Positions 1 through 64,000 of a stretch of DNA of 64,000 nt are shown here, in pieces. Each line of letters opens with the position of its first letter. Within the stretch, counting starts at the first letter, position 1. The notes below the pieces were generated by a model. It did no database searches. It was not told where the DNA came from and worked only from the letters and a program-made list of their open reading frames with translations. Both the position numbers and the translations under genes were made by a program. The DNA comes from Bdellovibrionales bacterium. GTDB lineage: Bacteria > Bdellovibrionota > Bdellovibrionia > Bdellovibrionales > CAYMLA01. Where the stretch lies: positions 1,760,001-1,824,000 of the forward strand of contig OZ244239.1 of assembly GCA_965217115.1 (NCBI GenBank), in the 5' to 3' direction.

Positions 1-274
1 TATGATCCCAATCCCAGTGGGTAAAATGGACAAGATTTTTCTTATTTTGGCATTCCCTCTTTACTGATGACCAGTCAAAGGAAAAGAATTCACCGCCCAT
101 ATCAATGTGATAACAAGCATCATGAAGAGAGAGGGTTGTCCATAAGCCTTGGCCAACGTTCCATATAATAAACTGGGGAAGAGAGAGATGGGATAGATTT
201 GATGAAAAAATGAAGATCCATAGAAATGGTAAAATAGAAGATGTAGGGTGAAGAGTAGCTACAGTTTTTTTCAT
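1..274 (-). CDS. ComEC/Rec2-type metallo-beta-lactamase-fold protein (partial, runs off the window)
   Basis: Hand translation from the ATG at 274 gives MKKTVATL...IIWNVGQGLW...IDMGG...FTHWDWDH, with the ComEC MBL motifs VGQG and HxDxDH. ATGA overlap with the stop of the upstream ComEC membrane ORF. Confidence 0.8.
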   Translation of the reverse strand, partial: MKKTVATLHPTSSILPFLWIFIFSSNLSHLSLPQFIIWNVGQGLWTTLSLHDACYHIDMGGEFFSFDWSSVKRECQNKKNLVHFTHWDWDH

Positions 275-1149
275 AGATACCTTCTCTTTTGTAGACAAAG
301 TGATAAGAGATAAAGACTTAGCGGATAGATAAGAAACCAATCTGTGGGGAGTGCAACGGGAGATAAAGGGGTGGGGATGTGTCGAGAGAATTCAATGATG
401 TGTGTTTGTGACCAATGGAATACAGGGGCAACGTAATCGGGGAGAAGAAGGTACACGAAAGATAGAGGAAAGAGGACGTGACTTAAAAGGGGAGCAATAA
501 AACAATTAGTGAAGATGGTGAGTGGATGGGGAAGTCCTAAAGGAAGCAGAGGGAGTGTCATGGTTAAAAACATAAGACTCTGTTTCTTAAAGGAAGATAA
601 TCGCGGTAAGTATTGACGAAAAGCCGCAAGGCTTAGAGCCGCACTCCAGCTTAGGGTTAGGGAGAGTGAAGAGAGCCACAGGGGTTGTAAAGTGAGAGCA
701 AATAATCCAGATAAGAGAGAGAGTTTTGTTGGTGACCAGTTCATTTTGTAAAAATCATTCTGGGAGCGCAATAAAATAGCCAGCCATGAGCGAACGGCAG
801 GTGGGTGAGCGCCCGATATTAAGACGTAAATAAGTAAAGCGCCTAGAATGAGATTGCTCTGTCTGTTTGTCTTTTTAAGCGAGGCGATGAAGCTCTCTAA
901 AACAAGGAGATGAGCCCCAGAGATAACAACTAAGTGAATAAGCCCCGTTGATTTCAGGGCATTTTTTAGTGGAATGTCGTGCAACTTAGAACCACAAATC
1001 AAGCTCTTAGGTAGATCGGAATAGAGAGAGTTTGGAATTAAAGAGAGACAGATAGAATTAAGGAAATCTATTTGACCTGCTAATAAGTTCAGCAGAGGGC
1101 TTTGCAGGATGACGCCGATGAGGGCAGCTATAAAGACAAAAATGGCCAT
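271..1149 (-). CDS. comEC: ComEC/Rec2 competence protein, membrane domain
   Basis: TGLIHLVVISGAHL motif, PPAVRS, multiple TM helices. Start taken at ATG 1149; the ORF track extends to 1293. Confidence 0.8.
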   Translation of the reverse strand: MAIFVFIAALIGVILQSPLLNLLAGQIDFLNSICLSLIPNSLYSDLPKSLICGSKLHDIPLKNALKSTGLIHLVVISGAHLLVLESFIASLKKTNRQSNLILGALLIYVLISGAHPPAVRSWLAILLRSQNDFYKMNWSPTKLSLLSGLFALTLQPLWLSSLSLTLSWSAALSLAAFRQYLPRLSSFKKQSLMFLTMTLPLLPLGLPHPLTIFTNCFIAPLLSHVLFPLSFVYLLLPDYVAPVFHWSQTHIIEFSRHIPTPLSPVALPTDWFLIYPLSLYLLSLCLQKRRYL

Positions 1150-1261
1150 GTATGTTGGTAAGCATTTTTGATACCTAGATATAGTAAAATGAAGGCAAAC
1201 AGTTTTTTTAAGTTGTGAGTCAGGGCAGTTTAAGAACTTTGTTAGAAAATAGTTAAAATCT

Positions 1262-1505
1262 TGTGAATAATCTATTTTCATAAGTAAAAACAATATCTTA
1301 CGTGAGCATAATAAACAGGCAAAGGGCTGAAAGAGGCCTCCAGAGGCGGGTCTAAGGTCTAGTTTATGGAGTAATTCACAGGCATTGTGAATAACTATCC
1401 ACGGGGTGTGAAGGAAGAAACAAGCACCGTGTCATTGTGTTATTTTGGAATTATGTCCGTATCGCGCAGTCTAAGGTCGTGAAGGGGGCGAGGTGGATAT
1501 CCACA
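1262..1505. promoter_or_regulatory. Cluster of DnaA-box-like 9-mers
   Basis: TGTGAATAA at 1262 and 1386 (exact TTWTNCACA on the minus strand), TAATTCACA 1372, CTATCCACG 1395, GGTGGATAT 1492, ATATCCACA 1497. Confidence 0.5.
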
Positions 1506-1565
1506 AAATGAATAAATTGAGTTAGTATTAAGGTTGTCGTGACAGCTTGAGTAACAGCAGGAGAA

Positions 1566-3173
1566 GTGATGGTGAAAGTTTTAGTTTTAGGTATCGTTGT
1601 TTTTCTGCCATTTTTTTATCAGATTGACCTTTATGCACAAAATACATTTGATGGACCGGAGTTTGATTACGAAAATCAAGTTTATCATGTGTATAAAGAA
1701 TTTGGTAGTCGACTGATAGCTGATGGGGAATGGGAAGGCCTAGCCCAGGATCGGAATGTTGAAAGTTACAGTATACAAACCAATGACACTCTTTGGGGTA
1801 TTAGTAAAATTTACTTTGGCAGTGGTTATTATTGGGCTAAAATTTGGGCCTTAAATGGTGAAATTACGAATCCCCATGAAATTGTCCCCAATAAGGAACT
1901 TCGTTTCTATCCAGGGACGTTAGATCAAGAGCCTCATCTTGAATTAGCTAATAAATTAGATCAAGAGCCTCATCTTGAATTAGCTAATAAAAAAGAGAAG
2001 CTCTCTCCGAAGGAGTTGAGAGAATTAATTCCTCCACCAAAGAAAAAAATAACTCCTGTGTTACGGCTTTTACCTCCAAGTTTGCCTTCATCTTTGGTGC
2101 GCAGAAGAATTGGTCAGGCAGATGTTCAGCTATCAATTTCTTTGATAGCGACTCCTGAGAGGCCAGCATTGTCTTATCAGTTGACGGATTATATATCAGA
2201 GAGCACTCAAGGAAGTCTGGGGAAAATCATAGAAACGGAGTTAGGTGGAAAAACGGCGAGACCAGGACAGTATGTTTATATAAAAACAGAAAAAGCTCAA
2301 ATAGGTAAAGAGTATTTGGTGTTGTCTAAAGTCGCTGAACTTTCAGGTTCTAACATGATTGAAGTCCAGGGCAGGGTTCGCCTTTTAGAAGAGGCTAATA
2401 GAGAGGGCGATATTTATCGTGCTTTGGTAACCTATTCTGTGAGTCCTATTTTTGTGGGAAGCTATATAGCTGAAGGAGAAATCCAGGTTTATACGATGCA
2501 ACTTGATGGTTCATTGGTCTCTTCGTCTCAAGGAAAAATTCTCGGTGGTCGCTATGATAATAATAGAAAAATATTTGGGCGAGGTGGAATTGTTTTTATT
2601 GATTTAGGGGCTAAGAGCGGAATTGAGACGGGGACATTGTTACCTATTATTCTTAATCAGAAATCTCGCAACAGCGAGAGTCGAGTTGATCGTGTTATAA
2701 AACGCATAGGGTTATTGAAAGTTTTGAGATTAGGAGAACGTCACTCTACAGCAGTGATTCTTCAGTCGTCAGAGGATATTCGCACAGGGGATCTTGTTGG
2801 TGGGTTTGAGCAGAAGAAGAATCAAGTGGAGGGTGGAAAAACTATTAAGACTGAACAAGATGAGTTATTACTGGATAGCTTGGATGAAGTAGATAGCCAG
2901 AAAAGCGTTTCTGATCAAGAAGAACAGGACGATTTTGGCAGTGATCACATCGAAGAAAAAAAAGAAGAGGTCAAAGAAGAGATTAAAGAAGAGATTAAAG
3001 AAGAATTCAAAGAAGAGATTAAAGAAGAATTCAAAGAAGAGATTAAAGAAGAATTCAAAGAAGAGGATGAAGAAGCCACTGAGGATGATTTTGAAGATAC
3101 CAATGAAGATGATCTTGAAGATGCCAATGAAGATGATCTTGAAGATGCCAATGAAGATGATCTTTTTGAATAA
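1566..3173 (+). CDS. Secreted LysM peptidoglycan-binding protein (TsaP-like) with acidic repeat tail
   Basis: Signal peptide; LysM motif YSIQTNDTLWGISKIYFGSGYYWAKIWALN-ITNPHEI; lies directly upstream of dprA, a common synteny. Confidence 0.8.
   Translation: MMVKVLVLGIVVFLPFFYQIDLYAQNTFDGPEFDYENQVYHVYKEFGSRLIADGEWEGLAQDRNVESYSIQTNDTLWGISKIYFGSGYYWAKIWALNGEITNPHEIVPNKELRFYPGTLDQEPHLELANKLDQEPHLELANKKEKLSPKELRELIPPPKKKITPVLRLLPPSLPSSLVRRRIGQADVQLSISLIATPERPALSYQLTDYISESTQGSLGKIIETELGGKTARPGQYVYIKTEKAQIGKEYLVLSKVAELSGSNMIEVQGRVRLLEEANREGDIYRALVTYSVSPIFVGSYIAEGEIQVYTMQLDGSLVSSSQGKILGGRYDNNRKIFGRGGIVFIDLGAKSGIETGTLLPIILNQKSRNSESRVDRVIKRIGLLKVLRLGERHSTAVILQSSEDIRTGDLVGGFEQKKNQVEGGKTIKTEQDELLLDSLDEVDSQKSVSDQEEQDDFGSDHIEEKKEEVKEEIKEEIKEEFKEEIKEEFKEEIKEEFKEEDEEATEDDFEDTNEDDLEDANEDDLEDANEDDLFE
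1920..1991 (+). repeat. Exact 36-bp tandem duplication (LDQEPHLELANK x2)
   Basis: TTAGATCAAGAGCCTCATCTTGAATTAGCTAATAAA occurs twice in tandem. Confidence 0.95.
2973..3170 (+). repeat. Coding tandem repeats: 12/24-bp (KEEI/KEEF) and 24-bp (EDDLEDAN)
   Basis: Repeated AAAGAAGAGATT/AAAGAAGAATTC units, then GAAGATGATCTTGAAGATGCCAAT units. Confidence 0.9.
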
Positions 3174-3259
3174 TGGCACGGACAGGCTAACGTTTTTTCC
3201 ATTTAAAAAGGACTTGTTGTTTACTTAGGTGTGGTGACTTTCTTGCTTGTAGTGGCAGC

Positions 3260-4132
3260 ATGTACAAAAAAGAGATATTATCTATTTTCTGTCGTTTGAA
3301 CTATATTTCTTGTGAGAAATTTTATATTTTATCTGAATTAGTTGATCGTGGTATCTGCCATACTCATCTTCATAAATGGGTTGAAGATAAAAAACTAGTT
3401 CTTCTTCTTAAAGAGGAAGCTTGCACTTGGGATTTGTGTGAGAAAATTTTGTTCCAGATAATAGAGACACAAGCTAAAATAGCTTTTCCCGGCTCTAATG
3501 ATTATCCGGAGAGTTTTTTAGATTTAGATGACCCCCCTGTTTTTTTAACGTACTTAGGCGAACCAATTTGGATAACAAAACGGGGATTGTCTGTTGTAGG
3601 AAGTCGTAGAGCGAGCGATATTTCTCTTGAGTGGATGGAGAAAAGTTTAGGCTCTTTTTTAGAAAGCACTGATTGCATGGTTGTAAGTGGAGGGGCCATG
3701 GGGATAGATCAAAAATCCCATGGAGTGGCGATCAAACACGGCAGATCAACTGTGGCCTTGCTTCCGTCGGGAATGGGTGAGTTGTATCCTAAGGAGCTAG
3801 AAGACTGGGTAGAGCCCATCATTAAGAGTGGAGGAGCTCTGATGAGTGAGTATTTTCCCCATGTTGGCGTTCGCCGGTTTCATTTCCATGAGAGGAACCG
3901 CATGATTGCAGCCCTGGGAAAGGGACTATTAGTTGTGGAGGGGAGCTTGCGGAGTGGGACAATGATTTCTGCTCGTTATGCTATAGATTTAGGTAGAGGA
4001 GTGGGAGTTGTTCCTGGTCACCCCGGTTGGAGTAATTTTGGAGGTAATCTCAAATTAATAGAGCAGGGAGCTAATTTAGTAAGAGATCGGCTGGATTTGA
4101 AAGTCTGGTTTGGAACGTCGCCGTGCCTTTAA
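3260..4132 (+). CDS. dprA: DNA-processing protein DprA
   Basis: YPESF..LDDPPVFL, VVGSR, VVSGGAMGID..SH, SEY, FHERNRMIA, VVEG..RSGTMISA motifs. Confidence 0.95.
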   Translation: MYKKEILSIFCRLNYISCEKFYILSELVDRGICHTHLHKWVEDKKLVLLLKEEACTWDLCEKILFQIIETQAKIAFPGSNDYPESFLDLDDPPVFLTYLGEPIWITKRGLSVVGSRRASDISLEWMEKSLGSFLESTDCMVVSGGAMGIDQKSHGVAIKHGRSTVALLPSGMGELYPKELEDWVEPIIKSGGALMSEYFPHVGVRRFHFHERNRMIAALGKGLLVVEGSLRSGTMISARYAIDLGRGVGVVPGHPGWSNFGGNLKLIEQGANLVRDRLDLKVWFGTSPCL

Positions 4133-4134
4133 AA

Positions 4135-4180
4135 CCACTAGATGTAGTGCAATATTAAACTGAAACACTATATCTATCGA
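4135..4180. promoter_or_regulatory. Tandem NrdR-box-like sites
   Basis: CCACTAGATGTAGTGC (4135-4150) and ACACTATATCTATCGA (4165-4180) resemble the consensus acaCwAtATaTwGtgt; starts are 30 bp apart. Confidence 0.5.
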
Positions 4181-4305
4181 ATTAGCTATTTATACAAAAA
4201 AACTTTTTGATCTTATTAGATTGATAGCTCTACAATTAAGTCTAGGGAGGGGCGATGTAGTCATGGATGACTCTAGCAGAAGGAAACTGCAGCATCGTCT
4301 CATTT

Positions 4306-5388
4306 TTATTCTTTTATAGATCTAATAGCGTAAATACCAAAAAACAGATTCGGCAGCCATAGGGCTATTGGAATTGGCAAGAGCCCGTTTCGTCCCATAT
4401 TTTCAAATAGAATATATAGAATCCAGTATGTGATGATAATACCAGTGGCTATAGTCATCCCTTCTGATTTTCCAGTACGACGATTGTTTTTCATTCCCAA
4501 TCCTACCCCGAGCAAAGCAAAAATAATACAGGCAAATGAGAGGGCCCAACGTTTGTAAATTTCTATTTCGAAGATGATCTTTTTTTTAAGATGGATTTGA
4601 GAGGATTGGAGTCCATCTTTTAAATCTTGATATGTTAATGATGAAGGAGTTTTCTTTTTGTAAAATGTTTTTTCTGGCTTAGATAGCTGAATGTCGTATG
4701 TATCAAAGTGGATTTTAGTATGGTTTGTTTTTTGTCTATGTATATCTCCATTTTTTAGACGCAAAAGAATGCTCTGAGAATTTTCTGGTTTTTTTATGAT
4801 GAGGCCTTCTTGAGCAACAATAGTTATGGGTGTGTTCTCCCTTTCATCATAAATAAAAACTTCTCTTAGTTGGTTTTCCTTGGAGTTAACTTTATTGGCA
4901 TAAACAACGAGGTCAAAAAAACCTTCTGAAAACGTACCTTCACGAATAGAAATCGTTACTTTTGAGTTGCTAACTTTCTCGATCAAAACCTCAAATTGTC
5001 TGTTTCCCCATGGAGCGATATTGAATGCTGTATAGGCGCTGAGAAAAAAGGCGAGGAGAGATAAAATGATGGCCGGGCTTGCTAATTGATAGGAGCTAAG
5101 GCCAAGAGCTTTGAAGGCAATAACCTCAGAGTTATTACTCATTCGACTATATGTGAGTAATACGGCTAAGAGTAAGCTCATGGGTAATATTGTGGGAATG
5201 AAGCTGATCGAGAGGTAGGAGATGATCTCTAAGACAGTTAATACTTTGGCTCCGTGAACGAGTGCAAGCTCTGTTAGTTGTAACGCTTGGAACATGAGAA
5301 GAATAAGAGTAAATGCAGAGACACCGAGAAGAAGACCAGGGAGAATACTTAAAAATATATAACGAAAAGCTAAGTGATTGCGAAAAAT
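4306..5388 (-). CDS. lptF: LPS export ABC transporter permease LptF (probable ATT start)
   Basis: LptF/G pattern (PMSLLLAVLLTYSRMSNNSEVIAFKALGLS; WLPNL). The frame is open upstream of ATG 5295 to ATT 5388, which follows an AAGGA SD; 360 aa. Confidence 0.85.
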   Translation of the reverse strand: MFRNHLAFRYIFLSILPGLLLGVSAFTLILLMFQALQLTELALVHGAKVLTVLEIISYLSISFIPTILPMSLLLAVLLTYSRMSNNSEVIAFKALGLSSYQLASPAIILSLLAFFLSAYTAFNIAPWGNRQFEVLIEKVSNSKVTISIREGTFSEGFFDLVVYANKVNSKENQLREVFIYDERENTPITIVAQEGLIIKKPENSQSILLRLKNGDIHRQKTNHTKIHFDTYDIQLSKPEKTFYKKKTPSSLTYQDLKDGLQSSQIHLKKKIIFEIEIYKRWALSFACIIFALLGVGLGMKNNRRTGKSEGMTIATGIIITYWILYILFENMGRNGLLPIPIALWLPNLFFGIYAIRSIKE

Positions 5389-5417
5389 ATGCCTGTCCTT
5401 TTTTGACTCTCAAGTTG

Positions 5418-6326
5418 TTAAACGGGACTCATTTGGCAGACTTGTTCAGGACTACCAACGGCTTTACGAACCCTTAGTGCCATTTTAAGGAGATTTTCAA
5501 AATTCTCCAAGGCCAGTTGTGAGGCAGCATCGCATTTTGCAGTTATGGGGTCTGGGTGGGTTTCTATAAAGAGGCTATCACAACCTGCGGCAACTGCCCC
5601 AAGGACTAGATGGGGAATAAATCTAGGTTCTCCACCTGCGGGGTCAGCGCTGGATATTCCATAGCGACGAATAACATGGGTGGCATCCACACAAACGGGA
5701 GCGCCAACTTGTTGCATGATAGGGATAGATCTCATATCTGCTAGAAGCATATTGTAACCAAAGCAGGTGCCTCTCTCGCAGAGAAGAACATTACTGTTTC
5801 CTGTCGATTGAATTTTACTAAAAACTCCTGCCATGCCTTCAGGAGCGAGAAATTGTCCTTTTTTAACATTTATAGGTTTACCTGTTCTTCCTGCTTCCTG
5901 AACGAAGGAGGTTTGTTGGCAGAGATAGGCGGGAATTTGTAGAACATCGACAAATTCTGCTGTTTTTTTAATATCCTCGTGGCGGTGGATATCAGTGAGT
6001 ACGGGAATTTTAAACTCTTCACGAACCTCTTTTAAAATTTGCAACCCTTCGTCGGAGAGAGGGCCTTTCCAATTTTTTTCTGTGCCCCGATTGTCTTTTT
6101 CGTAGGAGCTTTTAAAAATAAGGGGAACACCTAGTCTTTGACTGATATCAGCTAATTGTCGGGCTGTTTTCATAATAAGTTCTTTACTATCAATAACGCA
6201 GGGGCCAGCAATAACAGCAAGGTCTTTGTTTGAGCCAATCTCTATAGTTGAGGTGGGTGTTTCCACTGTAAAAAGACGTTGAGGAAGTTTTATTTTTTCA
6301 ATTCGTGTTTGTTTCATTTTTTTCAC
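5418..6326 (-). CDS. kdsA: KDO8P synthase family (KdsA-like), metal-dependent type
   Basis: IAGPCVI, NVKKGQFLAP, LCERGTCFGY, DATH, FIETHPDP..AKCDA. Two substrate motifs deviate from canonical KdsA (see findings). Confidence 0.85.
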   Translation of the reverse strand: MKKMKQTRIEKIKLPQRLFTVETPTSTIEIGSNKDLAVIAGPCVIDSKELIMKTARQLADISQRLGVPLIFKSSYEKDNRGTEKNWKGPLSDEGLQILKEVREEFKIPVLTDIHRHEDIKKTAEFVDVLQIPAYLCQQTSFVQEAGRTGKPINVKKGQFLAPEGMAGVFSKIQSTGNSNVLLCERGTCFGYNMLLADMRSIPIMQQVGAPVCVDATHVIRRYGISSADPAGGEPRFIPHLVLGAVAAGCDSLFIETHPDPITAKCDAASQLALENFENLLKMALRVRKAVGSPEQVCQMSPV

Positions 6327-6589
6327 CTAAGTTTGTTTTTTGTAAAAGTTCCATAAAACTCATCGGAATACATGGACATAAGTACCACTTTTTATCTAAA
6401 ACCGTCAATCTGTCCATGTTCTGAACTTAGACAAATGATCCGTTAGGGTGATTATTTTGAGGGGTAGGAAGGGTTGTGAGCCCCTTATAGAAAAAAGACA
6501 AAGGTTAGGCCTTGCCAGATCTTTTTTTGAGCCTATACTGTGCTTGCCTTGTCGAGAAATCAGGGCTTAATTTTTTTAAAGAGGTGACT

Positions 6590-6910
6590 ATGGGAATTAT
6601 TCAAGCAACAGATGCTAATTTTGATGCAGAGGTCTTAAAATCGGAAAAACCTGTTTTGGTGGATTTTTGGGCTGAGTGGTGTGGTCCCTGTCGTGCAATG
6701 AATCCTAAACTGGAAGAGATTGCTCAGGAGCATGGAGATAAGGTAAAAATTGTTAAAATTAATATTGATGAGAATCCAGATGCTCCTGCGAAGTATGGTG
6801 TGAGGTCAATTCCTACCTTGATTATGTTTAAGGCAGGAGACAGAGTTGATGATGTGTTGGGAAATCAACCCAAAGAGACTCTTGTTGAGATGATAACTAA
6901 ACATTCTTAA
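6590..6910 (+). CDS. trxA: Thioredoxin
   Basis: VLVDFWAEWCGPC; GAGGTG SD before ATG 6590. Confidence 0.97.
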   Translation: MGIIQATDANFDAEVLKSEKPVLVDFWAEWCGPCRAMNPKLEEIAQEHGDKVKIVKINIDENPDAPAKYGVRSIPTLIMFKAGDRVDDVLGNQPKETLVEMITKHS

Positions 6911-6974
6911 TGAGTTATTATCTAAGCATTTTGATTGCTTAAGCCATCCTAAGACGATTTTATGGGTCTGATTT

Positions 6975-8105
6975 TTATTGTGAAAATATATTGCGACGAT
7001 AGGCCACTCCAGAGACAATGCCCAAGCTCAGCATAGTTGCAATCATACTAGAGCCTCCGTAGGAAACCAGAGGCAATGGTATACCAACAATGGGCATCAA
7101 CCCTGTAACCATGCCAATATTGACAATGGTGTGCCAGAAGATAAAAATTATGAGACCAGTTGCAAGAAGTGTAGCAAATCGATCTCTAGATTGAGAAGCG
7201 ATACGAATGCCAGAGAGAAAGAGTATGAGGAATAAACCCACGGTGGTAAAACTTCCGACAAACCCATGCTCCTCACTGAGAACACTGAAAATAAAATCGG
7301 TGTGTCTTTCAGGGAGAAACTCTAATTGAGATTGAGTCCCTTTACGGAACCCCTTTCCTAGAGCTTTTCCACTACCCACAGCAATTTTGGATTGAATACT
7401 ATTGTAGCCTGTTCCTCGCGGATCTCTTCCTGGATCAATAAACGTAAGGACACGACTTTTTTGATATTCTTTGAGGCCAAAGTTCCAAGCTATTGGTAAA
7501 CCAACGATGGTGACAGCTAGAGCAGCAATAAGAATACGTTTTTGCACTCTAACAAATAGAAGCATCGAGATAGAAATGGCTGCCAACATAAGAGCTGTTC
7601 CTAGATCTGGTTGCTTGACCGTGAGGATGAAGGGAATAAGAGTTAAAATCGCGGGGAGAAAAAGTTGTTTTAATTTTAGTTCTTCGTGAGACTGAATTTT
7701 GGCAAGAACGGTACTCAAGACAAGAACAAGTGCGATTTTCATTGTTTCAGATGGTTGATAACGAAAAAAACCAAGATCGAGCCATCTCTGTGCACCGTAA
7801 AATTTTTGCCCAATGAACATAACTGCGATTAAGGCGGTAATATTTAAAATATAAAATATGTAGGAGAGTTGTTTCCAAATGCGAAAATTAATAAAAGTAG
7901 CTACTATGAAGATACCCCAACCTGCAGTGATCCAGATAATTTGTAGCAAAAACAATCTACTTAAGCCAGAGGTATGAGCACCGTGTGTAGCGCTGTAGAG
8001 GTTAATGAGGCCGATAAGATTAAGAGCAAAAATAATAATAACTAGATTGAGATCAATGCGGCTAAAGAAAGAATTTTTATTGACTTGTATGTAGCGTTTT
8101 TTCAT
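6975..8105 (-). CDS. rodA: Rod shape-determining protein RodA
   Basis: GAQRW, QPSE, QPDLGTA, LPERHTDFIF, GIPLPLVSYGGSS; follows mrdA. Confidence 0.95.
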   Translation of the reverse strand: MKKRYIQVNKNSFFSRIDLNLVIIIFALNLIGLINLYSATHGAHTSGLSRLFLLQIIWITAGWGIFIVATFINFRIWKQLSYIFYILNITALIAVMFIGQKFYGAQRWLDLGFFRYQPSETMKIALVLVLSTVLAKIQSHEELKLKQLFLPAILTLIPFILTVKQPDLGTALMLAAISISMLLFVRVQKRILIAALAVTIVGLPIAWNFGLKEYQKSRVLTFIDPGRDPRGTGYNSIQSKIAVGSGKALGKGFRKGTQSQLEFLPERHTDFIFSVLSEEHGFVGSFTTVGLFLILFLSGIRIASQSRDRFATLLATGLIIFIFWHTIVNIGMVTGLMPIVGIPLPLVSYGGSSMIATMLSLGIVSGVAYRRNIFSQ

Positions 8106-10064
8106 TTAAGCAGAGTCCTTTAGTTCTTTTTGTTTTTTACGAATTTTTTGTTTGATCCAACTAGGGTGATATTTTTTTATATAGGCTTTGATAACATCTC
8201 GAACGATGGGAGCAGCTCCAGAGGATCCGTGGCAGGAGTGTTCAGCTAGAACTGCGACAGTGATAACTGGATTCTCTGCAGGAGCAAAGCCGACAAACCA
8301 ACCATGATGACGTTCTTTAATAGGGCGATCTTCGCATTTACTGTATATTTGACTTGCTGACCAGGAGCGAACTTGGCTAGTTCCTGTTTTTCCAGCGATT
8401 TCAACGCCAGGGATTTTCCACCATTTGGCAGTTCCTCGTTTTCCGTTGGCTGTAAGCCAGAGGCCATGTTTGACTGCTGCAAAATTTTTCTTGGAAATAG
8501 AGAGGCCTTCTTGTTGTGGAATACTGATGTCTTTTAAGAGCAGAGGTTTGATCTCTTTGATAATTTTATTATCATAGGAACGCAGCTCTTTAATAATGAA
8601 AGGTTTGTAGATCTTTCCCATTAAACCAATGGCGTTATAGGCGATAGCCATTTGTAGGGGAGTTGTTAAGACAAAGCCTTGCCCGATGGCTGTGGTTAAA
8701 TTTTCTCCCAGTTGCCATGCTTCTCCTGTTTTACTCAATTTCCATGCTGAATCAGGCATAAGCCCAGGTACTTCGCCTTCTATTTCTATCCCTGTTTTTC
8801 TACCAATATGAAATAGGTCGATATAACTCTTCATTTTATCTATACCGAGAAGAATGCCCATTTTATAAAAAAAGACATTGCAAGACTGTTCTATGGCTTG
8901 GCTGAGATTCATGGTTCCGTGTCCATTGCGTTTCCAGTCATGATAGATACGTCGGCCATATTTTAAATGACCGTTACAATAAATTGTTGTCTGATCTGTA
9001 ATCATTTTCTCTTGTAGAGCAGCCAAGGCAATAAGTGGCTTAAATGTAGATCCAGGAGAATTGTGATCTTGTATAACTTTATTGCGCAATGGCTTAAAAG
9101 GGTCGTTGATAAGATTCGACCACACATCATTTGAAATACCAGAAACAAAAGAATTTGGGTTAAACGAAGGTGTGCTCAACCAAGCAAGAACTTCGCCGTT
9201 GTTTTTAATAGCAACAAGACTACCAATACGTTTATTTTTGACAAATGAATTGTAGGCAGTTGTTTGTATGTCTTTATCAATGGTTAATACTAAATTAGTT
9301 CCAGGTTTTGACTCTTGTCCTGTGAAATGCTTATCAAAGACATTTTCGGAGTAAACCTTAGCTTCTCTGCCTCTAGCATCGACTTGCTGATACCTACGTC
9401 CATCGAATCCTTTTAAATTAGCTTCAAGAGATTCTTCAATACCGCTTTGTCCAACAATATCTCCTTGTTTAAATTTGATCTTACCCTTGTACTTACGATT
9501 TAAAAGGGGAATTTGTTTTTTCGAAATTTCTCCAACATAACCAAAAAGTTGAGAGCCATTTTCATTGAGTGTGTATTTTCTTAAAATAACTTCGCTAATC
9601 TCTAAGCCTGGATTATCTAAACGAATGCGTTTAAGTAGAAAAATTTCACGTCGTGAGAGGTTTTCTTTAATTTTAGCAGGAAAAAAAGGTCCGTTTAAGC
9701 GGCGACTCTTTTTAATTAAAGAAACGATTTTAGAAGCAGGAATATTAATAATTTTGCTGACATATTTGGCTGTTTTTTGAATATTTTCTGTGTATTGCGG
9801 AGATATTGTGATTTCAAAGGCTGGGATATTTTCAACTAACACATTTTGGTTACGATCGAGGATAAGCCCTCGGGGGGCTGGGAGTTTTGTTGCTTTAATT
9901 CTATTTTTAACAGAGAGTTCTCTAAGTTCATTGCCCATGATGATTTGTAGATACCAGAGTCGAAATAAAAAAATACATCCAGTAATAGCTATAATGCTAT
10001 AAAGAATCTTAAATCGATTTCTGTATTCTTTTGTTTCAGTTGAATTATATAAATAGTCTTTCAT
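8106..10064 (-). CDS. mrdA: Penicillin-binding protein 2
   Basis: APRGLILDRN, PGSTFK (SxxK), SCN, GKTGT; located in the mreCD-rodA cluster. Confidence 0.95.
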   Translation of the reverse strand: MKDYLYNSTETKEYRNRFKILYSIIAITGCIFLFRLWYLQIIMGNELRELSVKNRIKATKLPAPRGLILDRNQNVLVENIPAFEITISPQYTENIQKTAKYVSKIINIPASKIVSLIKKSRRLNGPFFPAKIKENLSRREIFLLKRIRLDNPGLEISEVILRKYTLNENGSQLFGYVGEISKKQIPLLNRKYKGKIKFKQGDIVGQSGIEESLEANLKGFDGRRYQQVDARGREAKVYSENVFDKHFTGQESKPGTNLVLTIDKDIQTTAYNSFVKNKRIGSLVAIKNNGEVLAWLSTPSFNPNSFVSGISNDVWSNLINDPFKPLRNKVIQDHNSPGSTFKPLIALAALQEKMITDQTTIYCNGHLKYGRRIYHDWKRNGHGTMNLSQAIEQSCNVFFYKMGILLGIDKMKSYIDLFHIGRKTGIEIEGEVPGLMPDSAWKLSKTGEAWQLGENLTTAIGQGFVLTTPLQMAIAYNAIGLMGKIYKPFIIKELRSYDNKIIKEIKPLLLKDISIPQQEGLSISKKNFAAVKHGLWLTANGKRGTAKWWKIPGVEIAGKTGTSQVRSWSASQIYSKCEDRPIKERHHGWFVGFAPAENPVITVAVLAEHSCHGSSGAAPIVRDVIKAYIKKYHPSWIKQKIRKKQKELKDSA

Positions 10065-10074
10065 GTTTTTTTCA

Positions 10075-10608
10075 CTAGCCCCGTTGGTAGTTCTTCGTTT
10101 CTTTTTTGGTGATACGATCAAGCCAACGTAACACATAATAAATTGGTAAGGCGATAAGTGGAGTAAGAAGAATTTGCGTAAATCGTTCTAAAAGAACAAG
10201 ATTCTCTAAAAAAGGCCCGCCCTCTATAAAAACAGAAAGAAGAAGTTGTAATATTTGATAAACTAAACAGCTGAGAGCAGTTGTGACTAAGAAATATTGA
10301 ATTCCTGGAATAAAGAAACGTTCTTTGATAACTTTAATGACTGCCCAAACACCTAAAATAAGGGTGAATAAAACCCCAATGGGGGAGGAGGTGAGTGTAG
10401 AAAGGGAGAAGGTAAGAACGTAAATCAGAAAAATGCCTTCAAAGTCTTCTCTGTAGAGGCTTATGTAGATGATAATAGGAAACCAAAAAAGAGGTGATGG
10501 GAAGTAGTTAAAGATAGAAAACCATGAGGCTGTTTGCAGAGATGTCATATTTAGGAAGAAAATAATAATTGCTCCGATACGAATAATAATGAGGCGATTA
10601 CTCTTCAT
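10075..10608 (-). CDS. mreD: Rod shape-determining protein MreD (probable)
   Basis: 177-aa polytopic membrane protein between mreC and mrdA. Confidence 0.7.
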   Translation of the reverse strand: MKSNRLIIIRIGAIIIFFLNMTSLQTASWFSIFNYFPSPLFWFPIIIYISLYREDFEGIFLIYVLTFSLSTLTSSPIGVLFTLILGVWAVIKVIKERFFIPGIQYFLVTTALSCLVYQILQLLLSVFIEGGPFLENLVLLERFTQILLTPLIALPIYYVLRWLDRITKKETKNYQRG

Positions 10609-11458
10609 TTTTTAGAGCTTCTTTTTTTTTGATTTCTTCTAATTGATTGATTTTTTGTATGACAAAAACTTCTTCAAGTTTATTTGATTGTATGATGGGT
10701 TCTAATTGAGCAGTAAAGGAAGTGCCAAAATTAGTTGTGTAGACTCTTTTTACAGTTCCTATGGGAATCCCTTTTGGAAATACCTTATTAAGACCACTTG
10801 TGACAATGATGTCATCTTTGGCGACATCGCTTGCCCTTTCTATGTGTTGAAGTTGGCAGGAGTTTTTAGAAACGCCCTCAACAAATCCCTGAACTCTTGT
10901 GCGTTGGACAATACCATCAATCACAGAGTAGCGATCGGTGAGGAGAAGGACTTGTGACGTATTAAGACCGACACGAAAAATATAGCCGACGACACCATTG
11001 ACACCGATGACGGCTTGATTCTTTTTAATATTATTGATTGAGCCCTTGTCTATGGAGATGGTTGAGTGATCACTAATTAGATCTCGGGCAATGACTTTAG
11101 ATGAAAGTAGTTCCATCGGTGATTTTGATTTAAAGCCTAAGAGGATGTTAAGACGTTGGATTTCCTGTTGAGCCTCTTTTAGAATAGTTAATCTTGTTTT
11201 AAGTTCAGTGTTTTCAGTGCTGAGCTCTCGATTGCTTTGCTTTATGTCAATGAGATTCACATAGAGAGACGTTGTTTTTTGGATACCTTGGCTAAAGGCA
11301 AAGTAACTGTTTTGTACGAAACCAGTGATGATAAAGAGGGGCTTAAGGTACCAATGAGATTGATTAGAGGAGGGAGTGATATTGATTGTGAGCAAGGGAA
11401 TTCCGACGATAACTAGGCCAATGATTAGTTTTTTTAGATCCAGTTGAATGAAGTTCAA
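10598..11458 (-). CDS. mreC: Rod shape-determining protein MreC
   Basis: TM plus coiled coil, IDKGS, DIIVTSGL..VFPKGIPIG. TTG start inferred. Confidence 0.92.
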   Translation of the reverse strand: MNFIQLDLKKLIIGLVIVGIPLLTINITPSSNQSHWYLKPLFIITGFVQNSYFAFSQGIQKTTSLYVNLIDIKQSNRELSTENTELKTRLTILKEAQQEIQRLNILLGFKSKSPMELLSSKVIARDLISDHSTISIDKGSINNIKKNQAVIGVNGVVGYIFRVGLNTSQVLLLTDRYSVIDGIVQRTRVQGFVEGVSKNSCQLQHIERASDVAKDDIIVTSGLNKVFPKGIPIGTVKRVYTTNFGTSFTAQLEPIIQSNKLEEVFVIQKINQLEEIKKKEALKNEE

Positions 11459-11587
11459 GACCTTTTTCCTTACAAGAGTTATGTTCTTTTGAAAACCTAA
11501 CAAATTCAGAATGTTATTCCAAGAATTCTCCTTGAAAAATATATTAAAAATGTATCAAATAGGGAGCTGTTAAATTTTAATATAGGG

Positions 11588-13093
11588 ATGGGTGCATCGA
11601 TGATCGATAAAATCAGAGATTTGGGATACAAAAAGGTCATTGGAGCTATTTTACTAGGGCTTATCTGCTTAGTTTTTGTATTTATAGGTGCGCCGACTCA
11701 GCAATTAGGTATTGGCGGAGGAGCTGCAGCGACGGTGAATAACAAAATGATATCTATTGGTGAGTATCGACAGGAGTTACAGAGATTAGAAGAGAGGTAT
11801 TCGTCTATTTTTGGAGGAGAGCTAGGAACGTCGCGTCAGTTCCTACGTTCTGCGGCGTTGGAAAATCTGATTTCCCGTCAAGTTGCAGCGCAAGGTGTCG
11901 AAGAACAGGGACTTATGGCAACTGACTTGGAGGTGCAGAGCATGATTGTGGATGAAATTCCCGCCTTTAAAGAGGATGGGCGTTTTCGCAAGTCGCTTTA
12001 TGAGCGTTATTTGCAGTCGAGACGTATCTCTCCAGGTAAATTTGAGGATATTTTACGATTTGAGTCATTGAATTTACGGACAAGGCGATTATTTGAGTTG
12101 GTGGGAACTCCGACCAAAGGAGAATTGAATAGAGAGATCACTTTGAAACAGCAAAAAGTGAATTTGAACTTTATCAAACTTGATAAGTCTATTTTGAAGA
12201 ATAAAATAAAAATATCCTCTTCTGATGTGCAGAAAAATTTAAAAAAACCTTCTTTCAAAAAAAAGGTGGAGAGTTATTACGGAAATAATAAATCAGAATT
12301 TGAACAAAAAGAAGAGGTGAGGGCGAAACATATTTTAATCAAAGCTCAGAAGGGTGATAGTCAGGCTGAAAAATCGGCATTGATTAAGATTAAAGAAATT
12401 CAAAGCAAGTTAAAGAAAGAAGATTTTTCAAAATTGGCTAAGCAGTACAGTGAAGACGTTGGTTCTAAAGGCAAAGGTGGAGATTTGGGTTTTTTTACTC
12501 GTGGCCGCATGGTGCCTGAGTTTGAGAAAGTGGCTTTTTCTTTGGAGAAAGGTTCAGTTAGCTCTGCTATTCAGACGAGTTACGGCTATCATTTGATAAA
12601 AGTGGTAGCGAGAAAAAAAGCTAAAACAGATAGTTTAAAATCTAAGGAAAAAGATATTGCGCGTAGGCTCCTTCAGACGATGAAGGTCGATGGAGTTTTG
12701 TCAGATCTTAAGAAATCTGTTGAGCGAGGAAACGGGGAAAAAGTGAATTTATTTGCGAAGAAGTGGAAACTAAAATGGGAAGAAACTGGAGAATTTGACA
12801 GAGGTGCTGCGAGTATTCCTAAAGTGGGAGAGGATGTGTTGGCCTTAGCCGGAGTCTTTCAGCTTTCTAAGGGGCAAATGTGGAAATCTGTGAGTGTTCA
12901 AGGTGGGGCTCATTATGTTTTGAAGATCAGAAGTAAAGTGAAAGATAAACTCGTCGGAGAGCCTAAGGGTCGGAAAAAGTTGAAAGAGCAATTAGCTCGC
13001 TCGGCTTCTAATGAGATATTCAATGAGTGGTTAACTTTAACGAAAAAAAGTTTTTTCATTGAAAGAAATTCGAGGCTGTTGTCTCGCCAGTAG
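11588..13093 (+). CDS. PpiD/SurA-like parvulin peptidyl-prolyl isomerase
   Basis: SurA N-terminal domain; VRAKHILI, AKQYSED..SKGKGGDLGFF, YGYHLIKV. Confidence 0.9.
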   Translation: MGASMIDKIRDLGYKKVIGAILLGLICLVFVFIGAPTQQLGIGGGAAATVNNKMISIGEYRQELQRLEERYSSIFGGELGTSRQFLRSAALENLISRQVAAQGVEEQGLMATDLEVQSMIVDEIPAFKEDGRFRKSLYERYLQSRRISPGKFEDILRFESLNLRTRRLFELVGTPTKGELNREITLKQQKVNLNFIKLDKSILKNKIKISSSDVQKNLKKPSFKKKVESYYGNNKSEFEQKEEVRAKHILIKAQKGDSQAEKSALIKIKEIQSKLKKEDFSKLAKQYSEDVGSKGKGGDLGFFTRGRMVPEFEKVAFSLEKGSVSSAIQTSYGYHLIKVVARKKAKTDSLKSKEKDIARRLLQTMKVDGVLSDLKKSVERGNGEKVNLFAKKWKLKWEETGEFDRGAASIPKVGEDVLALAGVFQLSKGQMWKSVSVQGGAHYVLKIRSKVKDKLVGEPKGRKKLKEQLARSASNEIFNEWLTLTKKSFFIERNSRLLSRQ

Positions 13094-13267
13094 AGAGATA
13101 TTAAATGTTAAAAAAAACTAACTCGCCGTGTTGTCTAACTCAGTAACTTCTTGAATTTAGTTAAATTTTAGCGAAACGAACAGTTTTTGTTGGGGCGGAG
13201 AATATTGACTTAGTGAGAGGGGCGAGTTACCTAAAATTCGAGCGCTCTTAACGAAAGGTTATTCTCC

Positions 13268-14620
13268 ATGAATACACGCCGTCTAAAAGACCTTCAAACA
13301 TTAGTTTCTCTATGTAAACGCCGAGGCTTCGTGTTTCAAAGCAGTGAGATTTACGGGGGCTTAGGTTCCTGCTGGGATTATGGTCCTCTGGGCTCATTAA
13401 TGAAAATGAATGTAAAAATGGCATGGTGGAAGGCCATGACTAGGCGAGCAGATGTCGTGGGGATTGACGCAGCTATCTTAATGGCGCCAAAGGTTTGGGA
13501 GGCGTCTGGGCATGTGGATGGTTTTAGTGATCCATTGGTGGATTGTAAAGAATGTCATCATCGTTTTCGTGCTGATAATACAGAATCTTATCTGCAAGAT
13601 AAATCATGCCCCAGTTGTGACTCTAAAAATTTAACATCACCACGTGATTTTAACTTAATGTTTAAGACGAACATGGGTCCATTGGAAGATGAATCTTCCC
13701 TCGTTTATTTGCGCCCAGAAACAGCTCAGGGAATTTTTGTTAATTTTGAGAATGTGCAGACAACGACGCGCCATAAGTTGCCTTTTGGTATTGCACAGAT
13801 CGGTAAATCTTTTCGTAATGAAATTACACCAGGAAATTTTATTTTCCGCACCCGTGAATTTGAACAAATGGAAATGCAGTACTTTGTTAAGCCAGGTGAT
13901 GATGATGAGTCCTTTAATGAGTGGAAAAAAACGCGTTGGGATTTTTACAAAAGCTTAGGTATTAGTGAAGAGAATTTACAGTTTTCTCCCCATGGTCCTA
14001 ATGAATTGGCCCATTATGCGAAGGCGGCAGAGGATGTTGAGTACAAGTTTCCCATGGGATGGTCGGAGCTTGAGGGCGTGCATAACCGCAGTGATTTTGA
14101 TTTGAAACAGCATCAAGAGTTTAGCGGCAAGAGTTTAGAGTATTTCGACGAGGGAACAAAAGAGAAATTTACCCCCTATGTGATAGAGACGGCTGTTGGT
14201 TGTGATCGGTTGTTTTTGGCATTGCTTTGTGATGCCTATCGCGAAGAGGTTACTGAGATCACTGAAGGAAAGAAGTCAGGGCAGGAAGATGTGCGTATTG
14301 TTCTTGGACTGCACCCTAAGATAGCTCCTTACAAGGTAGCGGTTCTGCCTTTGAGTAAAAAATCTCCACTTCAAGATGTGGCCTACGGCTTGCGGAATGA
14401 TCTGTCCCAGGATATGGAAATTATTTACGATGAGGCGGGGAGTATCGGTAAACGCTATCGTCGTCAGGATGAAATAGGAACACCTTTTTGTGTGACGGTT
14501 GATTTTGAAACTTCAACCGACCAATGCGTGACGATACGTCATCGGGATACGATGGAGCAAGACCGTGTGCCGATAGAAGGCTTGAGCAAGAGTATTAGCA
14601 ATCTCTTAATAGATTTCTGA
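13268..14620 (+). CDS. glyQS: Glycine--tRNA ligase (alpha2 type)
   Basis: [48 protein letters not shown]. Confidence 0.97.
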
Positions 14621-14644
14621 AAATAAAGACAAGGAGGCGGTAAA

Positions 14645-17317
14645 ATGAGTCGAACGCTTGAGACAGAAGTAAAATCAGAGAAATTTGTTTACTTTTTTTC
14701 TGCTGAGCGTACGGATGGCCATGCTGAGATGAAGAATATCTTGGGGGGAAAGGGCGCCAATTTGGCAGAGATGTCTTCTCTAGGAGTGTCTGTACCGCCA
14801 GGATTTACAATCTCTACAGAAATTTGTGGTGAATTTTATAAGAATGGGGAAGCTCTTCCTGAATGGATAAAAAAAGAAGTATTGCTTCATTTATCCAAAG
14901 TTGAGAAAATTTTGGATAAAAAATTTGGCGACAAGAGGAATCCTTTATTGGTGAGTGTTCGTTCAGGGGCAAGAGTCAGTATGCCGGGCATGATGGATAC
15001 GATTTTAAATTTGGGACTTAATGATGAGACGGTAGAGGGGCTAGAGGAGAAATCAGGAAATGCTCGTTTTGCTTGGGATTCTTACCGACGTTTTATTCAA
15101 ATGTATTCTAATGTAGTTATGGGAATGAATGGGAGTCTTTTTGAGGTTATATTAGAGGATTATAAAGATGAAAAAAAATTGAAGAATGATTCGGATTTAT
15201 CGGCTGAAGATTTTAAATTCCTTGTGGAAAAATTCAAACGGCAAGTGAAGGAGTTTACGGGAAAGGGTTTTCCTGAAAATCCTGAGGACCAATTATGGGG
15301 GGCGATAACAGCGGTGTTTAAAAGCTGGAACACAGCTCGTGCAATCACCTATCGTAGAATTAATAATATATCTAGTGAATGGGGTACGGCTGTTAATATT
15401 CAGTCTATGGTTTTTGGTAATATGGGTGATGACAGTGCAACGGGAGTGGCCTTTACGCGTAACCCATCGACGGGTGAGAAGAGGTTTTTTGGTGAGTTTT
15501 TAGTGAATGCCCAAGGGGAGGATGTTGTCGCGGGAATTCGTACGCCTAAGCCAGTGAGCCGGGAGGATTCCCAAGGGGACGGGTCTTCTCTTGAGGAATT
15601 AATGCCAGAGGCTTACGCTCAATTAGTAAAAGTTTATGAAAAGTTAGAAAAGCATTATCGTGATATGCAGGATATTGAGTTTACAATTGAGAGGGGTCAT
15701 CTTTGGATGTTGCAAACTCGTACAGGAAAAAGAACCGCTCGAGCGGCGTTGCGCATTGCCTGTGACATGATTGATGAAAAGTTAATTGATGAGAAGGAGG
15801 CTTTGCTAAGGATAGAACCTGAATCTTTAGATCAATTGCTCCATCGAACTTTAGACTCAAAGGCAGCGAAGACTGTTTTAGCTAAAGGTCTTCCAGCAAG
15901 TCCAGGGGCGGCATGTGGTGAAGTGGTTTTCACGCCTGAAGAAGCAGTGATATTAAAAGAAAAAGGTTTGAATGTGATTCTTGTGAGAGTCGAGACATCT
16001 CCTGAAGATATTGAAGGCATGGTGGCTTGCCAGGGAATTTTAACCACTCGCGGAGGGATGACATCCCATGCAGCTGTTGTAGCAAGAGGTATGGGTAAAT
16101 GTTGCATTGCTGGTTGTGCCAGTGTGGAGGTGGATGAGCGTCGGGCAGAGATGAGAGTGAGTGGTTATGTGATTCGGCGTGGTGATAAAATTACTTTAGA
16201 TGGTTCTACGGGGGAGGTTTTCCTTGGTGAAGTGAAAACGGTGGAGCCGAGTTTAGATAACTATTTTACCAGAGTGATGAAGATGGCCGATGGAGTCCGT
16301 CGCTTGAAAGTACGTACAAACGCAGACACTCCAGAGGATGCTAAAACAGCACGTCGCTTTGGGGCTGAGGGTATTGGGCTTTGTCGAACAGAACATATGT
16401 TTTTTGGAGTGGATCGGATTGATTGTGTACGGTTGATGATTTTAGCTCAAAACACTGAAGAGAGAGAAGAGGCTTTGAAAAAACTTTTACCTATGCAGAG
16501 GGAGGACTTCATTGGTTTATTCAGAGTGATGGAGGGATTGCCTGTGACTATTCGGTTGTTGGATCCTCCGTTGCATGAATTTATTCCTCATACAGATGAA
16601 GACGTTGAGGCTTTGGCAAAACGTCTTGGGTTATCGGCGGAGAGTTTAAAGGTGAGAGCTAAAGGGCTTGAGGAATCTAATCCTATGTTAGGTCACCGTG
16701 GATGTCGTTTAGCAATGACGTACCCTGAGATTTATTCGATGCAGGTGAGGGCAATTGCTGAGGCTGTAGCGATCTTGACTAAAGAAGGGCATAAATTAGA
16801 GCCTGAGATAATGATTCCACTTGTTGCTGTGGAGAGAGAGTTAAGGACTCTGCGTGAACTTACGGTGAAAGAGGTGGAAACAGTTATGGTCGAGCAGGGT
16901 GTGAAGTTTGAGTATCAAGTGGGTACGATGATCGAACTTCCTCGGGCGGCTTTAACGGCAGATAAAGTGGCTGAGTTTGCTGATTTCTTTAGCTTTGGAA
17001 CAAACGATTTGACGCAGACCACCATGGGGTTGTCGAGGGATGATGCGGGTAAGTTTCTAGGGACTTACGTGGAAGAGGGGATCCTTCTACGGGACCCTTT
17101 TGTCTCTATTGATCAAAGCGGTGTAGGTAAATTAGTTGAAATGGGAACGAAATTAGGTCGTAATATAAAGACTCGACTAAAGTGTGGAGTCTGTGGGGAG
17201 CATGGTGGAGACCCTGACAGTGTGGAGTTTTTTCACCGAGTGGGGTTAGATTATGTGAGCTGTTCACCTTATCGGGTGCCAATAGCTCGCTTAGCCGCTG
17301 CCAGAGCAGCATTGTAA
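14645..17317 (+). CDS. ppdK: Pyruvate, phosphate dikinase
   Basis: LGGKGANLAEM, PLLVSVRSGA, GGMTSHAAVVARG, GLCRTEHMF, FSFGTNDLTQ. Confidence 0.98.
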   Translation: MSRTLETEVKSEKFVYFFSAERTDGHAEMKNILGGKGANLAEMSSLGVSVPPGFTISTEICGEFYKNGEALPEWIKKEVLLHLSKVEKILDKKFGDKRNPLLVSVRSGARVSMPGMMDTILNLGLNDETVEGLEEKSGNARFAWDSYRRFIQMYSNVVMGMNGSLFEVILEDYKDEKKLKNDSDLSAEDFKFLVEKFKRQVKEFTGKGFPENPEDQLWGAITAVFKSWNTARAITYRRINNISSEWGTAVNIQSMVFGNMGDDSATGVAFTRNPSTGEKRFFGEFLVNAQGEDVVAGIRTPKPVSREDSQGDGSSLEELMPEAYAQLVKVYEKLEKHYRDMQDIEFTIERGHLWMLQTRTGKRTARAALRIACDMIDEKLIDEKEALLRIEPESLDQLLHRTLDSKAAKTVLAKGLPASPGAACGEVVFTPEEAVILKEKGLNVILVRVETSPEDIEGMVACQGILTTRGGMTSHAAVVARGMGKCCIAGCASVEVDERRAEMRVSGYVIRRGDKITLDGSTGEVFLGEVKTVEPSLDNYFTRVMKMADGVRRLKVRTNADTPEDAKTARRFGAEGIGLCRTEHMFFGVDRIDCVRLMILAQNTEEREEALKKLLPMQREDFIGLFRVMEGLPVTIRLLDPPLHEFIPHTDEDVEALAKRLGLSAESLKVRAKGLEESNPMLGHRGCRLAMTYPEIYSMQVRAIAEAVAILTKEGHKLEPEIMIPLVAVERELRTLRELTVKEVETVMVEQGVKFEYQVGTMIELPRAALTADKVAEFADFFSFGTNDLTQTTMGLSRDDAGKFLGTYVEEGILLRDPFVSIDQSGVGKLVEMGTKLGRNIKTRLKCGVCGEHGGDPDSVEFFHRVGLDYVSCSPYRVPIARLAAARAAL

Positions 17318-17341
17318 TTTGCTAACTTTAAGGGGACAGCT

Positions 17342-20300
17342 TTGAGAATCAAAAAATTAGATATCGCTGGATTCAAATCATTTAAAGATCGAACAGTTAT
17401 TCAATTTGATAAAGGAATTACGGGAATCGTTGGTCCTAACGGTTGTGGTAAATCCAATATCGTTGATGCTTTAATGTGGGTGATGGGTGAAATGTCAGCC
17501 AAGCATTTACGCGGTAACAACATGAGTGATGTTATATTTGGTGGTTCTGAAGACTACACTTCTTCTGGAATGGCAGAGGTTTCTTTGACGTTACAGAATG
17601 ACGAAGGGGCTTTTCCTGTAAAGTACGCGAAGCATAGTGAAATTATGGTGACCCGCCGTTTGCACCGCTCAGGTGAGTCGGAGTATTTAATTAACAAAGA
17701 GTCTGTGCGGTTGAGAGATGTTCAAGAAATTTTTATGGATACGGGTGCAGGTTCTAAAGGGTTTAGTATTATTGAACAGGGTAAGATCGGTGAGATCATT
17801 ACGGCTAAACCTCTAGATCGCCGTAGTCTCATTGAAGAGGCGGCAGGGATCACGAAGTTTAAGGCGAGAAAAAAAGAATCCCAGAGAAAGCTCGCTTCTA
17901 CGGATCAGAATTTAGTGCGTCTACAAGATATCATTGGTGAATTAAAGAGACAGCTGGACAGTTTACACCGTCAGGCCAAGCGAGCCGAACGCTATCGTAG
18001 CTTGAAGCAGGAAATTGAGAAGATCGATTTATGGGTCTCTTCCCGCCAATATTTACAATTGAAAATTTCGGTAGAAGAGGCTCAAGTGTCTTTTGATGAA
18101 GCTCAAGGTCAGGATGTGAAGGGTGAAGTTGAATTAAGAGAAATGGAAGTGCGCCTGTTATCGATAAAGACGGATATAGCTGATTTTGAGAACAGTGTTA
18201 CAGAAAAGCAGGAAGCCTATTATAACGTGAAGGAACAGGTTGTTTTAAAAGAAAAGGCTTTGCAGGAATTGAAATTTGAGATTGAGTCCACTCGTCGTAG
18301 TGAGGAGCAAACAGAAACTTTGCGTGGAGAACAGGGAGCGCGTCATCAGTTATTGACTCGTGATAAGAGTGAATTGTCTGAAAAGGTTGCAGTGTTAAAA
18401 ACTGAAGCAGAGGATCTTAAAGGAAAGTTTTCAGAAAAAAATAAAACCTACCAGGACTGTTATGGCCGCATTGCTGAGATTGATGATGAACTGACGGAAA
18501 AGCGTCGAGGGATTTTGGGGCTTGCACAAAAGGAAGCCCATTTAGAAGCTAAAATCCATTCTATGGATGAACAATTGACGGAATCTCGCGATCGACGTGA
18601 AGAGAAAAAAAATCTTTTTCAAGAACTACAAGCAAAAGAGAAAGATTTTGAAAAACGTTATAAAAAACTAACCAGTGACTTAGAGAAACAGAAACAATTG
18701 CATCTAGATATGACTAAGGATGTGGAATCTTATGAAGCCAATCGGCAGTTATTGACAGAGAAGTTAAATGGAAAGAGAGCAGAGGTTGATGGCTTTAAAG
18801 ACCAGTTGAATGAAGTAACGTCGTTGCTTTATGGTTTAGAGAACCTTCAGTCAAATTTTGAGGGTTTTGATGAGGGCGTAAAGAGCGTTATGTTCTGGCA
18901 AAAAGAGCGAGTTCAACGCTTGTCAGCGGGTGGTTCTGTCTCTGTGGAAGAGCAGTACAACCTTGTCTCAGAGGTTGTTGAAGTTCCTGGTGAGTATGAA
19001 ATTGCAATGGAGGCGGCGTTAGGGACTCGTTTGCAAACACTCCTGAGTGAAAGTGATACGGCTTCTTTAGAGGCGGTGGATTTTTTAAAGAATCAAGAGT
19101 CTGGGCGTTCTAGTTTTATTAATAGTGATAACGAGAGAGGATTTGCTAATTTGGAAAATGTTCCAAATGGAAAGGCTGTTATTGCTATTTTAAAAGATGT
19201 GATAAAGGTTCCTGAGAAATTTTCTAAAACTGTGAGTGGTCTTCTCGACGGCGTGGCAGTTGTTGACTCTGTTAAGTCATCTTTAGAACTTCGTGACCAG
19301 TACAGAGGGTGGAGTTTTGTGACGATGGATGGAGATACTTTATCTGCGGATGGAGTTCTTACTGGAGGGGCTAAAGGCAGTGCTGAATCGGGGGTCCTTA
19401 AAAGAAAAAGAGAAATCAAGGAACTCTCCCAGAAAAAAGAGGAATGGGCTGGTAAGTTTAATTTAGCAAAATTGGCCATGGTCAAGTTAGAGAACCAGTT
19501 AAAGCAGGTGGTGAAAGACTGGGAGGAGTTTAATAAGCGTAGCGTGGATCAGGAGATCCGGGTGGTTGAGTTAAAAAAAGACGTGGAGCGTGGACAGACA
19601 GAGTTTAATCAATCTCGTTCGGCGACACAGAGCCACCAAACAGAGCTAAATCATTTGTTTGAGGCGCTTGAAGAGAGTGAGAAAAACCATTTAGAATTCA
19701 AAGAGAGTTTAAAAGAAACTTTGCAGGAGAAAGAAACTTTAGAACAGTGTGTGGAACGCCTTCAAGAGGAGTACACAACCTCTAAGTTAAGTGTTGAGTG
19801 TTTGCAGAATGAGGTGACAGAGTTTAAAGTTCATTCAGTTTCTAAGAATCAGGAGCTGGAGGGCATCGAGAAGCAGCTGAGTATGGTAAGCCATTCTTTA
19901 GATGATCTTGAGAACCACCTTTCTCGTATGAATGATGAGTCTTTGCGCAATAATGAATCTTTGTCATCTCACCAATTGTCTTTACAGCAGGGGCAGTTGA
20001 ACCTTGAGAGGTTGATTGGTCAAGTGGAAGAAAATCGTATTTCTTTGGCTCATGCGAAAGATCAGTATGAGGAGAATGCGACGGGTCTTCGCGGGCTAGA
20101 GGCGAAAGTGAATGGGATGTTAAAAGAGCGTAGTTCCTATCAAGCGATAATGAATGAATCTCATTTGAAGTTAGAACAGGCAAAGATGAGAGAGAGTCAT
20201 TTAGTTGAACATGTGAAAGAGAAGTACATGGTTGATCTACCGGTGATTGCCCATGAGTGTGCTCAGAGAGAAGAAGATGGAGACGAAGCGGCAGTTAGAT

Positions 20301-20953
20301 TGGAGGAGTTGAAATTAAAAATTTCCAAAATTGGCGAGGTGAATCTTTCAGCCATTGATGAGTATGAAGAAACCCAGAAACGTTATGACTTCTTGTCGGA
20401 GCAATACCAGGACTTGATTGATGCTAAGGAGCAATTGCGTAAGGTGATTGAGCGTATTAATCGTATTTGTTCAAAGAGATTTAAGGAGACGTTTGTGGCG
20501 GTGGACCGTCGATTTCAGACTGTGTTCCCAGTCCTTTTCGGCGGTGGAGAGGCTAAGCTGGTCTTGATTGAAGATTCTGAAAAAGATGAAATGGGAATTG
20601 ATATTGTAGCTAAACCTCCAGGTAAGAAGTTGCAGAGTATTTCGTTGATGTCGGGTGGAGAGAAAGCGTTGACGGCGGTGGCTTTAATTTTTTCAATTTT
20701 CTTAGTGAAACCTTCGCCTTATTGCCTGTTAGATGAGGTGGACGCTCCTTTGGATGACGCCAATGTGGCGAGATTTAACGATTTAGTGATGGAGATGTCT
20801 AAGCGCAGTCAAATCATTGTGGTGACTCATAATAAATACACGATGGAAGTGGTGCGCAAACTCTATGGTGTGACAATGCAGGAGCGAGGGGTTTCTAAAA
20901 TGGTGTCAGTCGCTTTAAATGAGGTAAGCTCTTTTGTTGGTCTTGAGGCATAA
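17342..20953 (+). CDS. smc: Chromosome segregation protein SMC
   Basis: GFKSF, GPNGCGKSN, long coiled coils with hinge, MSGGEK, LDEVDAPLD. Confidence 0.97.
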   Translation: MRIKKLDIAGFKSFKDRTVIQFDKGITGIVGPNGCGKSNIVDALMWVMGEMSAKHLRGNNMSDVIFGGSEDYTSSGMAEVSLTLQNDEGAFPVKYAKHSEIMVTRRLHRSGESEYLINKESVRLRDVQEIFMDTGAGSKGFSIIEQGKIGEIITAKPLDRRSLIEEAAGITKFKARKKESQRKLASTDQNLVRLQDIIGELKRQLDSLHRQAKRAERYRSLKQEIEKIDLWVSSRQYLQLKISVEEAQVSFDEAQGQDVKGEVELREMEVRLLSIKTDIADFENSVTEKQEAYYNVKEQVVLKEKALQELKFEIESTRRSEEQTETLRGEQGARHQLLTRDKSELSEKVAVLKTEAEDLKGKFSEKNKTYQDCYGRIAEIDDELTEKRRGILGLAQKEAHLEAKIHSMDEQLTESRDRREEKKNLFQELQAKEKDFEKRYKKLTSDLEKQKQLHLDMTKDVESYEANRQLLTEKLNGKRAEVDGFKDQLNEVTSLLYGLENLQSNFEGFDEGVKSVMFWQKERVQRLSAGGSVSVEEQYNLVSEVVEVPGEYEIAMEAALGTRLQTLLSESDTASLEAVDFLKNQESGRSSFINSDNERGFANLENVPNGKAVIAILKDVIKVPEKFSKTVSGLLDGVAVVDSVKSSLELRDQYRGWSFVTMDGDTLSADGVLTGGAKGSAESGVLKRKREIKELSQKKEEWAGKFNLAKLAMVKLENQLKQVVKDWEEFNKRSVDQEIRVVELKKDVERGQTEFNQSRSATQSHQTELNHLFEALEESEKNHLEFKESLKETLQEKETLEQCVERLQEEYTTSKLSVECLQNEVTEFKVHSVSKNQELEGIEKQLSMVSHSLDDLENHLSRMNDESLRNNESLSSHQLSLQQGQLNLERLIGQVEENRISLAHAKDQYEENATGLRGLEAKVNGMLKERSSYQAIMNESHLKLEQAKMRESHLVEHVKEKYMVDLPVIAHECAQREEDGDEAAVRLEELKLKISKIGEVNLSAIDEYEETQKRYDFLSEQYQDLIDAKEQLRKVIERINRICSKRFKETFVAVDRRFQTVFPVLFGGGEAKLVLIEDSEKDEMGIDIVAKPPGKKLQSISLMSGGEKALTAVALIFSIFLVKPSPYCLLDEVDAPLDDANVARFNDLVMEMSKRSQIIVVTHNKYTMEVVRKLYGVTMQERGVSKMVSVALNEVSSFVGLEA

Positions 20954-20955
20954 AA

Positions 20956-21591
20956 ATGGAAATTTACAAATGCTCTACTGAGTCTGGTAAGAATTGGTAT
21001 ATTGAAGGTTGGGAGTTATTAAAGAAGGACCCGTTTAAGAGTGTTTGGGTGGGTCTTTCACTAGTATTGCTACCTCTTGTACTTACGTTCTTTCCTCTTG
21101 TGGGTAAGTTTTTGGCTCCATTGGCCACGTCTTTTCTTACTTTGGGATTTTATGTTTATGCAAAAAATCTAGAACAAAATACCGAAGGAGCCTTTAAGGA
21201 CCTGTTTGTTGCTTTTTCTGATGGTATCTTGTTGCGCCGTTTGGTTCCTTACTTATTAGCTTCTGTTGCGGTCTCTTTTATCGTGAACTTCGTCTCGTCA
21301 TCGGGATTGGCACTCTCTAGTTTTTGGGGAACGGCTGTTTATCTATTTTGGGTGGCGGGGACGTTATACAGTTTACCGTTAATTTATGAAGGGTTCGAGT
21401 TCAGTGAGTCTGTTAAGTGCAGTTTGAAAGCAACCCATAAAAATTGGATATCTTTTTTATTGATGGCGACAATTGGCTTAGTTGTTTTAATTTTGTGCTT
21501 AATCCCATTAGGGTTGGGGTTGGTGATCTTTATTCCGTTGAGTCACTTTGTTTGGTATCGTTCTTTTAAAGAAATTTTTCCTAACTTTTAG
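20956..21591 (+). CDS. Polytopic membrane protein (BPSS1780-like)
   Basis: Hydrophobic 211 aa; W..EGW.L, IPLGLGLVIFIP pattern. Confidence 0.6.
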   Translation: MEIYKCSTESGKNWYIEGWELLKKDPFKSVWVGLSLVLLPLVLTFFPLVGKFLAPLATSFLTLGFYVYAKNLEQNTEGAFKDLFVAFSDGILLRRLVPYLLASVAVSFIVNFVSSSGLALSSFWGTAVYLFWVAGTLYSLPLIYEGFEFSESVKCSLKATHKNWISFLLMATIGLVVLILCLIPLGLGLVIFIPLSHFVWYRSFKEIFPNF

Positions 21592-21602
21592 CTGAAGCCA
21601 TA

Positions 21603-22973
21603 TCAGCACTCGGTGATATTAACGGCGAGACCTCCTTCGGAAGTTTCTTTATATTTAGTTTTCATATCCTCTCCAGTTTCAGCCATGGTTTTTATAGCTG
21701 AGTCGAGAGAAACGTGATGGAGTCCATTGCCTTTGAGGGCGATACGAGCGGCATTGATGGCCTTGACGGCTCCCATGGCATTGCGTTCGATACAGGGAAT
21801 TTGCACAAGGCCACCTACGGGATCACAGGTGAGGCCTAGATTGTGTTCTATTCCAATTTCGGCAGCTTCTTCAACCTGTGAAGGGGTTCCTCCAAGGGCT
21901 TCGACGAGTCCTGCCGCTGCCATAGAGCAGGCAACGCCGACTTCTCCCTGACAGCCAACTTCAGCTCCTGAGAAGGAGGCATTTTTTTTATAAAGAGTGG
22001 CTATAGCCCCTGATGTCAGCAGAAATTTTTTTGCACCATCCAGAGAGCCGTTGCGAAACTGTGTGTAATAGCGAAGGACAGCAGGTATAATTCCAGAGGC
22101 TCCATTGGTAGGAGCTGTGACAACCTTTGAACCGGCGGCATTTTCTTCATTCACGGCGATGGCATACAGATTAACCCAATCTAAAATTTCTAAGGGATCG
22201 TTAGCATTTTTATCAAAAGAGAGTTTTTTGTAAAGAGCGGGGGCACGGCGGTTGATTTTCATAGGTCCAGGTAAAGTGCCTTCTTGTGTGAGACCTTTAT
22301 TGATACAGTCGTTCATGGCTTTTAATATTTTTTCTAACTGTAGATTGATCTCTTCTAAAGAAAGATGTTCGTTTTCATTTTCAAGGACCACTTGGCTAAT
22401 GCTTTTTCCAGTGAGTGAGCAGATTTTTAGAAGCTCTCTGCCGCTATTGAAGTTATGAGCAGAGGGAGTCTTTTTGTCTTCGTCTGAAATTTGAGTCTTT
22501 CGATGGGAGGTATCCTCAGAGAGAACAAATCCTCCGCCTGTAGAGTAGTAGGTCGCTTCTTTAATGATTTTTCCAAATTTGTAGGCGTAAAACATCATGC
22601 CATTGGAATGGAGGGGGAGAAGCCTTTGGCGATTAAAAGTAATATCTTCTTTTATGTTGAATGAAATGCTTGATTGACTATTAAAGAGTTGGATTTTCTG
22701 TGTTTCTTTAACCCTGTCTAACTCTTGGTACATACTATCAGGGTTGATATCTTCTGGAGTCTGTCCTTGTAATCCCCAGACGATAGCTTTGTCTGTTCCA
22801 TGCCCGAGGCCAGTGAAGGCCAGAGAGCCGTGAAGAGAGACTTTGATCTGAGTGACTTCAGATATTTCGGGAAGGCTTTCCAAAAATAGCTTGGCGGCCT
22901 TCATAGGACCAATGGTGTGGGAGCTGGAAGGGCCAATGCTTATTTTAAAAATATCAAAGATACTCAGAGCCAT
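21603..22973 (-). CDS. sdaA: L-serine ammonia-lyase, Fe-S type
   Basis: [45 protein letters not shown]. Confidence 0.97.
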
Positions 22974-23154
22974 GCTTCACTCCATGGTTAATATTTGAAA
23001 TTCAAATGTATGTTTACCTTTAGAACTATTTATTTGTTAAGGCAAGATTTTAGGCATTGATTCTGTGATAATTGGAGATGTACCCCTATCATTGCAATGA
23101 AGATAGGAATTCAGAAACATGTACAAGGCTGTTTTTAACAGAAGATTTTTCCTT

Positions 23155-24828
23155 CTAGAACTCTTTGTACCAAGTGGGCCAGTGTAGACACTGATTGCCT
23201 TGTGATGCTTGAAGGCCTTTAAGATAGAGACTTCTACCAATGAGGCAAGTGTCTGTGATCCACAACCAAGTGATGGGGAGTTCCTTGCGAAGCTCTTGAA
23301 GAAGCCGTGGGTAGAGTTGGGCCTCGCGTGATTTTTTTGATAGTGCTTTAGTGATCTGATTTATTTTAGGAGAATTGAGCCCCCAGTGATTGAGGGAACC
23401 ATTTTGGTGCCAGTTGACAAAGGGTTGTAGGGGAAAAGCAATGGCCTTTGCGATGAGAACTGCTGCGAATTTTTTTTCTTTAATCAATTTTTCTAAAGTG
23501 TTCCATTCTATATATTTAATGTTCATTTTAATACCAGACTTTCTAAGTTTTTGCTGATAGGCTTCGAGCCATTCGGTGTGGAAATTCATAGGAGCATAGA
23601 TCTGAAATTGAAATGGTGTGAGTTGTTGGGTGCTTATTTTGTCCAAAATGCCATCTCGGTTACGATCCAACCAGCCTTCTTGGGAGAGAATTTTTCTGGC
23701 TTCTGTGATATTGGACTCTCTTCTATTGATTTGACTCCTCGTTTTTTTGAACGCGCCATTGTTTTTTTTCTTAGAATGTATTCCCGTCTGATATGAAAAA
23801 TTATGTGGAAAATCAGATGCCCATGGGCTATTGGTGGGAGAGTCTGTGAGCGAATGAAGTTTCTCGTGTGTTGGAGTGAGAAGGCTCAAGGCATGGCGAA
23901 TTTTTCGGGATTTAAGTAAAGGGTGCTTGAGATTCCAACCGATAAACGTAAGGTTTTGGGGAATGGGAGTTTGTATTTTTTCTACAATAAGATGGGGAGG
24001 AGTAGAATTGGAGAGGTTTTGGAATTCAGCAGGAGAGAGTTCAGCGATGTCTATGTCACCACGTTTTAGAGAGATTATTTTTGTCACGGGGTTAAAAATA
24101 AACTTATAACGAACAATTGAAAACTGATAGAGGGCGAGGTCTTTTTCTTTAAAGCCCCACCACTGAGGGTTACGTTCAAACTCGATGTATTGATTTTTTA
24201 ACCATTTTTTAAAGCGATAGGGGCCTGACCCAATAATATCGGTATCGTTGAGCTTGAGATCTCGATTAAAGTCTTTTGGCCTTTGCAGAAAGTAACTAAA
24301 ACGATGCTGTGGCAAAATAGGAAAGAAGAGTTTGTATAAATTTGTATCAATTGGAGGTTGAGAGAAAGAAATCAGAAGTTTTCTTTGAGATAGAACAGAG
24401 ATACTCTCAATACCTTGGGTTTTAATTTTTAGATAAGGGGCATCAATTTGTGGGTGAGTGATAATTCTGTAGCTAAAGGCAACATCATTTGCAGTGAGGG
24501 ATTTTCCGTCGTGAAATTTTAAATTTTGTTTTAAAGTCACTGTGATTTGCCGATCATTTTTCTTCCAGATTTTTTCACAAATACGACAAATAGCAGCGCC
24601 TGATTTTGGGTCTTGGATGAAAAAATCCTCAAAAACACCTGGTCGAAAAAAAGGAGAGGTGATGGGGTTTAGAGAGGTTTGGGGAAAGGTTAGAACTCGG
24701 TTAAGAGTGTTCTTAGGTGTTCTGTGGTTAAGGTTTTTAGCGTAAAGTGGTATGATATTAAAAATCATGATGAAAGATAAAAGAATAGAAAACATATAAT
24801 TAGATACAAGAAAACACACATTCTTCAT
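23155..24828 (-). CDS. Peptide/nickel ABC transporter substrate-binding protein (family 5)
   Basis: LKFHDGKSLTANDVAFS, IGSGPYRF, GWLDRNRDGILDK. Confidence 0.85.
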   Translation of the reverse strand: MKNVCFLVSNYMFSILLSFIMIFNIIPLYAKNLNHRTPKNTLNRVLTFPQTSLNPITSPFFRPGVFEDFFIQDPKSGAAICRICEKIWKKNDRQITVTLKQNLKFHDGKSLTANDVAFSYRIITHPQIDAPYLKIKTQGIESISVLSQRKLLISFSQPPIDTNLYKLFFPILPQHRFSYFLQRPKDFNRDLKLNDTDIIGSGPYRFKKWLKNQYIEFERNPQWWGFKEKDLALYQFSIVRYKFIFNPVTKIISLKRGDIDIAELSPAEFQNLSNSTPPHLIVEKIQTPIPQNLTFIGWNLKHPLLKSRKIRHALSLLTPTHEKLHSLTDSPTNSPWASDFPHNFSYQTGIHSKKKNNGAFKKTRSQINRRESNITEARKILSQEGWLDRNRDGILDKISTQQLTPFQFQIYAPMNFHTEWLEAYQQKLRKSGIKMNIKYIEWNTLEKLIKEKKFAAVLIAKAIAFPLQPFVNWHQNGSLNHWGLNSPKINQITKALSKKSREAQLYPRLLQELRKELPITWLWITDTCLIGRSLYLKGLQASQGNQCLHWPTWYKEF

Positions 24829-25006
24829 TATTCTAAGGATTATCCCAGAATTTGAATGTTTCGGCCACTTAAATTTTTGAAAACGATTTAATCGTGTTTT
24901 AAAAGAAACTCTTTACAGAATGCTTGCTTCATGGGAAGTGTCCATGGAAGTATTGTGCGGAAATTCTGTGTAAGTGAGTTTTTATTAGAACAACCCTTGA
25001 GGTATT

Positions 25007-26116
25007 ATGAAAGTTTCTAAGAATATTTTAGATTTGGTGCCTTATAGGCCAGGAAAACCTATTGAGGAGGCTAAGAGGGAATATGGTTTAGATAGAGCTT
25101 ATAAATTGGCAAGTAATGAGAACCCATTGGGAGTGAGTCCAAGAGTGGTGAAAGCCTTGGAGTCTTCCTTGGATAAAATTCATTTGTATCCAGATGCTTC
25201 TTGTTACGAATTGACCCATAAAATGGCGGAACATTATGGGATGGAGACTGAATGGCTGTGCTTTGGTAACGGTTCTAATGAGCTTATTGATCTTTTAATT
25301 CGTATTTACTGTGAACCAGGAGATAGAATCCTGACATCGCAAGCGGCTTTTATTGCCTATAGAATTTGTGCGCAAGCAGCCCGAGTTGAAACAGAAGAAA
25401 CGTCTTTAAAAGAAGACTTGTCCATTGATATTCAAGCGATAGTTAATAATTACAAAGAGGCAAAGAAGAAGCCGAAAATAATTTTTTTGCCCAATCCAAA
25501 CAACCCTACAGGTACCTGTGTTGGACGTAGAGAAGTGGAAATGCTTTTAAATGAGCTGGGAAATCAAGAAAATCTTCTAATTGTTTTTGATGAGGCTTAT
25601 AATGAATTTGTAAGAATGAAAGACTATTCTGATACCCTTAAGTATGTGCGCAAATACAATAATGTTATTGTATTACGCACGATGAGTAAGGTTTATGGTT
25701 TGGCAGGCTTAAGAGTAGGGAGTTTGATTGCAAGACCAGAGGTCATTGATTTGGTGAATCGCGTGCGTAATCCTTTTAATGTGAATTATTTAGCACAAGT
25801 TTCGGCAGTGGCAGCTTTAGGGGATAAGGATTTTTTACAGAGATCTAAGGAATTAGTGTGGTCAGGGTTAGATTATTTTTATAAAGAATTGAAGCTTTTA
25901 GGTTTGCCCTATGTGGAGTCTCAGGCAAATTTTGTTCTTTTTGATACTTTGCAAAACGCAGAAAAGGTGGCAGAAAAATTATTTCAGAAAGGTATTTTGC
26001 TACGTCCAGTGGGAGTTTATGGCTTTCCCAGACATTTACGAATGAGTGTGGGATTGCCTGAGGAGAATAAGGCTGCTATGACGGAGTTAAGAGCTGTGTT
26101 AAAAAAGGACTTATAG
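25007..26116 (+). CDS. hisC: Histidinol-phosphate aminotransferase
   Basis: KLASNENP, GNGSNELI, NPNNPTG, DEAY, RTMSKVYGLAGLRVG. Confidence 0.95.
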   Translation: MKVSKNILDLVPYRPGKPIEEAKREYGLDRAYKLASNENPLGVSPRVVKALESSLDKIHLYPDASCYELTHKMAEHYGMETEWLCFGNGSNELIDLLIRIYCEPGDRILTSQAAFIAYRICAQAARVETEETSLKEDLSIDIQAIVNNYKEAKKKPKIIFLPNPNNPTGTCVGRREVEMLLNELGNQENLLIVFDEAYNEFVRMKDYSDTLKYVRKYNNVIVLRTMSKVYGLAGLRVGSLIARPEVIDLVNRVRNPFNVNYLAQVSAVAALGDKDFLQRSKELVWSGLDYFYKELKLLGLPYVESQANFVLFDTLQNAEKVAEKLFQKGILLRPVGVYGFPRHLRMSVGLPEENKAAMTELRAVLKKDL

Positions 26117-26119
26117 ATC

Positions 26120-26785
26120 GTGAATAAAAATTTTGTTGTGACAATTGATGGCCCTGCAGCTTCAGGAAAAACCTCTGTGAGTCGTGATTTGGCGAAGATA
26201 TTGGGGTGGAGCTGGGTTTCAACCGGAGCTTTTTATCGTGGGCTGGCCTATGTGGCCGACCAAGAAAAAACGGATATAAGCAATGAGTTGGCCCTTGTGG
26301 AGTTGATTAGGTCCAAATTATGGTCAGTTCAACTGAGTCAGGAGAGGACCGATGTTATCTATCGAGGCCAGAATGTGACCGAAGATATCCATTTGGAAAG
26401 GGTGGGGAATGTGGCCAGTCGAATTAGCTCCTTTCCCCTTTTGCGTGGGGAGCTTCTCAAGCCTCAGAGGGATTGTGCTCAATCGGTTTCAGGGTTGATT
26501 GCTGAGGGGAGGGATTGCGGCACGGTGGTTTTTCCAGAGGCCTTGGCCAAGTTCTATCTGACGGCGAAAAGTGAGGATCGGGCGGCGAGAAGGGCTCGGG
26601 AAGAATCAAAGTCTCTGGATGACACGATTCGAGAGCAGCAAAAACGTGATGAGCAGGACAGCAGCAGAAAATTGGCTCCATTGGTGGTTCCCTTGGGTAG
26701 CGAAGTGGTGGATACGAGTCAATTGAGTTTGGATGAAGTGGTGACTCTTGTGGAGGTATCAGTGCGGAGAAAGCTCAATATTTGA
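26120..26785 (+). CDS. cmk: Cytidylate kinase
   Basis: IDGPAASGKT, EGRDCGTVVFP; upstream of rpsA. Confidence 0.95.
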   Translation: MNKNFVVTIDGPAASGKTSVSRDLAKILGWSWVSTGAFYRGLAYVADQEKTDISNELALVELIRSKLWSVQLSQERTDVIYRGQNVTEDIHLERVGNVASRISSFPLLRGELLKPQRDCAQSVSGLIAEGRDCGTVVFPEALAKFYLTAKSEDRAARRAREESKSLDDTIREQQKRDEQDSSRKLAPLVVPLGSEVVDTSQLSLDEVVTLVEVSVRRKLNI

Positions 26786-26858
26786 TGATGAGGTCTGCTT
26801 TGTGAAGAGCCGAATTTAAATAAAGCGTCCATAAAACCCCAATAAAACAGCATTTTCT

Positions 26859-26888
26859 TTGACATATAAGCCTTGTTTTTTATACAAA
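26859..26888 (+). promoter_or_regulatory. Candidate sigma70 promoter of rpsA
   Basis: TTGACA at 26859 followed by TATACA/TACAAA at 16-18 bp spacing. Confidence 0.45.
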
Positions 26889-27026
26889 TGGTGTCTTATT
26901 TCTGACACAGGATAATCTTGTGGTTTGTAATGGTGCAGGCCTTAACCGTCTTGATGTTAATAGGGATAAGATTGTAGAGGAGCTCTTTGTTGTTACTCGC
27001 ACATGGAGATTCTTGGGAGGTTATAT

Positions 27027-28853
27027 TTGACACAGAAAGTGAGTAAAGCGAAAGAAAAGGCACTCAATGTTTTAGCTATGCTGGATGCGGAGGATGCCAA
27101 TGTTGATTGTAATCCAGGAGCTATGGTTAAAACGAAGGACTCTGAATTTAGTTCTATGTTTGAAGACTCTCTTCAAGATAACGATCATAAAGTAGGCGAT
27201 GTTGTTGAGGGAACAGTTGTTGAAGTTCAGACTGACTACGTTCTAGTAGATATTAACTACAAGTCGGAAGGTTTAATTCGTCTTAGTGAATTTCGCTTAA
27301 CTGAAGAAAAAAAATTAAATCCAGGGGATAAGGTCGAGGTCTATATTGATCGTATCGAAACTGATAATGGTATGGTGGGTCTGTCTAAAGAAAAAGCAGA
27401 TATGCTCAGAGCGTGGAATGATATTTCCAAAGCTGCTGAGAACGAAGAAATAATTGAAGGTGTTATAATCTCTAAGGTAAAAGGCGGTTTGAGTGTTGAT
27501 ATAGGAGTGAAAGCCTTTTTACCAGGGAGTCAAATTGACTTGCGACCTGTGCGTAATATGGATGGATACTTAGGTAAGACTTATAAATTTAAGGTGATTA
27601 AATTTAATAAGCAGAGAGGTAATATTGTCCTCTCCCGTCGAGCTATTTTAGAGCAAGAGAGAGAGAGCTTACGTTCCCAGACTCTTGATCAAATGCAGGA
27701 AGGGGCTGTGGTTAAAGGGATAGTGAAGAATATCACTGATTATGGTGCTTTTATTGACCTTGGCGGTATGGACGGATTACTTCATATCACTGATATGAGT
27801 TGGGGCCGAGTGAAGCACCCTTCTGAAATACTAAAAGTGGCAGATGAGGTTGATGTAAAAGTTCTTAAATTTGATAATGAAAAACAGCGTGTCAGCCTTG
27901 GTCTGAAGCAATTGCATGATGACCCTTGGGAATCAGTTCGTGAGCAGTTCCCTCTTGAAACAAAATTAAGTGGAAAGGTTGTTAGTTTGGCCGACTACGG
28001 TGCTTTTGTTGAATTAGGCAAAGGAATTGAAGGATTGATTCACGTGAGTGAAATGAGTTGGACTAAGCGGGTGAAACATCCTTCGGAATTGGTGACTATT
28101 GGCGATGACATTAATGTGGTTGTTCTAGATGTGGATATGGGAAATCGCCGTATCAGTTTAGGAATAAAACAGCTTGAGGAGAACCCTTGGGTTCAACTGA
28201 AGGAATCCTATACTCCAGGAACAATTATTGAGAGCAATGTGAAATCGGTGACTGATTTTGGTGTGTTCATTGAAATTGATGATGATATTGATGGTTTGAT
28301 TCATATCTCTGATTTTTCTTGGACGAAACGTGTGAGCCATCCGTCAGAAGTCTATACAAAAGGAGATAAGATACGTGGTGTGGTTCTCGGTGTAGACGTT
28401 GAGAGTGAGCGCTTTAGCTTAGGTATTAAGCAACTAGAAGTTGACCCATGGTCGAAAGCTGAAGAGACATTTGCTCTGGGGACTCAGCATGATGTGAAGG
28501 TGACTAAGACGGCAGATTTTGGTGTGTTTGTTGAGCTTGATAAAGACATTGAAGGTCTAATACACATCAGTGAACTGAGTATAGAAAAGGTTGCTAAGGC
28601 TGAGGATATCGTCAAAGAAGGTGACACAATTAAAGCTGAAGTGATTATGATAGATAAAGAAGCTCGTAAGATAGGTTTGAGTTCTAAGCTTGTGATTCTT
28701 CGTGAAAATAGAGAGGACGTAGAGGACTATGTAAAAAAGGCAACTTCGACCTCTAAAGCGACGATGGGAGATGTGTTTGGAGATGCACTTAAAGCGTTTG
28801 AAAAAACTGATGATTTGTCTCAAGATTCTCCTCTAGAGGAAGAAGAAGAGTAG
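27027..28853 (+). CDS. rpsA: 30S ribosomal protein S1
   Basis: Repeated S1 domains (DYGAFIDLGGMDGLLHITDMSW etc.); GGGAGG SD before TTG 27027. Confidence 0.97.
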   Translation: MTQKVSKAKEKALNVLAMLDAEDANVDCNPGAMVKTKDSEFSSMFEDSLQDNDHKVGDVVEGTVVEVQTDYVLVDINYKSEGLIRLSEFRLTEEKKLNPGDKVEVYIDRIETDNGMVGLSKEKADMLRAWNDISKAAENEEIIEGVIISKVKGGLSVDIGVKAFLPGSQIDLRPVRNMDGYLGKTYKFKVIKFNKQRGNIVLSRRAILEQERESLRSQTLDQMQEGAVVKGIVKNITDYGAFIDLGGMDGLLHITDMSWGRVKHPSEILKVADEVDVKVLKFDNEKQRVSLGLKQLHDDPWESVREQFPLETKLSGKVVSLADYGAFVELGKGIEGLIHVSEMSWTKRVKHPSELVTIGDDINVVVLDVDMGNRRISLGIKQLEENPWVQLKESYTPGTIIESNVKSVTDFGVFIEIDDDIDGLIHISDFSWTKRVSHPSEVYTKGDKIRGVVLGVDVESERFSLGIKQLEVDPWSKAEETFALGTQHDVKVTKTADFGVFVELDKDIEGLIHISELSIEKVAKAEDIVKEGDTIKAEVIMIDKEARKIGLSSKLVILRENREDVEDYVKKATSTSKATMGDVFGDALKAFEKTDDLSQDSPLEEEEE

Positions 28854-28904
28854 GTTAAAGAGGATGTAAAAAAAGTCACTCTTTAAAACAGGGGAGCATA
28901 TAAG

Positions 28905-28935
28905 AGAGGAGCTGCCGTACTAGCTCCTCTTTTTA
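28905..28935 (+). terminator. Intrinsic terminator after rpsA
   Basis: AGAGGAGCT-N8-AGCTCCTCT followed by a T run. Confidence 0.8.
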
Positions 28936-28998
28936 TATTTACAGCAGTGTTAAATATTATCAATGGTAAAATCTAAAGCGTTTAGCTGAGATGTGTGT

Positions 28999-29544
28999 AT
29001 GAAAAAAGAAATGGATAAAAATGAGAGTGAAGATCATATACAAATCAATGGTGAAGTTTGGCCTTTGGAAAGAGATATTATGTCTCGTCCAGAAAGGCTC
29101 AAGTATGTACGCAAAATTATTAAACCGAAAGGCTGTGTTTTCTGCAAAGTTATAAAGGAAAGAAAAAGAGAGCATTATTTACTCCATAGTTCGACCCATA
29201 GCTTTGTTGTTTTAAATCGTTATCCCTACAATAATGGACATGTGTTAGTTCTTCCGCAGAGGCATGTAGGTGATATGTGGGACTTGTCTGATGAAGAGTA
29301 TATTGATCTGAGCTTATTGGTGCGTCACTCAGTGAGTGTTTTAAAAAAAGTTTATGGATGTGAAGGGCTGAATGTGGGCTTAAATCACGGGAAAGTGGCT
29401 GGAGCTGGTATTCCTGATCATCTTCATTACCATGTGATTCCGCGTTGGGCAGGGGACACTAATTTTTTTCCGCTGATTTCCCAGACGAAAGTCGTCGTAG
29501 AAACTTTAGATCAAACCTATGAGCTGTTACAATCTCATTTTTAG
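28999..29544 (+). CDS. HIT family hydrolase
   Basis: CVFC, LNRYPYNNGH, HLHYHVIPRW. Confidence 0.92.
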   Translation: MKKEMDKNESEDHIQINGEVWPLERDIMSRPERLKYVRKIIKPKGCVFCKVIKERKREHYLLHSSTHSFVVLNRYPYNNGHVLVLPQRHVGDMWDLSDEEYIDLSLLVRHSVSVLKKVYGCEGLNVGLNHGKVAGAGIPDHLHYHVIPRWAGDTNFFPLISQTKVVVETLDQTYELLQSHF

Positions 29545-29566
29545 GGAACATTATTAGGAGACGTTA

Positions 29567-30337
29567 ATGAACAACAGCAGTGGTACCCATCAGATTGTGA
29601 TTCCATCGGTCACTCCCATGGTTAAAAAACTAATTATTGTGACTGTCTTGATTTGGATGATCTTACAAATGATTGTGGATCGCCTTTTGGATTTTCCAAT
29701 TATTATGAATTTAGGGTTGATTCCAGGGAAGGTGATTTACGATTTTTTTCTGTGGCAGCCATTTACATATATTTTTCTTCATTCAAATCAAATGAGTCAT
29801 ATAATTTTTAATATGCTTCTTTTGTGGATGCTAGGTGGAGAGTTAGAGCAGCGTTGGGGAGGGAAATTATTTCTTAGTTATTACCTCTTTTCAGGTATTG
29901 GTGCTGGAATTATTTATACAATCATTGTCTCGGTGTATGCATCTTTGACGGGGGACCATAAAGGATTGATTATTCCTGTGATTGGAGCTTCAGGTTCGGT
30001 GTTTGGACTTATGCTGGCCTATGGAATTTTGTTTGGCGAGAGGGTTATATATTTTATGATGATTTTCCCGATGAAGGCTAAATATTTCGTCATGCTACTG
30101 GGATTGATAGAACTGGTGACGTTAGTTAATATGGGAGTGGCTGGTGGAGAGGTGGCTAATTTAGCGCATTTAGGAGGTTTGATCTCAGGATTTCTTTTTT
30201 TATTTTTTTGGACTCGTCGCAAGCAGAGAGCTTGGCGTCAAGGGCATAGGGTCAGGCATAAATCTAAAAAAAGTGATCTTCGCCTGGTTGATGACAAAGA
30301 GACTGGGAATAAAGATGACCCTAAATATTGGAATTAA
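29567..30337 (+). CDS. Rhomboid family intramembrane serine protease
   Basis: WQPFTYIFLH, HIIFNM, GASG, AHLGG. Confidence 0.93.
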   Translation: MNNSSGTHQIVIPSVTPMVKKLIIVTVLIWMILQMIVDRLLDFPIIMNLGLIPGKVIYDFFLWQPFTYIFLHSNQMSHIIFNMLLLWMLGGELEQRWGGKLFLSYYLFSGIGAGIIYTIIVSVYASLTGDHKGLIIPVIGASGSVFGLMLAYGILFGERVIYFMMIFPMKAKYFVMLLGLIELVTLVNMGVAGGEVANLAHLGGLISGFLFLFFWTRRKQRAWRQGHRVRHKSKKSDLRLVDDKETGNKDDPKYWN

Positions 30338-30361
30338 TTTCCTTATCTCTCCGTGTTTTTT

Positions 30362-30484
30362 CTACTGAGCGAATAACTTGATGAGTTTGATTAAGTCACT
30401 GTTGGTGACAAGCTCTTCAACAGAGACAGTGCCATACCAATCACGAAACTCTCTTTGAAGTTGTGCGAGTAAATTGTTTTTCAT
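30362..30484 (-). CDS. Possible 40-aa small protein
   Basis: MKNNLLAQLQREFRDWYGTVSVEELVTNSDLIKLIKLFAQ*, with AAGGTG upstream; below the ORF-track cutoff. Confidence 0.4.
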   Translation of the reverse strand: MKNNLLAQLQREFRDWYGTVSVEELVTNSDLIKLIKLFAQ

Positions 30485-30692
30485 CTTGAGACACCTTGGC
30501 GTTAAAAGTCTTTTTAATTTCTTAAGAGACGTCACTTTGTCTTCACGACAAGGGGATATTTCAATGGATGTGGCAAAACACAGAAAAACAGTTAAGCTAT
30601 TGAACTTAAAGGGAAAACTTTAAAAAATCAATTTTGACAATATTTTGAGTGAATAGTTTTTCTATCAAGAGGTTGTTGGTGAAAGTCATTAA

Positions 30693-31526
30693 TTATTCTT
30701 TCACATCTGAATGGCATGACATCATAATTTTTAAAAATTCCTTTTGGTATTCAGTAAAAATGTCCTTGAAAAAAGTAGCATCTACAGGGCCAAATAGAGG
30801 AATAGAAACCTCATCAGAATAAACATATTTTTGGAATGCTTCCACAATATTATAATCATTTGATTTAAGAGGGAGCCCCTGATCGACCTCCCTTTTATTA
30901 AAATCATAAATAACTTTAGCCCAAGGGCTAAGAGATTCAATTTTTTTACTTATACACTTACAATATAATTTTTTTTCATCTTGGAGAAGTCCAAGGTCAT
31001 TAAAAAATTTAATGTTTTCAAAGTAAATTTTTTTGCAACTTTCTGGAAAGGAATTTCGATCTTTATTAGTAAAGTAGTCTTGGTAGTAAAGAATACAGGC
31101 AATAAAAAATACTAATCCAAGACATCCAATTAAGGCATCTCTAACTCTTATTGTCTCCACATTGTCAAAAATATCAATGTCATCATTATCCCAGCTAATA
31201 CAAAAGCCTACAAAAAAAGCAGGAATGAAATTAATGACCAATGGTATTGTTTGAAATGCCAAATTTGTAAAAAACAAACTTCCCATAACGAAAAAAATAC
31301 CAATGCCAACACCAAGTATAAGACTATGAAAGAATCTATAGAAAAAAAACTTTGGTTCTTTAAATAGACATCTTACTTTTCTAGGAATGTTGCGTATCAA
31401 AAGGTAACAAGCATAAATCAATGCTAAAAGAATCAATACACTAATTATTATATCCCCTAAACGATCTAAGGACTCAGCGAAATTAGTGGAGAAAATTTTA
31501 TCTATTAATATCGCTACATAATACAT
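30693..31526 (-). CDS. Hypothetical membrane protein
   Basis: 277-aa AT-rich ORF with several N-terminal TM helices and a soluble C-terminal domain containing CKC. Confidence 0.65.
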   Translation of the reverse strand: MYYVAILIDKIFSTNFAESLDRLGDIIISVLILLALIYACYLLIRNIPRKVRCLFKEPKFFFYRFFHSLILGVGIGIFFVMGSLFFTNLAFQTIPLVINFIPAFFVGFCISWDNDDIDIFDNVETIRVRDALIGCLGLVFFIACILYYQDYFTNKDRNSFPESCKKIYFENIKFFNDLGLLQDEKKLYCKCISKKIESLSPWAKVIYDFNKREVDQGLPLKSNDYNIVEAFQKYVYSDEVSIPLFGPVDATFFKDIFTEYQKEFLKIMMSCHSDVKE

Positions 31527-32076
31527 TTAACGAAAACCAGCCTTTCCCATTTACTCTAATTGTTTGGTAAAATATCTTTATTAAGTTTTAATTCGTACTT
31601 AATGACTTTAGATAGACAAATATTTAAGAAACAATCTATCCAAAGTAGTTTCCAAGACTCTTTAGGCTCGAATTCTCCTTTAGCTAGTCTCTTTAATTTA
31701 TGTATCACGAACACTCCCCGCTATTCTCAACTCTGCAATCCTAGAATTTTTATTCCCATGAATAACATGTCTATAAATATTTATCGTCATACGTTAATAA
31801 CATATTCAGAGCTACTGATTAGAACTAGTACTTTGACTAGCTAATTTTTTCCTTATTTTATCTAGGGAAACAGGAAAAAAAGCTAAGTGTCAGTTACGCC
31901 GCTTCTCAAGTTTTACGTGGCTCAGCTATTTGGAGAGAGGTTAATTTTAGCTGTTGCTTAAATTAGGCACAGGACTCATTTTTAAAGTCTATATGAAACT
32001 CTCTGTTGGGCATCAAAAACCAACACTTTGTTGGTTTTTGATTGATTAGGCATATTAACTGTTGTAGTAAGTTCTT

Positions 32077-32841
32077 ATGAATCAATCAGAGGTTAACAAT
32101 AGGGCATTCAAATTTTTTTTAGAAAATGAACTTGAGAGAAGGCAAGCTAAGAATAGTAGCTATTCATTACGTTCATTTGCTAAATTTTTAGAGATAGATG
32201 CCCCAACATTATCTAAAATTTTGAATGGTAAAAAAGTGATTGGTGAGAAACTAATTACTAGACTTAGTGAAAAATTAGGAAGTACTCCAAACAGCTTCCT
32301 CTGTAAAGAGTGTAGCTCTGAAGAGGATTTTTCTTTTCACCTTTTAACCAAAGACCAAGCACAGTATCTATCCCATTGGTATTATTATGCGATTTTAGAG
32401 GTAATTGAATTAGATGACTTCCAGTATGATTATAAATGGATTAGCAAAAGACTAAATATACCGTATAAGCAAGCTCAGACGGCAATAGAAAGAATGATAC
32501 GACTAGGACTTATTGAAAAAAGAAATGGTTGTTTGATAGATAAAACGAGTGGCAAAACTACAAACATTAGTTCTGAGCTGTCATCAAGCTCAAGAAGAGA
32601 ACACCAAAAAGAAATTTTAGAGTTAGCTATTGATGCACTTGAAAACACATCTCCATACATAAGAGATCAAAGTTCAATGACTGTATCAATTAACACTGAT
32701 GATATCCCTAAAACAAAGGCCCTTATTAAACAATTCAGACGAGATATGTCGAAATTTTTAAATAATTCAAAAAACAAAGATCAAGTTTATAATTTAGGGA
32801 TTTCGTTTTATCCCGTAACAAAGGGGATATTCAATGAGTAA
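32077..32841 (+). CDS. TIGR02147-family (HTH + DUF4423-like) putative regulator
   Basis: KNSSYSLRSFAKFLEI, WYYYAILE, WISKRL, VYNLGISFYP; pattern of the family expanded in Bdellovibrionota. Confidence 0.85.
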   Translation: MNQSEVNNRAFKFFLENELERRQAKNSSYSLRSFAKFLEIDAPTLSKILNGKKVIGEKLITRLSEKLGSTPNSFLCKECSSEEDFSFHLLTKDQAQYLSHWYYYAILEVIELDDFQYDYKWISKRLNIPYKQAQTAIERMIRLGLIEKRNGCLIDKTSGKTTNISSELSSSSRREHQKEILELAIDALENTSPYIRDQSSMTVSINTDDIPKTKALIKQFRRDMSKFLNNSKNKDQVYNLGISFYPVTKGIFNE

Positions 32842-33778
32842 CAAAACTATCATTCTATTACTTTTCATAACATTTTCAATTAATTCATTTTCTGGTGAAC
32901 GAGAAGGTGGTGCTGGCAACTTATACATCAAGAATTTTGTACAGGTCGCAAAAGAAACAATAGTAGAGATTGAAAAAAAGTCAGAGAATAATTACTCTAA
33001 TATGCTAAATCAGGCATTAAAGAAAGTTACAAAAAGTGACTCTATTCAATTAGTAAAAGAACTTGTTGATAGAAAAGGTCGCCCTATTGAAGAAAATAAT
33101 CTTTACGCATACTCATGGCCAGGAAAAATTCAACTTCTTGAAGATGTTTGGCTTGGCTGGCTAGAAGACTTAGATATAGCAAGAAAATATAAAGCTGATA
33201 TTATTCATGAGCTTTTTAGAACAATAAAAGTTGATATGGATGATGATTATAGTATCTCCATTGTCGAGCTTCAATTAGGTATTCTTGAGGGGGAAGCGAG
33301 AATAGAAGAACATGAAAATGATTTGCTATCACTTCTTAGAGCTGGGGCGATAGTAATTACAGGGGCAACTGATGGTACAGAAGGCTCCTTCTGGTGGTTA
33401 AGTAACTCAGATGATATCACTGTCCGTAAAGGAAGAAATATTACAAATATTGTGAAAGCTGGAATTAAAGCTGCTAAGAATAAAAAATTAGTACGTTTTA
33501 TGAAAGCATGTTCAAGTGCAGGCGGTTGGGCAAATCAAGGTAAGTGCTTTTCTAAGGGATTAGAAAAAATAAACTTAGACATCTATATCTCTTCTACGAT
33601 GGCAAAACATGTGGTGAAAAAAATGTGTTCAAATGCTCGAATGTATGCTGATGGAGGGAGGTGTCTAAAAAGTGCTGTGCCGCTTATTAACGATCCTATT
33701 TTGCAAGATTCAACGGCTGGGTGCGAGTTTTTGAATAGCGGGGATTCAATTACAAATTGCTATCTCTCAGGACTTTAA
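32834..33778 (+). CDS. Secreted hypothetical protein with Cys-rich C-terminal repeats
   Basis: Signal peptide, then GEREGGAGN; three C-x(10-11)-C motifs near the C-terminus. Confidence 0.7.
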   Translation: MSNKTIILLLFITFSINSFSGEREGGAGNLYIKNFVQVAKETIVEIEKKSENNYSNMLNQALKKVTKSDSIQLVKELVDRKGRPIEENNLYAYSWPGKIQLLEDVWLGWLEDLDIARKYKADIIHELFRTIKVDMDDDYSISIVELQLGILEGEARIEEHENDLLSLLRAGAIVITGATDGTEGSFWWLSNSDDITVRKGRNITNIVKAGIKAAKNKKLVRFMKACSSAGGWANQGKCFSKGLEKINLDIYISSTMAKHVVKKMCSNARMYADGGRCLKSAVPLINDPILQDSTAGCEFLNSGDSITNCYLSGL

Positions 33779-33813
33779 TTTTTAAAACTAACTTCATTTA
33801 CAAAGGAATAATT

Positions 33814-34218
33814 ATGAAAAAAACCATTACAGTAATACTCTTTTTTACCGCTTTAAATTCTCAGGCAAATACAGATATGAGACAAAAAAAATATGCAGAA
33901 TTAATTGATGGTGAACTTTTTAGCCAATGTATTAGTAGAAGTTGGCGTTACAATAGAAAAACATGGTTTGGAGCGACATTTATATATTCAAAAACAATTT
34001 TATTGAAGAAGTGGTTAGTGGATGATTTTGATGACCTAATAGAAGGTAGCCTAGAAAGTATTATTCAAAGAATTGGTATTTCAGAGGCTACTTCAGGAGT
34101 TCATAGAAGTGAAGAAAGCGCAGTAAAAGAATGTGAAACGAGAATGCTACAAAAGAAATACTCTGCAAACACTAAAGAAGAGATTAATGCTGCCATTGAG
34201 CGTTTTTTAAATAACTAA
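33814..34218 (+). CDS. Secreted hypothetical protein
   Basis: AAAGGA SD, signal peptide MKKTITVILFFTALNSQA. Confidence 0.7.
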   Translation: MKKTITVILFFTALNSQANTDMRQKKYAELIDGELFSQCISRSWRYNRKTWFGATFIYSKTILLKKWLVDDFDDLIEGSLESIIQRIGISEATSGVHRSEESAVKECETRMLQKKYSANTKEEINAAIERFLNN

Positions 34219-34238
34219 ATAAAAAACATTAACTTTCT

Positions 34239-34266
34239 AGGGCATCTTTTTAGATGCCTTGTTTTT
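34239..34266 (+). terminator. Probable intrinsic terminator
   Basis: GGCATCT-TTTT-AGATGCC followed by TTGTTTTT. Confidence 0.6.
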
Positions 34267-34271
34267 GGAAG

Positions 34272-34322
34272 GGCGGTTCCTCCATTAATCTGTAAACTTT
34301 CAATTTGAGTCATGTTGCATTT
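34272..34322 (+). repeat. Dispersed 50-65-bp repeat, copy a
   Basis: GGCGGTTCCTCCATTAATCTGTAAACTTTCAATTTGAGTCATGTTGCATT; also at 35003 (direct) and 61884-61950 (inverted). Confidence 0.9.
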
Positions 34323-34975
34323 TGAATTTTTTTAGAATAAAAAAGAAAGAGATAGCCAGTATCAAGGAAAAAGCACATCAAACCCAAAAAGTGAAGGAAT
34401 GTCTTATTTGGATAGTGCAAATAAACTCCAATTGAGATGCCTAAAGTTCCTAACATTTTAAACCAAGCGGCAACTTTTGAAAAATCAGTAGGTCTTGAGT
34501 GCTTAAGATAGAGCAGAATATATGTGGAAGAAATTACTAGATTTAGAATATACCCAGTATGGGCCCCACTAGGAACTTCAAGGCCAGATTTTACAAAGGT
34601 AAAATGAAAAAATAACCAAAACAATATTGAAAGGATGTATAAGATATTAAATTGCCATTTCTTGAAAGTGAATGAAAATTGCTTCCATCCATATTTAAAT
34701 ACAGCATAAATAATAATAAGACTCAAAAAAAACCAAATTTTGTAAGCTATTTCAAAAACCGTTCCCATATCAGTAGGGAAAAGAAAACTAAAGATAAACT
34801 CCCAAGCAATATTCCCCGTCGCTGCGAAAACAGGCATTTCGATAAATTTCTTTCTGTAAATATTAACTGCAAAAGATATATAGACTATCACCCAACAGTA
34901 GGCTCCACAGGCAAAAAAGACTAATTCTAGGGGAGGGTATATTTGTAAATTAACAAGATCATTCAAATGGTTCAC
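34310..34975 (-). CDS. PaxB/Pyr4-like integral membrane terpene cyclase homolog
   Basis: About 7 TM helices; W..VY.....N.Y.KK..EMP..A..GNIAWEF.F motif typical of the PaxB/Pyr4 family. Confidence 0.7.
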   Translation of the reverse strand: MNHLNDLVNLQIYPPLELVFFACGAYCWVIVYISFAVNIYRKKFIEMPVFAATGNIAWEFIFSFLFPTDMGTVFEIAYKIWFFLSLIIIYAVFKYGWKQFSFTFKKWQFNILYILSILFWLFFHFTFVKSGLEVPSGAHTGYILNLVISSTYILLYLKHSRPTDFSKVAAWFKMLGTLGISIGVYLHYPNKTFLHFLGLMCFFLDTGYLFLFYSKKIQNAT

Positions 34976-35002
34976 CCCTTTTTATAAATTTAACAGAATC
35001 TA

Positions 35003-35068
35003 GGCGGTTCCCCCATTAGTCTGTAAACTTTCAATTTGAGTCATGTTGCATTAAGCACATAGCATAGA
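35003..35068 (+). repeat. Dispersed 50-65-bp repeat, copy b
   Basis: GGCGGTTCCCCCATTAGTCTGTAAACTTTCAATTTGAGTCATGTTGCATTAAGCACATAGCATAGA. Confidence 0.9.
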
Positions 35069-35133
35069 TTTATCCTTTGATGCAAACTCCATCATCTAGG
35101 TTAAGAAATAAATGCTCATTGAGGCACTCATCT

Positions 35134-35460
35134 CTAAGGCGGCTGTTGAAAAATTTCGATAACTTGATTAGGTTTTTTGACTCTGGTGAAGTCAAGACGG
35201 ATTTTATTCCAATCGCGAGAGCCTTTTTTAAGTGAGACGGAATCGGGTACAGCATGGAGCCAGATTCCTGATCCAGACTGACCATTTCGTTGATCAAAAA
35301 AATAATTAGAGTAGGTGGTATTGAAGGCGAGGCTGCTAGACTCTTCATAAAGAAGATTCGGACCTTGGTATTTATGGGTCATAAAATAAACTTCTTCAGG
35401 AGTTTTCAGGTCGCCGAGAATGAATTTGTCACCAGAGCCCTTCAGGGATATGGTTTTTAC
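35134..35460 (-). pseudogene. L,D-transpeptidase (YkuD family) remnant
   Basis: In-frame extension gives GSGDKFILGDLKTPEEVYF...GSGIWLHAVP...KGSRDW. The catalytic SxGC is degraded, there is an upstream in-frame TAG, and no proper start. Confidence 0.65.
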
Positions 35461-35765
35461 CTATAAGAGGAACTGCTTTTAATTCATCGAGATGACTTTT
35501 GGATATGGGGTCGTCAGCTGATAGCGAACCGTAAGGTACTGAAAATACAAGGGAAACAGACATAACACGGAAATAACTCTTCTCTCTCAGAGTTGATCAT
35601 ATTGACTGATGGGTCGATAGGTTTGTCAAGAGGGGAAAAGCGTGACAATGTCTCTTTTTTCCTCTAAATATTTGCAGTGAATGAATGCAAAATTTTAAAG
35701 CGCCTTAAATGGCTACATATAAACCCCCTATATATTCGAACATCTTTAGAGAGGAGAAAGTTTTT

Positions 35766-37157
35766 ATGAAATTACATGCATGGACCTCTTTTTTATTTGC
35801 ACTTACCGTTGTTAATGCTCATGGAGCGTCCAAAAGTTTAGCTAAAATCTCGCTTGAGAAAAGCTCACAATTGCCAGAGATTTCTCTAAAACTAGAGGTG
35901 GAAAAGTACAAATTAAAGAATGGGTTAACTGTTCTGTTACATGAAGATCATTCAGCACCTATCGTCAGTTACCAAACGTGGTTTCGTGTTGGCTCCAAGG
36001 ATGAAAAACCAGGGATAACAGGGATAGCACATTTTTTGGAACATTTAATGTTTAAGGGTGCTAAGCGATACACAGGTAAACTTTTTGATAAATTAATGCA
36101 AGCCAATGGTATTACAAATAATGCTTTTACATCTTTAGATTATACAGGTTATTACGAAAATCTCCCAAGCTCTAAATTGGAGCTTATAGTGGATATGGAA
36201 TCAGATCGTATGGAAAACCTCGCCCTGCGTAAGCAGGATTTTAAGAGCGAAAGAGAGGTTGTAAAAGAGGAGCGTCGCTCTCGTGTGGATAATAGCCCCG
36301 TGGGTAAAATGAGTGAGGTCACTTATCACACGATTTTTAAGGTAGCTCCCTACCGTTGGCCAGTGATTGGCTGGATGAGAGATCTAAATAGCATTAATAT
36401 TAAGAATGTCAGAAATTTTTGGAAAAGATTTTATGCTCCAAACAATGCGGTTCTTGTTATTGCAGGCGACATAGATAAAAAGCGTGTTAAAAAATTGGTT
36501 GAAAAATACTATGGACATATTTCCTCTTCGACTAAAATCACCCGTAACTATGCTAAGGAGCCAAGACAGAGTGGGCAGAGAAATGTTGTTATTCGTAAAA
36601 ACATCAAGAGTCCTTATTTCTCTATTGCTTATAAAATTCCCGGGTCAGGTAAAGAGGACGTTTTTGCTCTGGACCTACTGGCAAGTATTTTGGGCCACGG
36701 TCATTCCAGTCGTTTGTATAAACGCTTAGTCTATAAAGAACAATCAGCGGGAGAAATTGGAGTTTCAAGTTATACACCTAAGGAAGCCGGGATTTTTCGT
36801 ATTAGTGGCTCTATCCCTGTCAGTGATAAATCGAATCAGAAATTAGAAAAAGCTATAAAGGGTGTTTTTGCGGAAATTTTGAGAGTTTCTCAGCAGAAGG
36901 TTTCAGAGAAAGAGCTATTGAAAGCTAAAAATCGGTTAATGAAAACTTATGTAGATTCCTTGACAACGATCAGTGGCAAGGCTGAGGTGCTAGCGTTAAA
37001 TGAAATTATTTTTAATTCTTATCAGGTGTTTTTTACAGATTTACAACGTTACAATTCTGTAAGTTTAGAAAAAATCCGTGAAGTGGCTAGAAAATATCTA
37101 AAACCCTCTCGCCGTTCAGTGATAAGACTTCTCCCTAAGAAAAAAGAGGTACTGTAG
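35766..37157 (+). CDS. M16 (insulinase/pitrilysin) zinc peptidase, catalytic subunit
   Basis: GIAHFLEHLMFKG (HxxEH), NAFT, EREVVKEERR. Confidence 0.93.
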   Translation: MKLHAWTSFLFALTVVNAHGASKSLAKISLEKSSQLPEISLKLEVEKYKLKNGLTVLLHEDHSAPIVSYQTWFRVGSKDEKPGITGIAHFLEHLMFKGAKRYTGKLFDKLMQANGITNNAFTSLDYTGYYENLPSSKLELIVDMESDRMENLALRKQDFKSEREVVKEERRSRVDNSPVGKMSEVTYHTIFKVAPYRWPVIGWMRDLNSINIKNVRNFWKRFYAPNNAVLVIAGDIDKKRVKKLVEKYYGHISSSTKITRNYAKEPRQSGQRNVVIRKNIKSPYFSIAYKIPGSGKEDVFALDLLASILGHGHSSRLYKRLVYKEQSAGEIGVSSYTPKEAGIFRISGSIPVSDKSNQKLEKAIKGVFAEILRVSQQKVSEKELLKAKNRLMKTYVDSLTTISGKAEVLALNEIIFNSYQVFFTDLQRYNSVSLEKIREVARKYLKPSRRSVIRLLPKKKEVL

Positions 37158-38594
37158 ATGAAAATAAAAATGAAGATAAAGATGTTTGGAGTAGGGCTCT
37201 TGGTGAGTATTTCCGGGCTGATACTTTTATCAGGCTGTTCGTCTTTGAATATGGGATCAAGTGGTATTTCCTCTAAAGCACCCTCTTTTAAGCCCTACAA
37301 AGAAAAGAGACTTTCTAATGGGTTGAGATTGATTGTTATTCCTGATCGAACTTTACCACGCTTTAGTATAGGGCTAATGGTATTTACAGGGCTAGTGAAT
37401 GATCCTAAATCTAAAGAGGGTTTGAATTCCTTAACGGCTCAAGTGCTATCTAAAGGAACTAAAAGTAAGAGTGCCATTGAGATGGCTGATGCTTTCGGGG
37501 ATCTAGGAACATCATTTTCTCAACAAGCCGGTGATGAGCACTCTTTTTTTTCAAGCAGTAGTTTATCTTTCCATAAGGAAAAACTTTTTGACCTTTTTTA
37601 TGAAACGTTGATGTCTCCGGTATTCGCAAAATCTGAAATAAGACGTTTAAAAAAACAAATGATAAATCAAATCGAACGGAGATCAGATAACCCTTCTGCA
37701 TTTGCGAGTGTTAGTTTCAAGCGCTTTGTTTACGGAAAGCATTCTGCGGGGAACCCATTTAATGGCTCAATAAAGTCAGTGAAACGTTTGAATAAGCAGG
37801 ATGTGACAGGTCATTATTTGCGTTATTATCGCCCGAACAATGCTGTGATGTATATAACAGGAGATTTTTCTCCTAGCTTCCTTAAGCGTGTAGAAAGAAA
37901 AATGGCTTTGTGGAAGAGTCGAGATCTACCCGCCCTGAATTTATCCTCACCTGTCATTAAAAAAGAGGGTCTAAAAATTCGATTGGTTCATAAGAAAGGG
38001 CTCAAACAAGCTCAAATACGTATGGGCCATTTGAGTGTGAAGCGTAGAGATAGAGACTTTTTCCCCCTTAAAATGTCATCTACTATTTTAGGTGGAGGTT
38101 TTTCTAGCCGACTTAATCAGAAAATTCGCGATGATTTAGGGTTAACATATTCAGTGTACTCTTCTTTAAGAGCTAAAAGACAATGGGGAAGCTTGTCTAT
38201 ATCCACCTTTACGCGTAATGAAAAAACTGGACAGACGATTAGTGAAATTTTGAGTCTTTACAAGAAAATAGCGAACAAGGGAGTGTTATCTAAAGAGTTG
38301 AAAGATAATAAGGCTTTGATGATAGGAAGGTTTCCTCGCCAGATGGAAACGGCTGATGACTTGGCTTTTAATTTGCTGATGTTGAGATTGTATAATGTAA
38401 CCGACAGTTATCTTCATAATTATTTAAGAAATGTGAATAACCTAAGTTTAAGCAAGGTGAATCGTGTTATTAGAAAAAATTTTCGACCTAACGATATGAG
38501 AATACTCGTTTATGGCGATGCCTTTAAAGTTCTCAGGCAGCTTAAAAAAATAGGTGATGTTGAAGTTGTCTCATACAAGAGGTCTCTATTATAG
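37158..38594 (+). CDS. M16 peptidase partner subunit (lipoprotein, lacks HxxEH)
   Basis: LSGC lipobox, LSNGL, ILGGGFSSRLNQKIRDDLGLTYS. Confidence 0.88.
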   Translation: MKIKMKIKMFGVGLLVSISGLILLSGCSSLNMGSSGISSKAPSFKPYKEKRLSNGLRLIVIPDRTLPRFSIGLMVFTGLVNDPKSKEGLNSLTAQVLSKGTKSKSAIEMADAFGDLGTSFSQQAGDEHSFFSSSSLSFHKEKLFDLFYETLMSPVFAKSEIRRLKKQMINQIERRSDNPSAFASVSFKRFVYGKHSAGNPFNGSIKSVKRLNKQDVTGHYLRYYRPNNAVMYITGDFSPSFLKRVERKMALWKSRDLPALNLSSPVIKKEGLKIRLVHKKGLKQAQIRMGHLSVKRRDRDFFPLKMSSTILGGGFSSRLNQKIRDDLGLTYSVYSSLRAKRQWGSLSISTFTRNEKTGQTISEILSLYKKIANKGVLSKELKDNKALMIGRFPRQMETADDLAFNLLMLRLYNVTDSYLHNYLRNVNNLSLSKVNRVIRKNFRPNDMRILVYGDAFKVLRQLKKIGDVEVVSYKRSLL

Positions 38595-38646
38595 ATAATC
38601 GGTTTGGCCCCATAGAAAAGAAAGTTTCCCATGGCCTTGTGATTGG

Positions 38647-39393
38647 TTACTTTCTTTTTTTATAGAAAAGATAACCACCGATAGCGATGAGTAGCAGTGC
38701 TAGCCCTAGTATTAAGTCAGATGTGTTACTTGATGATGAATTGAGATCATTTTCTAAATCACCATCATCTTCTCCCAACTCTTGTCCCATAATATGTCCA
38801 ATGGGTGAGCCAATAGTTTCAGAGCCAGGGCGTATAGAACCTATGGATGGTCGATTTAGTAAGCCTTTGGAGGCGATAACCCGTAGACTTTTAATGGCAC
38901 TAAAAAAATCTTTACTGTAGCGGGTGTAGAATTTCTTATGGGCACTGAAGGTGACAAGAATGGCAATTCTATCCTTTAAGGTTGTCATGTATCGAGTGTA
39001 ATAAGAGGGAAGTTCGCTGCCTAAATGCCAGCCATCAACCCAGGTGTGGTCATTGATTTTCTCTTCTTTTACATGGTAGATTTTTGATTGCGAGTTCTGT
39101 CCTTTATGATTTCTCACCAGACGAGGAGTCTTTAAATGGCGTTTGTAGGCACCAAAAGAGTCACTTGGTCCAACTTCTTTGGCCGTAATGATAATAATAG
39201 CTTCCTTGGCTTGTTTTCTGTATTGGCTACGACAAAGCCATTCGGTTTCCTCTAAATGACATTTCCAATTAGGAGGAAGTTCAAAGGAGATATAGGCGTT
39301 ACGGAATACTTTGGCTTGGGATAAACTAGACATAAGTAAAGAAGAGGTGATGATAAGGAAAGAAAAACACAAGAGCCTCATTTGTTGCTTCAT
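38647..39393 (-). CDS. Secreted hypothetical protein with C-terminal TM anchor
   Basis: Signal peptide; C-terminal hydrophobic stretch followed by YKKRK. Confidence 0.75.
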   Translation of the reverse strand: MKQQMRLLCFSFLIITSSLLMSSLSQAKVFRNAYISFELPPNWKCHLEETEWLCRSQYRKQAKEAIIIITAKEVGPSDSFGAYKRHLKTPRLVRNHKGQNSQSKIYHVKEEKINDHTWVDGWHLGSELPSYYTRYMTTLKDRIAILVTFSAHKKFYTRYSKDFFSAIKSLRVIASKGLLNRPSIGSIRPGSETIGSPIGHIMGQELGEDDGDLENDLNSSSSNTSDLILGLALLLIAIGGYLFYKKRK

Positions 39394-39536
39394 CTATAGT
39401 TCTCCTTGTAGCTAAGGCGTTGCCCGTTTTATAGAGTTTGAGAATCAAAAAAACTTATAGTATCTATTAATTGTAATGAATTATAGATAAAAAACAACCG
39501 ATAGGTTATGTTCACATTAAACATGGAGCATCATAC

Positions 39537-40448
39537 ATGATGAATTTTCATCAATTGACTATATTTTGTACAGTTCTCAATGAAGAGAGTATGACGGCAG
39601 CGGCTGATAGGTTGTGTTTGACTCAACCAGCAGTGAGTCAGCAAATTCGTAACTTAGAAGAGGATGTAGGTGCAGACCTATTGGTTCGTGGAGTGAGGAA
39701 AATAAAACCGACACTTCAGGGGCAGCTTTTGTATGATTATGCAAAGAGAATTCTACAGCTAGGTCAACAGGCAGAGATGGCGATTCAAACCATAGGCGCT
39801 GAACTCCGTGGAAATGTGAGAATGGGGAGCTTAAACTCCATTGGGTTACATTTAATTAGCCCTACTGTAGGAATGTTTTTAAAACATAATACGGAATTAA
39901 AATTGAAATTAGATTACAATAGAGGAGAGGAACTTATTCGTGGTATGAACGAAGGTGAATTGGATGCTATTATTCTTCCAGAGACAGAAGAGGAATATGG
40001 CCGAGAAATTCATGGTTCTGATAAAAAGTTTTTAATGAAAGATGAGATGTGGTTGGTGGCATCAGGCCGAGATACATCGATTCCTAAGCATATTAAAATG
40101 GCGACTTTCTTTGAACGTCCCATGGTGGCTTTCTCTGGAGAATATCCCAAATTCAGCTTACGAATGAGAGAGCAAGTGATTAAGCATAACACATCTTTTG
40201 AACCTGTATTTGAATCTTCTAATGTGGGAACTTTAAAAAGAGCGGTGGAGTCAGGTTTGGGTTGGGGTTTTCTTCCATTTCACTGTATACGTAAACAAGT
40301 TCGTTCGGGAAGAATGGTTCGAATTCATGTAGAAGATTTTTCTTATGCTTCAGATTTAAATTTTTATTTTGTTAAAAGTGCAAAGAGGCAATCGATCATT
40401 GATGTCTTTTTCAGAGCATTACAGCATCAGGTCAATTCTATTATTTAA
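39537..40448 (+). CDS. LysR family transcriptional regulator
   Basis: SMTAAADRLCLTQPAVSQQIRNLE HTH; about 300 aa. Confidence 0.95.
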   Translation: MMNFHQLTIFCTVLNEESMTAAADRLCLTQPAVSQQIRNLEEDVGADLLVRGVRKIKPTLQGQLLYDYAKRILQLGQQAEMAIQTIGAELRGNVRMGSLNSIGLHLISPTVGMFLKHNTELKLKLDYNRGEELIRGMNEGELDAIILPETEEEYGREIHGSDKKFLMKDEMWLVASGRDTSIPKHIKMATFFERPMVAFSGEYPKFSLRMREQVIKHNTSFEPVFESSNVGTLKRAVESGLGWGFLPFHCIRKQVRSGRMVRIHVEDFSYASDLNFYFVKSAKRQSIIDVFFRALQHQVNSII

Positions 40449-40461
40449 ATAATTATTCTTC

Positions 40462-41298
40462 TTAGAATATAACACCATCAGGAAGTCCTGTGCGTGAAGA
40501 GACGATACGAGTGATTTCTGTAGCTGTTTCCTCTAGAGCTCTCTCAGTGATGTTAAATACAGGCCATCGGCGGTTTTCCTTAAAGAGAGACATTGAATAG
40601 TCAATTTCTTTGTTAATGTAGTTATAACTAGCATACTCTCCACCAGGGTCTTGTCCAAATTTTTGTAAGCGATTACTACGAAATTTTTTTAAATGATCAG
40701 GCTCGATAATTAAACCAATAATTTTTCTTTGATCCACTGCGAATAGTTCTTCTGGTAATGGCGTGTTCAAGACAATGGGAATATTAACAACCTTCCACCC
40801 TTTGTGACTGAGAAAAATAGATAGGGGTGTTTTGCTTGTACGACTTATTCCGACGAGTATAATATCAGCTTCTTCCAAGTTGGCTAAGCATTTTCCATCA
40901 TCACGTTTAACGGTGAATTCAATGGCTTCGATTCTTTTGTAGTATTTTTCATCTACGGCACGTAGGAGTCCAGCTTGGTGAGGGCTATCGCTATTGCCGA
41001 GATAAGTGTCGAGTCCATTTAATAGAGGGCCAAGAATATCTATAACAACTAAACCCTTTTCAGAACAGGAGGATGTGATATGTTTGCGTAGGCTGGGACT
41101 AACCATTGTGTGTAAGATAAGTGCTTGCTGATCAAAGGCATCGTCAATAATGGAATCTATTTGTGAGTCATTGCGGATATTTTTGTAACGAGTGATGTTA
41201 ATATCCGTTTGGTCATACTGGACAAGCGCTGCACGAATAATAGTGGCAGCTGTTTCTCCCGTGCCGTCTGAAATAATAAAAATAGTTGCTTGAGTCAA
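40462..41298 (-). CDS. PPDK/PEP synthase regulatory kinase-phosphotransferase (DUF299)
   Basis: IISDGTGETA, RIEAIEF...DDG, GISRTSKTP. TTG start after AAAAGGA inferred. Confidence 0.92.
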   Translation of the reverse strand: MTQATIFIISDGTGETAATIIRAALVQYDQTDINITRYKNIRNDSQIDSIIDDAFDQQALILHTMVSPSLRKHITSSCSEKGLVVIDILGPLLNGLDTYLGNSDSPHQAGLLRAVDEKYYKRIEAIEFTVKRDDGKCLANLEEADIILVGISRTSKTPLSIFLSHKGWKVVNIPIVLNTPLPEELFAVDQRKIIGLIIEPDHLKKFRSNRLQKFGQDPGGEYASYNYINKEIDYSMSLFKENRRWPVFNITERALEETATEITRIVSSRTGLPDGVIF

Positions 41299-41308
41299 AA
41301 TAATCCTT

Positions 41309-41749
41309 TTATTGGTTAGGGGCAGCGATTGAGACATCAAAAGGGAGGTTTTTGAGGAAAGAGACAGAGTTTTTACTGGTTGCAGTGTCGGGAAGAAAAA
41401 GGCGAACACTCTTAGAGTTTATTTTTTCAACAACTTCTGTTAACTGTTGAAACCATTGGGTTTTTGTTTCGTAGGGAATGATAATTGTCCAACGATTTGG
41501 AAGAAGATCTTGGCTAGCAATCAGCAATGGAGCGGGTGTTTTTAAAGCTGTCTCTTTGAGGTTGAGATCACAGAGAGAGATGGTTTTTTTTAGTGCAGAG
41601 GATTTTTCCCGTGAAGGAAAGGTCTGTCGAATGTGAAAATTGAGATACCAGTTAAGCCTTTGTGTCCACCGTGAGTTGGGGAGGTCCGCTAAAACCCAAA
41701 TATTGTGTCCAGAAGACATGGAGGCAGCATGGGAGAGTTGTTTTAACAT
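41309..41749 (-). CDS. Hypothetical protein
   Basis: 146-aa ORF co-oriented and closely packed between nusB and the DUF299 gene. Confidence 0.65.
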   Translation of the reverse strand: MLKQLSHAASMSSGHNIWVLADLPNSRWTQRLNWYLNFHIRQTFPSREKSSALKKTISLCDLNLKETALKTPAPLLIASQDLLPNRWTIIIPYETKTQWFQQLTEVVEKINSKSVRLFLPDTATSKNSVSFLKNLPFDVSIAAPNQ

Positions 41750-41756
41750 AGAAACT

Positions 41757-42173
41757 CTAGGAGATCATTTCTTTAGCTATGGAGTCAAGCAAGGCATTAA
41801 CAAAGGCCTTAGAATCAGTTGTGCCATATACCTTAGCCAACTCTACGGCCTCGTTAATGGCTATGCTAGGCTTTAAATTTTCATAGAGCATTTCGTAAGT
41901 GGCCAAGCGCATGAGATTAAGATCTATAACGGACATACGCTGAACCTTCCATTTAGGACTCATGGCTTGAATTTTATTATCAATATCGGCTCTGTTTTTT
42001 AAGACACCATCAACAAGTTTTTTGGAGAAGTTCACAGCATCGGCAGAGAGGTCATTATTATTGACGGTTTCCACTAATTGGCTCGAAATCTCATAGTCCG
42101 TATTTTTTATAATTGTTTTTTGGTATAAAGTTTGTAGTGCGAGCCTTCTGCCGAGACTTTTGTGATTCTCCAT
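41757..42173 (-). CDS. nusB: Transcription antitermination factor NusB
   Basis: RRLALQTLYQ, IAINEAVELAKVYG, FVNALLD. Confidence 0.93.
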   Translation of the reverse strand: MENHKSLGRRLALQTLYQKTIIKNTDYEISSQLVETVNNNDLSADAVNFSKKLVDGVLKNRADIDNKIQAMSPKWKVQRMSVIDLNLMRLATYEMLYENLKPSIAINEAVELAKVYGTTDSKAFVNALLDSIAKEMIS

Positions 42174-42183
42174 GACGAAGCTT

Positions 42184-42681
42184 TTATTGATCTTGTTGTA
42201 GAGAAGGAAGTTGCTGTGGAAACTGAGCTGTTGTTTTTTTCTCTCGTTGCAGACTTTCAACAAACTCGTTCACATCTTGGAAAGTCTTATACACACTAGC
42301 GAAACGAACATAAGCAACACCATCGAGGCGACGAAGTTCGTTCATGACCTGATGTCCAACATCTTGGGAGGATATTTCTTTTTCACCAATATTTAAGGCC
42401 CAGCTAGCAATGTTCTCAACGACTGTTTCCATTTGCGCTAAACTGATGGGTCGTTTTTGACAAGCCATTTGGATTCCTTTATAGATTTTCTCTTTCATAA
42501 AGGGTTCTTTTTCGTTCGTTTTTTTCATGATGTAGGGATAGGCGAGCATTAAAACTTCTTGGGTTGTAAAGCGTCCTTTACATGAAAGACATTCACGGCG
42601 GCGTTTTATTATTCCACCATCTTTCTGTGCCCTTGTATCTAGTACTCTATCTTCGATATGGCCGCAAAATGGACATTTCAT
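42184..42681 (-). CDS. nrdR: Transcriptional repressor NrdR
   Basis: MKCPFCG, RRRECLSC..RFTT, VAYVRFASVY. Confidence 0.97.
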   Translation of the reverse strand: MKCPFCGHIEDRVLDTRAQKDGGIIKRRRECLSCKGRFTTQEVLMLAYPYIMKKTNEKEPFMKEKIYKGIQMACQKRPISLAQMETVVENIASWALNIGEKEISSQDVGHQVMNELRRLDGVAYVRFASVYKTFQDVNEFVESLQREKKTTAQFPQQLPSLQQDQ

Positions 42682-42890
42682 GGAATCCTCCCAGGATGAG
42701 CTGTGTCAATTTATGGGATAGGAGCAGACAGGTCAATGCTAAGAACATAATGCATAGAGTTATTTGCTATTCAGGTGATACTCTCAAAGAGAGGTCTGAA
42801 GTATGGAAGCAATAGCATCTAGAGTGTGAACGTGATACCTAAGGAAAGCTGAATAGTTACAATAAAATAATAGGTGGAGAGGTAGGGATC

Positions 42891-43520
42891 TTGAAAAGTT
42901 GTATTCTTTTTATTTTGAGTGCTGTCATGGGAGTTTTCTTTAACGTGTCTGCTGTTGCGGAAAGTAGGAAGCCACTTGTAGGTAAAAAGGCGGCACAGAA
43001 ATATTTTCAAAGCGATGTTCAAGACAGAGAGCGGTTAGGAAATGGAGAGAGATATTTTAATATACATTTAGGAGGGTTTACAGATTCTGTAAGCTATGCT
43101 TGGAATGGGCAAAGAAAGGTTGAGGGGTTAGGTCGAAGGAATTACGGTGTCACTTATCTTTTAGATAATTGGACGCGAGGGATGGACCTCTCTTTGCGTG
43201 TAGAGTTAACTTCTTTCTATCTTGAGGAAGAAGATATTTTAAAGATGTCTCTGTTGCCATTGATAACATTTCCTCAATTTAAAACAGGTTTTCCTCTTTA
43301 TTTAGGGTTTGGAATTGGGCCGGGAGTATTTTTTAAACAACTTTCTGAGTCGTCAAATTTATCTTTAGATTATCAACTAGTATTTGGTGTTCGCATGATT
43401 GATGTTCTAGGGAGTATGGGCTTCTTTGTAGAGTCGGGACTAAAAAATCATCTTCATTTATTGTCTGAAGGGCAATTCAATGGGCTCTTTGTATCAATCG
43501 GGGCCGTATTTACGTTTTGA
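42891..43520 (+). CDS. Secreted/outer-membrane beta-barrel-like hypothetical protein
   Basis: Signal peptide, amphipathic beta pattern, C-terminal GAVFTF. Confidence 0.65.
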   Translation: MKSCILFILSAVMGVFFNVSAVAESRKPLVGKKAAQKYFQSDVQDRERLGNGERYFNIHLGGFTDSVSYAWNGQRKVEGLGRRNYGVTYLLDNWTRGMDLSLRVELTSFYLEEEDILKMSLLPLITFPQFKTGFPLYLGFGIGPGVFFKQLSESSNLSLDYQLVFGVRMIDVLGSMGFFVESGLKNHLHLLSEGQFNGLFVSIGAVFTF

Positions 43521-43532
43521 AGCTATGTTTAG

Positions 43533-44771
43533 TTGGAGGTCATTTTGAGGTTACATCGCCATTTGGTGCGTGAAGTAGCTCAGACTTTGAAAGTTATCTT
43601 TTCAGAGAGAATTTATGCAGATAAGGCTATTGAAAAAGCGTTTTATCAGCATAAAAAATGGGGAGCAAGGGATCGGCGTTTTTTTGCTGAGACAGTTTAT
43701 GAGCTTGTGCGTTGGTGGCGCTACTATTGGGCGATACTTGAGGATCAACTGGATTTAGAAGAAGAAAATTCCTTGGAAGGTGTGTACCGTGTTTTGGCTT
43801 GCTGGTGGTTGTCTAAGGGAAACACACTACCCGATTGGGAAGAGTTTGCCGAGGCTATAAAGTGGGAAAAGATAGATAGTCATGTTCATCAACTAGCTAG
43901 TGAGTTTTCAAGGGCGGATCGAGAGTCTATTCCTCTGTGGCTAGATCAATTGGGTGAGCAGGAGTTAGGAGATCGATGGCCTGATATTTTGCGAAGTATG
44001 AACCGTCCAGCCAAAGTGTATTTGCGTACGAATGAGCTTCGCACAACTCCAGAGATTTTACAGGAAAGGTTGCAGTCGGAAGGAGTTGAAACTGAGAGGC
44101 TTGATGATGTTGCTGGTGGGCTTGTTCTCACTGAGCGCAAGAATGTTTTTATCACTGAGGTATTTAAAAAAGGTTTCTTTGAAGTTCAAGATGGAGCTTC
44201 ACAGATGATAGCACCTTTTTTGCAAGTTTCTCCAGGGATGAGAGTGGTGGATGCTTGCGCGGGTGCGGGTGGAAAGTCATTGCATTTGGCTCAGTTACTA
44301 GAAAATCGAGGTCGATTAATTTGTATGGATATCTATGAAAGAAAACTTGTTGAACTAAGAAGGAGAGTTCGACGCGCAGGTGTGACGGTGAGTGATGTGC
44401 GTTTGATTGATGGCACGAAAGTTATTAAACGATTATATGATTCTGCAGATAGGGTTTTGTTAGATGTGCCCTGCTCGGGCTTGGGGGTTTTACGGCGTAA
44501 TCCTGATAGCAAATGGAAGTTAGAGAAAGAGAGAGTCACAGAGTTGCAAGAGTTACAATCAGATATTTTACGTCGTTATTCAAAGATGGTAAAAAAGGGT
44601 GGGAAGCTAGTTTATGCGACTTGTAGTGTGCTTCCTTCCGAGAATGAGAGACAAATAGAGAGTTTTGTGAAAGAGCAACCAGAATGGGAAGTTGAGGAGT
44701 TTTTAAGACTTGATCCTGATAAGACTGATTTTGATGGTTTCTTTGCCTGTCGCTTGAAGAGAGATTTGTAG
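43533..44771 (+). CDS. RsmB/NOP family RNA m5C methyltransferase
   Basis: EVQDGASQ, DACAGAGGK, LDVPCSG, YATCS. Confidence 0.93.
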   Translation: MEVILRLHRHLVREVAQTLKVIFSERIYADKAIEKAFYQHKKWGARDRRFFAETVYELVRWWRYYWAILEDQLDLEEENSLEGVYRVLACWWLSKGNTLPDWEEFAEAIKWEKIDSHVHQLASEFSRADRESIPLWLDQLGEQELGDRWPDILRSMNRPAKVYLRTNELRTTPEILQERLQSEGVETERLDDVAGGLVLTERKNVFITEVFKKGFFEVQDGASQMIAPFLQVSPGMRVVDACAGAGGKSLHLAQLLENRGRLICMDIYERKLVELRRRVRRAGVTVSDVRLIDGTKVIKRLYDSADRVLLDVPCSGLGVLRRNPDSKWKLEKERVTELQELQSDILRRYSKMVKKGGKLVYATCSVLPSENERQIESFVKEQPEWEVEEFLRLDPDKTDFDGFFACRLKRDL

Positions 44772-44816
44772 CTGATTTTTCTTGCTCTGGTGTCATAAAT
44801 CGGTCACAACCAATTT

Positions 44817-45596
44817 ATGAATATTGAGTATATCAGAGTTATATTCTTTTTAGGTGGTTTCACTGTCTTCTTTTTTTGGGGGTGTTTATTTCCATTTAGA
44901 GAGCCTCAAGCAGAGGACCGCTTACGTTGGTTCAATAATATTTTTTTAACATTGTTTAATACGCTTGTGATTAAGATATTCTTTGGTGTCTTCTTGCTGC
45001 AAACGATCCAATGGAATTTAGAACATAATTTACCTGTTGTGAATCTGTCATCTTTACCAGTGTGGTTGAACGTCATGCTCTCTGTTTTGATTTTTGATTT
45101 TGTTATTTACTGGCAGCATCTATTTTTCCACAGAGTTCCTTGGCTTTGGAAATTGCATCGAGTGCATCATACGGATACAAATTACGACACGACGACAGCA
45201 CTTAGATTCCATACGATTGAAATAATCCTATCTATTTTTGTGAAGGCAGGAGTTGTTTTGTTTTTTGGTATGTCTATGTGGAGTGTCATTGTTTTTGAGG
45301 TTTTATTGAATTTCAGTGCGATGTTTAATCACGGAAACTTTTCTTTAAATATATCTGTAGATAGAATGTTAAGAAAATTAATTGTGACACCTGAATTCCA
45401 TCGAGTTCACCATACAAATCATCCTGAGGAGATAAATTCTAATTATGGATTTTGCCTATCTATATGGGATTATTTATTTATGAGCTATCGTTATAAACCT
45501 TATAAAGAACAATTAAAAATGAAAATGGGGCTCGATTCTTTCCGTAGTCGGAAGAGCCAGGGTTTTTTACGATTACTTCGCCAGCCTTTTGCCTGA
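44817..45596 (+). CDS. Sterol desaturase/fatty acid hydroxylase family protein
   Basis: His boxes YWQHLFFH, LHRVHH, FNH, FHRVHH; NYG. Confidence 0.9.
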   Translation: MNIEYIRVIFFLGGFTVFFFWGCLFPFREPQAEDRLRWFNNIFLTLFNTLVIKIFFGVFLLQTIQWNLEHNLPVVNLSSLPVWLNVMLSVLIFDFVIYWQHLFFHRVPWLWKLHRVHHTDTNYDTTTALRFHTIEIILSIFVKAGVVLFFGMSMWSVIVFEVLLNFSAMFNHGNFSLNISVDRMLRKLIVTPEFHRVHHTNHPEEINSNYGFCLSIWDYLFMSYRYKPYKEQLKMKMGLDSFRSRKSQGFLRLLRQPFA

Positions 45597-45716
45597 GTGG
45601 TTTAAGACGATAGGACTATGAAAAAATTACAAAGAAGGGTTGGAGACCTAACGAGGCCTTTTTTATTGATATTCTACCGCAAGAAGATTATTCAGGTTTA
45701 AGTTTACGGGGGGAAA

Positions 45717-46379
45717 ATGAGGGCATCACTCTTTGCGTATTTTTACATAGTGAGCTGTTTTTTCTGTGTTATTCAAACTCAGGGTTATGAGATTAACGGC
45801 ATAGAAAAACGGGATATAAATTCTTTGACTATTAAAAATGGTCAAATTGTTTTGGGTGAGTACAGTGGGGAAGTAGAACGTCACTTTAGCGATAGTTTTA
45901 CGGGTGAAGGACAAATAAAAAAATGCTCCTCTGGAATCAATTTAGATTTTAGTGACGGTTTTATCAATTATTGGTATGGCATATTTTGTGAAGAAGTCAA
46001 TGAGTTAACTTTTCGTTTACAGCAGGTTGGGGAAGATCTATTTCTAGTAAATGAGTTTGATCGTCGAAAGAAACTTGTTGGAAAGAGAGTGGGCTTAAAA
46101 TACGCTATTAGTTTTGACTGGGTTAGGCATCGAGATTTTTCTTGGAATCCAAGAGAGGAGTCTTCTGCTTGTCAAAGTAAGATTGTTAGGGTCGCACTTA
46201 AAGAAAGGGTGTCTTATGTATTTGATTTATCAGTGGAGGGAAAAATTAAGTACGAAAGTTATTTCGAGAAGGAATACCTCCCATATTTACAAATTAACGA
46301 ATGCTGGGATGGCAGTGAAGCTGAACGCTTTGTTTATAAGAAAGGGCAAAAGGATATAGGAGAGTTGTTTAAAAAATGA
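45717..46379 (+). CDS. Secreted hypothetical protein
   Basis: 220-aa ORF with a signal-like N-terminus; overlaps the next gene's start. Confidence 0.6.
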   Translation: MRASLFAYFYIVSCFFCVIQTQGYEINGIEKRDINSLTIKNGQIVLGEYSGEVERHFSDSFTGEGQIKKCSSGINLDFSDGFINYWYGIFCEEVNELTFRLQQVGEDLFLVNEFDRRKKLVGKRVGLKYAISFDWVRHRDFSWNPREESSACQSKIVRVALKERVSYVFDLSVEGKIKYESYFEKEYLPYLQINECWDGSEAERFVYKKGQKDIGELFKK

Positions 46380-47125
46380 TGGAAGAATCTTATTCCTTTG
46401 ATAGACGTGAAAAGGTGTTTCTTGTTTTAGCAGCTTTTTTTCTTGGCTCAATGACTATGCTAAATGTTGTGGGGATCACACGTTTTATACAGTTGGGCCC
46501 CCTAGCTTTAGCTGTAGGAGTTTTGCCCTATCCTTTGACTTTTTTGTGTACGGATTTAGTGAGTGAACTCTACGGTAGGAAGCGAGCTACCTTTTTAGTT
46601 TGGGTGGGGTTGGCGCTGAATATTTTTGTTATTTTGATGATGTATCTTGGGGATATCTTACCCGATGTTGCTGAGAGCAATATGCCACCATGGCAAAGAA
46701 TCTTTGTTGCCAAGCCTATTGCCCTACCAACGGGAGAGGTGATAGAGGGGCAAACTCAGTTGTTCCATATGATTTATGCCTGTACAGCAGGCTCTATCTT
46801 TGCTTCTATGGTTGCATATTTGACGGCTCAATTTTGTGATGTACAACTATTTCATTTCTGGAAGAGGGTGACAAAGGGAAAACATTTATGGTTGCGAAAT
46901 AATCTAAGCACCTTAGTAAGTCAATTGGTCGACTCCTTTGCAGTTATAAGCATTACCTTTGGAGCGATTTTTTTGCGAGGAGAGATGGAACTAGCTGCTG
47001 TTCTAACACTTATGGGAAGTAATTATTTATTTAAAATGGTGGCCGCGTTACTAGATACTATCCCTTTTTATTTTTGCGTACATTATCTCTCTGGCTACCT
47101 ATCAATTAAAGAAAGTCAGAATTAA
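46376..47125 (+). CDS. Queuosine precursor transporter (YhhQ/VUT family)
   Basis: YPLTFLCTDLVSELYG, ASMVAYLTAQFCDV, WLRNNLST.VSQLVDS. Confidence 0.92.
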   Translation: MMEESYSFDRREKVFLVLAAFFLGSMTMLNVVGITRFIQLGPLALAVGVLPYPLTFLCTDLVSELYGRKRATFLVWVGLALNIFVILMMYLGDILPDVAESNMPPWQRIFVAKPIALPTGEVIEGQTQLFHMIYACTAGSIFASMVAYLTAQFCDVQLFHFWKRVTKGKHLWLRNNLSTLVSQLVDSFAVISITFGAIFLRGEMELAAVLTLMGSNYLFKMVAALLDTIPFYFCVHYLSGYLSIKESQN

Positions 47126-47492
47126 AGGCGTGGGGTAGCAATTTTTGTAAAGAGTATGTTTTTTTATCCCCTTGAGTAGAGTGACAGTGGATGGGAGTGT
47201 CTGGTTGAGCAAACTCTACAATAGTTTGGCGGCACATACCACAGGGAGGCCATGCTTCTTTTCCGTCTGTAACGATGAGGATTTCTACGATATTTTTTTG
47301 TCCCTTAGCCACAGCTTGGCAAATGGCATTGCGTTCGGCACAGATGGTGGCTCCGTAGGAGGCGTTTTCGACATTGCATCCGCTAAAGACACCTCCATCG
47401 TCAGTCCGTACGGCAGCGCCGACAAGACATTGGCTGTAGGGGGCGTGGGCATTTTTTTTGGCTTCGAGGGCTGCTTGGAGTAGATCTTCCAT
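47106..47492 (-). CDS. cdd: Cytidine deaminase
   Basis: APYS, GCNVENASYG, CAERNA, PCGMCRQ. Confidence 0.96.
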   Translation of the reverse strand: MEDLLQAALEAKKNAHAPYSQCLVGAAVRTDDGGVFSGCNVENASYGATICAERNAICQAVAKGQKNIVEILIVTDGKEAWPPCGMCRQTIVEFAQPDTPIHCHSTQGDKKTYSLQKLLPHAFNSDFL

Positions 47493-47502
47493 GGGGGCTC
47501 CT

Positions 47503-48084
47503 TTAAGGAATTTGATATCCTAAGTTTATAAGAACTTGGGTGAGTTGAATCAGGGGAATACCCATGATCGCCGATTGGTCTTGGCTGTCAATATTTTCAA
47601 AGAGAGTGATGCCTGATTTTTCGAGTTTATAAGATCCAGCACAATTAAAGGGTTGATCGAGATCGAGATACCGTTTTAGAGATGCCTCATCTAAGGGTCT
47701 CATTTTTAGAGATGTTATATCGCTAAAGACTTGCTGATTTTGTGGTGAGAGAACAGCGATGGAGGTGATGAGCTTGTGGGTTTGTCCTGAAAGGAGGAGA
47801 AGCTGTTTTAGAGCTGTTTCTGGGGACATAGGTTTGTCGAGTATTTCATTGTCTATGTGAGCCAGTTGATCACCACCAATGACACAGGAGTTTGGATGAA
47901 GGTGAAAAATTTTTTTAGCCTTGGCCAAGGCGAGTGATTCGGCGATCTCTAGTGGAGAGGTGTGTTTTTTTTTGAAAGAAGACTCTTCGAGATGGGGATT
48001 GACACAGGTAAATGGAATATTAAGCCTCTTGAGAAGTGTTTTTCTGTAGGGAGATTGGCTGGCTAGGATAAGGGAGTAGGACAT
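47503..48084 (-). CDS. Maf family nucleotide pyrophosphatase
   Basis: LILASQSPYR, GGDQ, ILDKP, CAGSYKLE. Start taken at ATG 48084. Confidence 0.92.
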   Translation of the reverse strand: MSYSLILASQSPYRKTLLKRLNIPFTCVNPHLEESSFKKKHTSPLEIAESLALAKAKKIFHLHPNSCVIGGDQLAHIDNEILDKPMSPETALKQLLLLSGQTHKLITSIAVLSPQNQQVFSDITSLKMRPLDEASLKRYLDLDQPFNCAGSYKLEKSGITLFENIDSQDQSAIMGIPLIQLTQVLINLGYQIP

Positions 48085-48222
48085 ACATTTTCTTATCAAG
48101 TGCCAGGGCTGTTGTCCCTTCTTACATGAAATAACACGCCGCGTAAAAGCATAACACAGTGGCCCAATTTGGTTATCTCTGCTAACGTCTGCGGCTTTAC
48201 AATGGATGTTTGTGCGATGTTG

Positions 48223-49134
48223 ATGGAAATGCCAGATATAGCAAGGCAAAAGGAAGTCGTCCTAGTTGGAGCTTTAGATAAAGTGGGGATGACGAATATA
48301 GAGATCCCTTTGCGTTTTCTTAATAGCTCGAATCAGGAACTATTGACTCCTGCAAGTTGCGATATTTTTGTCTCTTTGGATGATCCTAATGCTAGGGGAA
48401 TTCATATGTCGCGGCTTTACTTGTCTTTGAGTGAAACTCTTGCGGAGAAACCCTTAAGTTTTAAGATTTTAAAAAATCTATTGATTGAGTTTAAGAGGAG
48501 CCATGAGAGCGTTAGTCAGAGTAGTTACATAAAAATTAATTTTAACTTAATGGAGCGTAGGTCTGCATTAAAAAGTAAGAATAGTGGCTGGAGATCCTAC
48601 CCAGTCGAATATAGAGCGAGTTATGAGAAAGGTGTATTTACCTATGAAATTCAGACAGAGGTTATCTATTCTAGCACGTGTCCCTGTTCGGCGGCTCTAT
48701 CTCGCCAAATTATTCAGAAAAATTTCTTGAAGCATTTTACATCAGATCAAGTGAGTATTGAAGATGTTCATCAATGGCTGGGAAGTTCTAAGGGCATTAA
48801 TGCAACACCTCATAGTCAAAGAAGTCATGCGACTGTTCTTATTAAAATTTCTGATGCAGAGGTTGATATCAGACCTATAGATTTGATTAATGTTATTGAG
48901 AAGATTTTGAAGACTCCAGTGCAAACAGTGGTTAAGCGAGAGGATGAGCAAGAATTTGCACGTTTAAATGGAGAGAACCTAATGTTCTGTGAAGATGCTG
49001 GAAGAAGAGTAAAGAAAATGCTCGATCAAGATCAGCGTATTGTTGATTATCGCGTACAAATTAATCATGCTGAGAGTTTACACCCCCATGATGCTGTAAG
49101 TATTGTGACTAAAGGGATTGGCTATCGCTCTTAA
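48223..49134 (+). CDS. folE2: GTP cyclohydrolase I type B (FolE2)
   Basis: RGIHMSRL, STCPCS, PHSQRS, VKREDE, FCED, ESLHPHDA. Confidence 0.95.
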   Translation: MEMPDIARQKEVVLVGALDKVGMTNIEIPLRFLNSSNQELLTPASCDIFVSLDDPNARGIHMSRLYLSLSETLAEKPLSFKILKNLLIEFKRSHESVSQSSYIKINFNLMERRSALKSKNSGWRSYPVEYRASYEKGVFTYEIQTEVIYSSTCPCSAALSRQIIQKNFLKHFTSDQVSIEDVHQWLGSSKGINATPHSQRSHATVLIKISDAEVDIRPIDLINVIEKILKTPVQTVVKREDEQEFARLNGENLMFCEDAGRRVKKMLDQDQRIVDYRVQINHAESLHPHDAVSIVTKGIGYRS

Positions 49135-49153
49135 ACTCTCGATAATGACTTAA

Positions 49154-49186
49154 GCGTGTTTCAAAAGAATTTATTTTAAAACACGC
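49154..49186. terminator. Hairpin between convergent genes
   Basis: GCGTGTTT...AAACACGC inverted repeat. Confidence 0.55.
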
Positions 49187-49221
49187 CTAAGCTGCTACAA
49201 GAAATGACTGCCTTTGAAAAA

Positions 49222-50499
49222 TCAAATAGTTATAGTTGCGGGAAACAATTCATCTATGTTTATTTTATAGGATTTTATACGATCGTTTAATGTACTCTTA
49301 GGCAGTCCCAATGCTGCGGCTGTTTGTCGCTGGTTTCCTCTGTTGGCTTTAAGGAATTTCAGGATCATTTTTTTCTCCATTTGCTTAATAATGGATAAGC
49401 CGTTCTTCTTATCAAATCCTTCTTTGAGTGATGGGGATTCGATGTTTTCTTTGAAGCATCTGTCAATCAATGAAGGAATGTGTTCTTTGAGGACACGTTT
49501 TTCCTTGTAAAGGGCTGAAGCCCTTAGAATCGTATTTTTTAACTCACGAATGTTTCCGGGCCAAGAGTGTTTTTTTAACTCTTCTATCGCGTCATGTGAA
49601 AAACAGGCGTGGTTATTTTTGCAAAATTGAAATAGCAGAGATTCAAAGTCCTCCATACGTTCGATCAATGATGGAGGCGTGATTTGTAGAATGGCTAAAC
49701 GGTAGTACAGATCTGCACGAAAAGTTCCCTGTTGTACTTTTTTCTGTAGATTCTGATGGGTGGCTGCGAGAATACGAGTGTCTGTTGTAATAGAATGATC
49801 GCTGCCGACGGGTTTGATTTCTTGGTTTTCAAGGGCTCTAAGAAGTTTTGCCTGTAGATTGGGAGAGAGATCACCTATTTCATCGAGAAAAAGAGTGCCG
49901 TTACGAGCCGTTTCAAAAGCTCCTTTGCGATCACCCGTGGCACCAGTGAAGCTTCCCCTAACATGACCAAAGAGTTCGCTTTCGATAAGAGACTCAGATA
50001 AGGCGCAGCAGTTGACGCTGATAAAAGGGCCTTTTTTTCTTGGAGAAAGACGGTGTATTTCATTGGCTAGAATATCTTTTCCTGTCCCAGATGGACCGAG
50101 AAGAAGAATGGAAAAATTATTATCAGCTAATCGTGGCAGGGAGAGTAGCTGCTCCTGCCATTTTTGATTGTGACTAGATAATTGACATTCGGGGAGTTTT
50201 CGAGTGTGAAAGGAGAGAGTTTGTTCTCCTATTTGTATAGAGTCTCCGTGGTGTAGGTGGGCCTCTAAAATTTGAGTTCCATTGACGTAGGTTCCTGTGG
50301 CAGAGCGAAGATCACGAATAATAAAACCCTGGGGTTTTGCCTCAATTCTCGCGTGCCTTGGAGAGACAGAGCTGTCTTCGTCAAAGGACAGTTGATTGAT
50401 GGGGTCTTGCCCGATGGTGAACAATTCAGAGATTGAGAGGCATTCTTTTTTTCTGTCCTGATTCCAGATGAGGACTGGGGTATTACTTTCTTTTTGCAT
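49222..50499 (-). CDS. FHA-domain sigma54-dependent transcriptional activator
   Basis: FHA (VSPRHA, DLRSATGTYVNG), GPSGTGKD, ESELFGH..GSFTGA, FRADLYYRL, WPGNIREL, C-terminal HTH. Confidence 0.95.
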   Translation of the reverse strand: MQKESNTPVLIWNQDRKKECLSISELFTIGQDPINQLSFDEDSSVSPRHARIEAKPQGFIIRDLRSATGTYVNGTQILEAHLHHGDSIQIGEQTLSFHTRKLPECQLSSHNQKWQEQLLSLPRLADNNFSILLLGPSGTGKDILANEIHRLSPRKKGPFISVNCCALSESLIESELFGHVRGSFTGATGDRKGAFETARNGTLFLDEIGDLSPNLQAKLLRALENQEIKPVGSDHSITTDTRILAATHQNLQKKVQQGTFRADLYYRLAILQITPPSLIERMEDFESLLFQFCKNNHACFSHDAIEELKKHSWPGNIRELKNTILRASALYKEKRVLKEHIPSLIDRCFKENIESPSLKEGFDKKNGLSIIKQMEKKMILKFLKANRGNQRQTAAALGLPKSTLNDRIKSYKINIDELFPATITI

Positions 50500-50735
50500 G
50501 GGATCTCCTTGGTATCAAAAATTAGTAGGTTTTGTGAATGTTCTTAAGGATTGAGCTAACCAAGATTGATGCCAGCCTATTGCCCGCCTTAATAGACTCA
50601 AATGTAAATAAATGCTGTCTCAGAGAGAGGAGGTCATTGTAAAATCTATGTGTCTAGAATGCTGGTCTTAAAATATGGAAAAGATGTTTGAAAAACACTT
50701 TAAGTGTATGTTATATCCAGGAAAATGGGATTTGT

Positions 50736-51314
50736 ATGAAGCTGACTTTTGTAACCAGTGCCACCGATCCTAGGGGTTACCCTGAGGATTCTCGCCCCGA
50801 GATTGCCATTACTGGACGCTCGAATGCGGGGAAGTCTTCTCTGATCAACGCTATTGCAGGAAAGCCTATTGCTAAAGTGAGTTCCACACCAGGAAAGACT
50901 CGTCTGCTTAATTTTTTCAATGTGGGTGAGCATTATCGCCTTGTGGACATGCCAGGTTATGGTTATGCAGCTAGGGAGCAGGGAGAGGTGCACGATTGGC
51001 AGAAAATGATTGAGAGTTTCTTTTCTGTGCGTTTTCAATTAAAAGGCATGGTTTTAGTGATGGATATACGTCGACCTTGGAGTGAGGATGAACAAAATTT
51101 AGTGGATTGGGTGAATCAGTGTGGAGTCTCCACTTATGTGGTTTTGACCAAGATGGATAAATTGAGAAAGGGCCCCATCAAGCAAGCCGTTGAAAAACTA
51201 AAAAATGAAAAGATAAATTATGTGCATGCACTGTCGTCATTAAGTCGAACAGGAGTTGCTGAATTTGAAAAACAAATATTTGAGTTATGGATTAAAGAGG
51301 GGTTAGAGAAGTGA
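50736..51314 (+). CDS. engB: Ribosome biogenesis GTPase YihA/EngB
   Basis: GRSNAGKSSLIN, TPGKT, DMPGYG, TKMDK. Confidence 0.95.
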   Translation: MKLTFVTSATDPRGYPEDSRPEIAITGRSNAGKSSLINAIAGKPIAKVSSTPGKTRLLNFFNVGEHYRLVDMPGYGYAAREQGEVHDWQKMIESFFSVRFQLKGMVLVMDIRRPWSEDEQNLVDWVNQCGVSTYVVLTKMDKLRKGPIKQAVEKLKNEKINYVHALSSLSRTGVAEFEKQIFELWIKEGLEK

Positions 51315-52078
51315 GTGTGCAAAATAAAAAAGTCATAGGAGTTATTCCCGCTCGTTATGGTTCTACTCGTTTTCCTGGAAAGCCTTTAGCATTAATAAAT
51401 GGCAAACCTCTTTTACAGTGGGTGATCGAAGGAGTGCAGAGCAGTGAGATTATAAAATCATTTATTGTGGCAACAGACGATCAGCGTATTATTCACTTGG
51501 TTGAAGAATTGGGGGGAAATTATAATAATTTAGAAGCAGTTATGACAGATCATGATTTACCGACAGGAACAGATCGAGTGTGGCAAGCAGCTAAAAATAT
51601 TGATTGTGATGTTGTTGTAAACATTCAGGGAGATGAACCTTTAATACGTGGAGACATCATTGATCAGCTCTGCCAGCCTTTTTTGAAAAAAGAAAATTTG
51701 GATATGGCGACATTGGGTCGAGAATTCACAACAGTGGAAGAAGTGGAGTCTGTGAATACGGCAAAAATCGTTTTGAACCAATATGGGGAGGCGGTTTATT
51801 TCAGCCGTTACCCTATTCCCTATTCTCGTGAGAAACTTTCCTCTGACGGAAAACTCGGAGGATGTTTAAAGCATATAGGTATGTATGCTTATAGTAAGAG
51901 TTTTTTACAAAAATTTTGTAAACAAGAACCTGTGGCTATGGAAAAGCTTGAGGGATTAGAACAATTGCGAGCTTTGCACTTAGGAGCTAAAATTGAAGTG
52001 GTTCGTGTAGATTCAGATAGTTGGGGAGTAGATACTCTTGAAGATATAAATAAAATAGAAAATTTAATGTTAACTTAA
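51311..52078 (+). CDS. kdsB: CMP-KDO synthetase
   Basis: IPARYGSTRFPGKPL, TGTDR, NIQGDEP, LEQLRAL. Confidence 0.96.
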   Translation: MSVQNKKVIGVIPARYGSTRFPGKPLALINGKPLLQWVIEGVQSSEIIKSFIVATDDQRIIHLVEELGGNYNNLEAVMTDHDLPTGTDRVWQAAKNIDCDVVVNIQGDEPLIRGDIIDQLCQPFLKKENLDMATLGREFTTVEEVESVNTAKIVLNQYGEAVYFSRYPIPYSREKLSSDGKLGGCLKHIGMYAYSKSFLQKFCKQEPVAMEKLEGLEQLRALHLGAKIEVVRVDSDSWGVDTLEDINKIENLMLT

Positions 52079-52116
52079 TTTTTTAGATTTAACTTGAGAA
52101 AGGGAAAAATTCTACT

Positions 52117-53814
52117 GTGGCTAAAAAAGTGAAAAAAACTATTCAAAAAAAATCGGTAAGAACAAAGAAAGCTTCATCTCGAGCAGTAAAAAATTCTTTG
52201 GAGAGGAAGTTTATCTTTGTGACGGGAGGAGTTGTATCCTCCATAGGTAAAGGTTTGGCGGCGGCGAGTCTAGCAACATTGCTAGAGGCGCGTGGGGTGA
52301 ATGTCACCATGATGAAATGTGACCCCTATATCAATGTGGACCCAGGGACGATGTCTCCTCTGCAACATGGAGAGGTTTATGTCACTGAGGATGGTGCGGA
52401 AACGGATTTGGATTTAGGTCATTATGAGAGATTTACATCGGCTCATTTGAGTCGAGCCAACAGTGTTAGCGCAGGGCAGGTTTATGAGAGTGTGATAGCT
52501 AAAGAGCGCCGTGGGGATTACTTGGGAGGAACAGTGCAGATAATTCCTCATATAACTAACGAGATTAAACGCTGTATTTGCAAGGCAAGCGAAGGGTTTG
52601 AAGTGATCATCGTGGAGATCGGCGGTACGGTAGGAGATATTGAAGGGTTGCCTTTTCTGGAAGCTATTCGACAGATGAGGGTGGATGTTGGTATTGAGAA
52701 TTCGCTTCTTATTCATGTAACCTATGTTCCCTATATAGCTGCGGCGGGAGAGTTGAAAAGTAAGCCTACGCAACATTCGGTTAAAGAGTTACAAAAAATT
52801 GGGTTAATTCCAGATTTTTTAGTTTGTCGCACAGAAAAAAAGATATCTAAAGATATTCGTAATAAAATAGGTCTTTTTTGTAACGTTAAAGTAGAGAATG
52901 TTATTGAGGCTGTAGATGCGACAACTATTTATGATGTGCCTTTGATGATGCACGATCAAGGTTTAGATATAAAAGTAACAAATAGATTGAACCTTAAAGT
53001 GAATAAACCTTCTTTGGCAGCTTGGAAAAAGATGGTCAATACGATTAAGAGCCCAAAAAATTCTCTGACCATTGGAATCATAGGTAAATATGTGGGGTTA
53101 AAGGAGAGCTATAAATCTCTACATGAGTCTCTTGTCCACGGAAGCATAGCTAATGAGGTAGAGATCAATATTGTGTATATAGATTCTGAAAAAATCAATA
53201 AGTCTAATGTGTCTCGTGCTTTAAAAGGTTTGCATGGAGTTCTTGTTCCAGGGGGATTTGGTGAGCGAGGTATTGAGGGAAAAATGATAGCTATAGGTTA
53301 TGCCCGTGAGAAGGAAATTCCATTCTTTGGAATTTGTCTAGGTATGCAGTTGGCTGCTATTGAGTTTGCTCGCAATGTGTGTGGTTTTAAAAAAGCTAAC
53401 AGTCGTGAGTTTTCTAAAACTCTTAAAGGGGAAAAGAGTTTTGTAATTGATTTTATGGAGGAACAAAAATCAGTTAAAGACAAAGGTGGAACTATGCGCT
53501 TAGGAGCTTATCCTTGTCATATTTCAGGAAAAACTCGCTTGTCCTCTATTTACAAAAACAAGGTGATTCATGAACGACATCGCCATCGTTTTGAGTTTAA
53601 TAATGATTATAAAGATATTTTTGCAAAAAATGGTATGTTAGCTTCAGGAATATGTCGAGAGAGAAATTTGGTGGAAGTCTTAGAGGTCAGTAAACATCCT
53701 TGGTTTGTGGGAGTGCAGTTTCATCCGGAGTTCAAATCTCGACCGACACAGCCACACCCATTATTTACTAGTTTTGTTAAAGCATCTTTAGCCAAGAAGA
53801 GAGGGCGTTTATGA
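52117..53814 (+). CDS. pyrG: CTP synthase
   Basis: FVTGGVVSSIGKG, PYINVDPGTMSP, GICLGMQ, QFHPEF. Confidence 0.98.
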   Translation: MAKKVKKTIQKKSVRTKKASSRAVKNSLERKFIFVTGGVVSSIGKGLAAASLATLLEARGVNVTMMKCDPYINVDPGTMSPLQHGEVYVTEDGAETDLDLGHYERFTSAHLSRANSVSAGQVYESVIAKERRGDYLGGTVQIIPHITNEIKRCICKASEGFEVIIVEIGGTVGDIEGLPFLEAIRQMRVDVGIENSLLIHVTYVPYIAAAGELKSKPTQHSVKELQKIGLIPDFLVCRTEKKISKDIRNKIGLFCNVKVENVIEAVDATTIYDVPLMMHDQGLDIKVTNRLNLKVNKPSLAAWKKMVNTIKSPKNSLTIGIIGKYVGLKESYKSLHESLVHGSIANEVEINIVYIDSEKINKSNVSRALKGLHGVLVPGGFGERGIEGKMIAIGYAREKEIPFFGICLGMQLAAIEFARNVCGFKKANSREFSKTLKGEKSFVIDFMEEQKSVKDKGGTMRLGAYPCHISGKTRLSSIYKNKVIHERHRHRFEFNNDYKDIFAKNGMLASGICRERNLVEVLEVSKHPWFVGVQFHPEFKSRPTQPHPLFTSFVKASLAKKRGRL

Positions 53815-54797
53815 AGAGTGAAAATATAAGGAAAGAGGCCATTCGAGTTTTAAAAATGGAGGCCGAGGGGGTTTTGTCTCTTATTGATCGGATTGATGAA
53901 AGCTTTGAAAAATCTGTTGAGATGATTTTAAATTGTAAAGGTAAGATTGTTGTTACAGGAATGGGAAAGTCAGGTCAAATTGGGCGTAAAATTTCCAGTA
54001 CAATGAGTTCGACAGGAACGTCGTCTGTGTTCATGCATCCAGCCGAGAGTGTACATGGAGATCTTGGTGTTATTAGCAATCAGGATCTAGTGATTGCTAT
54101 TAGCAACAGTGGTGAATCGTTGGAGCTTGATTACGTCGTGAAGTATGTTGTGCGTAAAGGAATTTCCTTGATTGCAATGACAGGTAATCCGGAGAGCACT
54201 TTGGGTCGGTCTAGTGATGTGGTTCTTAATATAGGTGTCGAAAAAGAGGCGTGCTCTTTGGGATTAGCTCCAACAACGAGTTCCACGGCGACATTGGCTA
54301 TGGGTGACGCATTGGCGATGACGGTCTTAAAGGCAAAGGGATTTCAAGAATCAGATTATGCTGAATTTCACCCTGGCGGAAGTTTAGGACGTCGCTTGCT
54401 AACACATGTGCAGGATGTAATGCATAGTAAAAGGGCGTTGCCATTAGTCCCTTTAGGGACACCCATGCGCGAGGTTTTTTCACTAATGACCTCTAAAGAG
54501 GTGAGGGGTGTTGCGGGAGTTGTTGATGCTCAAGGAGACTTGATTGGAATTGTCACTGATGGAGATGTGCGTCGGCTATTAGATAAGAAGGAAAATTCTT
54601 TTGATTGCAAGGTTGAAGAGATAATGGGACGTAATCCTAAAACCATCGATGTTCTTGAGATGGCAGAGAAGGCTTTGTTTATGATGGAGCAGTTTAAAAT
54701 ACTTCTTCTCTTTGTTGTGGACGGTAAGTCGTCGCAGCCAAGAAGTCCTGTGGGGATTTTGCATTTGCATGATTTGATTGATTCCAAAATACGGTGA
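53811..54797 (+). CDS. kdsD: Arabinose-5-phosphate isomerase KdsD (SIS + CBS)
   Basis: GMGKSG, HGDLG, APTTS, HPGGSLG, CBS pair. Confidence 0.95.
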   Translation: MKSENIRKEAIRVLKMEAEGVLSLIDRIDESFEKSVEMILNCKGKIVVTGMGKSGQIGRKISSTMSSTGTSSVFMHPAESVHGDLGVISNQDLVIAISNSGESLELDYVVKYVVRKGISLIAMTGNPESTLGRSSDVVLNIGVEKEACSLGLAPTTSSTATLAMGDALAMTVLKAKGFQESDYAEFHPGGSLGRRLLTHVQDVMHSKRALPLVPLGTPMREVFSLMTSKEVRGVAGVVDAQGDLIGIVTDGDVRRLLDKKENSFDCKVEEIMGRNPKTIDVLEMAEKALFMMEQFKILLLFVVDGKSSQPRSPVGILHLHDLIDSKIR

Positions 54798-54817
54798 TTG
54801 ATTTTGGCAGAGAAGGC

Positions 54818-54934
54818 GCTTTTTTAATGGACCTCCATTCTTTAGTTCAGACATGCGTTTGGCAGCGGCGCTCGCCTAAGGCGAGCATCGCACCAAGCCG
54901 AACTCACTAAAGAATAGAGGTCCATGAAAAAAGC
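54818..54934. repeat. 117-bp palindromic element, copy 1
   Basis: 29-bp arms GCTTTTTTAATGGACCTCCATTCTTTAGT / ACTAAAGAATAGAGGTCCATGAAAAAAGC, inner palindrome GCTCGCCT-A-AGGCGAGC. Confidence 0.92.
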
Positions 54935-54979
54935 TCTTTTTGAAAATCGCATGGGACTGGGGACAGCGGGGGGTAGAGA

Positions 54980-55154
54980 GGGAACAGCGAGGGGGACAGC
55001 GAGGGGAACAGCGAGGGGGACAGCGAGGGGGACAGCGAGGGGGACAGCGAGGGGGACAGCGAGGGGGACAGCGAGGGGGACAGCGAAGGGGACAGTGAAG
55101 GGGACAGTGAAGGGGACAGTGAAGGGAACAGTGAAGGGAACAGCGTGGGAACAG
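54980..55154 (+). repeat. G-rich 12/11-bp VNTR, copy 1 (about 14 units)
   Basis: GGGRACAGYGAR units plus an 11-bp GGGAACAGCGT variant. Confidence 0.95.
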
Positions 55155-55404
55155 AAATAATCCTGATTTTACAGGAAAAAATGTTCTTAATGAATGTAAA
55201 GCCAAGTCTGAAGCCTGTAGTCTTGCAAGCACAACGATAATAGGAAGTGGTCTTATTTCTTGTGCCATTAAGAGCACTGCAAGAGTTGAGTAAATCTAAA
55301 ACTCTAGGTAAATAATCAAGCATTCCCCTTTGTAGAACGAAAGCTAGGGATTAACCGCTCAACGCTCCACAACTGGGATAGTTTTTAGCGTGACTCTAAA
55401 AGAA

Positions 55405-55698
55405 TTAGAGACATTCTTCTGGGGTCATCAATTTGTGCGTAAGAAGGAGGAATGATTTTTCCCTTGCATCTTCTTCTGACCTAAAACATCTAGCAAATGC
55501 CTGGCCATCATTAAGAGTAAGGGAAGCATAAACTATGCACGAAGGATCATTAGGTATACTTATATATTTTATCTTACTCTTGCAGATACTCCATTTATCA
55601 ACATCTTCTGATTCACAGCCTCCATTAGATTCAGCTAGGGTGGCTTCTCCAAATGAGAACATTAATCCGAGTACAAGCAGTGATAATGTCTTTTTCAT
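55405..55698 (-). CDS. Small secreted Cys-containing protein (cargo A1)
   Basis: AGGAG SD, signal peptide MKKTLSLLVLGLMFSFGEATLA, 5 Cys; near-identical paralog at 56538. Confidence 0.8.
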   Translation of the reverse strand: MKKTLSLLVLGLMFSFGEATLAESNGGCESEDVDKWSICKSKIKYISIPNDPSCIVYASLTLNDGQAFARCFRSEEDAREKSFLLLTHKLMTPEECL

Positions 55699-55930
55699 TT
55701 TTTTTCTCCTAATAATTGAGTATCGTTCTGTTTCCTTGGGAGATTAATTCTCCTAAATCTGACTGATACCGTTAATTTCTAAGGTTCTAGAGTACATATT
55801 CTATGCCATGGAGAAAATAGCTCAGACATCAATCTATCGGTAGTTGAGCTCTTTTGAGGTGTCTAGCCCCTAGCGTAGATTGTCAGTTTGGAGTTTTAAA
55901 AGAGGTTTTTCCTGGGTTCTTTCCCTTTTT
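55699..55930 (-). promoter_or_regulatory. Conserved ~230-bp leader/promoter block, copy 1 (also 57827-58058, 61357-61588)
   Basis: Near-identical block upstream of A1, B1 and B2. Contains the RBS, a GGAGA-N6-TCTCC hairpin and sigma54-like TGGCATAGAATATGT (55794-55808). Confidence 0.75.
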
Positions 55931-55998
55931 TGTGGATGGGAAATCGTCGCAGCCAAGAGATCTTGTGGGGATTTTGCATTTGTATGATTTGATTGATT
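55931..55998 (+). pseudogene. Duplicated kdsD 3' tail (20-bp deletion at end)
   Basis: VDGKSSQPRDLVGILHLYDLID versus native VDGKSSQPRSPVGILHLHDLID. Confidence 0.85.
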
Positions 55999-56012
55999 TT
56001 GGCAGAGAAGGC

Positions 56013-56129
56013 GCTTTTTTAATGGACCTCCATTCTTTAGTTCAGACATGCGTTTGGCAGCGGTGCTCGCCTAAGGCGAGCATCGCACCAAGCCGAACTC
56101 ACTAAAGAATGGAGGTCCATGAAAAAAGC
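56013..56129. repeat. 117-bp palindromic element, copy 2
   Basis: Near-identical to 54818-54934. Confidence 0.92.
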
Positions 56130-56175
56130 TCTTTTTGAAAATCGCATGGGACTGGGGACAGCGGGGGGTAGAGAG

Positions 56176-56287
56176 GGAACAGCGTGGGAACAGCGAGGGG
56201 GACAGCGAAGGGGACAGCGTGGGGACAGCGAAGGGAACAGCGAAGGGGACAGTGAAGGGGACAGTGAAGGGAACAGCGTGGGAACAG
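56176..56287 (+). repeat. G-rich VNTR, copy 2 (about 9 units)
   Basis: Same unit, with three 11-bp variants. Confidence 0.92.
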
Positions 56288-56537
56288 AAATAGTCCTGAT
56301 TTTACAGAAAAAAATGTTCTTAATGAATGTAAAGCCAAGTCTGAAGCTTGTAGTCTTGCAAGCACAACGATAATAGGAAGTGGTCTTATTTCTTGTGCCG
56401 TTAAGAGCACTGCAAGAGATGAGTAAATCTAAAACTCTAGGTAAATAATCAAGCATTCCCCTTTGTAGAACGAAAGCTAGGGATTAACCGCTCAACGCTC
56501 CACAACTGGGATAGTTTTTAGCGTGACTCTAAAAGAA

Positions 56538-56828
56538 TTAGAGACATTCTTCTGGGGTCATCAATTTGTGCGTAAGGAGGAATGAATTTTCCCTTGCATC
56601 TTCTTCTGACCTAAAACATTTAGCAAATGTCTGGCCATCATTAAGAGTAAGGGAAGCATAAACTATGCACGAAGGATCATTAGGTATACTTATATATTTT
56701 ATCTTACTCTTACAGATACTCCATTTATCAACATCTTCTGATTCACAGCCTCCATTAGATTCAGCTAGGGTGGCTTCTCCAAATGAGAACATTAATCCGA
56801 GTACAAGCAGTGATAATGTCTTTTTCAT
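56538..56828 (-). CDS. Small secreted Cys-containing protein (cargo A2)
   Basis: Paralog of 55405-55698 with 3 amino acid changes and 1 codon deletion. Confidence 0.8.
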   Translation of the reverse strand: MKKTLSLLVLGLMFSFGEATLAESNGGCESEDVDKWSICKSKIKYISIPNDPSCIVYASLTLNDGQTFAKCFRSEEDARENSFLLTHKLMTPEECL

Positions 56829-56916
56829 TTTTTTTCTCCTAATAATTGAGTATCGTTCTGTTTCATAAGTAGGCTATTTAATAATGAACCAATACTCATG
56901 TTCCAATAGATGAAGA

Positions 56917-56947
56917 AGGCAGGTTTTAGATAGTCTAAAACCTGCCT
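56917..56947 (-). terminator. Terminator of cargo B1 (duplicated at 60274-60304)
   Basis: Perfect 14-bp stem AGGCAGGTTTTAGA-TAG-TCTAAAACCTGCCT. Confidence 0.75.
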
Positions 56948-56956
56948 ATGATTATT

Positions 56957-57826
56957 TTATTTTTTCCCTACTCTTGCAGCAGTCTTTTTGGGGTCTATCT
57001 TAGTTTGAGAGTTAGTTTTCTGGTTTACTACATTACGCACAACTCTTCCTTCTCCCTTAGCTAGATTAACTATCTTTTTTATAAGAGAAAGATCTCTAAA
57101 ACGTCGTTTAGCGAGGTGGTCCCGCCCTTCTTCATATAGTTCATTTATAATATTAGCATCAGAGTCACGAAATCTAGTCGATATACTCAGAAATCTCTCT
57201 ATTTGTGCCTCTGTTGGCTTTCCATCCACAAATAATTTGAAATACTCTTTCAATATATGCTCCCATACAGCATCTACTTCAACACGCTTTACACGATCGA
57301 TCTCAGTTAGAGCAGGCCAATTTTTTGGTGTTGTTTTAAACTCCTTCTCAGAATTCGTATTCACCATCACTTCTTGCGCTTCTGCTGCTAATCTATGCAT
57401 AATAAGAAACCTAAGTTTACGAAAGTTATGCGATATATCCAGAAATCTTCCCTTTTGTTCTATGTTTGGCGTTGTCATCAAAAATGATCTGAGATTCTCT
57501 TTCAATATATGCTCCCACCCAGCATCTACTTCAGCACGTCTTACACGATTGATCTTAGTTAGAGCGAGCCACTTTTCTGGTGTTGTTCCCAACTTGCTAA
57601 AGACTTCTTGTGCAAATTCTGACATTGCAGAAGTATAAAGCGCGCTCCCGTGGATATACTTAGCTCTTTCACTTCCGAAGAACGAAGAAAATACTGTTTT
57701 AGCCTCTCTCTCATTTGTTACTAGAACCTTATCTTGACCCTCGCCATATGGTATAGATACAGCTAGGGTGGATTCTCCAAATGAAAACATTAATCCGAGT
57801 ACAAGCAGTGATAATGTCTTTTTCAT
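56957..57826 (-). CDS. Secreted helical-repeat protein (cargo B1)
   Basis: Same signal peptide as A; internal repeat TTPxxWxALTxIxRVxRxEVDAxWEHILKE x2. Confidence 0.8.
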   Translation of the reverse strand: MKKTLSLLVLGLMFSFGESTLAVSIPYGEGQDKVLVTNEREAKTVFSSFFGSERAKYIHGSALYTSAMSEFAQEVFSKLGTTPEKWLALTKINRVRRAEVDAGWEHILKENLRSFLMTTPNIEQKGRFLDISHNFRKLRFLIMHRLAAEAQEVMVNTNSEKEFKTTPKNWPALTEIDRVKRVEVDAVWEHILKEYFKLFVDGKPTEAQIERFLSISTRFRDSDANIINELYEEGRDHLAKRRFRDLSLIKKIVNLAKGEGRVVRNVVNQKTNSQTKIDPKKTAARVGKK

Positions 57827-58058
57827 TTTTTTTCTCCTAATAATTGAGTATTGATCTATTTCCTTGGGAGATTAATTCTCCTAAATCTGACTAATACCGT
57901 TAATTTCTAAGGTTCTAGAGTACATATTCTATGCCATGGAGAAAACAGCTCAGACATCAATCTATCGGTAGTTGAGCTCTTTTGAGGTGTCTAGCCTCTA
58001 GCGTAAATTGTCAGTTTGGAGTTTTAAAAGAGGTTTTTCCTGGGTTCTTTTCCTTTTT

Positions 58059-58140
58059 TGTGGATGGGAAGTCGTCGCAGCCAAGAGATCTTGTGGGGAT
58101 TTTGCATTTGTATGATTTGATTGATTCCAAAATACGGTGA
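58059..58140 (+). pseudogene. Duplicated kdsD 3' tail including stop
   Basis: ...GATTCCAAAATACGGTGA, same as the native end at 54797. Confidence 0.88.
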
Positions 58141-58160
58141 TTGATTTTGGCAGAGAAGGC

Positions 58161-58277
58161 GCTTTTTTAATGGACCTCCATTCTTTAGTTCAGACATGCG
58201 TTTGGCAGCGATGCTCGCCTAAGGCGAGCATCGCACCAAGCCGAACTCACTAAAGAATAGAGGTCCATGAAAAAAGC
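58161..58277. repeat. 117-bp palindromic element, copy 3
   Basis: Inner palindrome is perfect here: GCGATGCTCGCCT-A-AGGCGAGCATCGC. Confidence 0.92.
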
Positions 58278-58322
58278 TCTTTTTGAAAATCGCATGGGAC
58301 TGGGGACAACGGGGGGTAGAGA

Positions 58323-58491
58323 GGGAACAGCGTAGGAACAGCGAAGGGGACAGTGAAGGGAACAGTGAAGGGAACAGCGTGGGAACAGCGAGGGGGACAG
58401 CGAAGGGGACAGCGAAGGGAACAGTGAAGGGAACAGTGAAGGGGACAGCGAAGGGAACAGTGAAGGGAACAGTGAAGGGGACAGCGAAGGG
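58323..58491 (+). repeat. G-rich VNTR, copy 3 (about 14 units)
   Basis: Same unit, different order of variants. Confidence 0.92.
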
Positions 58492-58657
58492 TGATTGATT
58501 TTGGTAGAGAAGGTACTTGTTACTTTAGTTACAAATATAGTGATCTCGAAGAGTATTGTTGAAAATGAGTTGACAAGTAATCGAGGTAGTTAGGAAAAGG
58601 GAACCCGCACATTCTCTATTGAACAAGTTCTGAACAAAGCCTCTAAACTACCGTATT

Positions 58658-60202
58658 TTAAGTTTCATTGAGAATATTTAATAGGATCTTTTTTTCAAAG
58701 CCGAATATATAAAATCTATGAAGCATTTTAAGGTAATCTTTTGATTGTTCTTTCTCCAAGGCCATTACCTTAAAAGAGTTAAACACATCTAAGAAATTCT
58801 TAGAGGCATTTATATCATCAAAAATATTTTTTAATATTGGGTATTGAGAAATTTTATCTACGTTGTTGAATTCATTTAAACCTGTTTTAGAAACTGCTGT
58901 TGATAAATATTCATACTCATTTTTATAAAATTTTACAATTTCATCTAATGTGTGTAAAAAAGATTGTTCAAATAAAATCAATTCTTGACGTAGTTCTTCC
59001 GTAGCTACTGTATTTCCTGACTTCTCTCCTAGCTCAATCTTTGCTTTAGTCGATTGAATTATGGATTCTAAGATAAACAGTGTCTCAAAATGTATAGACA
59101 TTATTTTATTTTCTGATTTTGAATTTTTTGGATAATGAAGCATTGGTGGCATAGGTTGATTTTTTTTAATAACAGTACTTGCTATTCTAATAACCTGTTT
59201 TCTTACCTTAAACCCGAAACCCTTAGTGTCGTGTCCAATTCTCCAAAACGCATGCCTAGTTGATTTAATTCCCCTTGTAATTTGATTCTTATATTCGTGA
59301 GGTATAAATAGAGATAAAACTCCACCAGAAACTCCAAACATCATACCTGCAATAGTGCCAGCTCCAGGAAACAATGTCGTTCCAACAACTCCAGCTGTAA
59401 CCATAGAAGTCACTAAAGTAACAAACTCACCAGTGGCAATTCTCTTTCTCCAAGCATTATACAGCCAAAGATTTCTTAATTCATGATTATGCCAAAGAAT
59501 CTTCATCATATTATTAAACACGACCTTAAGAACTCTCCAGTCATCTGCGGAATCAGCTGTGTGTAAAAAAATGCCATATTTAAGTGATCTTCCCAGCAAT
59601 GTCCCTAGCCCTTGAGCTTTCTGATAATCTGATTCATCTTCAATAAGCTCTACTGCCTCAGTATATAATTGCCCACCTAACTCCCAGCCAATAAAAGTGA
59701 CAAAAGTACTAATTCCTGCTTGTAAAAATTTTTTAAGCATTCCATTGGATGTTCCATTTTGTATCAGTGAATTGATAATTTGCAGTGGTTTTGCTGATAT
59801 TCCAGAGACCACTCCAGCTCCGATCAAACTACTCCATATTTCACCAGAATTGACAACATGTCCTGCCGCTTCTTTAATATGAGAAGCAAGAAGGTCCTTA
59901 TCAATTGTTTCAAGTGTTAAATTTGATTGTTCGACATGTTGTCTCACTAAATCAACACCAGTTAATATCATAATAAGCAATATGGCTTGGCCTTGATGGG
60001 CTAACACATTATTTGTATATCTGTTGCTCGCTCTTGTAGATTTACGAGCGGCCTTCTTAGTGAACCTTGCTGCTCTCCAACCACCATAATTCAGAGTAAT
60101 TTTTTCAAGAAAACTTTGACCCTTAGTTGGTGTGTGAATTTGAGCTTGGGACTGATGAGACAGTAAGGTAATAAAAATAAGTATCTTTATAATTATGTTC
60201 AT
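58658..60202 (-). CDS. Secreted/membrane hypothetical protein with glycine-zipper hairpin (cargo C)
   Basis: GAGGGG SD, signal peptide, several hydrophobic helices, TAGVVGTTLFPGAGTIAGMMFGVSGGVLS. Confidence 0.8.
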   Translation of the reverse strand: MNIIIKILIFITLLSHQSQAQIHTPTKGQSFLEKITLNYGGWRAARFTKKAARKSTRASNRYTNNVLAHQGQAILLIMILTGVDLVRQHVEQSNLTLETIDKDLLASHIKEAAGHVVNSGEIWSSLIGAGVVSGISAKPLQIINSLIQNGTSNGMLKKFLQAGISTFVTFIGWELGGQLYTEAVELIEDESDYQKAQGLGTLLGRSLKYGIFLHTADSADDWRVLKVVFNNMMKILWHNHELRNLWLYNAWRKRIATGEFVTLVTSMVTAGVVGTTLFPGAGTIAGMMFGVSGGVLSLFIPHEYKNQITRGIKSTRHAFWRIGHDTKGFGFKVRKQVIRIASTVIKKNQPMPPMLHYPKNSKSENKIMSIHFETLFILESIIQSTKAKIELGEKSGNTVATEELRQELILFEQSFLHTLDEIVKFYKNEYEYLSTAVSKTGLNEFNNVDKISQYPILKNIFDDINASKNFLDVFNSFKVMALEKEQSKDYLKMLHRFYIFGFEKKILLNILNET

Positions 60203-60313
60203 TTTTTATCCCCTCAATTTCATAAGTAGGCTATTTAATAATGAACCAATACTCATGTTCCAATAGATGAAGAAGGCAGGTTTTAGATAGTCTAAAACCT
60301 GCCTATGATTATT

Positions 60314-61356
60314 TTATTTTTTCCCTACTCTTGCAGCAGTCTTTTTGGGGTCTATCTTAGTTTGAGAGTTAGTTTTCTGGTTTACTACATTACGCACAAC
60401 TCTTCCTTCTCCCTTAGCTAGATTAACTATCTTTTTTATAAGAGAAAGATCTCTAAAACGTCGTTTAGCGAGGTGTTTCCGCCCTTTTTCATATAGCTCA
60501 TCTATAATATTAGCGTCAGAGTCACGAAATCTAATCGACATATTCAGAAATTTCTCTACTTGTGCCTCTGTTGGCTTTCCATCCACAAATAATTTGAGAT
60601 TCTCTTTCAATATATGCTCCCATCCAGCATCTACTTCAACACGCTTTACACGATCGATCTCAGTTAGAGCAGGCCACTTTTTTGGTGTTGTTCCAAACTT
60701 ATCAAAGACTTTTTTTGCGAATTTTGACATTTCAGAAGAATAAAGCATGCTCCCGTGGATATCCTTAGCTAACTCACCTCCGAAGAACGAAGAAAACACT
60801 CTTTTAGCTTGCGCTATTCTCATTGTGCTGCAATACCAAACTCCTTCTCAGAATAATTCTCAGATTTCGTATTCACCATCACTTCTCCAAGTGATTTTTG
60901 CCCTTCTGCTACTAATCTATTCATAGTAAGAAAATTAGATTCACGAAAGTTATACGGCGATGTATTCAGAAATCTTCTCTTTTGTTCCATGTTTGGCCTT
61001 GTTCATCAAAAATGATCTGAGATTCTCTTTCAATATATGCTCCCACCCAGCATCTACTTCAGCACGCTTACACGATCGATCTCAGTTAGAGCGAGCCACT
61101 TTTCTGGTGTTGTTCCCAACTTACTAAAGACTTCTTGTGCAAATTCTGACATTGCAGAAGTATAAAGCGCGCTCCCGTGGATATACTTAGCTCTGTTACC
61201 TCCGAAGAACGAAGAAAATACGTTTTTAGCCTCTGCCTGATTTGTTACTAGAGCCTTGCCATATGGTATAGCAACTACACCTGGGGTGGGTTCTCCAAAT
61301 AAAGCTCCACCATAAAAGACTAATCCGAGTACAAGCAGTGATAATGTTTTTTTCAT
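60314..61356 (-). pseudogene. Frameshifted paralog of cargo B (B2)
   Basis: Two ORF fragments homologous to B1; single-base indels near 61067, 61002 and 60826. Confidence 0.75.
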
Positions 61357-61588
61357 TTTTTTTCTCCTAATAATTGGGTATCGATCTATTTCCTTGGGAG
61401 ATTAATTCTCCTAAATCTGACTAATACCGTTAATTTCTAAGGTTCTAGAGTACATATTCTATGCCATGGAGAAAATAGCTCAGACATCAATCTATCGGTA
61501 GTTGAGCTCTTTTGAGGTGTCTAGCCCCTAGCGTAGATTGTCAGTTTGGAGTTTTAAAAGAGGTTTTTCCTGGGTTCTTTTCCTTTTT

Positions 61589-61670
61589 TGTGGATGGGAA
61601 ATCGTCGCAGCCAAGAGATCCTGTGGGGATTTTGCATTTGTATGATTTGATTGATTCCAAAATATGGTGA
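61589..61670 (+). pseudogene. Duplicated kdsD 3' tail
   Basis: Third extra copy of the last ~27 codons of kdsD. Confidence 0.88.
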
Positions 61671-61690
61671 TTGATTTTGGCAGAGAAGGC

Positions 61691-61807
61691 GCTTTTTTAA
61701 TGAACCTCCATTCTTTAGTTCAGACATGCGTTTGGCAGCGGTGCTCGCCTAAGGCGAGCATCGCACCAAGCCGAACTCACTAAAGAATAAAGGTCCATGA
61801 AAAAAGC
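61691..61807. repeat. 117-bp palindromic element, copy 4
   Basis: Near-identical to the other copies; the downstream VNTR is missing. Confidence 0.9.
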
Positions 61808-61883
61808 TCTTTTTGAAAATCGCATGGGACTGGGGACAGCGGGGGGAGGGGGTAGGCGGGGGAACCGCCCAGCAAAGGACAAC

Positions 61884-61950
61884 TCTATGCTATGTGCTTA
61901 AAGGCAACATGACTCAAATTGAAAGTTTACAGACTAATGTGGGAACCGCC
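61884..61950 (-). repeat. Dispersed 50-65-bp repeat, copy c (inverted)
   Basis: Reverse complement closely matches 35003-35068; an extra GGAACCGCC end lies at 61861. Confidence 0.9.
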
Positions 61951-62012
61951 ACCCTATGGTAACTCCTTTGTGGTTTTGTTGTTTTGGTGGGGTGACTATT
62001 TTGCTAAGGATT

Positions 62013-62495
62013 TTACTTGCAAATACCTCGTCTTCTAAGGTTTACAATTTTGTTTTTAAGGATTTTAGTTGCATCAGCTATCTCCTTAACGTATTCCCTC
62101 TGCACAAAAGGAATATCTCCAAATCCGATCTGGGCAATAGGTATTGGTGAAGAATCTCGCACCTGTTCTGTAACTGTTTCTCGGCCTCGTCCGAAGTGAC
62201 GTGTTTTACGATGATAAATACCAAGCTTATAGTCCCAATAGTCCAGAAAGAGCATCTTCTCTTCCGCGGTCATGACCAACAAAAACGGATGACTTATGAG
62301 AAGAATAGGGTCAATCTTCTCAGGCAACCCGCGAGTCCATGAATAGTCAATAAAGCAATCGACAGCAAGTTGAGTCCCAGGCTGCTTACCAGCAAGGCTT
62401 CTTTTTGTGTCAGCATTTAAAGACTGAATCCTTGTACCCATTCCCGAACAAGCAACAAAACTTAAGCTCAACAAGCACAGCATAATTATTTTCAT
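62013..62495 (-). CDS. Hypothetical lipoprotein (cargo D)
   Basis: AGGAG SD, lipoprotein signal MKIIMLCLLSLSFVA-CSG. Confidence 0.8.
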   Translation of the reverse strand: MKIIMLCLLSLSFVACSGMGTRIQSLNADTKRSLAGKQPGTQLAVDCFIDYSWTRGLPEKIDPILLISHPFLLVMTAEEKMLFLDYWDYKLGIYHRKTRHFGRGRETVTEQVRDSSPIPIAQIGFGDIPFVQREYVKEIADATKILKNKIVNLRRRGICK

Positions 62496-62555
62496 AAACA
62501 AATCTCCTATTTATTTTTATTATCAATAAGTGTATCGGACTATTCTCGCTAAAGT

Positions 62556-62599
62556 TAAGCTAGACTAGACTAAGCTAAACTAAACTAAACTAAACTAAA
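62556..62599 (+). repeat. (CTAAA)n pentanucleotide microsatellite upstream of D
   Basis: CTAGA/CTAAG variants followed by CTAAA x5. Confidence 0.9.
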
Positions 62600-62634
62600 G
62601 GCGATTAAGGAGTCAGCTATTAGATAAATAGCTA

Positions 62635-62970
62635 TTAATCTATACACTCCACAAAGACCCTTTCGCCAGGTCTTATTATAACACTCTCGCCTTTATCTAA
62701 ATTAACAATACGGGTTGGCTTGCAAACAGGTAAGTGAGGATTTATATTACAAGGATCTACGATAGCTAGAACAGAGTTTCTTTTTCCGCAAGTTACTAAA
62801 GTTTCTTTTTCAATGCCTTGGAAAAAAAATGAGGGTTGTGTTAAAATAAATTTATCCTGGAAAGACGACGCGAGTTCCCTTTTATTAACCGTTTTAGATG
62901 TTGTTTTTTGCCTCACTCCAGAGCAGGCAACAAAACTTAAACTTAGCAGAGACAGGATAATTATTTTCAT
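62635..62970 (-). CDS. Hypothetical lipoprotein (cargo E)
   Basis: AAAGGA SD, lipoprotein signal MKIIILSLLSLSFVA-CSG, 4 further Cys. Confidence 0.8.
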   Translation of the reverse strand: MKIIILSLLSLSFVACSGVRQKTTSKTVNKRELASSFQDKFILTQPSFFFQGIEKETLVTCGKRNSVLAIVDPCNINPHLPVCKPTRIVNLDKGESVIIRPGERVFVECID

Positions 62971-63027
62971 AGTAAAATCCTTTCGTTTATATTAGTTAAT
63001 TGTAACAAACCTATCGGATTATTTAAG

Positions 63028-63067
63028 CTAAACTAAACTAAACTAAACTAAACTAAACTAAACTAAG
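63028..63067 (+). repeat. (CTAAA)7 microsatellite upstream of E
   Basis: Seven perfect CTAAA units followed by CTAAG. Confidence 0.92.
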
Positions 63068-63187
63068 ATTGACTCTGATAATCTTGTTTAGCTGTTTCCC
63101 AGAAAGGGTTTGGAAGTAGTGTGAAGCATTTGGAAGCCTGTGAAGCTATAAAGGCCAATGAAAATAGTGGGTTAGTGTTCTGGCGGG

Positions 63188-63275
63188 CATTGCACCAAGT
63201 CGAACTTACTAAGGTCCATTAAAAAAGCTCTTTTTGAAAATGGCATGGGTTGGGAACAGAGGAGCAGTGGGGGTC
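63188..63275 (+). repeat. Degenerate right half of the palindromic element plus start of the G-rich tract
   Basis: CATTGCACCAAGTCGAACTTACTAAGGTCCATTAAAAAAGCTCTTTTTGAAAATGGCATGGG matches 54886-54955 with substitutions and a deletion. Confidence 0.8.
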
Positions 63276-63438
63276 CAGTTAGGAAATGAGAAAATGTGGT
63301 GGAGGAGGGGGGGCTGGCAAATATAGCCATAAGTCCTAAGTTAGAGGACTATGCTTGCAGGTATTGTAAAGTTTCTCGACAATGTACTTTAGAGTAAACA
63401 GCGTCTGATTTTTTTTACAGCTTAGAATGAGAGAGAAA

Positions 63439-64000
63439 ATGAAATTATTTTACAGTGCATTTAGATCAGTCCCTATTTTTTGCCTGTTGTGTGCCGTGAA
63501 TTCCTATGGAGCGGTGATTGAGTTTCCTGATTATGAGTTGGCCCCTGAGTCAGTGCTTCCTCTGTTTGATAAAGCAGTGAGTGTCCGTGATCGGCGTATT
63601 GTGAGTAGGGGTCGAATTGAGATGGGTATCTTTTCTGGTTTTTCATTGCTTGAGTCATTCTATAGTCAATACAGTGTTGGTGTTTCGTCGAGCTATCATT
63701 TTAATGAAATCAATGCTCTTCACGCTTCTTTTTTTTACTGGATACCAGGTTTAACTGAGCAAGCTCACTCGTTAAGAGAGAGGCATAATATTTTTCTAGA
63801 AAAAGCCCCGTCTCCAGAGAGTTACTTGACCTTAGAGTATCAGCACTCATCTTTTTATGGAAAAATGAGTATTTCTAAAAACTACGTCATAAACACTCAT
63901 ATCTATGGCCTACTTGGCGGGGGAGTGCAGCTTACTGGGGAGGCAACTTATCCAACGTTTAATTTTGGTTTGGGACAAAAGCTCTATTTCTCAAAATTAT
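63439..64000 (+). CDS. Outer-membrane beta-barrel domain protein (Bdellovibrio/Myxococcales type), partial
   Basis: Hand translation: MKLFYS...IEFPDYELAPESVLPLFD..VSVRDRRI...YHFNE...FYGKMSISK...FGLGQKLYF; open to the window end. Confidence 0.8.
   Translation, partial: MKLFYSAFRSVPIFCLLCAVNSYGAVIEFPDYELAPESVLPLFDKAVSVRDRRIVSRGRIEMGIFSGFSLLESFYSQYSVGVSSSYHFNEINALHASFFYWIPGLTEQAHSLRERHNIFLEKAPSPESYLTLEYQHSSFYGKMSISKNYVINTHIYGLLGGGVQLTGEATYPTFNFGLGQKLYFSKL

Follow-up and report, generated by a model that had tools for sequence, protein, structure and literature searches.

A tandem array of genes for small, apparently exported proteins next to kdsD in a Bdellovibrionales genome, most likely built by duplication and recombination

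Between kdsD and an outer-membrane barrel gene, the window (the whole 64,000-nucleotide stretch of DNA analysed here) has a gap of 8629 bp that is filled by repeated genes for small, apparently exported proteins. Ordinary duplication and recombination most likely built the array, without any dedicated cassette machine. Our preferred reading, with a probability of about 0.6, is that homologous recombination amplified a segment whose copies evolved in concert, that a 5′ region and signal peptide were re-used, and that parts of the array decayed. The observations behind this reading are the repeat anatomy, a single shared joint, the absence of the array from relatives, the orphan cargo genes A, B and D, and the decay of one B copy (Table 1).

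Repeat anatomy

The scaffold of the array consists of the kdsD tail (the last 76–95 bp of the gene), a palindrome of about 125 nt and a G-rich minisatellite with a 12-bp period. It occurs in four copies, at 54.7, 55.9, 58.05 and 61.6 kb, and a 5′ region of 222–226 bp precedes three of the four. Repeat finding in the window gave a 280-nt family with four copies (starting at 54710, 55905, 58053 and 61583), a 300-nt family with three (at 55647, 57775 and 61305, 96–97%) and a 39-nt family with five, the fifth at 63211–63249 (95%). Comparison of the array with itself by blastn gave 80–96% identity over 90–1029 nt, and because the E values are 3e-16 to 0, the repeats far exceed chance. An earlier note made from the sequence of this window had described such a recurring scaffold (placing the third copy at about 58.1 kb); repeat finding, with self-blastn as the self-comparison check, bears it out. 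All cargo is indeed on the minus strand, in a tandem array that starts from the native kdsD end. GC content is 39.4% in the array and 39.2% elsewhere in the window.

The first unit uses the native end of kdsD, as had been proposed: the gene is intact and its C terminus aligns with 11 relatives. Repeat homology (blastn) begins at 54703, so the native tail comprises the last 95 bp of the gene (54703–54797). It differs from copies II–IV by 8–12% (7–9 mismatches in 76–88 nt); these copies are mutually 96.6–98.6% alike. The tail copies appear to be unconstrained relics, because copies II and III carry a P-to-L change and copy IV an R-to-W change at residues that all 11 relatives have in common. Copy II has lost its stop codon through a 20-nt deletion. 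In unit III, an extra copy of the kdsD stop region forms a direct repeat that brackets the palindrome and minisatellite. The 5′ region meets the kdsD tail at the identical base in units II, III and IV, which suggests that one founding event made this joint.

The palindromes, with 34-nt arms that are 88–91% complementary, fold as hairpins of about 55 bp (dG −67 to −74 kcal/mol, z −7.9 to −9.5) that none of 200 shuffles equalled. On the + strand the stem of palindrome I is followed by TTTTT and looks terminator-like for kdsD. The block from the stop codon through the palindrome to the post-palindrome sequence is 98.1–98.8% identical across all four units; palindrome IV bears two non-compensated changes. 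Set against the divergence of the native tail, this block identity suggests that the junction of 5′ region and tail is old and that the remainder has been copied or converted since. A decayed scaffold piece had also been reported at 63.2 kb. Only the right half of a palindrome, starting at the apex, is present there, together with the ~40 nt that come after it; its left flank is not tail-like, scoring no better than 74 of 500 shuffles.

The minisatellite has 16.2, 8.9 and 14.3 copies in units I, II and III (TRF), and unit IV has a stub only. Minisatellite I is G-rich on the + strand and C-rich on the cargo strand (G 48%, C 14%, 18 G-runs of at least three); no frame preference was found for the ORFs across it, and the + strand ORF hits a stop in unit III. 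At least five further non-homologous joints lie at 56864/5, 60217/8, 58491/2, ~61868/9 and 63181/2. The dispersed repeat at the break-off of minisatellite IV has other copies at 34272–34322 and 35003–35082.

The shared 5′ region had been called a leader/promoter of about 230 bp. A conserved region with a good ribosome-binding site is there (copy II ends AGGAGA-N8-ATG, with CCGATA 142 nt before the ATG), but a promoter scan found no sigma-70-like site in it. A scan with the consensus TTAAG-N16-CCGATA (PMC3627812) found only the −10 half of a FliA-type motif, and no stable overall fold was found for the region (z −0.16, computed on copy III).

Table 1 Features of the kdsD–barrel interval, in window coordinates
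Feature	Position	Strand	Evidence and remarks
kdsD (arabinose-5-phosphate isomerase), intact	53811..54797	+	Pfam SIS 1e-28, CBS 3e-15
Palindrome I	54813..54939		34-nt arms; dG −67.4 (+), −68.8 (−) kcal/mol, z about −7.9
Minisatellite I, 12-bp unit, 16.2 copies	54959..55149		TRF
A1, 97 aa, Cys-containing, signal-peptide-like N terminus	55405..55698	-	ORF
Shared 5′ region II, 222 bp	55699..55920	-	96.8–98.2% identity among 3 copies
kdsD tail copy II	55921..55996	+	88% to native tail, 98.6% to copies III and IV
Palindrome II	56008..56134		Inverted repeat I2, identity
Minisatellite II, about 9–11 units	56154..56287		TRF, unit listing
A2, 96 aa	56538..56828	-	DNA 98.6% identical to A1
Perfect 14-bp hairpin 3′ of B1	56917..56947		Inverted repeat I5; dG −22, z −6.4
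B1, 289 aa, with internal repeat	56957..57826	-	BLASTP, three-frame comparison
Shared 5′ region III, 226 bp	57827..58052	-	Alignment, identity
kdsD tail copy III	58053..58140	+	Alignment, identity, comparison with relatives
Palindrome III	58156..58282		Inverted repeat I3; dG −74.2, z −9.5
Minisatellite III, 14.3 units	58322..58491		TRF, unit listing
Extra 24-nt copy of kdsD stop region, 1 mismatch	58493..58516	+	Read from sequence, unit listing
C, 514 aa	58658..60202	-	Own N-terminal hydrophobic segment
B2 locus, broken B-type gene	60314..61356	-	Three-frame translation, blastn to B1
Shared 5′ region IV, 226 bp	61357..61582	-	Alignment, identity
kdsD tail copy IV, final R to W	61583..61670	+	Alignment, identity, comparison with relatives
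Palindrome IV	61686..61812		Inverted repeat I4; minisatellite stub after it to ~61868
Short dispersed repeat, unrelated to scaffold	61870..61950	-	At minisatellite IV break-off; blastn 92–93%, alignment
D, 160–162 aa, lipoprotein-like N terminus	62013..62501	-	ORF, hydropathy; no scaffold 5′ region before D
D upstream region	62502..62634	-	(TAAAC)8.8 at 62556–62599; TTAAC-N15-CCGATA; TRF, motif scan
E, 111 aa, lipoprotein-like N terminus	62635..62970	-	ORF, comparison with D
E upstream region, homologous to that of D	62971–63100	-	(TAAAC)8.6 at 63024–63066; TTTAG-N15-CCGATA; alignment
Decayed right half-palindrome and start of G-rich tract	63182..63262		80% identical to other copies
Outer-membrane beta-barrel domain protein	63427..63999	+	NCBIfam TIGR04565, 70.1 bits, cut-off 60; runs past window end

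Cargo genes

Only three gene types accompany the scaffold: A (two copies), B (two copies, one intact and one frameshifted) and C (one copy). The earlier claim that the cargo differs between scaffolds is overstated, as A and B are duplicated; duplication, insertion and decay account for the differences. Grouping D and E as a further scaffold unit does not stand, because they lie beyond the last scaffold and have their own upstream region, the shared 5′ region not being theirs. Judged by eye and with a hydropathy window, A, B, C, D and E all bear export signals, and by these means the cargo is apparently exported, in agreement with the earlier note.

The only relative of A1 among 1.84 billion protein representatives is A2, in front of which the shared 5′ region is reduced to 36 nt; the pN/pS of the pair is 0.40, from 5 differences. 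The first 22–24 residues of B1 are the same as in A and the rest is unrelated (BLASTP similarity is limited to residues 1–32); among 5.8 billion proteins, its only relative is B2. We rejected B2 as an intact gene: by three-frame translation it is a frameshifted pseudogene, in which a 100-aa N-terminal ORF with the signal peptide (61054–61356) and a 169-aa C-terminal ORF (60314–60823) are parted by a frameshift and stops. The pN/pS of B, 0.9–2.06 from small counts and with a pseudogene as one partner, gives no sign of purifying selection. The hairpin after B1 recurs at 60274–60304 and appears terminator-like.

C is the only cargo with relatives elsewhere (16, at 33–45% identity, all unnamed) and carries a conserved Gly-rich hydrophobic helical pair at residues ~255–300. 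It has no family match in Pfam, NCBIfam or PADLOC, and its predicted model, all-helical with a pLDDT of 66.6, has no fold match at E ≤ 0.001. D and E have their N terminus in common and unrelated mature parts, and D matches nothing but itself among 5.8 billion proteins. A, B and D are orphans.

Under a codon model from the housekeeping genes of the window, the cargo ORFs favour their own frame by at least 0.6 bits per codon (for A1, 0.012 in-frame versus −0.63 and −1.05 off-frame). The codon usage of A and E falls below the housekeeping minimum, and some of the ‘cargo’ may therefore not be functional genes.

Comparison with relatives

The best kdsD matches (56–61%) are all from Bdellovibrionota MAGs, which marks the organism as a relative in that phylum, in line with the earlier note. 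The order pyrG–kdsD and then the same barrel gene is retained in 11 of 11 Bdellovibrionota loci, with a kdsD–barrel gap of 123–1084 bp (123–233 bp in six loci and 564–1084 bp in five). Neither A1, B1, B2, C, D and E (tblastn) nor the whole kdsD–barrel interval (blastn) matched any of 80 loci. The 8.6-kb gap here, compared with the short gaps and missing cargo in relatives, indicates that the array is lineage-specific. No similarity to the scaffold or to C was found among 72,556 plasmid and 50,697 phage records.

Origin of the array

We infer the following order of events. Small minus-strand genes for exported proteins would have come to sit beyond the long palindromic terminator of kdsD, and one illegitimate event would have fused the far end of the cargo 5′ region into kdsD, 95 bp short of its end. 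The resulting unit (kdsD tail, palindrome, G-rich minisatellite, cargo and 5′ region) would have been amplified through recombination between copies, presumably homologous, and unequal crossing-over or gene conversion would have kept the copies alike since then. The 5′ region and signal peptide would have been re-used in frame on the unrelated mature protein B, and C would have ended up behind one of the B copies; a B copy would have broken, one tail lost 20 nt and one minisatellite been cut short. Each unit may work as a transcription unit that runs from a hairpin through the 5′ region and its ribosome-binding site, the shared signal peptide, the cargo and the C-rich tract to another hairpin, the hairpins serving as terminators or insulators, if the cargo is expressed and its products are secreted. 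Homologous recombination as the driver, which the earlier note had allowed for, is plausible; bacterial tandem amplification by this route is described as an established process (PMC12892994).

As in other tandem segmental amplifications by unequal homologous recombination with concerted evolution, the repeats are direct and head-to-tail, measure 1.2–3.5 kb, share one novel joint and each contain the flanking gene in truncated form, and the copies are homogenised relative to an older joint. The array differs in that the repeat contains a long palindromic terminator and a quadruplex-type minisatellite, the gene content of units varies, and an extra tail–palindrome copy, which simple duplication does not predict, lies at the end. 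Four full copies and one half copy of the repeat bracket segments S1–S4, giving n + 1 tail–palindrome copies to n 5′ regions. The two numbers should be equal after a plain tandem duplication. The extra copy therefore counts against amplification, which has to assume either an additional deletion or a circle that integrated through recombination within the repeat. We also counted against amplification that S4 (D and E) is unrelated to S1–S3 yet repeat-bracketed too, the further joints, the absence of signs of purifying selection on B, the low codon scores of A and E and the failure to find a promoter in the shared 5′ region.

The locus also resembles vsp-type families of surface or secreted proteins, of which the Mycoplasma bovis cluster has 13 vsp genes with signal peptides more than 99% alike (PMC9630594). 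Adjacent genes share a 5′ region and signal peptide on unrelated mature parts (A versus B), D and E separately share an upstream region and an N terminus, and simple-sequence repeats are present. In contrast, the families here have 2–4 genes, A and B are not lipoproteins, and no site-specific invertase or recombinase was seen.

Alternative explanations

An unlikely alternative is that small integrative elements, now decayed and CIME-like, accumulated in tandem at the kdsD 3′ end. Each of S1–S4 would then be what remains of an element that integrated site-specifically and carried in a copy of that end, with an integrase that has been lost or acts in trans. The layout is (repeat–segment)n–repeat, built on a repeat that holds the conserved gene 3′ end, S4 is unrelated to S1–S3, and identity between unit I and the others rises from 88–92% to 98–99% right at the kdsD stop codon, as at a crossover core. 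Direct repeats with a conserved gene end that bracket segments without a remaining integrase are likewise a feature of CIME/IME accretion (PMC5704250). However, the ORFs examined in the 8.6 kb and elsewhere in the window yielded neither an integrase or relaxase nor any other mobility family, even as a fragment. The earlier statement that the window has no integrase, transposase, reverse transcriptase (RT) or Cas gene holds for the ORFs examined: none appeared among 40 ORFs of at least 150 aa in 1–49 kb (NCBIfam, with 8 no-hit ORFs rechecked by Pfam), and no recombinase or mobility family among the locus ORFs (Pfam, NCBIfam and PADLOC). No tRNA was found in the window. The segments, at just 1.2–3.5 kb, are far smaller than in such accretions, GC and codon usage are native, the scaffold and C resemble none of the plasmid or phage records, and the rightmost repeat is without the tail and left arm that accretion predicts. 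Beyond the putative att site, S1–S3 have both ends in common (minisatellite and 5′ region) and are therefore paralogs, not independent arrivals.

Somewhat less probable still is one old tandem duplication after which the copies did nothing but decay, a static fossil without continuing recombination. The broken B2, the 20-nt deletion in tail II, the minisatellite stub and palindrome changes of unit IV and the half palindrome at 63.2 kb all suit it, and tandem duplication with decay, which the earlier note had set against its own reading, fits most observations; the array is, however, not simply static. Neutral-looking tails are 8–12% off the native one, yet the palindrome, A, the A 3′ region and the 5′ regions are 97–99% alike, and later copying or conversion is therefore needed; the minisatellite copy numbers are also unequal.

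It is highly improbable that one repeat was mis-assembled into several copies. Assemblies are prone to error at tandem repeats and minisatellites, but the copies differ by 1–12% in a structured way, with different indels, cargo and unique joints, and the contig spans 2,170,531 bp; the minisatellite copy numbers are the only part at real assembly risk.

attC sites have the core motifs GTTRRRY and RYYYAAC, and a length of about 125 nt falls inside their range. The earlier note had likened the locus functionally to an integron, and same-strand ORFs with imperfect palindromes of attC-like length between them and no integrase nearby do recall integron cassette arrays and CALIN (10.1101/2022.09.11.507474). 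An integron-like array without a nearby integrase is nonetheless scarcely credible: no such core occurs on either strand within the four palindromes or up to 25 bp from them, there is no integrase or attI, the units have their own 5′ regions and are not promoterless, the palindrome is also the native kdsD end, and conservation is not limited to it, running about 0.3 kb leftwards through the kdsD tail and 5′ region and rightwards into the minisatellite. The same joint at every copy, with a repeat that extends beyond the palindrome, points to copying of one segment, not site-specific exchange at the palindrome.

Structure of the array

The window is core chromosome: NCBIfam matches include comEC, dprA, lptF, kdsA, rodA, mrdA, mreC, glyS and ppdK, together with smc, hisC, cmk, rpsA, nusB, nrdR, rsmB, folE2 and other housekeeping genes. 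Towards its end, engB–kdsB–pyrG–kdsD on the + strand lead into an array that separates kdsD from an outer-membrane barrel gene. Its repeats are built on a block, H, that consists of the kdsD tail and stop codon, a palindrome of ~125 nt and a further ~25 nt. Units I (the native kdsD end) to IV bracket segments S1–S4, in which minus-strand cargo genes (A1, A2, B1, B2, C, D and E) encode putative exported proteins (Table). Array repeats are 80–98% identical over 90–1029 nt (blastn self-comparison) and kdsD is intact; the repeat scaffold described in the earlier note as growing from the native kdsD end is real. The decayed piece that the note placed at 63.2 kb also proved to be there, as the right half of a palindrome broken at its apex. 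A palindromic element of the MITE, REP or ERIC type would have dispersed copies at unrelated loci; within positions 1–54,000 of the window the scaffold, palindrome included, has none.

kdsD natively ends in this terminator-like palindrome, whose stem in unit I is followed by TTTTT on the + strand. The palindrome folds strongly (z about −8 to −9.5, equalled by 0 of 200 shuffles); an alignment of the copies has few variable positions, none of them compensatory. Adjoining this ~55-bp stem, the G-rich tract carries 13–18 G-runs with spacers of 7–9 nt. We rejected the minisatellite as coding sequence: ORFs across it have no frame preference, and the + strand ORF is stopped in unit III. Because the copies differ in structured ways (indels, cargo and unique joints), a collapsed or expanded assembly is unlikely, and the real risk of an artefact is confined to the minisatellite lengths.

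A copy of the kdsD stop region with one mismatch lies directly 3′ of minisatellite III, in this unit only, so that palindrome III and minisatellite III are bracketed by a direct repeat; it could have been left by an insertion or by an older junction between kdsD and C. From starts within the shared 5′ region, short + strand ORFs continue in the frame of kdsD across the tail copies and end at the duplicated kdsD stop codon; they are probably duplication relics without meaning.

Table. Features of the array and of other repeats in the window (window positions)
Feature	Position	Strand	Description
kdsD	53811-54797	+	intact; array begins in its final 95 bp
H, four copies	starts 54703, 55921, 58053, 61583		
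H remnant, fifth	63182-63262		80% identical; palindrome right half only, from apex
Minisatellite after H			12-bp, G-rich; 16.2, 8.9 and 14.3 units in copies I-III; stub in copy IV
Block 5′ of H copies II-IV			222-226 bp; 5′ region of minus-strand gene, ending AGGAGA-N8-ATG
S1			minisatellite, A1, 5′ region
S2			minisatellite, A2, hairpin, B1, 5′ region
S3			minisatellite, 24-nt kdsD-stop fragment, C, hairpin, broken B2, 5′ region
S4			copy of unrelated 81-bp dispersed repeat, D, E, two (TAAAC)n tracts
Barrel gene	63427 onward	+	outer-membrane beta-barrel domain; TIGR04565, 70 bits versus cut-off 60 (NCBIfam)
24-nt kdsD-stop copy	58493-58516		
Short ORFs across tail copies	55854-56105, 57982-58140, 61512-61670	+	
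(TAAAC)n tracts	62556-62599, 63024-63066		8.8 and 8.6 units
Dispersed repeat, three copies	34272-34322, 35003-35082, 61870-61950 (reverse)		51-81 nt; 92-93% identical
Terpene cyclase gene	34310-34975	-	Pyr4-like, transmembrane; PF25129, 2.6e-17
LysM-domain protein gene	1566-3173	+	535 aa (Pfam)
In-frame tandem repeats in LysM gene	1920-1991, 2961-3164		12/24/36 bp

The kdsD–barrel junction in relatives

A KdsD scan of species-representative genomes yielded 265 candidate stretches, 189 of which encode a relative, and the best 80 of these 189 were analysed. Among these 80, the best KdsD identity is 61%, and the 11 loci at 56–61% are all from Bdellovibrionota metagenome-assembled genomes. In every one of the 11, pyrG–kdsD is followed on the same strand by a homologue of the barrel gene (35–40% identity). 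The interval from the kdsD stop codon to the beginning of the barrel alignment is 123–233 bp in six of these loci, 863–1031 bp with no clear ORF in two, 564 bp with a kdsC-like gene in one, and 1054–1084 bp with a small lipoprotein gene and kdsC in two; in the window it is 8629 bp. Neither tblastn with A1, B1, B2, C, D and E nor blastn with the whole interval had a match in any of the 80 kdsD loci. The conserved short junction in relatives and the 0/80 matches therefore mark the array as a lineage-private insertion or expansion, at a junction that is in other respects conserved but mildly plastic.

The kdsC-like gene, which encodes a HAD phosphatase, occupies the kdsD–barrel gap of 3 of the 11 relatives (loci L001–L003), two of which (L001 and L002) also have a lipoprotein gene of ~150 aa there; tblastn found no kdsC anywhere in the window. 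The short spacers of six relatives (loci L007, L009, L017, L031, L047 and L052) share a conserved stretch, roughly CTTTTCAA...TTA...CCACAaTGA, some 60–100 nt upstream of the start of the barrel gene, perhaps its promoter or a site that regulates it.

Probable origin by duplication and recombination

The array units are direct head-to-tail repeats with one novel junction in common. In units II, III and IV the 5′ region joins the kdsD tail at an identical base; the joint therefore arose a single time, and copying followed. Between the native tail and its copies the difference is 8–12%; the adjoining palindrome block is 98.1–98.8% identical in units I–IV, and identity is 96.6–98.6% among the copied tails, among the 5′ regions, and for the A genes and their 3′ regions. 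The tail copies are under no constraint: at residues invariant in all 11 relatives they carry P→L (II, III) or R→W (IV). The simplest reading is that the founding joint is old and that unequal crossing-over or conversion then recurred and kept the units alike, with the edge copy, inside the selected gene kdsD, left out of homogenisation; this would be ordinary RecA-type behaviour of tandem repeats. The locus behaves like, and most likely is, a tandemly amplified paralog array under concerted evolution; it adds a clearly marked new case, not a system of a novel kind. A literature search for tandem duplications of secreted paralogs in Bdellovibrio found nothing relevant among 12 of 499 papers.

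Plain tandem duplication predicts neither an extra H nor an H-bracketed S4. The repeat ends are unequal (four full tail–palindrome copies and a half copy versus three full 5′ regions), and S4 is unrelated to S1–S3, yet it too is bracketed by H. The unequal ends call for an extra deletion or for integration of a circle. A circle carrying H could integrate by crossover within H, homologous or site-specific, and so give the (H–S)n–H pattern; alternatively, after duplication, a deletion could have begun within the last minisatellite. Minisatellite IV breaks off exactly at the 81-bp dispersed repeat. Long palindromes and G-run tracts cause DNA breakage, and their juxtaposition here is plausibly a fragile site. 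At least six joints in the array are non-homologous.

If duplication and homologous recombination account for the locus, it is a well-resolved natural example of a conserved operon junction turning into a private gene-family locus, in which the founding joint is flagged by a gene fragment, and unrelated orphan mature proteins re-use one 5′ region with its signal peptide. In that case the array is useful for studying gene birth and the fast-evolving secretomes of predatory bacteria.

Shared 5′ modules on unrelated proteins

The A and B genes have in common their 5′ region and their first 22–24 codons, which correspond to the signal peptide up to about the predicted cleavage site. Across their initial 60 nt, identity is 100% between A1 and A2, 96.7% between either of them and B1, and 89–90% between B2 and the other three. 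At the protein level, the similarity between A and B is confined to the first 32 residues, beyond which they are unrelated (BLASTP). In S2, a 109-bp direct repeat, made up of 36 nt of the 5′ region and the part that encodes the signal peptide, brackets the B1 body, hairpin and spacer. A block comprising the 3′ half of B, the hairpin and the spacer stops at the same base in S2 (56861) and S3 (60218), and is followed by A2 in S2 and by C in S3. Independently, D and E have a common upstream region that contains CCGATA, a ribosome-binding site and, on the coding strand, (GTTTA)n; they share only this region and a lipoprotein-like N terminus, and their mature parts are unrelated.

In its near-identical 5′ region and signal peptide and its divergent mature parts, the array resembles conserved-leader families of the vsp type, such as M. 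bovis vsp, a clustered surface-protein family with a conserved leader and a variable body (PMC9630594). Such families are marked by a dedicated recombinase or by phase or size variation; no recombinase was seen in this window. The 5′ region does not fold stably (z −0.16). Rfam matches there were limited to freshwater-2 RNA and fell below threshold (about 28 bits, with a gathering score of 49.9); they depend mainly on the ribosome-binding site, and many of their pairs are non-canonical. In practical terms, the 5′ region and signal peptide common to A and B are candidate expression and secretion parts for Bdellovibrionota.

Possible transcription and regulation

Read on the minus strand, a unit would run from a hairpin through the 5′ region, ribosome-binding site, common signal peptide and cargo to a C-rich tract and the next hairpin. 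On the cargo strand this tract spans 130–190 nt, with 42–48% C and 12–15% G. A C-rich, G-poor composition is that of a Rho loading site, and the tract is by composition a putative one; the hairpin would block cargo transcripts from running antisense into kdsD.

A sigma-70 scan found no site in any of the three 5′ regions, with overall numbers at chance level (23 found versus 20.6 expected). According to PMC3627812, 92 of 140 attack-phase promoters of B. bacteriovorus carry the attack-phase FliA (sigma-28) consensus TTAAG-N16-CCGATA. Upstream of D we found TTAAC-N15-CCGATA and upstream of E TTTAG-N15-CCGATA, each with a −35 half that agrees with the B. bacteriovorus consensus at 4 of 5 positions and a spacer one nucleotide short; the −35-like element of E lies inside the pentanucleotide repeat. 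The A/B 5′ region has only the −10 half, CCGATA, its −35 half scoring 1/5. Five of the 18 CCGATA sites in the window fall within cargo upstream regions, all on the cargo strand. These motifs offer a lead, at the level of sequence, towards possible attack-phase expression of the cargo.

The two (TAAAC)n tracts lie 60–100 nt upstream of D and E, where they adjoin (D) or overlap (E) the −35-like half of the FliA-type motif. This layout is that of a simple-sequence contingency (phase-variable) promoter. Positions 1–54,000 of the window hold no comparable non-coding tandem repeat.

Cargo proteins

As the earlier note had it, the cargo has no recognisable function: A, B, C, D and E have no match above threshold in Pfam, NCBIfam or PADLOC. 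The sole match of any kind among the cargo, of the 169-aa ORF of B2 to TRCF, was discarded as sub-threshold (18 bits versus a cut-off of 25). Among 1.84 billion representative proteins, the only genuine relative of A (97 aa) is its paralog A2; two other matches of A1, to a protein with a sevenfold internal repeat and to a polyubiquitin-like protein, are repeat-inflated noise. Among 5.8 billion proteins, B1 (289 aa) has B2 as its only relative, and D matches only itself. For C (514 aa) there are 16 relatives, none of them named, which are similar to it in length and 33–45% identical.

The C family has a conserved Gly-rich hydrophobic helix pair at residues ~255–300, with an invariant F-P-G-A-G-T. 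Profile comparison of C with PDB sequences reached E 0.034 at best, and a protein atlas shed no light on C (best score 0.79) and had no usable match for B1. The AlphaFold model of C is all-helical, at middling confidence (pLDDT 66.6, pTM 0.61), and Foldseek returned no matches to it at E ≤ 0.001 (best E 0.19, TM ≤ 0.2). A Foldseek match to AhlC, a pore-forming toxin component, has E 1.3 and is no evidence.

A codon model was built from 33 of the window's housekeeping ORFs. By this model every cargo ORF scores better in its own frame than in the others, by at least 0.6 bits per codon, yet the codon scores of A1, A2 and E (0.012–0.047) are under the housekeeping minimum of 0.067. The pN/pS ratio of A1/A2 is 0.40, on five differences. 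For the B comparisons it is 0.9–2.06, on small counts and with one partner a pseudogene, so that no purifying selection is seen on B. B2 is broken by a frameshift after about 96 codons and then by stops. Export signals at the cargo N termini were judged by eye and by hydropathy only.

Less likely readings: elements, landing pads and integrons

The main rival is tandem accretion of CIME- or IME-like elements at the 3′ end of kdsD, a layout outlined, for the end of a target gene, in PMC5704250. Direct repeats with the kdsD 3′ end do flank each segment, and the identity jump at the kdsD stop codon would fit a crossover core. However, the segments are tiny and hold no remnants of integration or transfer genes (Pfam, PADLOC and NCBIfam), composition and codon preference are native (GC content of the array, 39.4% versus 39.2% in the rest of the window), S1–S3 are paralogous at both ends, and neither the scaffold nor C has plasmid or phage similarity. 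We consider this account unlikely.

A bolder proposal, which we regard as quite improbable, is that the kdsD terminator palindrome and the quadruplex-type minisatellite form a self-renewing landing pad for pad-carrying circles and serve as a nursery. Small circular DNAs would integrate through a trans-acting recombinase or through breakage at non-B DNA, which would give the (pad–segment)n–pad layout observed, and newly arrived or newborn coding sequence would be fitted in frame to a ready-made 5′ region and signal peptide. Orphan sequence might thus become exported, possibly attack-phase, proteins of a bacterial predator, in a function like that of an integron but with different parts. If site-specific exchange of units, or recurrence of the scaffold with other cargo, were proved, the locus would be a new kind of cassette platform.

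The integron-like resemblance proposed earlier is not supported by comparison. NCBIfam found no integron integrase, nor any other integrase family, among the 40 ORFs of at least 150 aa, and no integrase was found among the 8 NCBIfam-unmatched ORFs (Pfam) or among the locus ORFs (Pfam and NCBIfam); the reported lack of an integrase in the window thus holds for these ORFs. A CALIN does not require an adjacent intI. The attC sites are imperfect palindromes with conserved outer cores GTTRRRY and RYYYAAC, and a motif scan found these cores at none of the four palindromes, within them or up to 25 bp away, on either strand. In integrons, similarity is confined to attC and cassette boundaries lie in attC, whereas here the repeats run ~310 bp to the left, spanning tail and 5′ region with an identical joint, and reach into the minisatellite on the right. 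The units here are also not promoterless in layout, in contrast to integron or CALIN cassettes, and the palindrome is the native end of kdsD itself. Apart from the core motifs, the properties of CALIN and attC are those given in 10.1101/2022.09.11.507474.

Other repeats in the window

The dispersed repeat whose third copy sits at the break of minisatellite IV is bracketed there by a 10-nt direct repeat; its two other copies, in direct orientation, flank the terpene cyclase gene. Its fold is not stable (z −0.6 to −1.3), and it is possibly a MITE- or REP-like element of this genome. Near its 3′ end, the LysM-domain protein gene carries in-frame tandem repeats of its own.

Follow-up and report, generated by a model that had tools for sequence, protein, structure and literature searches.

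In the 64,000-nt window (the whole stretch of DNA analysed here), two families of genes for predicted exported proteins, A and B, carry the same front end on mature sequences that are not homologous to each other. Both families lie in an 8.6-kb islet (54798-63426) bordered by kpsF on one side and by its usual neighbour gene (63427) on the other, which in our favoured reading is a lineage-specific structure built of tandem units in a Bdellovibrio-like host of the Bdellovibrionota. On balance, we believe that the arrangement is best explained by one illegitimate fusion, followed by repeat-driven copying and homogenisation of the front end. A and B would carry the same front end because both sit in a repeat-built islet that copies it.

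Architecture of the islet

The host gene kpsF (53811-54797, plus strand) encodes a protein of the arabinose-5-phosphate isomerase type, with a SIS domain (Pfam, 1e-28) and two CBS domains (Pfam, 3e-15), and its tail is genuine, as the alignment with relatives extends to residue 328. Past the islet, the first conserved gene (63427-64000, plus strand) adjoins kpsF in relatives, where its homologue begins approximately 130-1050 nt after kpsF in 11 out of 11 cases. A unit of the islet consists, on the plus strand, of a copy of the final 96 nt of kpsF (K), a hairpin of 117 nt (H) and an array of G-rich 12-mers (R) and, on the minus strand, of one or two exported-protein genes preceded by a leader (L) and a 184-nt block (P). 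The genes A1, A2, B1, B2 and C are all encoded on the minus strand, convergent with the anchoring gene kpsF.

A1 (55405-55698) encodes a cysteine-containing ORFan of 97 aa which is predicted to be exported, and differs from its paralogue A2 (56538-56828, 96 aa) by three non-synonymous changes, one synonymous change and one codon indel. B1 (56957-57826) encodes a predicted exported ORFan of 289 aa with two internal repeats of ~84 aa. In the reference, its paralogue B2 (60314-61356) is broken into three frames, and contigs from the same sample show three indels that give a single frame of 349 codons. C (58658-60202, 514 aa) belongs to a conserved family and has its own, different signal peptide. 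No Pfam family was found for either A or B. Searches of 5.8 billion clustered and 1.84 billion representative proteins returned for B one CUB-repeat match, which was spurious, and otherwise nothing but the copies of B itself, and B was found in none of 40 relatives' genomes, which included just one genome of the same family besides the window's own. For A, its own paralogue was the sole relative in protein searches, and P or B was found in one genome only. Judging from these comparisons, A and B are ORFans with no relationship to each other.

Block T, which flanks B on its 3' side, is present twice on the minus strand (56861-56956, with a 14-bp hairpin at 56917-56947, and 60218-60313), with 96 out of 96 positions identical, and the start of C lies just 15 nt from it. 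The outer edge of T is a TTTC junction, with A2 and with C. A sequence-only reading of this DNA had proposed that one front end was fused to unrelated cargo, with exchange at TTTC. The three junction strings read as it quoted them (gtttc/cttggg at 55730-55740, gtttc/ataagtagg at 56860-56869 and atttc/ataagtagg at 60213-60226), and the fusion is borne out by the abrupt break described below. The exchange at TTTC is not, as the two T junctions have just these four bases in common, the fifth base being different, and both are the 3' edge of one block duplicated as a unit. This block comprises T-B-L-P-K-H-R, with 56861-58436 matching 60218-61846 and homology over 1.6 kb. Because the stretch from T to H was duplicated whole, its 3' edge now abuts both A2 and C, and the two T junctions may descend from one or two ordinary events.

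A shared leader with an abrupt end

A1, A2, B1 and B2 all begin MKKTLSLLVLGL, preceded by the common AGGAGAAAAAAAATG. The leader DNA, 108 nt from the RBS to the end of the signal peptide, is located by sequence comparison at 55627-55734 (A1), 56757-56864 (A2), 57755-57862 (B1) and 61285-61392 (B2), in each case on the minus strand, and is 100% identical between A1 and A2 and 94.4% identical between A and B1. All the features quoted by the earlier reading in support of a common RBS and leader are present, with 94-100% identity in the DNA of the RBS and signal peptide. The same reading held that the leader of B2 differs and that leaders had been swapped between genes, which for B1 and B2 did not stand: the first 72 nt of the B2 leader are ~96% identical to the common leader, and a 12-nt internal tandem duplication with a few substitutions accounts for the difference. 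The front ends of A1 and B1 are 96.6% identical across 291 nt, far beyond chance, and all four occurrences of the leader peptide in the 2.17-Mb genome are in the islet. The leaders of A and B are type-I-looking signal peptides in their sequence.

When A1 was compared to B1 by BLASTP, residues 1-32 alone aligned (24/32 identical) and nothing further, in agreement with the earlier statement that the mature domains are unrelated. The homology ends 0-2 codons past the likely signal-peptidase site, right after ...ACCCTAGCTG (TLA), where DNA identity passes from ~97% to unalignable within a few bases. A break as abrupt as this between leader and mature part is better explained by recombination than by divergence. 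When the genome was searched for further leader sharing, as the earlier reading had suggested, two additional groups with common leader DNA and unrelated mature parts were found, in which homology stops 0-3 codons past the processing site.

The four leaders also gave matches to the Rfam freshwater-2 RNA (RF02980), at 25.9-28.2 bits, below the gathering threshold of 49.9. At E <= 0.01, none of 151 genomes from the order had a match to this family, control genomes were equally silent, and the candidate showed no excess fold stability (z = -0.10). RNAalifold on 14 copies (-10.36 kcal/mol, covariation term -0.57, double changes in 4 out of 27 pairs) did not support a structured cis-regulatory RNA.

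A scaffold of repeats

Sequence comparison placed the true kpsF tail, K1, at 54703-54797 and its copies at 55917-55992 (K2, with a 20-nt deletion), 58045-58140 (K3) and 61575-61670 (K4), all on the plus strand. There are signs of concerted evolution, as K copies are 96.9% alike (K3 versus K4) and yet only ~90% like the true tail (90.6% for K1 versus K3), with mostly non-synonymous changes, and copies of the other repeats are similarly uniform (98.1-98.8% identity among the four 160-nt H segments and 96.8-98.2% among the P copies of the islet). At the junction between P and K there is microhomology, GGAGCAGTTTAAAA in kpsF versus GGAGTTTTAAAA at the end of P. A 22-nt core, TGATTGATTTTGGYAGAGAAGG, starts at the kpsF stop codon (58138-58159, plus strand) and is also present at 54795, 55990 and 61668, giving five matches against 0.00 expected from shuffles when a fifth copy (58492-58513) is included. 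This fifth copy follows R3, so that H3 and R3 are flanked by the core.

The imperfect hairpins, detected as inverted self-matches on the plus strand, lie at 54818-54934 (H1), 56013-56129 (H2), 58161-58277 (H3) and 61691-61807 (H4), and belong to a family with 77 loci in 19 arrays across the genome. In all 15 arrays with at least two H copies, an H is found at most 150 nt from the 3' end of an ORF of at least 150 codons, and 20 of the 25 H-ORF adjacencies in those arrays are co-oriented. The R arrays, also on the plus strand, are exemplified by R1 (54959-55149), which has 16 tandem copies of the 12-mer GGGGACAGCGAG and fits a G-quadruplex motif. Arrays of the same type are found at 56154-56287 (R2) and 58302-58491 (R3), and the 12-mer is specific to this islet. 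The order of hairpin, host-gene tail, P and exported gene recurs in the hldA islet of the same genome.

An upstream block common to exported-protein genes

P lies on the minus strand, at 57849-58032 upstream of B1, where it contains TGGCATAGAATATGTA, and at 55721-55904 and 61379-61562, as identified by BLAST and nhmmer, with BLAST homology extending to the K border (55916, 58044 and 61574). Three of the five islet genes have their own P; for A2 and C, which do not, transcription probably reads through from B1 and B2. There are 19 nhmmer matches to P in the genome, mostly ahead of other exported-protein genes, and in 16 of them a co-oriented ORF starts at most 127 nt past the end of the match. 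By a fixed rule, 12 of these 16 ORFs are signal-like, versus 472 of 3307 background ORFs (binomial, 7e-8), and among the proteins linked to P are an alpha/beta hydrolase, a glucosaminidase and an M64 peptidase. P also precedes genes with quite different leaders. As part of the explanation that we favour, P would be a genome-wide front end of exported-protein genes, and the 184-nt block marks a candidate regulon of at least 14 predicted exported proteins, several hydrolases among them. The start base of P is nearly constant at all full-length copies despite differing flanks, and no terminal inverted repeats or target duplications were seen in the aligned copies.

P most probably contains a promoter together with regulator sites. 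Promoters dependent on sigma-54 have GG at -24 and a near-invariant GC at -12, spaced as GG-N10-GC, and a sigma-54-like TGGCAT-N5-ATGTA sits in the most conserved stretch of P. The pattern TGGCAY-N5-NTG(T/C)W is present in 14 P copies, all with TGGCA and the GG-N10-G spacing, and rpoN and nine strong sigma-54 activators are encoded in the genome. P would resemble sigma-54 promoters with upstream activator sites, being long and conserved with TGGCA-N6-TG(T/C) at the correct spacing, but differs from them in that GT replaces GC at -12 in 12 of the 14 copies, GC being found in two. A sigma-70 promoter scan of P returned no promoter.

Origin of the shared front end

We infer a single event of illegitimate recombination, immediately past the signal-peptidase site, that placed L and P in front of a second mature-coding sequence; fusions would have survived only if they were in frame and exportable. 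Unequal crossing-over between K, H and P would have generated the copied units, gene conversion between repeats would have kept them alike, and new small proteins would thereby have gained a ready-made front end for expression and Sec-dependent export.

The sharp, recurrent edges (the start of P, the order at hldA and the fifth core) are a better match for a site-specific or transposition-like process than for plain homologous recombination. An alternative, which we consider possible although unlikely, is a cassette system served in trans, in which H with the core or the host-gene tail would be the recombination site, P-led genes would be the cassettes and the recombinase would be encoded elsewhere, either as in integrons or as in integrase-less islands accreted at a gene 3' end. 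The position of H at ORF 3' ends in each multi-copy array, the tail-plus-hairpin seams at hldA, the sharp 5' end of P and the core flanking H3 and R3 are all consistent with such a system, and the genome encodes three tyrosine recombinases, two of them Xer-like in appearance and the third, at 743313-744416, a possible source of the activity. However, the best of the three reached 120.7 bits on TIGR02249 versus a cut-off of 265 for an integron integrase, and no recombinase was found in or beside the islet (53000-64000). No RAYT was found in the genome. Moreover, the repeated scaffold is long compared to the cargo, with ~470 nt of P, K and H in addition to the R array, K2-K4 resemble decayed local copies and, as host-gene tails are locus-specific, cassettes cannot share one att site.

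We assign a lower probability to the birth of the cargo de novo, with copies of P plus leader landing before non-coding or out-of-frame DNA, so that A and B would be young genes. The lack of relatives of A and B in any search, the internal repeats that make up B, the differences between A1 and A2 (three non-synonymous changes versus one synonymous, with a codon indel) and the low confidence of both the A1 and B1 fold models could be read in this way, but ORFans are common in lineages as poorly sampled as this one, the genome yielded no sequence from which A or B could have been derived, and the frames are long and open, that of B2 across 349 codons in the contig variant. It is similarly doubtful that the islet is a secretome-diversifying platform without an integron, in which H and the G-quadruplex-prone repeats would mark seams prone to recombination at housekeeping-gene 3' ends, here, at hldA and at other H arrays, and P plus leader would be a plug-in front end behind which arbitrary DNA, de novo genes included, is tried as new secreted proteins.

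Paralogy of A and B, with mature parts that diverged past recognition under a conserved signal peptide as in conotoxins, would give the same outward picture of a constant leader and a variable remainder, but is highly improbable given the loss of alignable DNA within a few bases, mature lengths of ~75 versus ~267 residues and predicted folds that are beta-plus-alpha for A1 (pLDDT 47.3) and all-helical for B1 (pLDDT 38.5), both of low confidence. An assembly artefact, to which the B2 indels between reference and same-sample contigs and the breaking of short contigs at repeat edges could point, has equally little in its favour, as the genome is one 2.17-Mb contig, one short contig spans the junction between C and T (58567-60247) and copies differ at fixed positions (the K2 deletion, the B2 leader duplication, and four substitutions and a codon between A1 and A2).

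Comparison with known systems

In CIME-like islands, the modules are set apart by direct repeats in which the 3' end of a flanking housekeeping gene is duplicated, and they are mobilised by the cognate integrase of a related element and excised as circles. Similarly, the four K copies with H form direct repeats, including the kpsF 3' end, that bound modules, but there is no integrase in or near the islet and the repeats, which are very long compared to the cargo, contain the promoter block of the cargo as well as a hairpin and a G-rich array. In integron cassette arrays and in CALIN (attC clusters that lack an integrase), imperfect hairpins of ~120 nt lie between genes that are small and mostly unknown, and the islet likewise has mostly small genes separated by H, of 117 nt. 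Unlike integrons, which have IntI, normally next to the array, and mostly promoterless, co-oriented cassettes under a common promoter, the islet has no IntI, three of its five genes carry their own P and its genes converge with the anchor gene. No GTTRRRY core (attC R''/R' sites, RYYYAAC ... GTTRRRY) was seen at the edges of H on inspection by eye. Correia elements can lie before genes; like REP, ERIC and Correia elements, H forms imperfect palindromes at the ends of genes and P is a dispersed repeat ahead of genes, but P lacks terminal inverted repeats and target duplications in aligned copies, and its spread appears tied to exported-protein genes.

The closest known system appears to be erp of Borrelia burgdorferi (OspE/F-related, upstream homology box), from which the principle of a common front end on unrelated exported proteins is already known. 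A single promoter/operator and leader is joined there to many mature sequences of independent origin, and erp genes recombine frequently (PMC10016077). At this locus, the likeness would lie in a conserved promoter region and leader on mature parts of independent origin. In contrast to erp, an allelic site on cp32 prophage plasmids that encodes lipoproteins of a pathogen, the islet is chromosomal and encodes ORFans with type-I-looking signal peptides, and P in this genome also serves genes with quite different leaders. Protein searches returned no relatives that would indicate kinship of A and B to Erp leaders.

Under our favoured explanation of fusion followed by copying, the locus may illustrate how a predatory-type bacterium supplies new small proteins with a promoter block and an export signal that already exist. 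Three repeat families found across the genome (H, P and G-rich arrays) are here linked to the growth of accessory islets where housekeeping genes end. Should the seams turn out to be sites of active recombination, they would represent a new route to secretome diversification and, if not, a clear non-spirochaete parallel to erp. The islet also holds, at its far end, two genes for small lipoproteins (62013-62495/62501 and 62635-62970, minus strand), which share the leader MKII(M/I)L..LSLSFVACSG but not their mature parts.

A common leader precedes two unrelated gene families

The islet at 54798–63426 carries two families of small ORFans on the minus strand, A1 (55405–55698, 97 aa) with A2 (56538–56828, 96 aa) and B1 (56957–57826, 289 aa) with B2 (60314–61356, in three frames in the reference). 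All four start with MKKTLSLLVLGL, preceded by an identical AGGAGAAAAAAAATG. Compared over the 108 nt that comprise RBS region and signal peptide (the leader, L), DNA identity is 100% for A1 and A2 and 94.4% for A and B1. The A1/B1 alignment found by BLASTP is limited to residues 1–32, which upholds the sequence-only reading that unrelated mature A and B parts stand behind one leader. DNA homology between the families stops directly behind …ACCCTAGCTG, encoding T-L-A, which judged by eye from the -3/-1 rule is likely the signal-peptidase site. The leader of B2 had been described as being of a different type; it is the shared leader, altered by an internal tandem duplication of 12 nt (…TTTATGGTGGAGC followed by TTTATTTGGAGAA…) and by a few substitutions.

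Relatives of A and B were found in none of the searches run. The sole outside match, P0005 for B, was rejected as a CUB-repeat protein with eight identical repeats, which inflate its E-value. Single-sequence models of A1 (pLDDT 47.3, strands and a helix) and B1 (pLDDT 38.5, all-helical) do not speak against non-homology, but prove little; neither was good enough to support a fold search.

The neighbouring gene C (58658–60202, minus strand, 514 aa) has a signal peptide of its own. It is a member of a conserved family of unknown function; 16 relatives were found at 33–45% identity, and 2 of 40 related genomes gave matches. An ESM Atlas search with C gave no match at or above 0.9. C homologues never adjoin kpsF in relatives and, since they sit elsewhere, we rejected C as the ancestral kpsF neighbour.

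The islet is built from repeated units that include copies of the kpsF tail

Self-comparison gave the plus-strand order kpsF(K1)-H1-R1-S-A1-L-P / K2-H2-R2-S-A2-L // T-B1-L-P, continuing / K3-H3-R3-core-C // T-B2-L-P / K4-H4-(start of R). Here K stands for the final 96 nt of kpsF, H for an imperfect hairpin of 117 nt, R for the tandem 12-mer GGGGACAGCGAG, S for a spacer of 255 nt, T for the 96 nt that flank B on its 3' side and P for an upstream block. KpsF relatives from Bdellovibrionota align through residue 328, and K1 is therefore the genuine gene end; the closest of them are Bdellovibrionota MAGs at 56–61% identity, the family itself being sampled by one other genome. The gene at 63427 has a homologue starting approximately 130–1050 nt after kpsF in 11 of 11 relatives; here 8.6 kb lie between the two. 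The 22-nt core that begins at the kpsF stop codon occurs a fifth time after R3 (58492–58513), and H3 plus R3 are thus bordered by a 22-nt direct repeat.

The copies K2–K4 are about 97% alike and about 90% identical to the real kpsF tail, from which they differ mostly by non-synonymous changes. The H copies, including H1, are 98.1–98.8% identical, and the P copies of the islet 96.8–98.2%. We read these identities as the signature of an old duplication with continued homogenisation, which the functional kpsF tail would escape; the homogenisation could proceed by unequal crossing-over or gene conversion. At the seam between P and K there is microhomology (GGAGCAGTTTAAAA in kpsF, GGAGTTTTAAAA at the P edge), which would fit a founding illegitimate duplication. 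One more illegitimate join just behind the signal peptide would then be enough for A and B to share L plus P, with the breakpoint filtered by selection for export.

In a genome-wide screen 88 ORF pairs had common leader DNA, 81 of them plain paralogues and 7 with unrelated mature parts. The latter form three groups, namely A/B, a lipoprotein leader present in the genes at 62013 and 62635 and in a gene at genome position 2139750, and the pair 2118840/2119900, which has only the RBS and signal peptide in common. Homology ends 0–3 codons past the processing site in all three, and the screen supports front-end fusion as a recurrent process. The search for further leader-sharing genes that the sequence-only reading had called for thus yielded additional groups, with the A/B leader peptide itself confined to the islet (4 of its 4 occurrences in the 2.17-Mb genome).

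The lipoprotein genes at the far end of the islet (62013–62501 and 62635–62970, minus strand) and their distant counterpart (genome 2139750–2140328) carry the leader MKII(M/I)L..L(S/G)LSFVACSG, have part of their upstream DNA in common and are unrelated in their mature parts. Just upstream of the two islet genes lie TAAAC pentanucleotide repeats of about nine copies each (62556–62599 and 63024–63066), the length of which could be variable. The genes of the third group (2118840–2119277 and 2119900–2120163) are neighbours sharing about 12 nt of RBS region and the whole signal peptide MKKLILCLC(L/F)LGIASPSMA at 95% DNA identity, homology ending exactly at SMA; P is found upstream of the second gene only.

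An alternative possibility is a recombinase acting in trans. This would fit the sharp edge of P, the 22-nt core copies on either side of H3 plus R3 and the recurrence of the pattern at hldA, where hairpin, host-gene tail, P and an exported gene convergent with the host gene follow in the same order as at kpsF. The genome also encodes an untyped tyrosine recombinase (743313–744416), but no integron integrase or RAYT was found in it.

The closest described case is the erp family of Borrelia, in which many mature-coding sequences of independent origin stand behind a single promoter/operator and leader peptide sequence and recombine frequently (PMC10016077). In this Bdellovibrio-like bacterium the erp principle appears on the chromosome, within an islet, and is coupled to a gene-end hairpin scaffold and a regulon-wide upstream block. 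The new elements here are the common leader and block P.

The TTTC junction is the edge of a duplicated block

T-B-L-P-K-H-R was duplicated as one block, 56861–58436 matching 60218–61846, with T copies identical at 96 of 96 positions. The 3' edge of the block adjoins A2 in one copy and C in the other, and only four bases, TTTC, are common beyond it; they may reflect chance, microhomology or the true end of T. The sequence-only reading gives its three junction strings correctly, and its observation of one leader fused to unrelated cargo is real. Its interpretation holds only in part, as exchange at a TTTC junction comes down to four common bases at the edge of one duplicated block, with no evidence for a dedicated site.

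Upstream of the A2 ATG the front end is limited to 36 nt, and for C the figure is 15 nt; P is missing from both. Behind the hairpin in T, a T-run is present on the plus strand but not on the gene strand, and we therefore infer that transcription reads through from B1 into A2 and from B2 into C.

P mostly precedes genes for putative exported proteins across the genome

A profile of P searched with nhmmer gave 19 matches in the genome, 16 of which have a co-oriented ORF start at most 127 nt past the match end. By one fixed rule, 12 of these 16 ORFs are signal-like, versus 472 of 3307 crude ORFs genome-wide (binomial 7e-8), and two of the four ORFs missed by the rule resemble signal peptides by eye. 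The P-linked proteins include an alpha/beta hydrolase, a glucosaminidase, an M64 peptidase, a DUF2145 protein and several without a family. P is thus a front end found across the genome before genes of putatively exported proteins. Full-length copies start at almost one base at the 5' side and end anywhere in profile positions 159–184; at the DNA level P was matched in 0 of 40 relatives. A partial copy (genome 1972578–1973532) precedes an HTH_3 and DUF4423 regulator gene, the only clearly non-exported P-linked gene and a candidate regulator of the P genes.

The most conserved stretch of P, TGGCATAGAATATGTA, contains a correctly spaced sigma-54-like -24 element, with GT for GC at -12 in 12 of 14 P copies, and the genome encodes rpoN and nine strong activators; a sigma-54 promoter is nevertheless a tentative reading of P, which we regard as possible rather than probable. 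The strict consensus TGGCAC-N5-TTGCW has three exact matches (genome 597328, 1102192 and 2082934), each standing 57–64 nt before an ORF start. A sigma-70 scan of the gene strand of P found no site. A sigma-28 promoter was rejected on unfit spacing and the lack of a flagellin match; the flagellin N-terminal family was not matched anywhere in this 99.4% complete genome, whose nearest KpsF relatives are Bdellovibrionota.

Structured RNA was rejected as well. RNAalifold gave P -10.36 kcal/mol with a covariation term of -0.57, and the 5' UTR folded no better than its shuffles (z = -0.10). Rfam freshwater-2 scored 25.9–28.2 bits at the leaders, versus a threshold of 49.9, and matched 0 of 151 genomes of the order; no paper on this motif was found in the library searched.

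H belongs to a family of gene-end hairpins

A profile search with H identified 77 loci in 19 arrays. Using crude ORF calls, all 15 arrays with at least two H copies have one no more than 150 nt away from the 3' end of an ORF that is at least 150 codons long, and 20 of 25 H/ORF-end adjacencies are co-oriented; H accordingly appears to be a gene-end hairpin family. Its core was found at low copy number in 3 of 40 relatives, and no RAYT or IS200-type transposase for H was matched in the genome. A G-quadruplex motif lies directly after every islet H copy, the islet regions (54953–54982, 55015–55079, 56148–56177, 58296–58325 and 61826–61862) being 5 of the genome's 65. Long C-strand motif arrays adjoin H copies at genome 416620–416968 and 1753008–1753116.

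Contigs from sequencing reads

The reads covering this stretch come from four runs of one sample, none recorded as RNA. Their contigs end at repeats and contained no convincing alternative arrangement of the islet; among eight loose ends examined, six match other loci of the same genome with at most 3 mismatches (one at 2, one at 3). Run X4 has two low-depth joints. One contig of run X1 departs from the leader copy at 56765, the end of the signal-peptide coding region, into 88 letters, 30 of which, searched with up to 3 mismatches, do not occur in the reference genome; this extension, seen in one contig only, may be a third cargo on the shared leader.

Contigs of runs X1 and X3 differ from the reference within B2 by +7 nt after 60828, -1 base at 61002 and +1 after 61066. 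Applying the three indels by script turned B2 into a single 349-codon frame from its start. Probably, then, part of the population at least carries an intact B2; otherwise the reference is in error there.

Follow-up and report, generated by a model that had tools for sequence, protein, structure and literature searches.

Three decayed copies of the kdsD 3' end in a Bdellovibrionales genome look like one gene-capture scar multiplied by recombination

The three additional kdsD 3' ends behind the kdsD gene of this Bdellovibrionales bacterium belong to an array that resembles a single old scar of gene capture, amplified by ordinary recombination, more than a repeatedly used integration site. We consider it probable that the locus is a recombination hot spot at which a tandem array accreted without an integrase. 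Comparison of the sequences indicates that the decayed tails (T1–T3) stem from one decayed copy, which was later multiplied and shuffled by recombination. The tails themselves would be functionless, mere passengers. The window, that is, the whole stretch of DNA analysed (64,000 nucleotides), contains the following features of the locus.

53811..54797, plus strand: kdsD-type arabinose-5-phosphate isomerase gene, with SIS and two CBS domains
54798..54973, plus strand: hairpin B1 copy 0, beginning at the stop codon; arms 54813-54846 and 54906-54939; folding z -6.8
54974..55154, plus strand: 12-nt VNTR, 3' end of B1
55155..55404, no strand assigned: spacer C, probably left over from a decayed coding sequence; repeated at 56288-56537 and weakly matched at 1580.5 kb of the genome
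55405..55698, minus strand: ORF for orphan exported protein X1, 97 aa, no family match over the cut-off
55699..55920, minus strand: module A copy 1, carrying the promoter/leader for the cargo gene
55921..55998, plus strand: decayed kdsD tail T1, with a 20-nt deletion between short repeats and the stop lost
55993..56287, plus strand: B1 copy 1 with VNTR
56538..56828, minus strand: orphan exported protein X2, 96% identical to X1; its module A is truncated (56829-56864) and joined directly to the end of gene Y
56957..57826, minus strand: orphan exported protein Y, 289 aa, with an internal 84-aa repeat; signal peptide and promoter as in X
57827..58044, minus strand: module A copy 2
58045..58140, plus strand: decayed kdsD tail T2, with the native stop at its end
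58141..58515, plus strand: B1 copy 2 with VNTR, and 24 nt left over from another tail-end/B1 start (58492-58515)
58658..60202, minus strand: orphan protein Z, 514 aa, GC 33.7%, without a paralogue in the genome
60314..61356, minus strand: broken Y paralogue in pieces (61054-61356 and 60314-60823)
61357..61574, minus strand: module A copy 3
61575..61670, plus strand: decayed kdsD tail T3, with R>W
61671..61846, plus strand: B1 copy 3
62013..62970, minus strand: two small lipoprotein-like orphan genes (62013-62501 and 62635-62970), outside the last tail
63182..63262, plus strand: older right half of a B1 element (80% identity), close to the far island edge
63427..64000, plus strand: outer-membrane beta-barrel gene (TIGR04565), which usually lies next downstream of kdsD

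The kdsD product matched the KpsF/GutQ family over the cut-off, and the native tail (T0, 54703-54797) carries the conserved residues. kdsD is an LPS-synthesis gene, here in a Bdellovibrio-like host. The distance between kdsD and the outer-membrane protein gene was at most 1.5 kb in 20 of 29 relatives, compared to 8.6 kb of intervening DNA here, which bears out the reading of the region as an island. Accessory genes separate core genes that are adjacent in relatives, and they do so with mosaic repeats and no mobility gene, as in a hot spot; no recombinase was found among the ORFs of the 8.6-kb island. The cargo gave no family over the cut-off in Pfam and NCBIfam, and a search of the ESM Atlas with protein Y returned no usable match. 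The N-termini of the two lipoprotein-like proteins have paralogues at other sites in the genome. Donor copies of X, Y and Z are missing from the rest of the genome, so these genes were acquired from outside or their donors were lost.

The comparison set held one genome per species, and the closest KdsD proteins found were ~55–61% identical; at this distance, no empty or intermediate site was seen in close relatives. A metagenome scan for the tail pattern gave 0 matches. This DNA is contained in four sequencing runs, all from one sample and one study, with no RNA run listed. Among the assembled contigs of the single sample, there was no joint that skips a module and no contig that spans the array. 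Read depth was 58.8 over gene X, compared to ~30 over unique parts, which agrees with two real X copies. One X3 contig links a full-length derived tail to spacer C and may be a variant or a collapsed repeat.

The three additional kdsD 3' ends were confirmed, with 88–90% identity to the native tail (E 1e-22 to 1e-28). All of the substitutions named in the original prediction were found: GAC>GAT, GGT>GGG, S>D and H>Y in T1–T3, and AAG>AAA in T1 and T3. In addition, T1 and T2 carry P>L, and T3 carries R>W. The predicted extent of the copies had to be corrected, as the homology begins at 54703, ~11 nt to the left of TTGTGGA, and gives a 94-nt copy with a 1-nt insertion and V>F. The repeat also exceeds the tail: ~250 nt upstream (module A) are common to the three copies, and ~180 nt downstream (B1, then the 12-nt VNTR) are common to all four. 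Each tail is thus the centre of a ~550-bp unit of promoter module A, tail and hairpin B1, which occurs three times.

An excess of synonymous changes, which had been predicted as the signature of an attachment site, did not emerge. With 19.0 synonymous and 62.0 non-synonymous sites, T1, T2 and T3 carry 3/5, 2/5 and 3/5 synonymous/non-synonymous changes (binomial p 0.28, 0.52 and 0.28), and 3 of 9 changes in their union are synonymous (p 0.36). These three occupy three consecutive codons beside the junction. The proposed crossover at TTGTGGA fared no better, as no dyad flanks it (inverted matches 5/13 and 0/13). An Xer-exploiting (dif-like) site was also rejected: the motif had 50 matches in the window at 2 mismatches, compared to 50.3 expected, and none at a junction.

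When the four tails were aligned with 29 relatives, V>F and H>Y of the copies were absent from all 29; at the H position, 27 relatives have Q and 2 have H, and F occurs at the V position in none. T1–T3 have in common V>F, S>D, H>Y and the 1-nt insertion, and their left junction is identical, as is the ~250-nt block upstream. This single junction, together with the shared derived changes, points to one decayed copy as the common source. Of the 94 tail positions, 8 set T0 apart from all three copies, compared to 1 position of the hairpin. The divergence of tail and hairpin (9/94 vs 1/176) differed with p 0.0004. Sites 58071 (T0 and T2 vs T1 and T3) and 58091 (T0 and T3 vs T1 and T2) conflict with any single tree.

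Hairpin B1 is a multi-copy extragenic imperfect palindrome with a conserved ~60-nt core. Its family has 70 matches genome-wide, and its folding z reached -9.5 in copy 2. Within 70 nt behind a stop codon, 21 B1 elements are co-oriented with the gene, compared to 2 in the opposite orientation. Module A has 19 matches genome-wide and contains at 55794-55808 a putative -24/-12 motif, which we take to be sigma-54-like. Its far end abuts a local direct repeat at three other loci, where the junction slides over ~50 nt. The reading of module A as a structured RNA was rejected, since z was about -1 for either strand. Rfam on 52000-64000 gave three weak sub-threshold matches to module A, which were not accepted, and none at gathering level.

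On the array reading, a B1 hairpin would have settled directly behind the kdsD stop codon. A single non-homologous duplication-insertion may then have joined the far end of module A and an exported-protein gene to the last 94 nt of kdsD and B1. The lone tail copy had decayed before its multiplication, because T1–T3 have one junction and derived changes in common. The mosaic pattern is what unequal crossing-over and conversion among A, tail, B1, VNTR and the signal-peptide segment would leave, presumably of the RecA type; these events would have enlarged the array, exchanged the cargo bodies that follow the shared promoter and held the B1 copies nearly identical. Crossovers would lie mostly in B1/VNTR, to the right of the diverged sites, so that new tails copy the decayed allele and the working gene retains T0. 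Both recA and comEC were found in the genome. A two-step amplification, microhomology followed by unequal crossover, is described in PMC1428787, and hot spots free of mobile elements in PMC5635113. Several observations run counter to the array reading. Neither empty or intermediate sites in close relatives nor donor copies of X, Y and Z were found, the three consecutive synonymous changes at the junction match the expectation for a diverged functional allele, and gene conversion between copies could by itself spread the shared changes.

Tail duplications were also found elsewhere. Comparable scars were seen at no fewer than five other genes here: four gene-tail scars of 27–74 nt among 1593 genes tested, and that of the gene at 919969-921009. 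Duplication of the kdsD tail in related genomes, which had been proposed as a check, was found as a local copy in 1 of 333 other genomes of the order (G120). The predicted link to a recombinase was not borne out there: the copy also lies behind a long hairpin, and no integrase or recombinase was found in 15 kb around the G120 kdsD. The tail boundary in G120 is ~30 nt further right than here. The local copy in this second family may make kdsD a favoured site; kdsD is the sole tail compared across the order. The tail profile had more than one match in 11 other genomes, among which G120 has the local copy. The second match in G179 is a 405-nt contig-end overlap, that in G108 a 343-nt 3' piece (87% identical) 640 kb away amid ISCR-like and ISL3 transposases, and G177 has one gene split over two matches. 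The remaining seven of the 11 genomes have weak matches in other ORFs, presumed to be CBS paralogues. Literature searches, with subscription papers and supplements outside their scope, found no paper on kdsD as an attB integration site, and nothing relevant on Bdellovibrio palindromic repeats.

The att-like layout seen in the original prediction stands insofar as a gene end is duplicated across acquired genes, the type of scar left by 3'-end integrating elements, but it comes with no integrase and no fixed core. The original prediction further took kdsD for a repeatedly used attachment site, which would mean three independent integrations that crossed over at TTGTGGA. Tails in direct orientation do bracket foreign-looking genes, and related elements would have one end sequence in common. 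Yet displaced, once-functional tails should decay independently, and V>F, H>Y and the 1-nt insertion occur in all of them, including the outermost T3. Two cargo genes and the older half hairpin lie beyond T3, and there is no synonymous excess, no dyad at the core and no recombinase. We hold repeated independent use to be very improbable: it is largely refuted by the shared derived changes, absent from the 29 relatives, and other genes are scarred as well. Alternatively, the first junction could go back to a single site-specific insertion into the kdsD 3' end, by an ICE/IME that became a CIME when its integrase was deleted, followed by tandem duplication. Tyrosine-integrase IMEs target housekeeping-gene 3' ends and decay to CIMEs, according to PMC5704250. 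A foreign functional allele could account for the three consecutive synonymous changes and the two-base S/D change, an ICE-like element is present in the genome, and a second kdsD-tail copy exists in G120. We nevertheless regard this origin as distinctly unlikely, as neither island holds an integrase remnant, the tail-adjacent sequence is a cargo promoter found at 19 places and not an element end, and the tail boundaries differ between this genome and G120. The direct repeat would also have to include a 180-nt hairpin and VNTR, compared to att cores of 8–60 bp in PMC5704250. At least six genes with unrelated tails are scarred, which would require equally many lost integrases. The genome has two XerC/D-sized tyrosine recombinases and one non-Xer integrase, which is ICE-like and has att repeats of its own (132 bp, flanking, at tRNA-Pro). 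It contains no large serine recombinase and no Y1, IS110 or ISL3 transposase; profiles PF01797 (Y1/RAYT), PF01610, PF02371 and PF07508 found none, with IS5, IS630, IS1595, IS3 and Cas1 outside the scope of that search. The resolvase is an 83-aa remnant 365 kb from the island.

The hairpins of relatives bear on a further explanation. In five hairpins of five other genomes, the far arms hold an inverted copy (12–30 nt) of the upstream gene or tRNA end: 22 nt of tRNA at L045 (55/55 matched), 30 nt of kdsD at L103, and stretches of coding tails (12, 14 and up to 27 nt) at L041, L046 and L054, which hints that hairpins copy gene ends. A long stem directly follows the kdsD stop in both genomes with a local direct tail copy, compared to 1 of 39 other loci, and that one has an inverted copy and a 3.5-kb island. 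Conserved-core hairpins (B1 and sister families) might thus, after a nick or by snapping back, serve as primers from which the end of the upstream gene is copied. Inverted copies of short length would become locus-specific arms, and longer events with a template switch would give direct tail copies and cargo capture. The orientation bias of B1 (21 vs 2) also speaks for such a process, but we rate it as unlikely. No candidate enzyme was found in the genome (Y1/RAYT, IS110 and ISL3 are absent, and the only RT is retron-like and ~45 kb beyond the island), and the 32 ORFs flanking B1 in relatives include no candidate and no Y1/RAYT transposase. Most arms stop short of the gene, and quasi-palindrome template switching or RNA-stem selection could lengthen arms without a dedicated system. 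Three of the four 27–74 nt scars have no B1/B2 match behind gene and copy, G120 was picked after a search, and kin are not independent. The wider proposal is that conserved-core hairpins of Bdellovibrionales settle at gene 3' ends, copy the upstream end inverted into the far arm and at times copy it direct, taking up exported-protein genes together with their promoters. In that case, the kdsD array would have arisen by an undescribed, target-templated way of capturing genes, one that needs no integrase but imitates att duplication; we consider this a long shot. If hairpins do copy gene ends, this would offer a testable mechanism for many integrase-free islands with duplicated gene tails and for repeat families in which the stems co-vary between loci.

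Read as an integrase-free array, the locus makes it clear that an attachment site is not proved by gene-tail duplicates with synonymous differences alone, and it illustrates how a predator-type bacterium gathers and shuffles exported proteins behind one promoter module. It resembles the tandem accretion of ICEs, IMEs and CIMEs, as presented in PMC5704250, in the direct repetition of a gene end around acquired genes, the intact target and the tandem modules. In contrast to these elements, it has no integrase or remnant, one shared decayed junction, a boundary that varies between genomes, and a repeat of ~270 nt (tail and hairpin) to ~550 nt (whole unit) instead of 8–60 bp. Like the hot spots without mobile elements in PMC5635113, it has accessory genes between core neighbours, no mobility genes, and recA and comEC in the genome; unlike them, it is built on internal direct repeats of a gene tail, a hairpin and a shared promoter. 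The single novel junction in every unit and the mosaic repeats agree with microhomology duplication followed by RecA-dependent unequal crossing-over, as set out in PMC1428787, but the kdsD units are old and decayed, carry differing cargo and are no fresh amplification.

Two further comparisons suggest themselves. B1 is similar to REP/REPIN, ERIC and Correia-type palindromes in being an imperfect, non-coding palindrome of ~180 nt that occurs tens of times, behind stops and sometimes in tandem. It differs in that its genome has no RAYT/Y1 transposase, its core is fixed and its arms are locus-specific, it has no Rfam match, and the hairpin arms of relatives sometimes include an inverted host gene end. 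Hairpins that alternate with single accessory genes likewise recall integron cassette arrays and attC sites. In contrast to cassettes, the genes carried by the kdsD array each bring a promoter module and lie on the strand opposite to the host gene, no integron integrase is nearby, and the hairpins of one array have locus-specific arms in common.

The window belongs to a closed 2.17-Mb genome of 39.6% GC (G000). The last 94 nt of its kdsD gene are found again at 55921, 58045, and 61575 (tails T1, T2, and T3), with 88–90% identity to the native tail (T0).

53811-54797: kdsD, KpsF/GutQ-family isomerase, located behind kdsB and pyrG

Every substitution that the original prediction named in the extra tails was present when the copies were compared with the native sequence. 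Further changes are V>F, a 1-nt insertion, P>L in T1 and T2, and R>W in T3; T1 has also lost 20 nt by deletion. The claimed excess of synonymous changes did not hold up: over 27 codons (19.0 synonymous and 62.0 non-synonymous sites), synonymous and non-synonymous changes numbered 3/5, 2/5, and 3/5 in the three tails (p 0.28, 0.52, and 0.28 against neutrality). A mild synonymous lean would be expected anyway, because a working gene keeps synonymous changes only, whereas a dead copy keeps all.

The kdsD tail is the middle part of a longer repeated unit. The same ~250 nt (module A, a promoter block) lies to the left of each extra tail, joined at the identical base, and to the right of all four tails is the hairpin B1, ~180 nt long (z −6.8 and −9.5) and usually followed by a 12-nt VNTR. 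Module A has 19 matches genome-wide, upstream of opposite-strand genes, most of which have starts resembling a signal peptide. In 14 of these 19 matches, a TGGCA..G(T/C) motif, which we take to be of the sigma-54 type, stands in −24/−12 register, and rpoN is present in the genome. The ~220-nt promoter block with the sigma-54-like motif (55699-55920 and 18 other matches) stands before many unrelated exported-protein genes, and this set may define a regulon spread via recombination. By inspection, a protein encoded at 49222-50499 carries an FHA-like N-terminus and a sigma-54 activator domain. B1 has 70 matches genome-wide; its ~60-nt core is constant, and its arms vary between loci but are common within one array. 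In 21 cases a co-oriented stop codon stands ≤70 nt ahead of it, and in 2 cases an opposite one, one of which belongs to a spurious ORF over the VNTR. Ten of 300 other genomes in the order also carry B1 cores that match a strict pattern.

Between the units sit the orphan genes X1, X2, Y, and Z and a broken Y paralogue; promoter and signal peptide are common to X and Y. None of this cargo had a family match over the cut-off or a paralogue elsewhere in the genome beyond the locus. Beyond T3 come two lipoprotein-like genes and one half of an older hairpin. Since kdsD lies ≤1.5 kb from the OMP gene in 20 of 29 relatives, 54798-63426 is an island. Contigs from four runs of one sample, which are not independent evidence, support two copies of gene X, and none of them has a joint that skips a module. 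TAAAC pentamer runs (62548-62606 and 63017-63074), possible phase-variable promoters, stand directly upstream of two small lipoprotein-like genes.

Repeated use of kdsD as an attachment site, as originally proposed, predicts tails that were once functional and decayed separately, the outermost being the host original. This is contradicted by the shared derived changes, as V>F, S>D, H>Y, and the insertion are common to all three copies, including the outermost T3. T0 holds the conserved states at these positions; of 29 relatives, 27 have Q and 2 have H at the H position, and none has F at the V position. Conversion spreading among once-independent copies could also have produced the shared changes. 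We regard three independent integrations at kdsD as highly improbable. By our own count, 8 of the 94 tail positions set T0 apart from all three copies, against 1 position in the hairpin; divergence of tail and hairpin was tested as 9/94 against 1/176 (p 0.0004). This pattern fits unequal crossing-over in the hairpin and VNTR. With these near-identical sequences exchanging, new units would copy the decayed tail and kdsD would retain its own. Sites 58071 and 58091 partition the four tails in incompatible ways, which needs recombination or homoplasy. The most likely reading of the kdsD locus is an accretion array that grew without an integrase from a single old junction.

The locus has the layout of an att scar, and this part of the original prediction stood, but it failed the tests for membership among integrase sites; we consider a single integration event by a since-lost integrase quite unlikely. 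ORF and family searches found no recombinase encoded in the island, and there is no dyad around TTGTGGA, which had been proposed as the crossover core. The genome has three tyrosine recombinases, two of them apparently XerC/D by size; the third lies in an ICE-like region (G000:C1:743100-767933) bordered by 132-bp repeats at tRNA-Pro. Family searches of the genome gave no match to a large serine recombinase or to Y1, IS110, or ISL3 transposases. The genome also carries an 83-aa resolvase remnant, a retron-like RT, recA, and comEC. The RT (L035:1228-2461; G000:C1:~1868-1870 kb) best matches the St85 family, below the cut-off, and is preceded by a small HTH-like gene.

A profile of the last 48 KdsD residues was run over 384 genomes of the order; it matched in 333 other genomes, more than once in 11, although short or frameshifted copies may escape and many genomes are fragmented. 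G120, from another family, was the one genome with a local tail copy, 62 nt long at 90% identity and placed 1.1 kb downstream.

L089:3945-5427: independent kdsD-tail duplication in G120

Ahead of this copy is a hairpin whose stem measures 42 bp (z −14), and two orphan genes precede kdsC. Its boundary is about 30 nt to the right of that in G000. No recombinase was found within 15 kb, and the congener G100 has neither hairpin nor tail copy. A kdsD-tail duplication in a related genome, anticipated from the attachment-site proposal, therefore exists, but 1 of 333 is near the rate across the genes of G000 (roughly 6 of 1593), kdsD being the only gene run across the order. In another genome (G108, L092:8375-8717), a 343-nt kdsD 3' piece, 87% identical, was found at a distance of 640 kb from the gene, with ISCR-like and ISL3 transposases around it.

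kdsD is not the sole gene with tail scars in G000. Of 1593 genes tested, four more, all non-paralogous, are followed at 1.1–2.8 kb by a 27–74-nt copy of their tail, with cargo in the interval. This count leaves out matches from paralogue families and from the ICE region, a tandem repeat of a tail, and one match off the gene end. The gene at 919969-921009 has 30–53-nt tail copies with B1. Fourteen module A far ends were located by motif: three are the kdsD array, four join a local direct repeat, five carry the repeat family B2, and two have neither. The four belong to three other loci, where the junction slides over about 50 nt. B2 has 42 matches genome-wide (e.g., G000:C1:229229-229453 and 292648-293017). 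It is a nested palindrome that often occupies the far, AT-rich end of module A, and its ends begin with GGTTCTT, as those of the ISL3 family do. Elsewhere (G000:C1:1025475-1026546), an opposite-strand B1 variant is preceded by four tandem repeats of the 3' end of the ORF at 1025475.

Stems scoring ≥20 behind the kdsD stop occur at 3 of 41 distinct loci examined: G000 and G120, the two genomes with a local tail copy, and G013 (Fisher p about 0.004, the genomes being selected and related). Part of the far arm in G013 repeats 30 nt of the kdsD end in inverted form, and a 3.5-kb island follows; the core of this hairpin belongs to a different family, itself multi-copy and placed behind stop codons. 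G013 also has two further families of conserved-core hairpins (L104-L117), with locus-specific arms and several copies directly behind stop codons. Among 28 B1 hairpins of relatives, one far arm copies 22 nt of a tRNA end (55/55 bases matched) and others copy coding tails over 12, 14, and up to 27 nt; the remaining arms were not seen reaching more than a few bases into a gene.

Far arms that include an inverted copy (12–30 nt) of the upstream tRNA or gene end
L045:1443-1615
L103 (G013 kdsD)
L041:2442-2600
L046
L054

Host sequence in a far arm cannot arrive with the element, so these copies suggest that arms are at least partly templated at the target site. Template switching at quasi-palindromes is an ordinary process; this, or selection on an RNA stem, could be the source of the arm copies, and a dedicated arm-copying process is a bold reading. 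The 32 ORFs examined beside B1 in relatives included no mover gene. Hairpin-directed copying is an unlikely origin of the kdsD locus.

In the freely accessible literature, nothing was found on kdsD as an integration site with attB, or on the B1 family among Bdellovibrio palindromic repeats. PMC5704250 describes IMEs that target gene 3' ends, with 8–60-bp cores and CIME accretion, and PMC5635113 reports that mobile elements are absent from many hot spots. For the preferred accretion from one old junction, the comparison is with a sequence of events described in PMC1428787: a microhomology junction, followed by RecA-dependent unequal crossing-over, with REP at 4 junctions.
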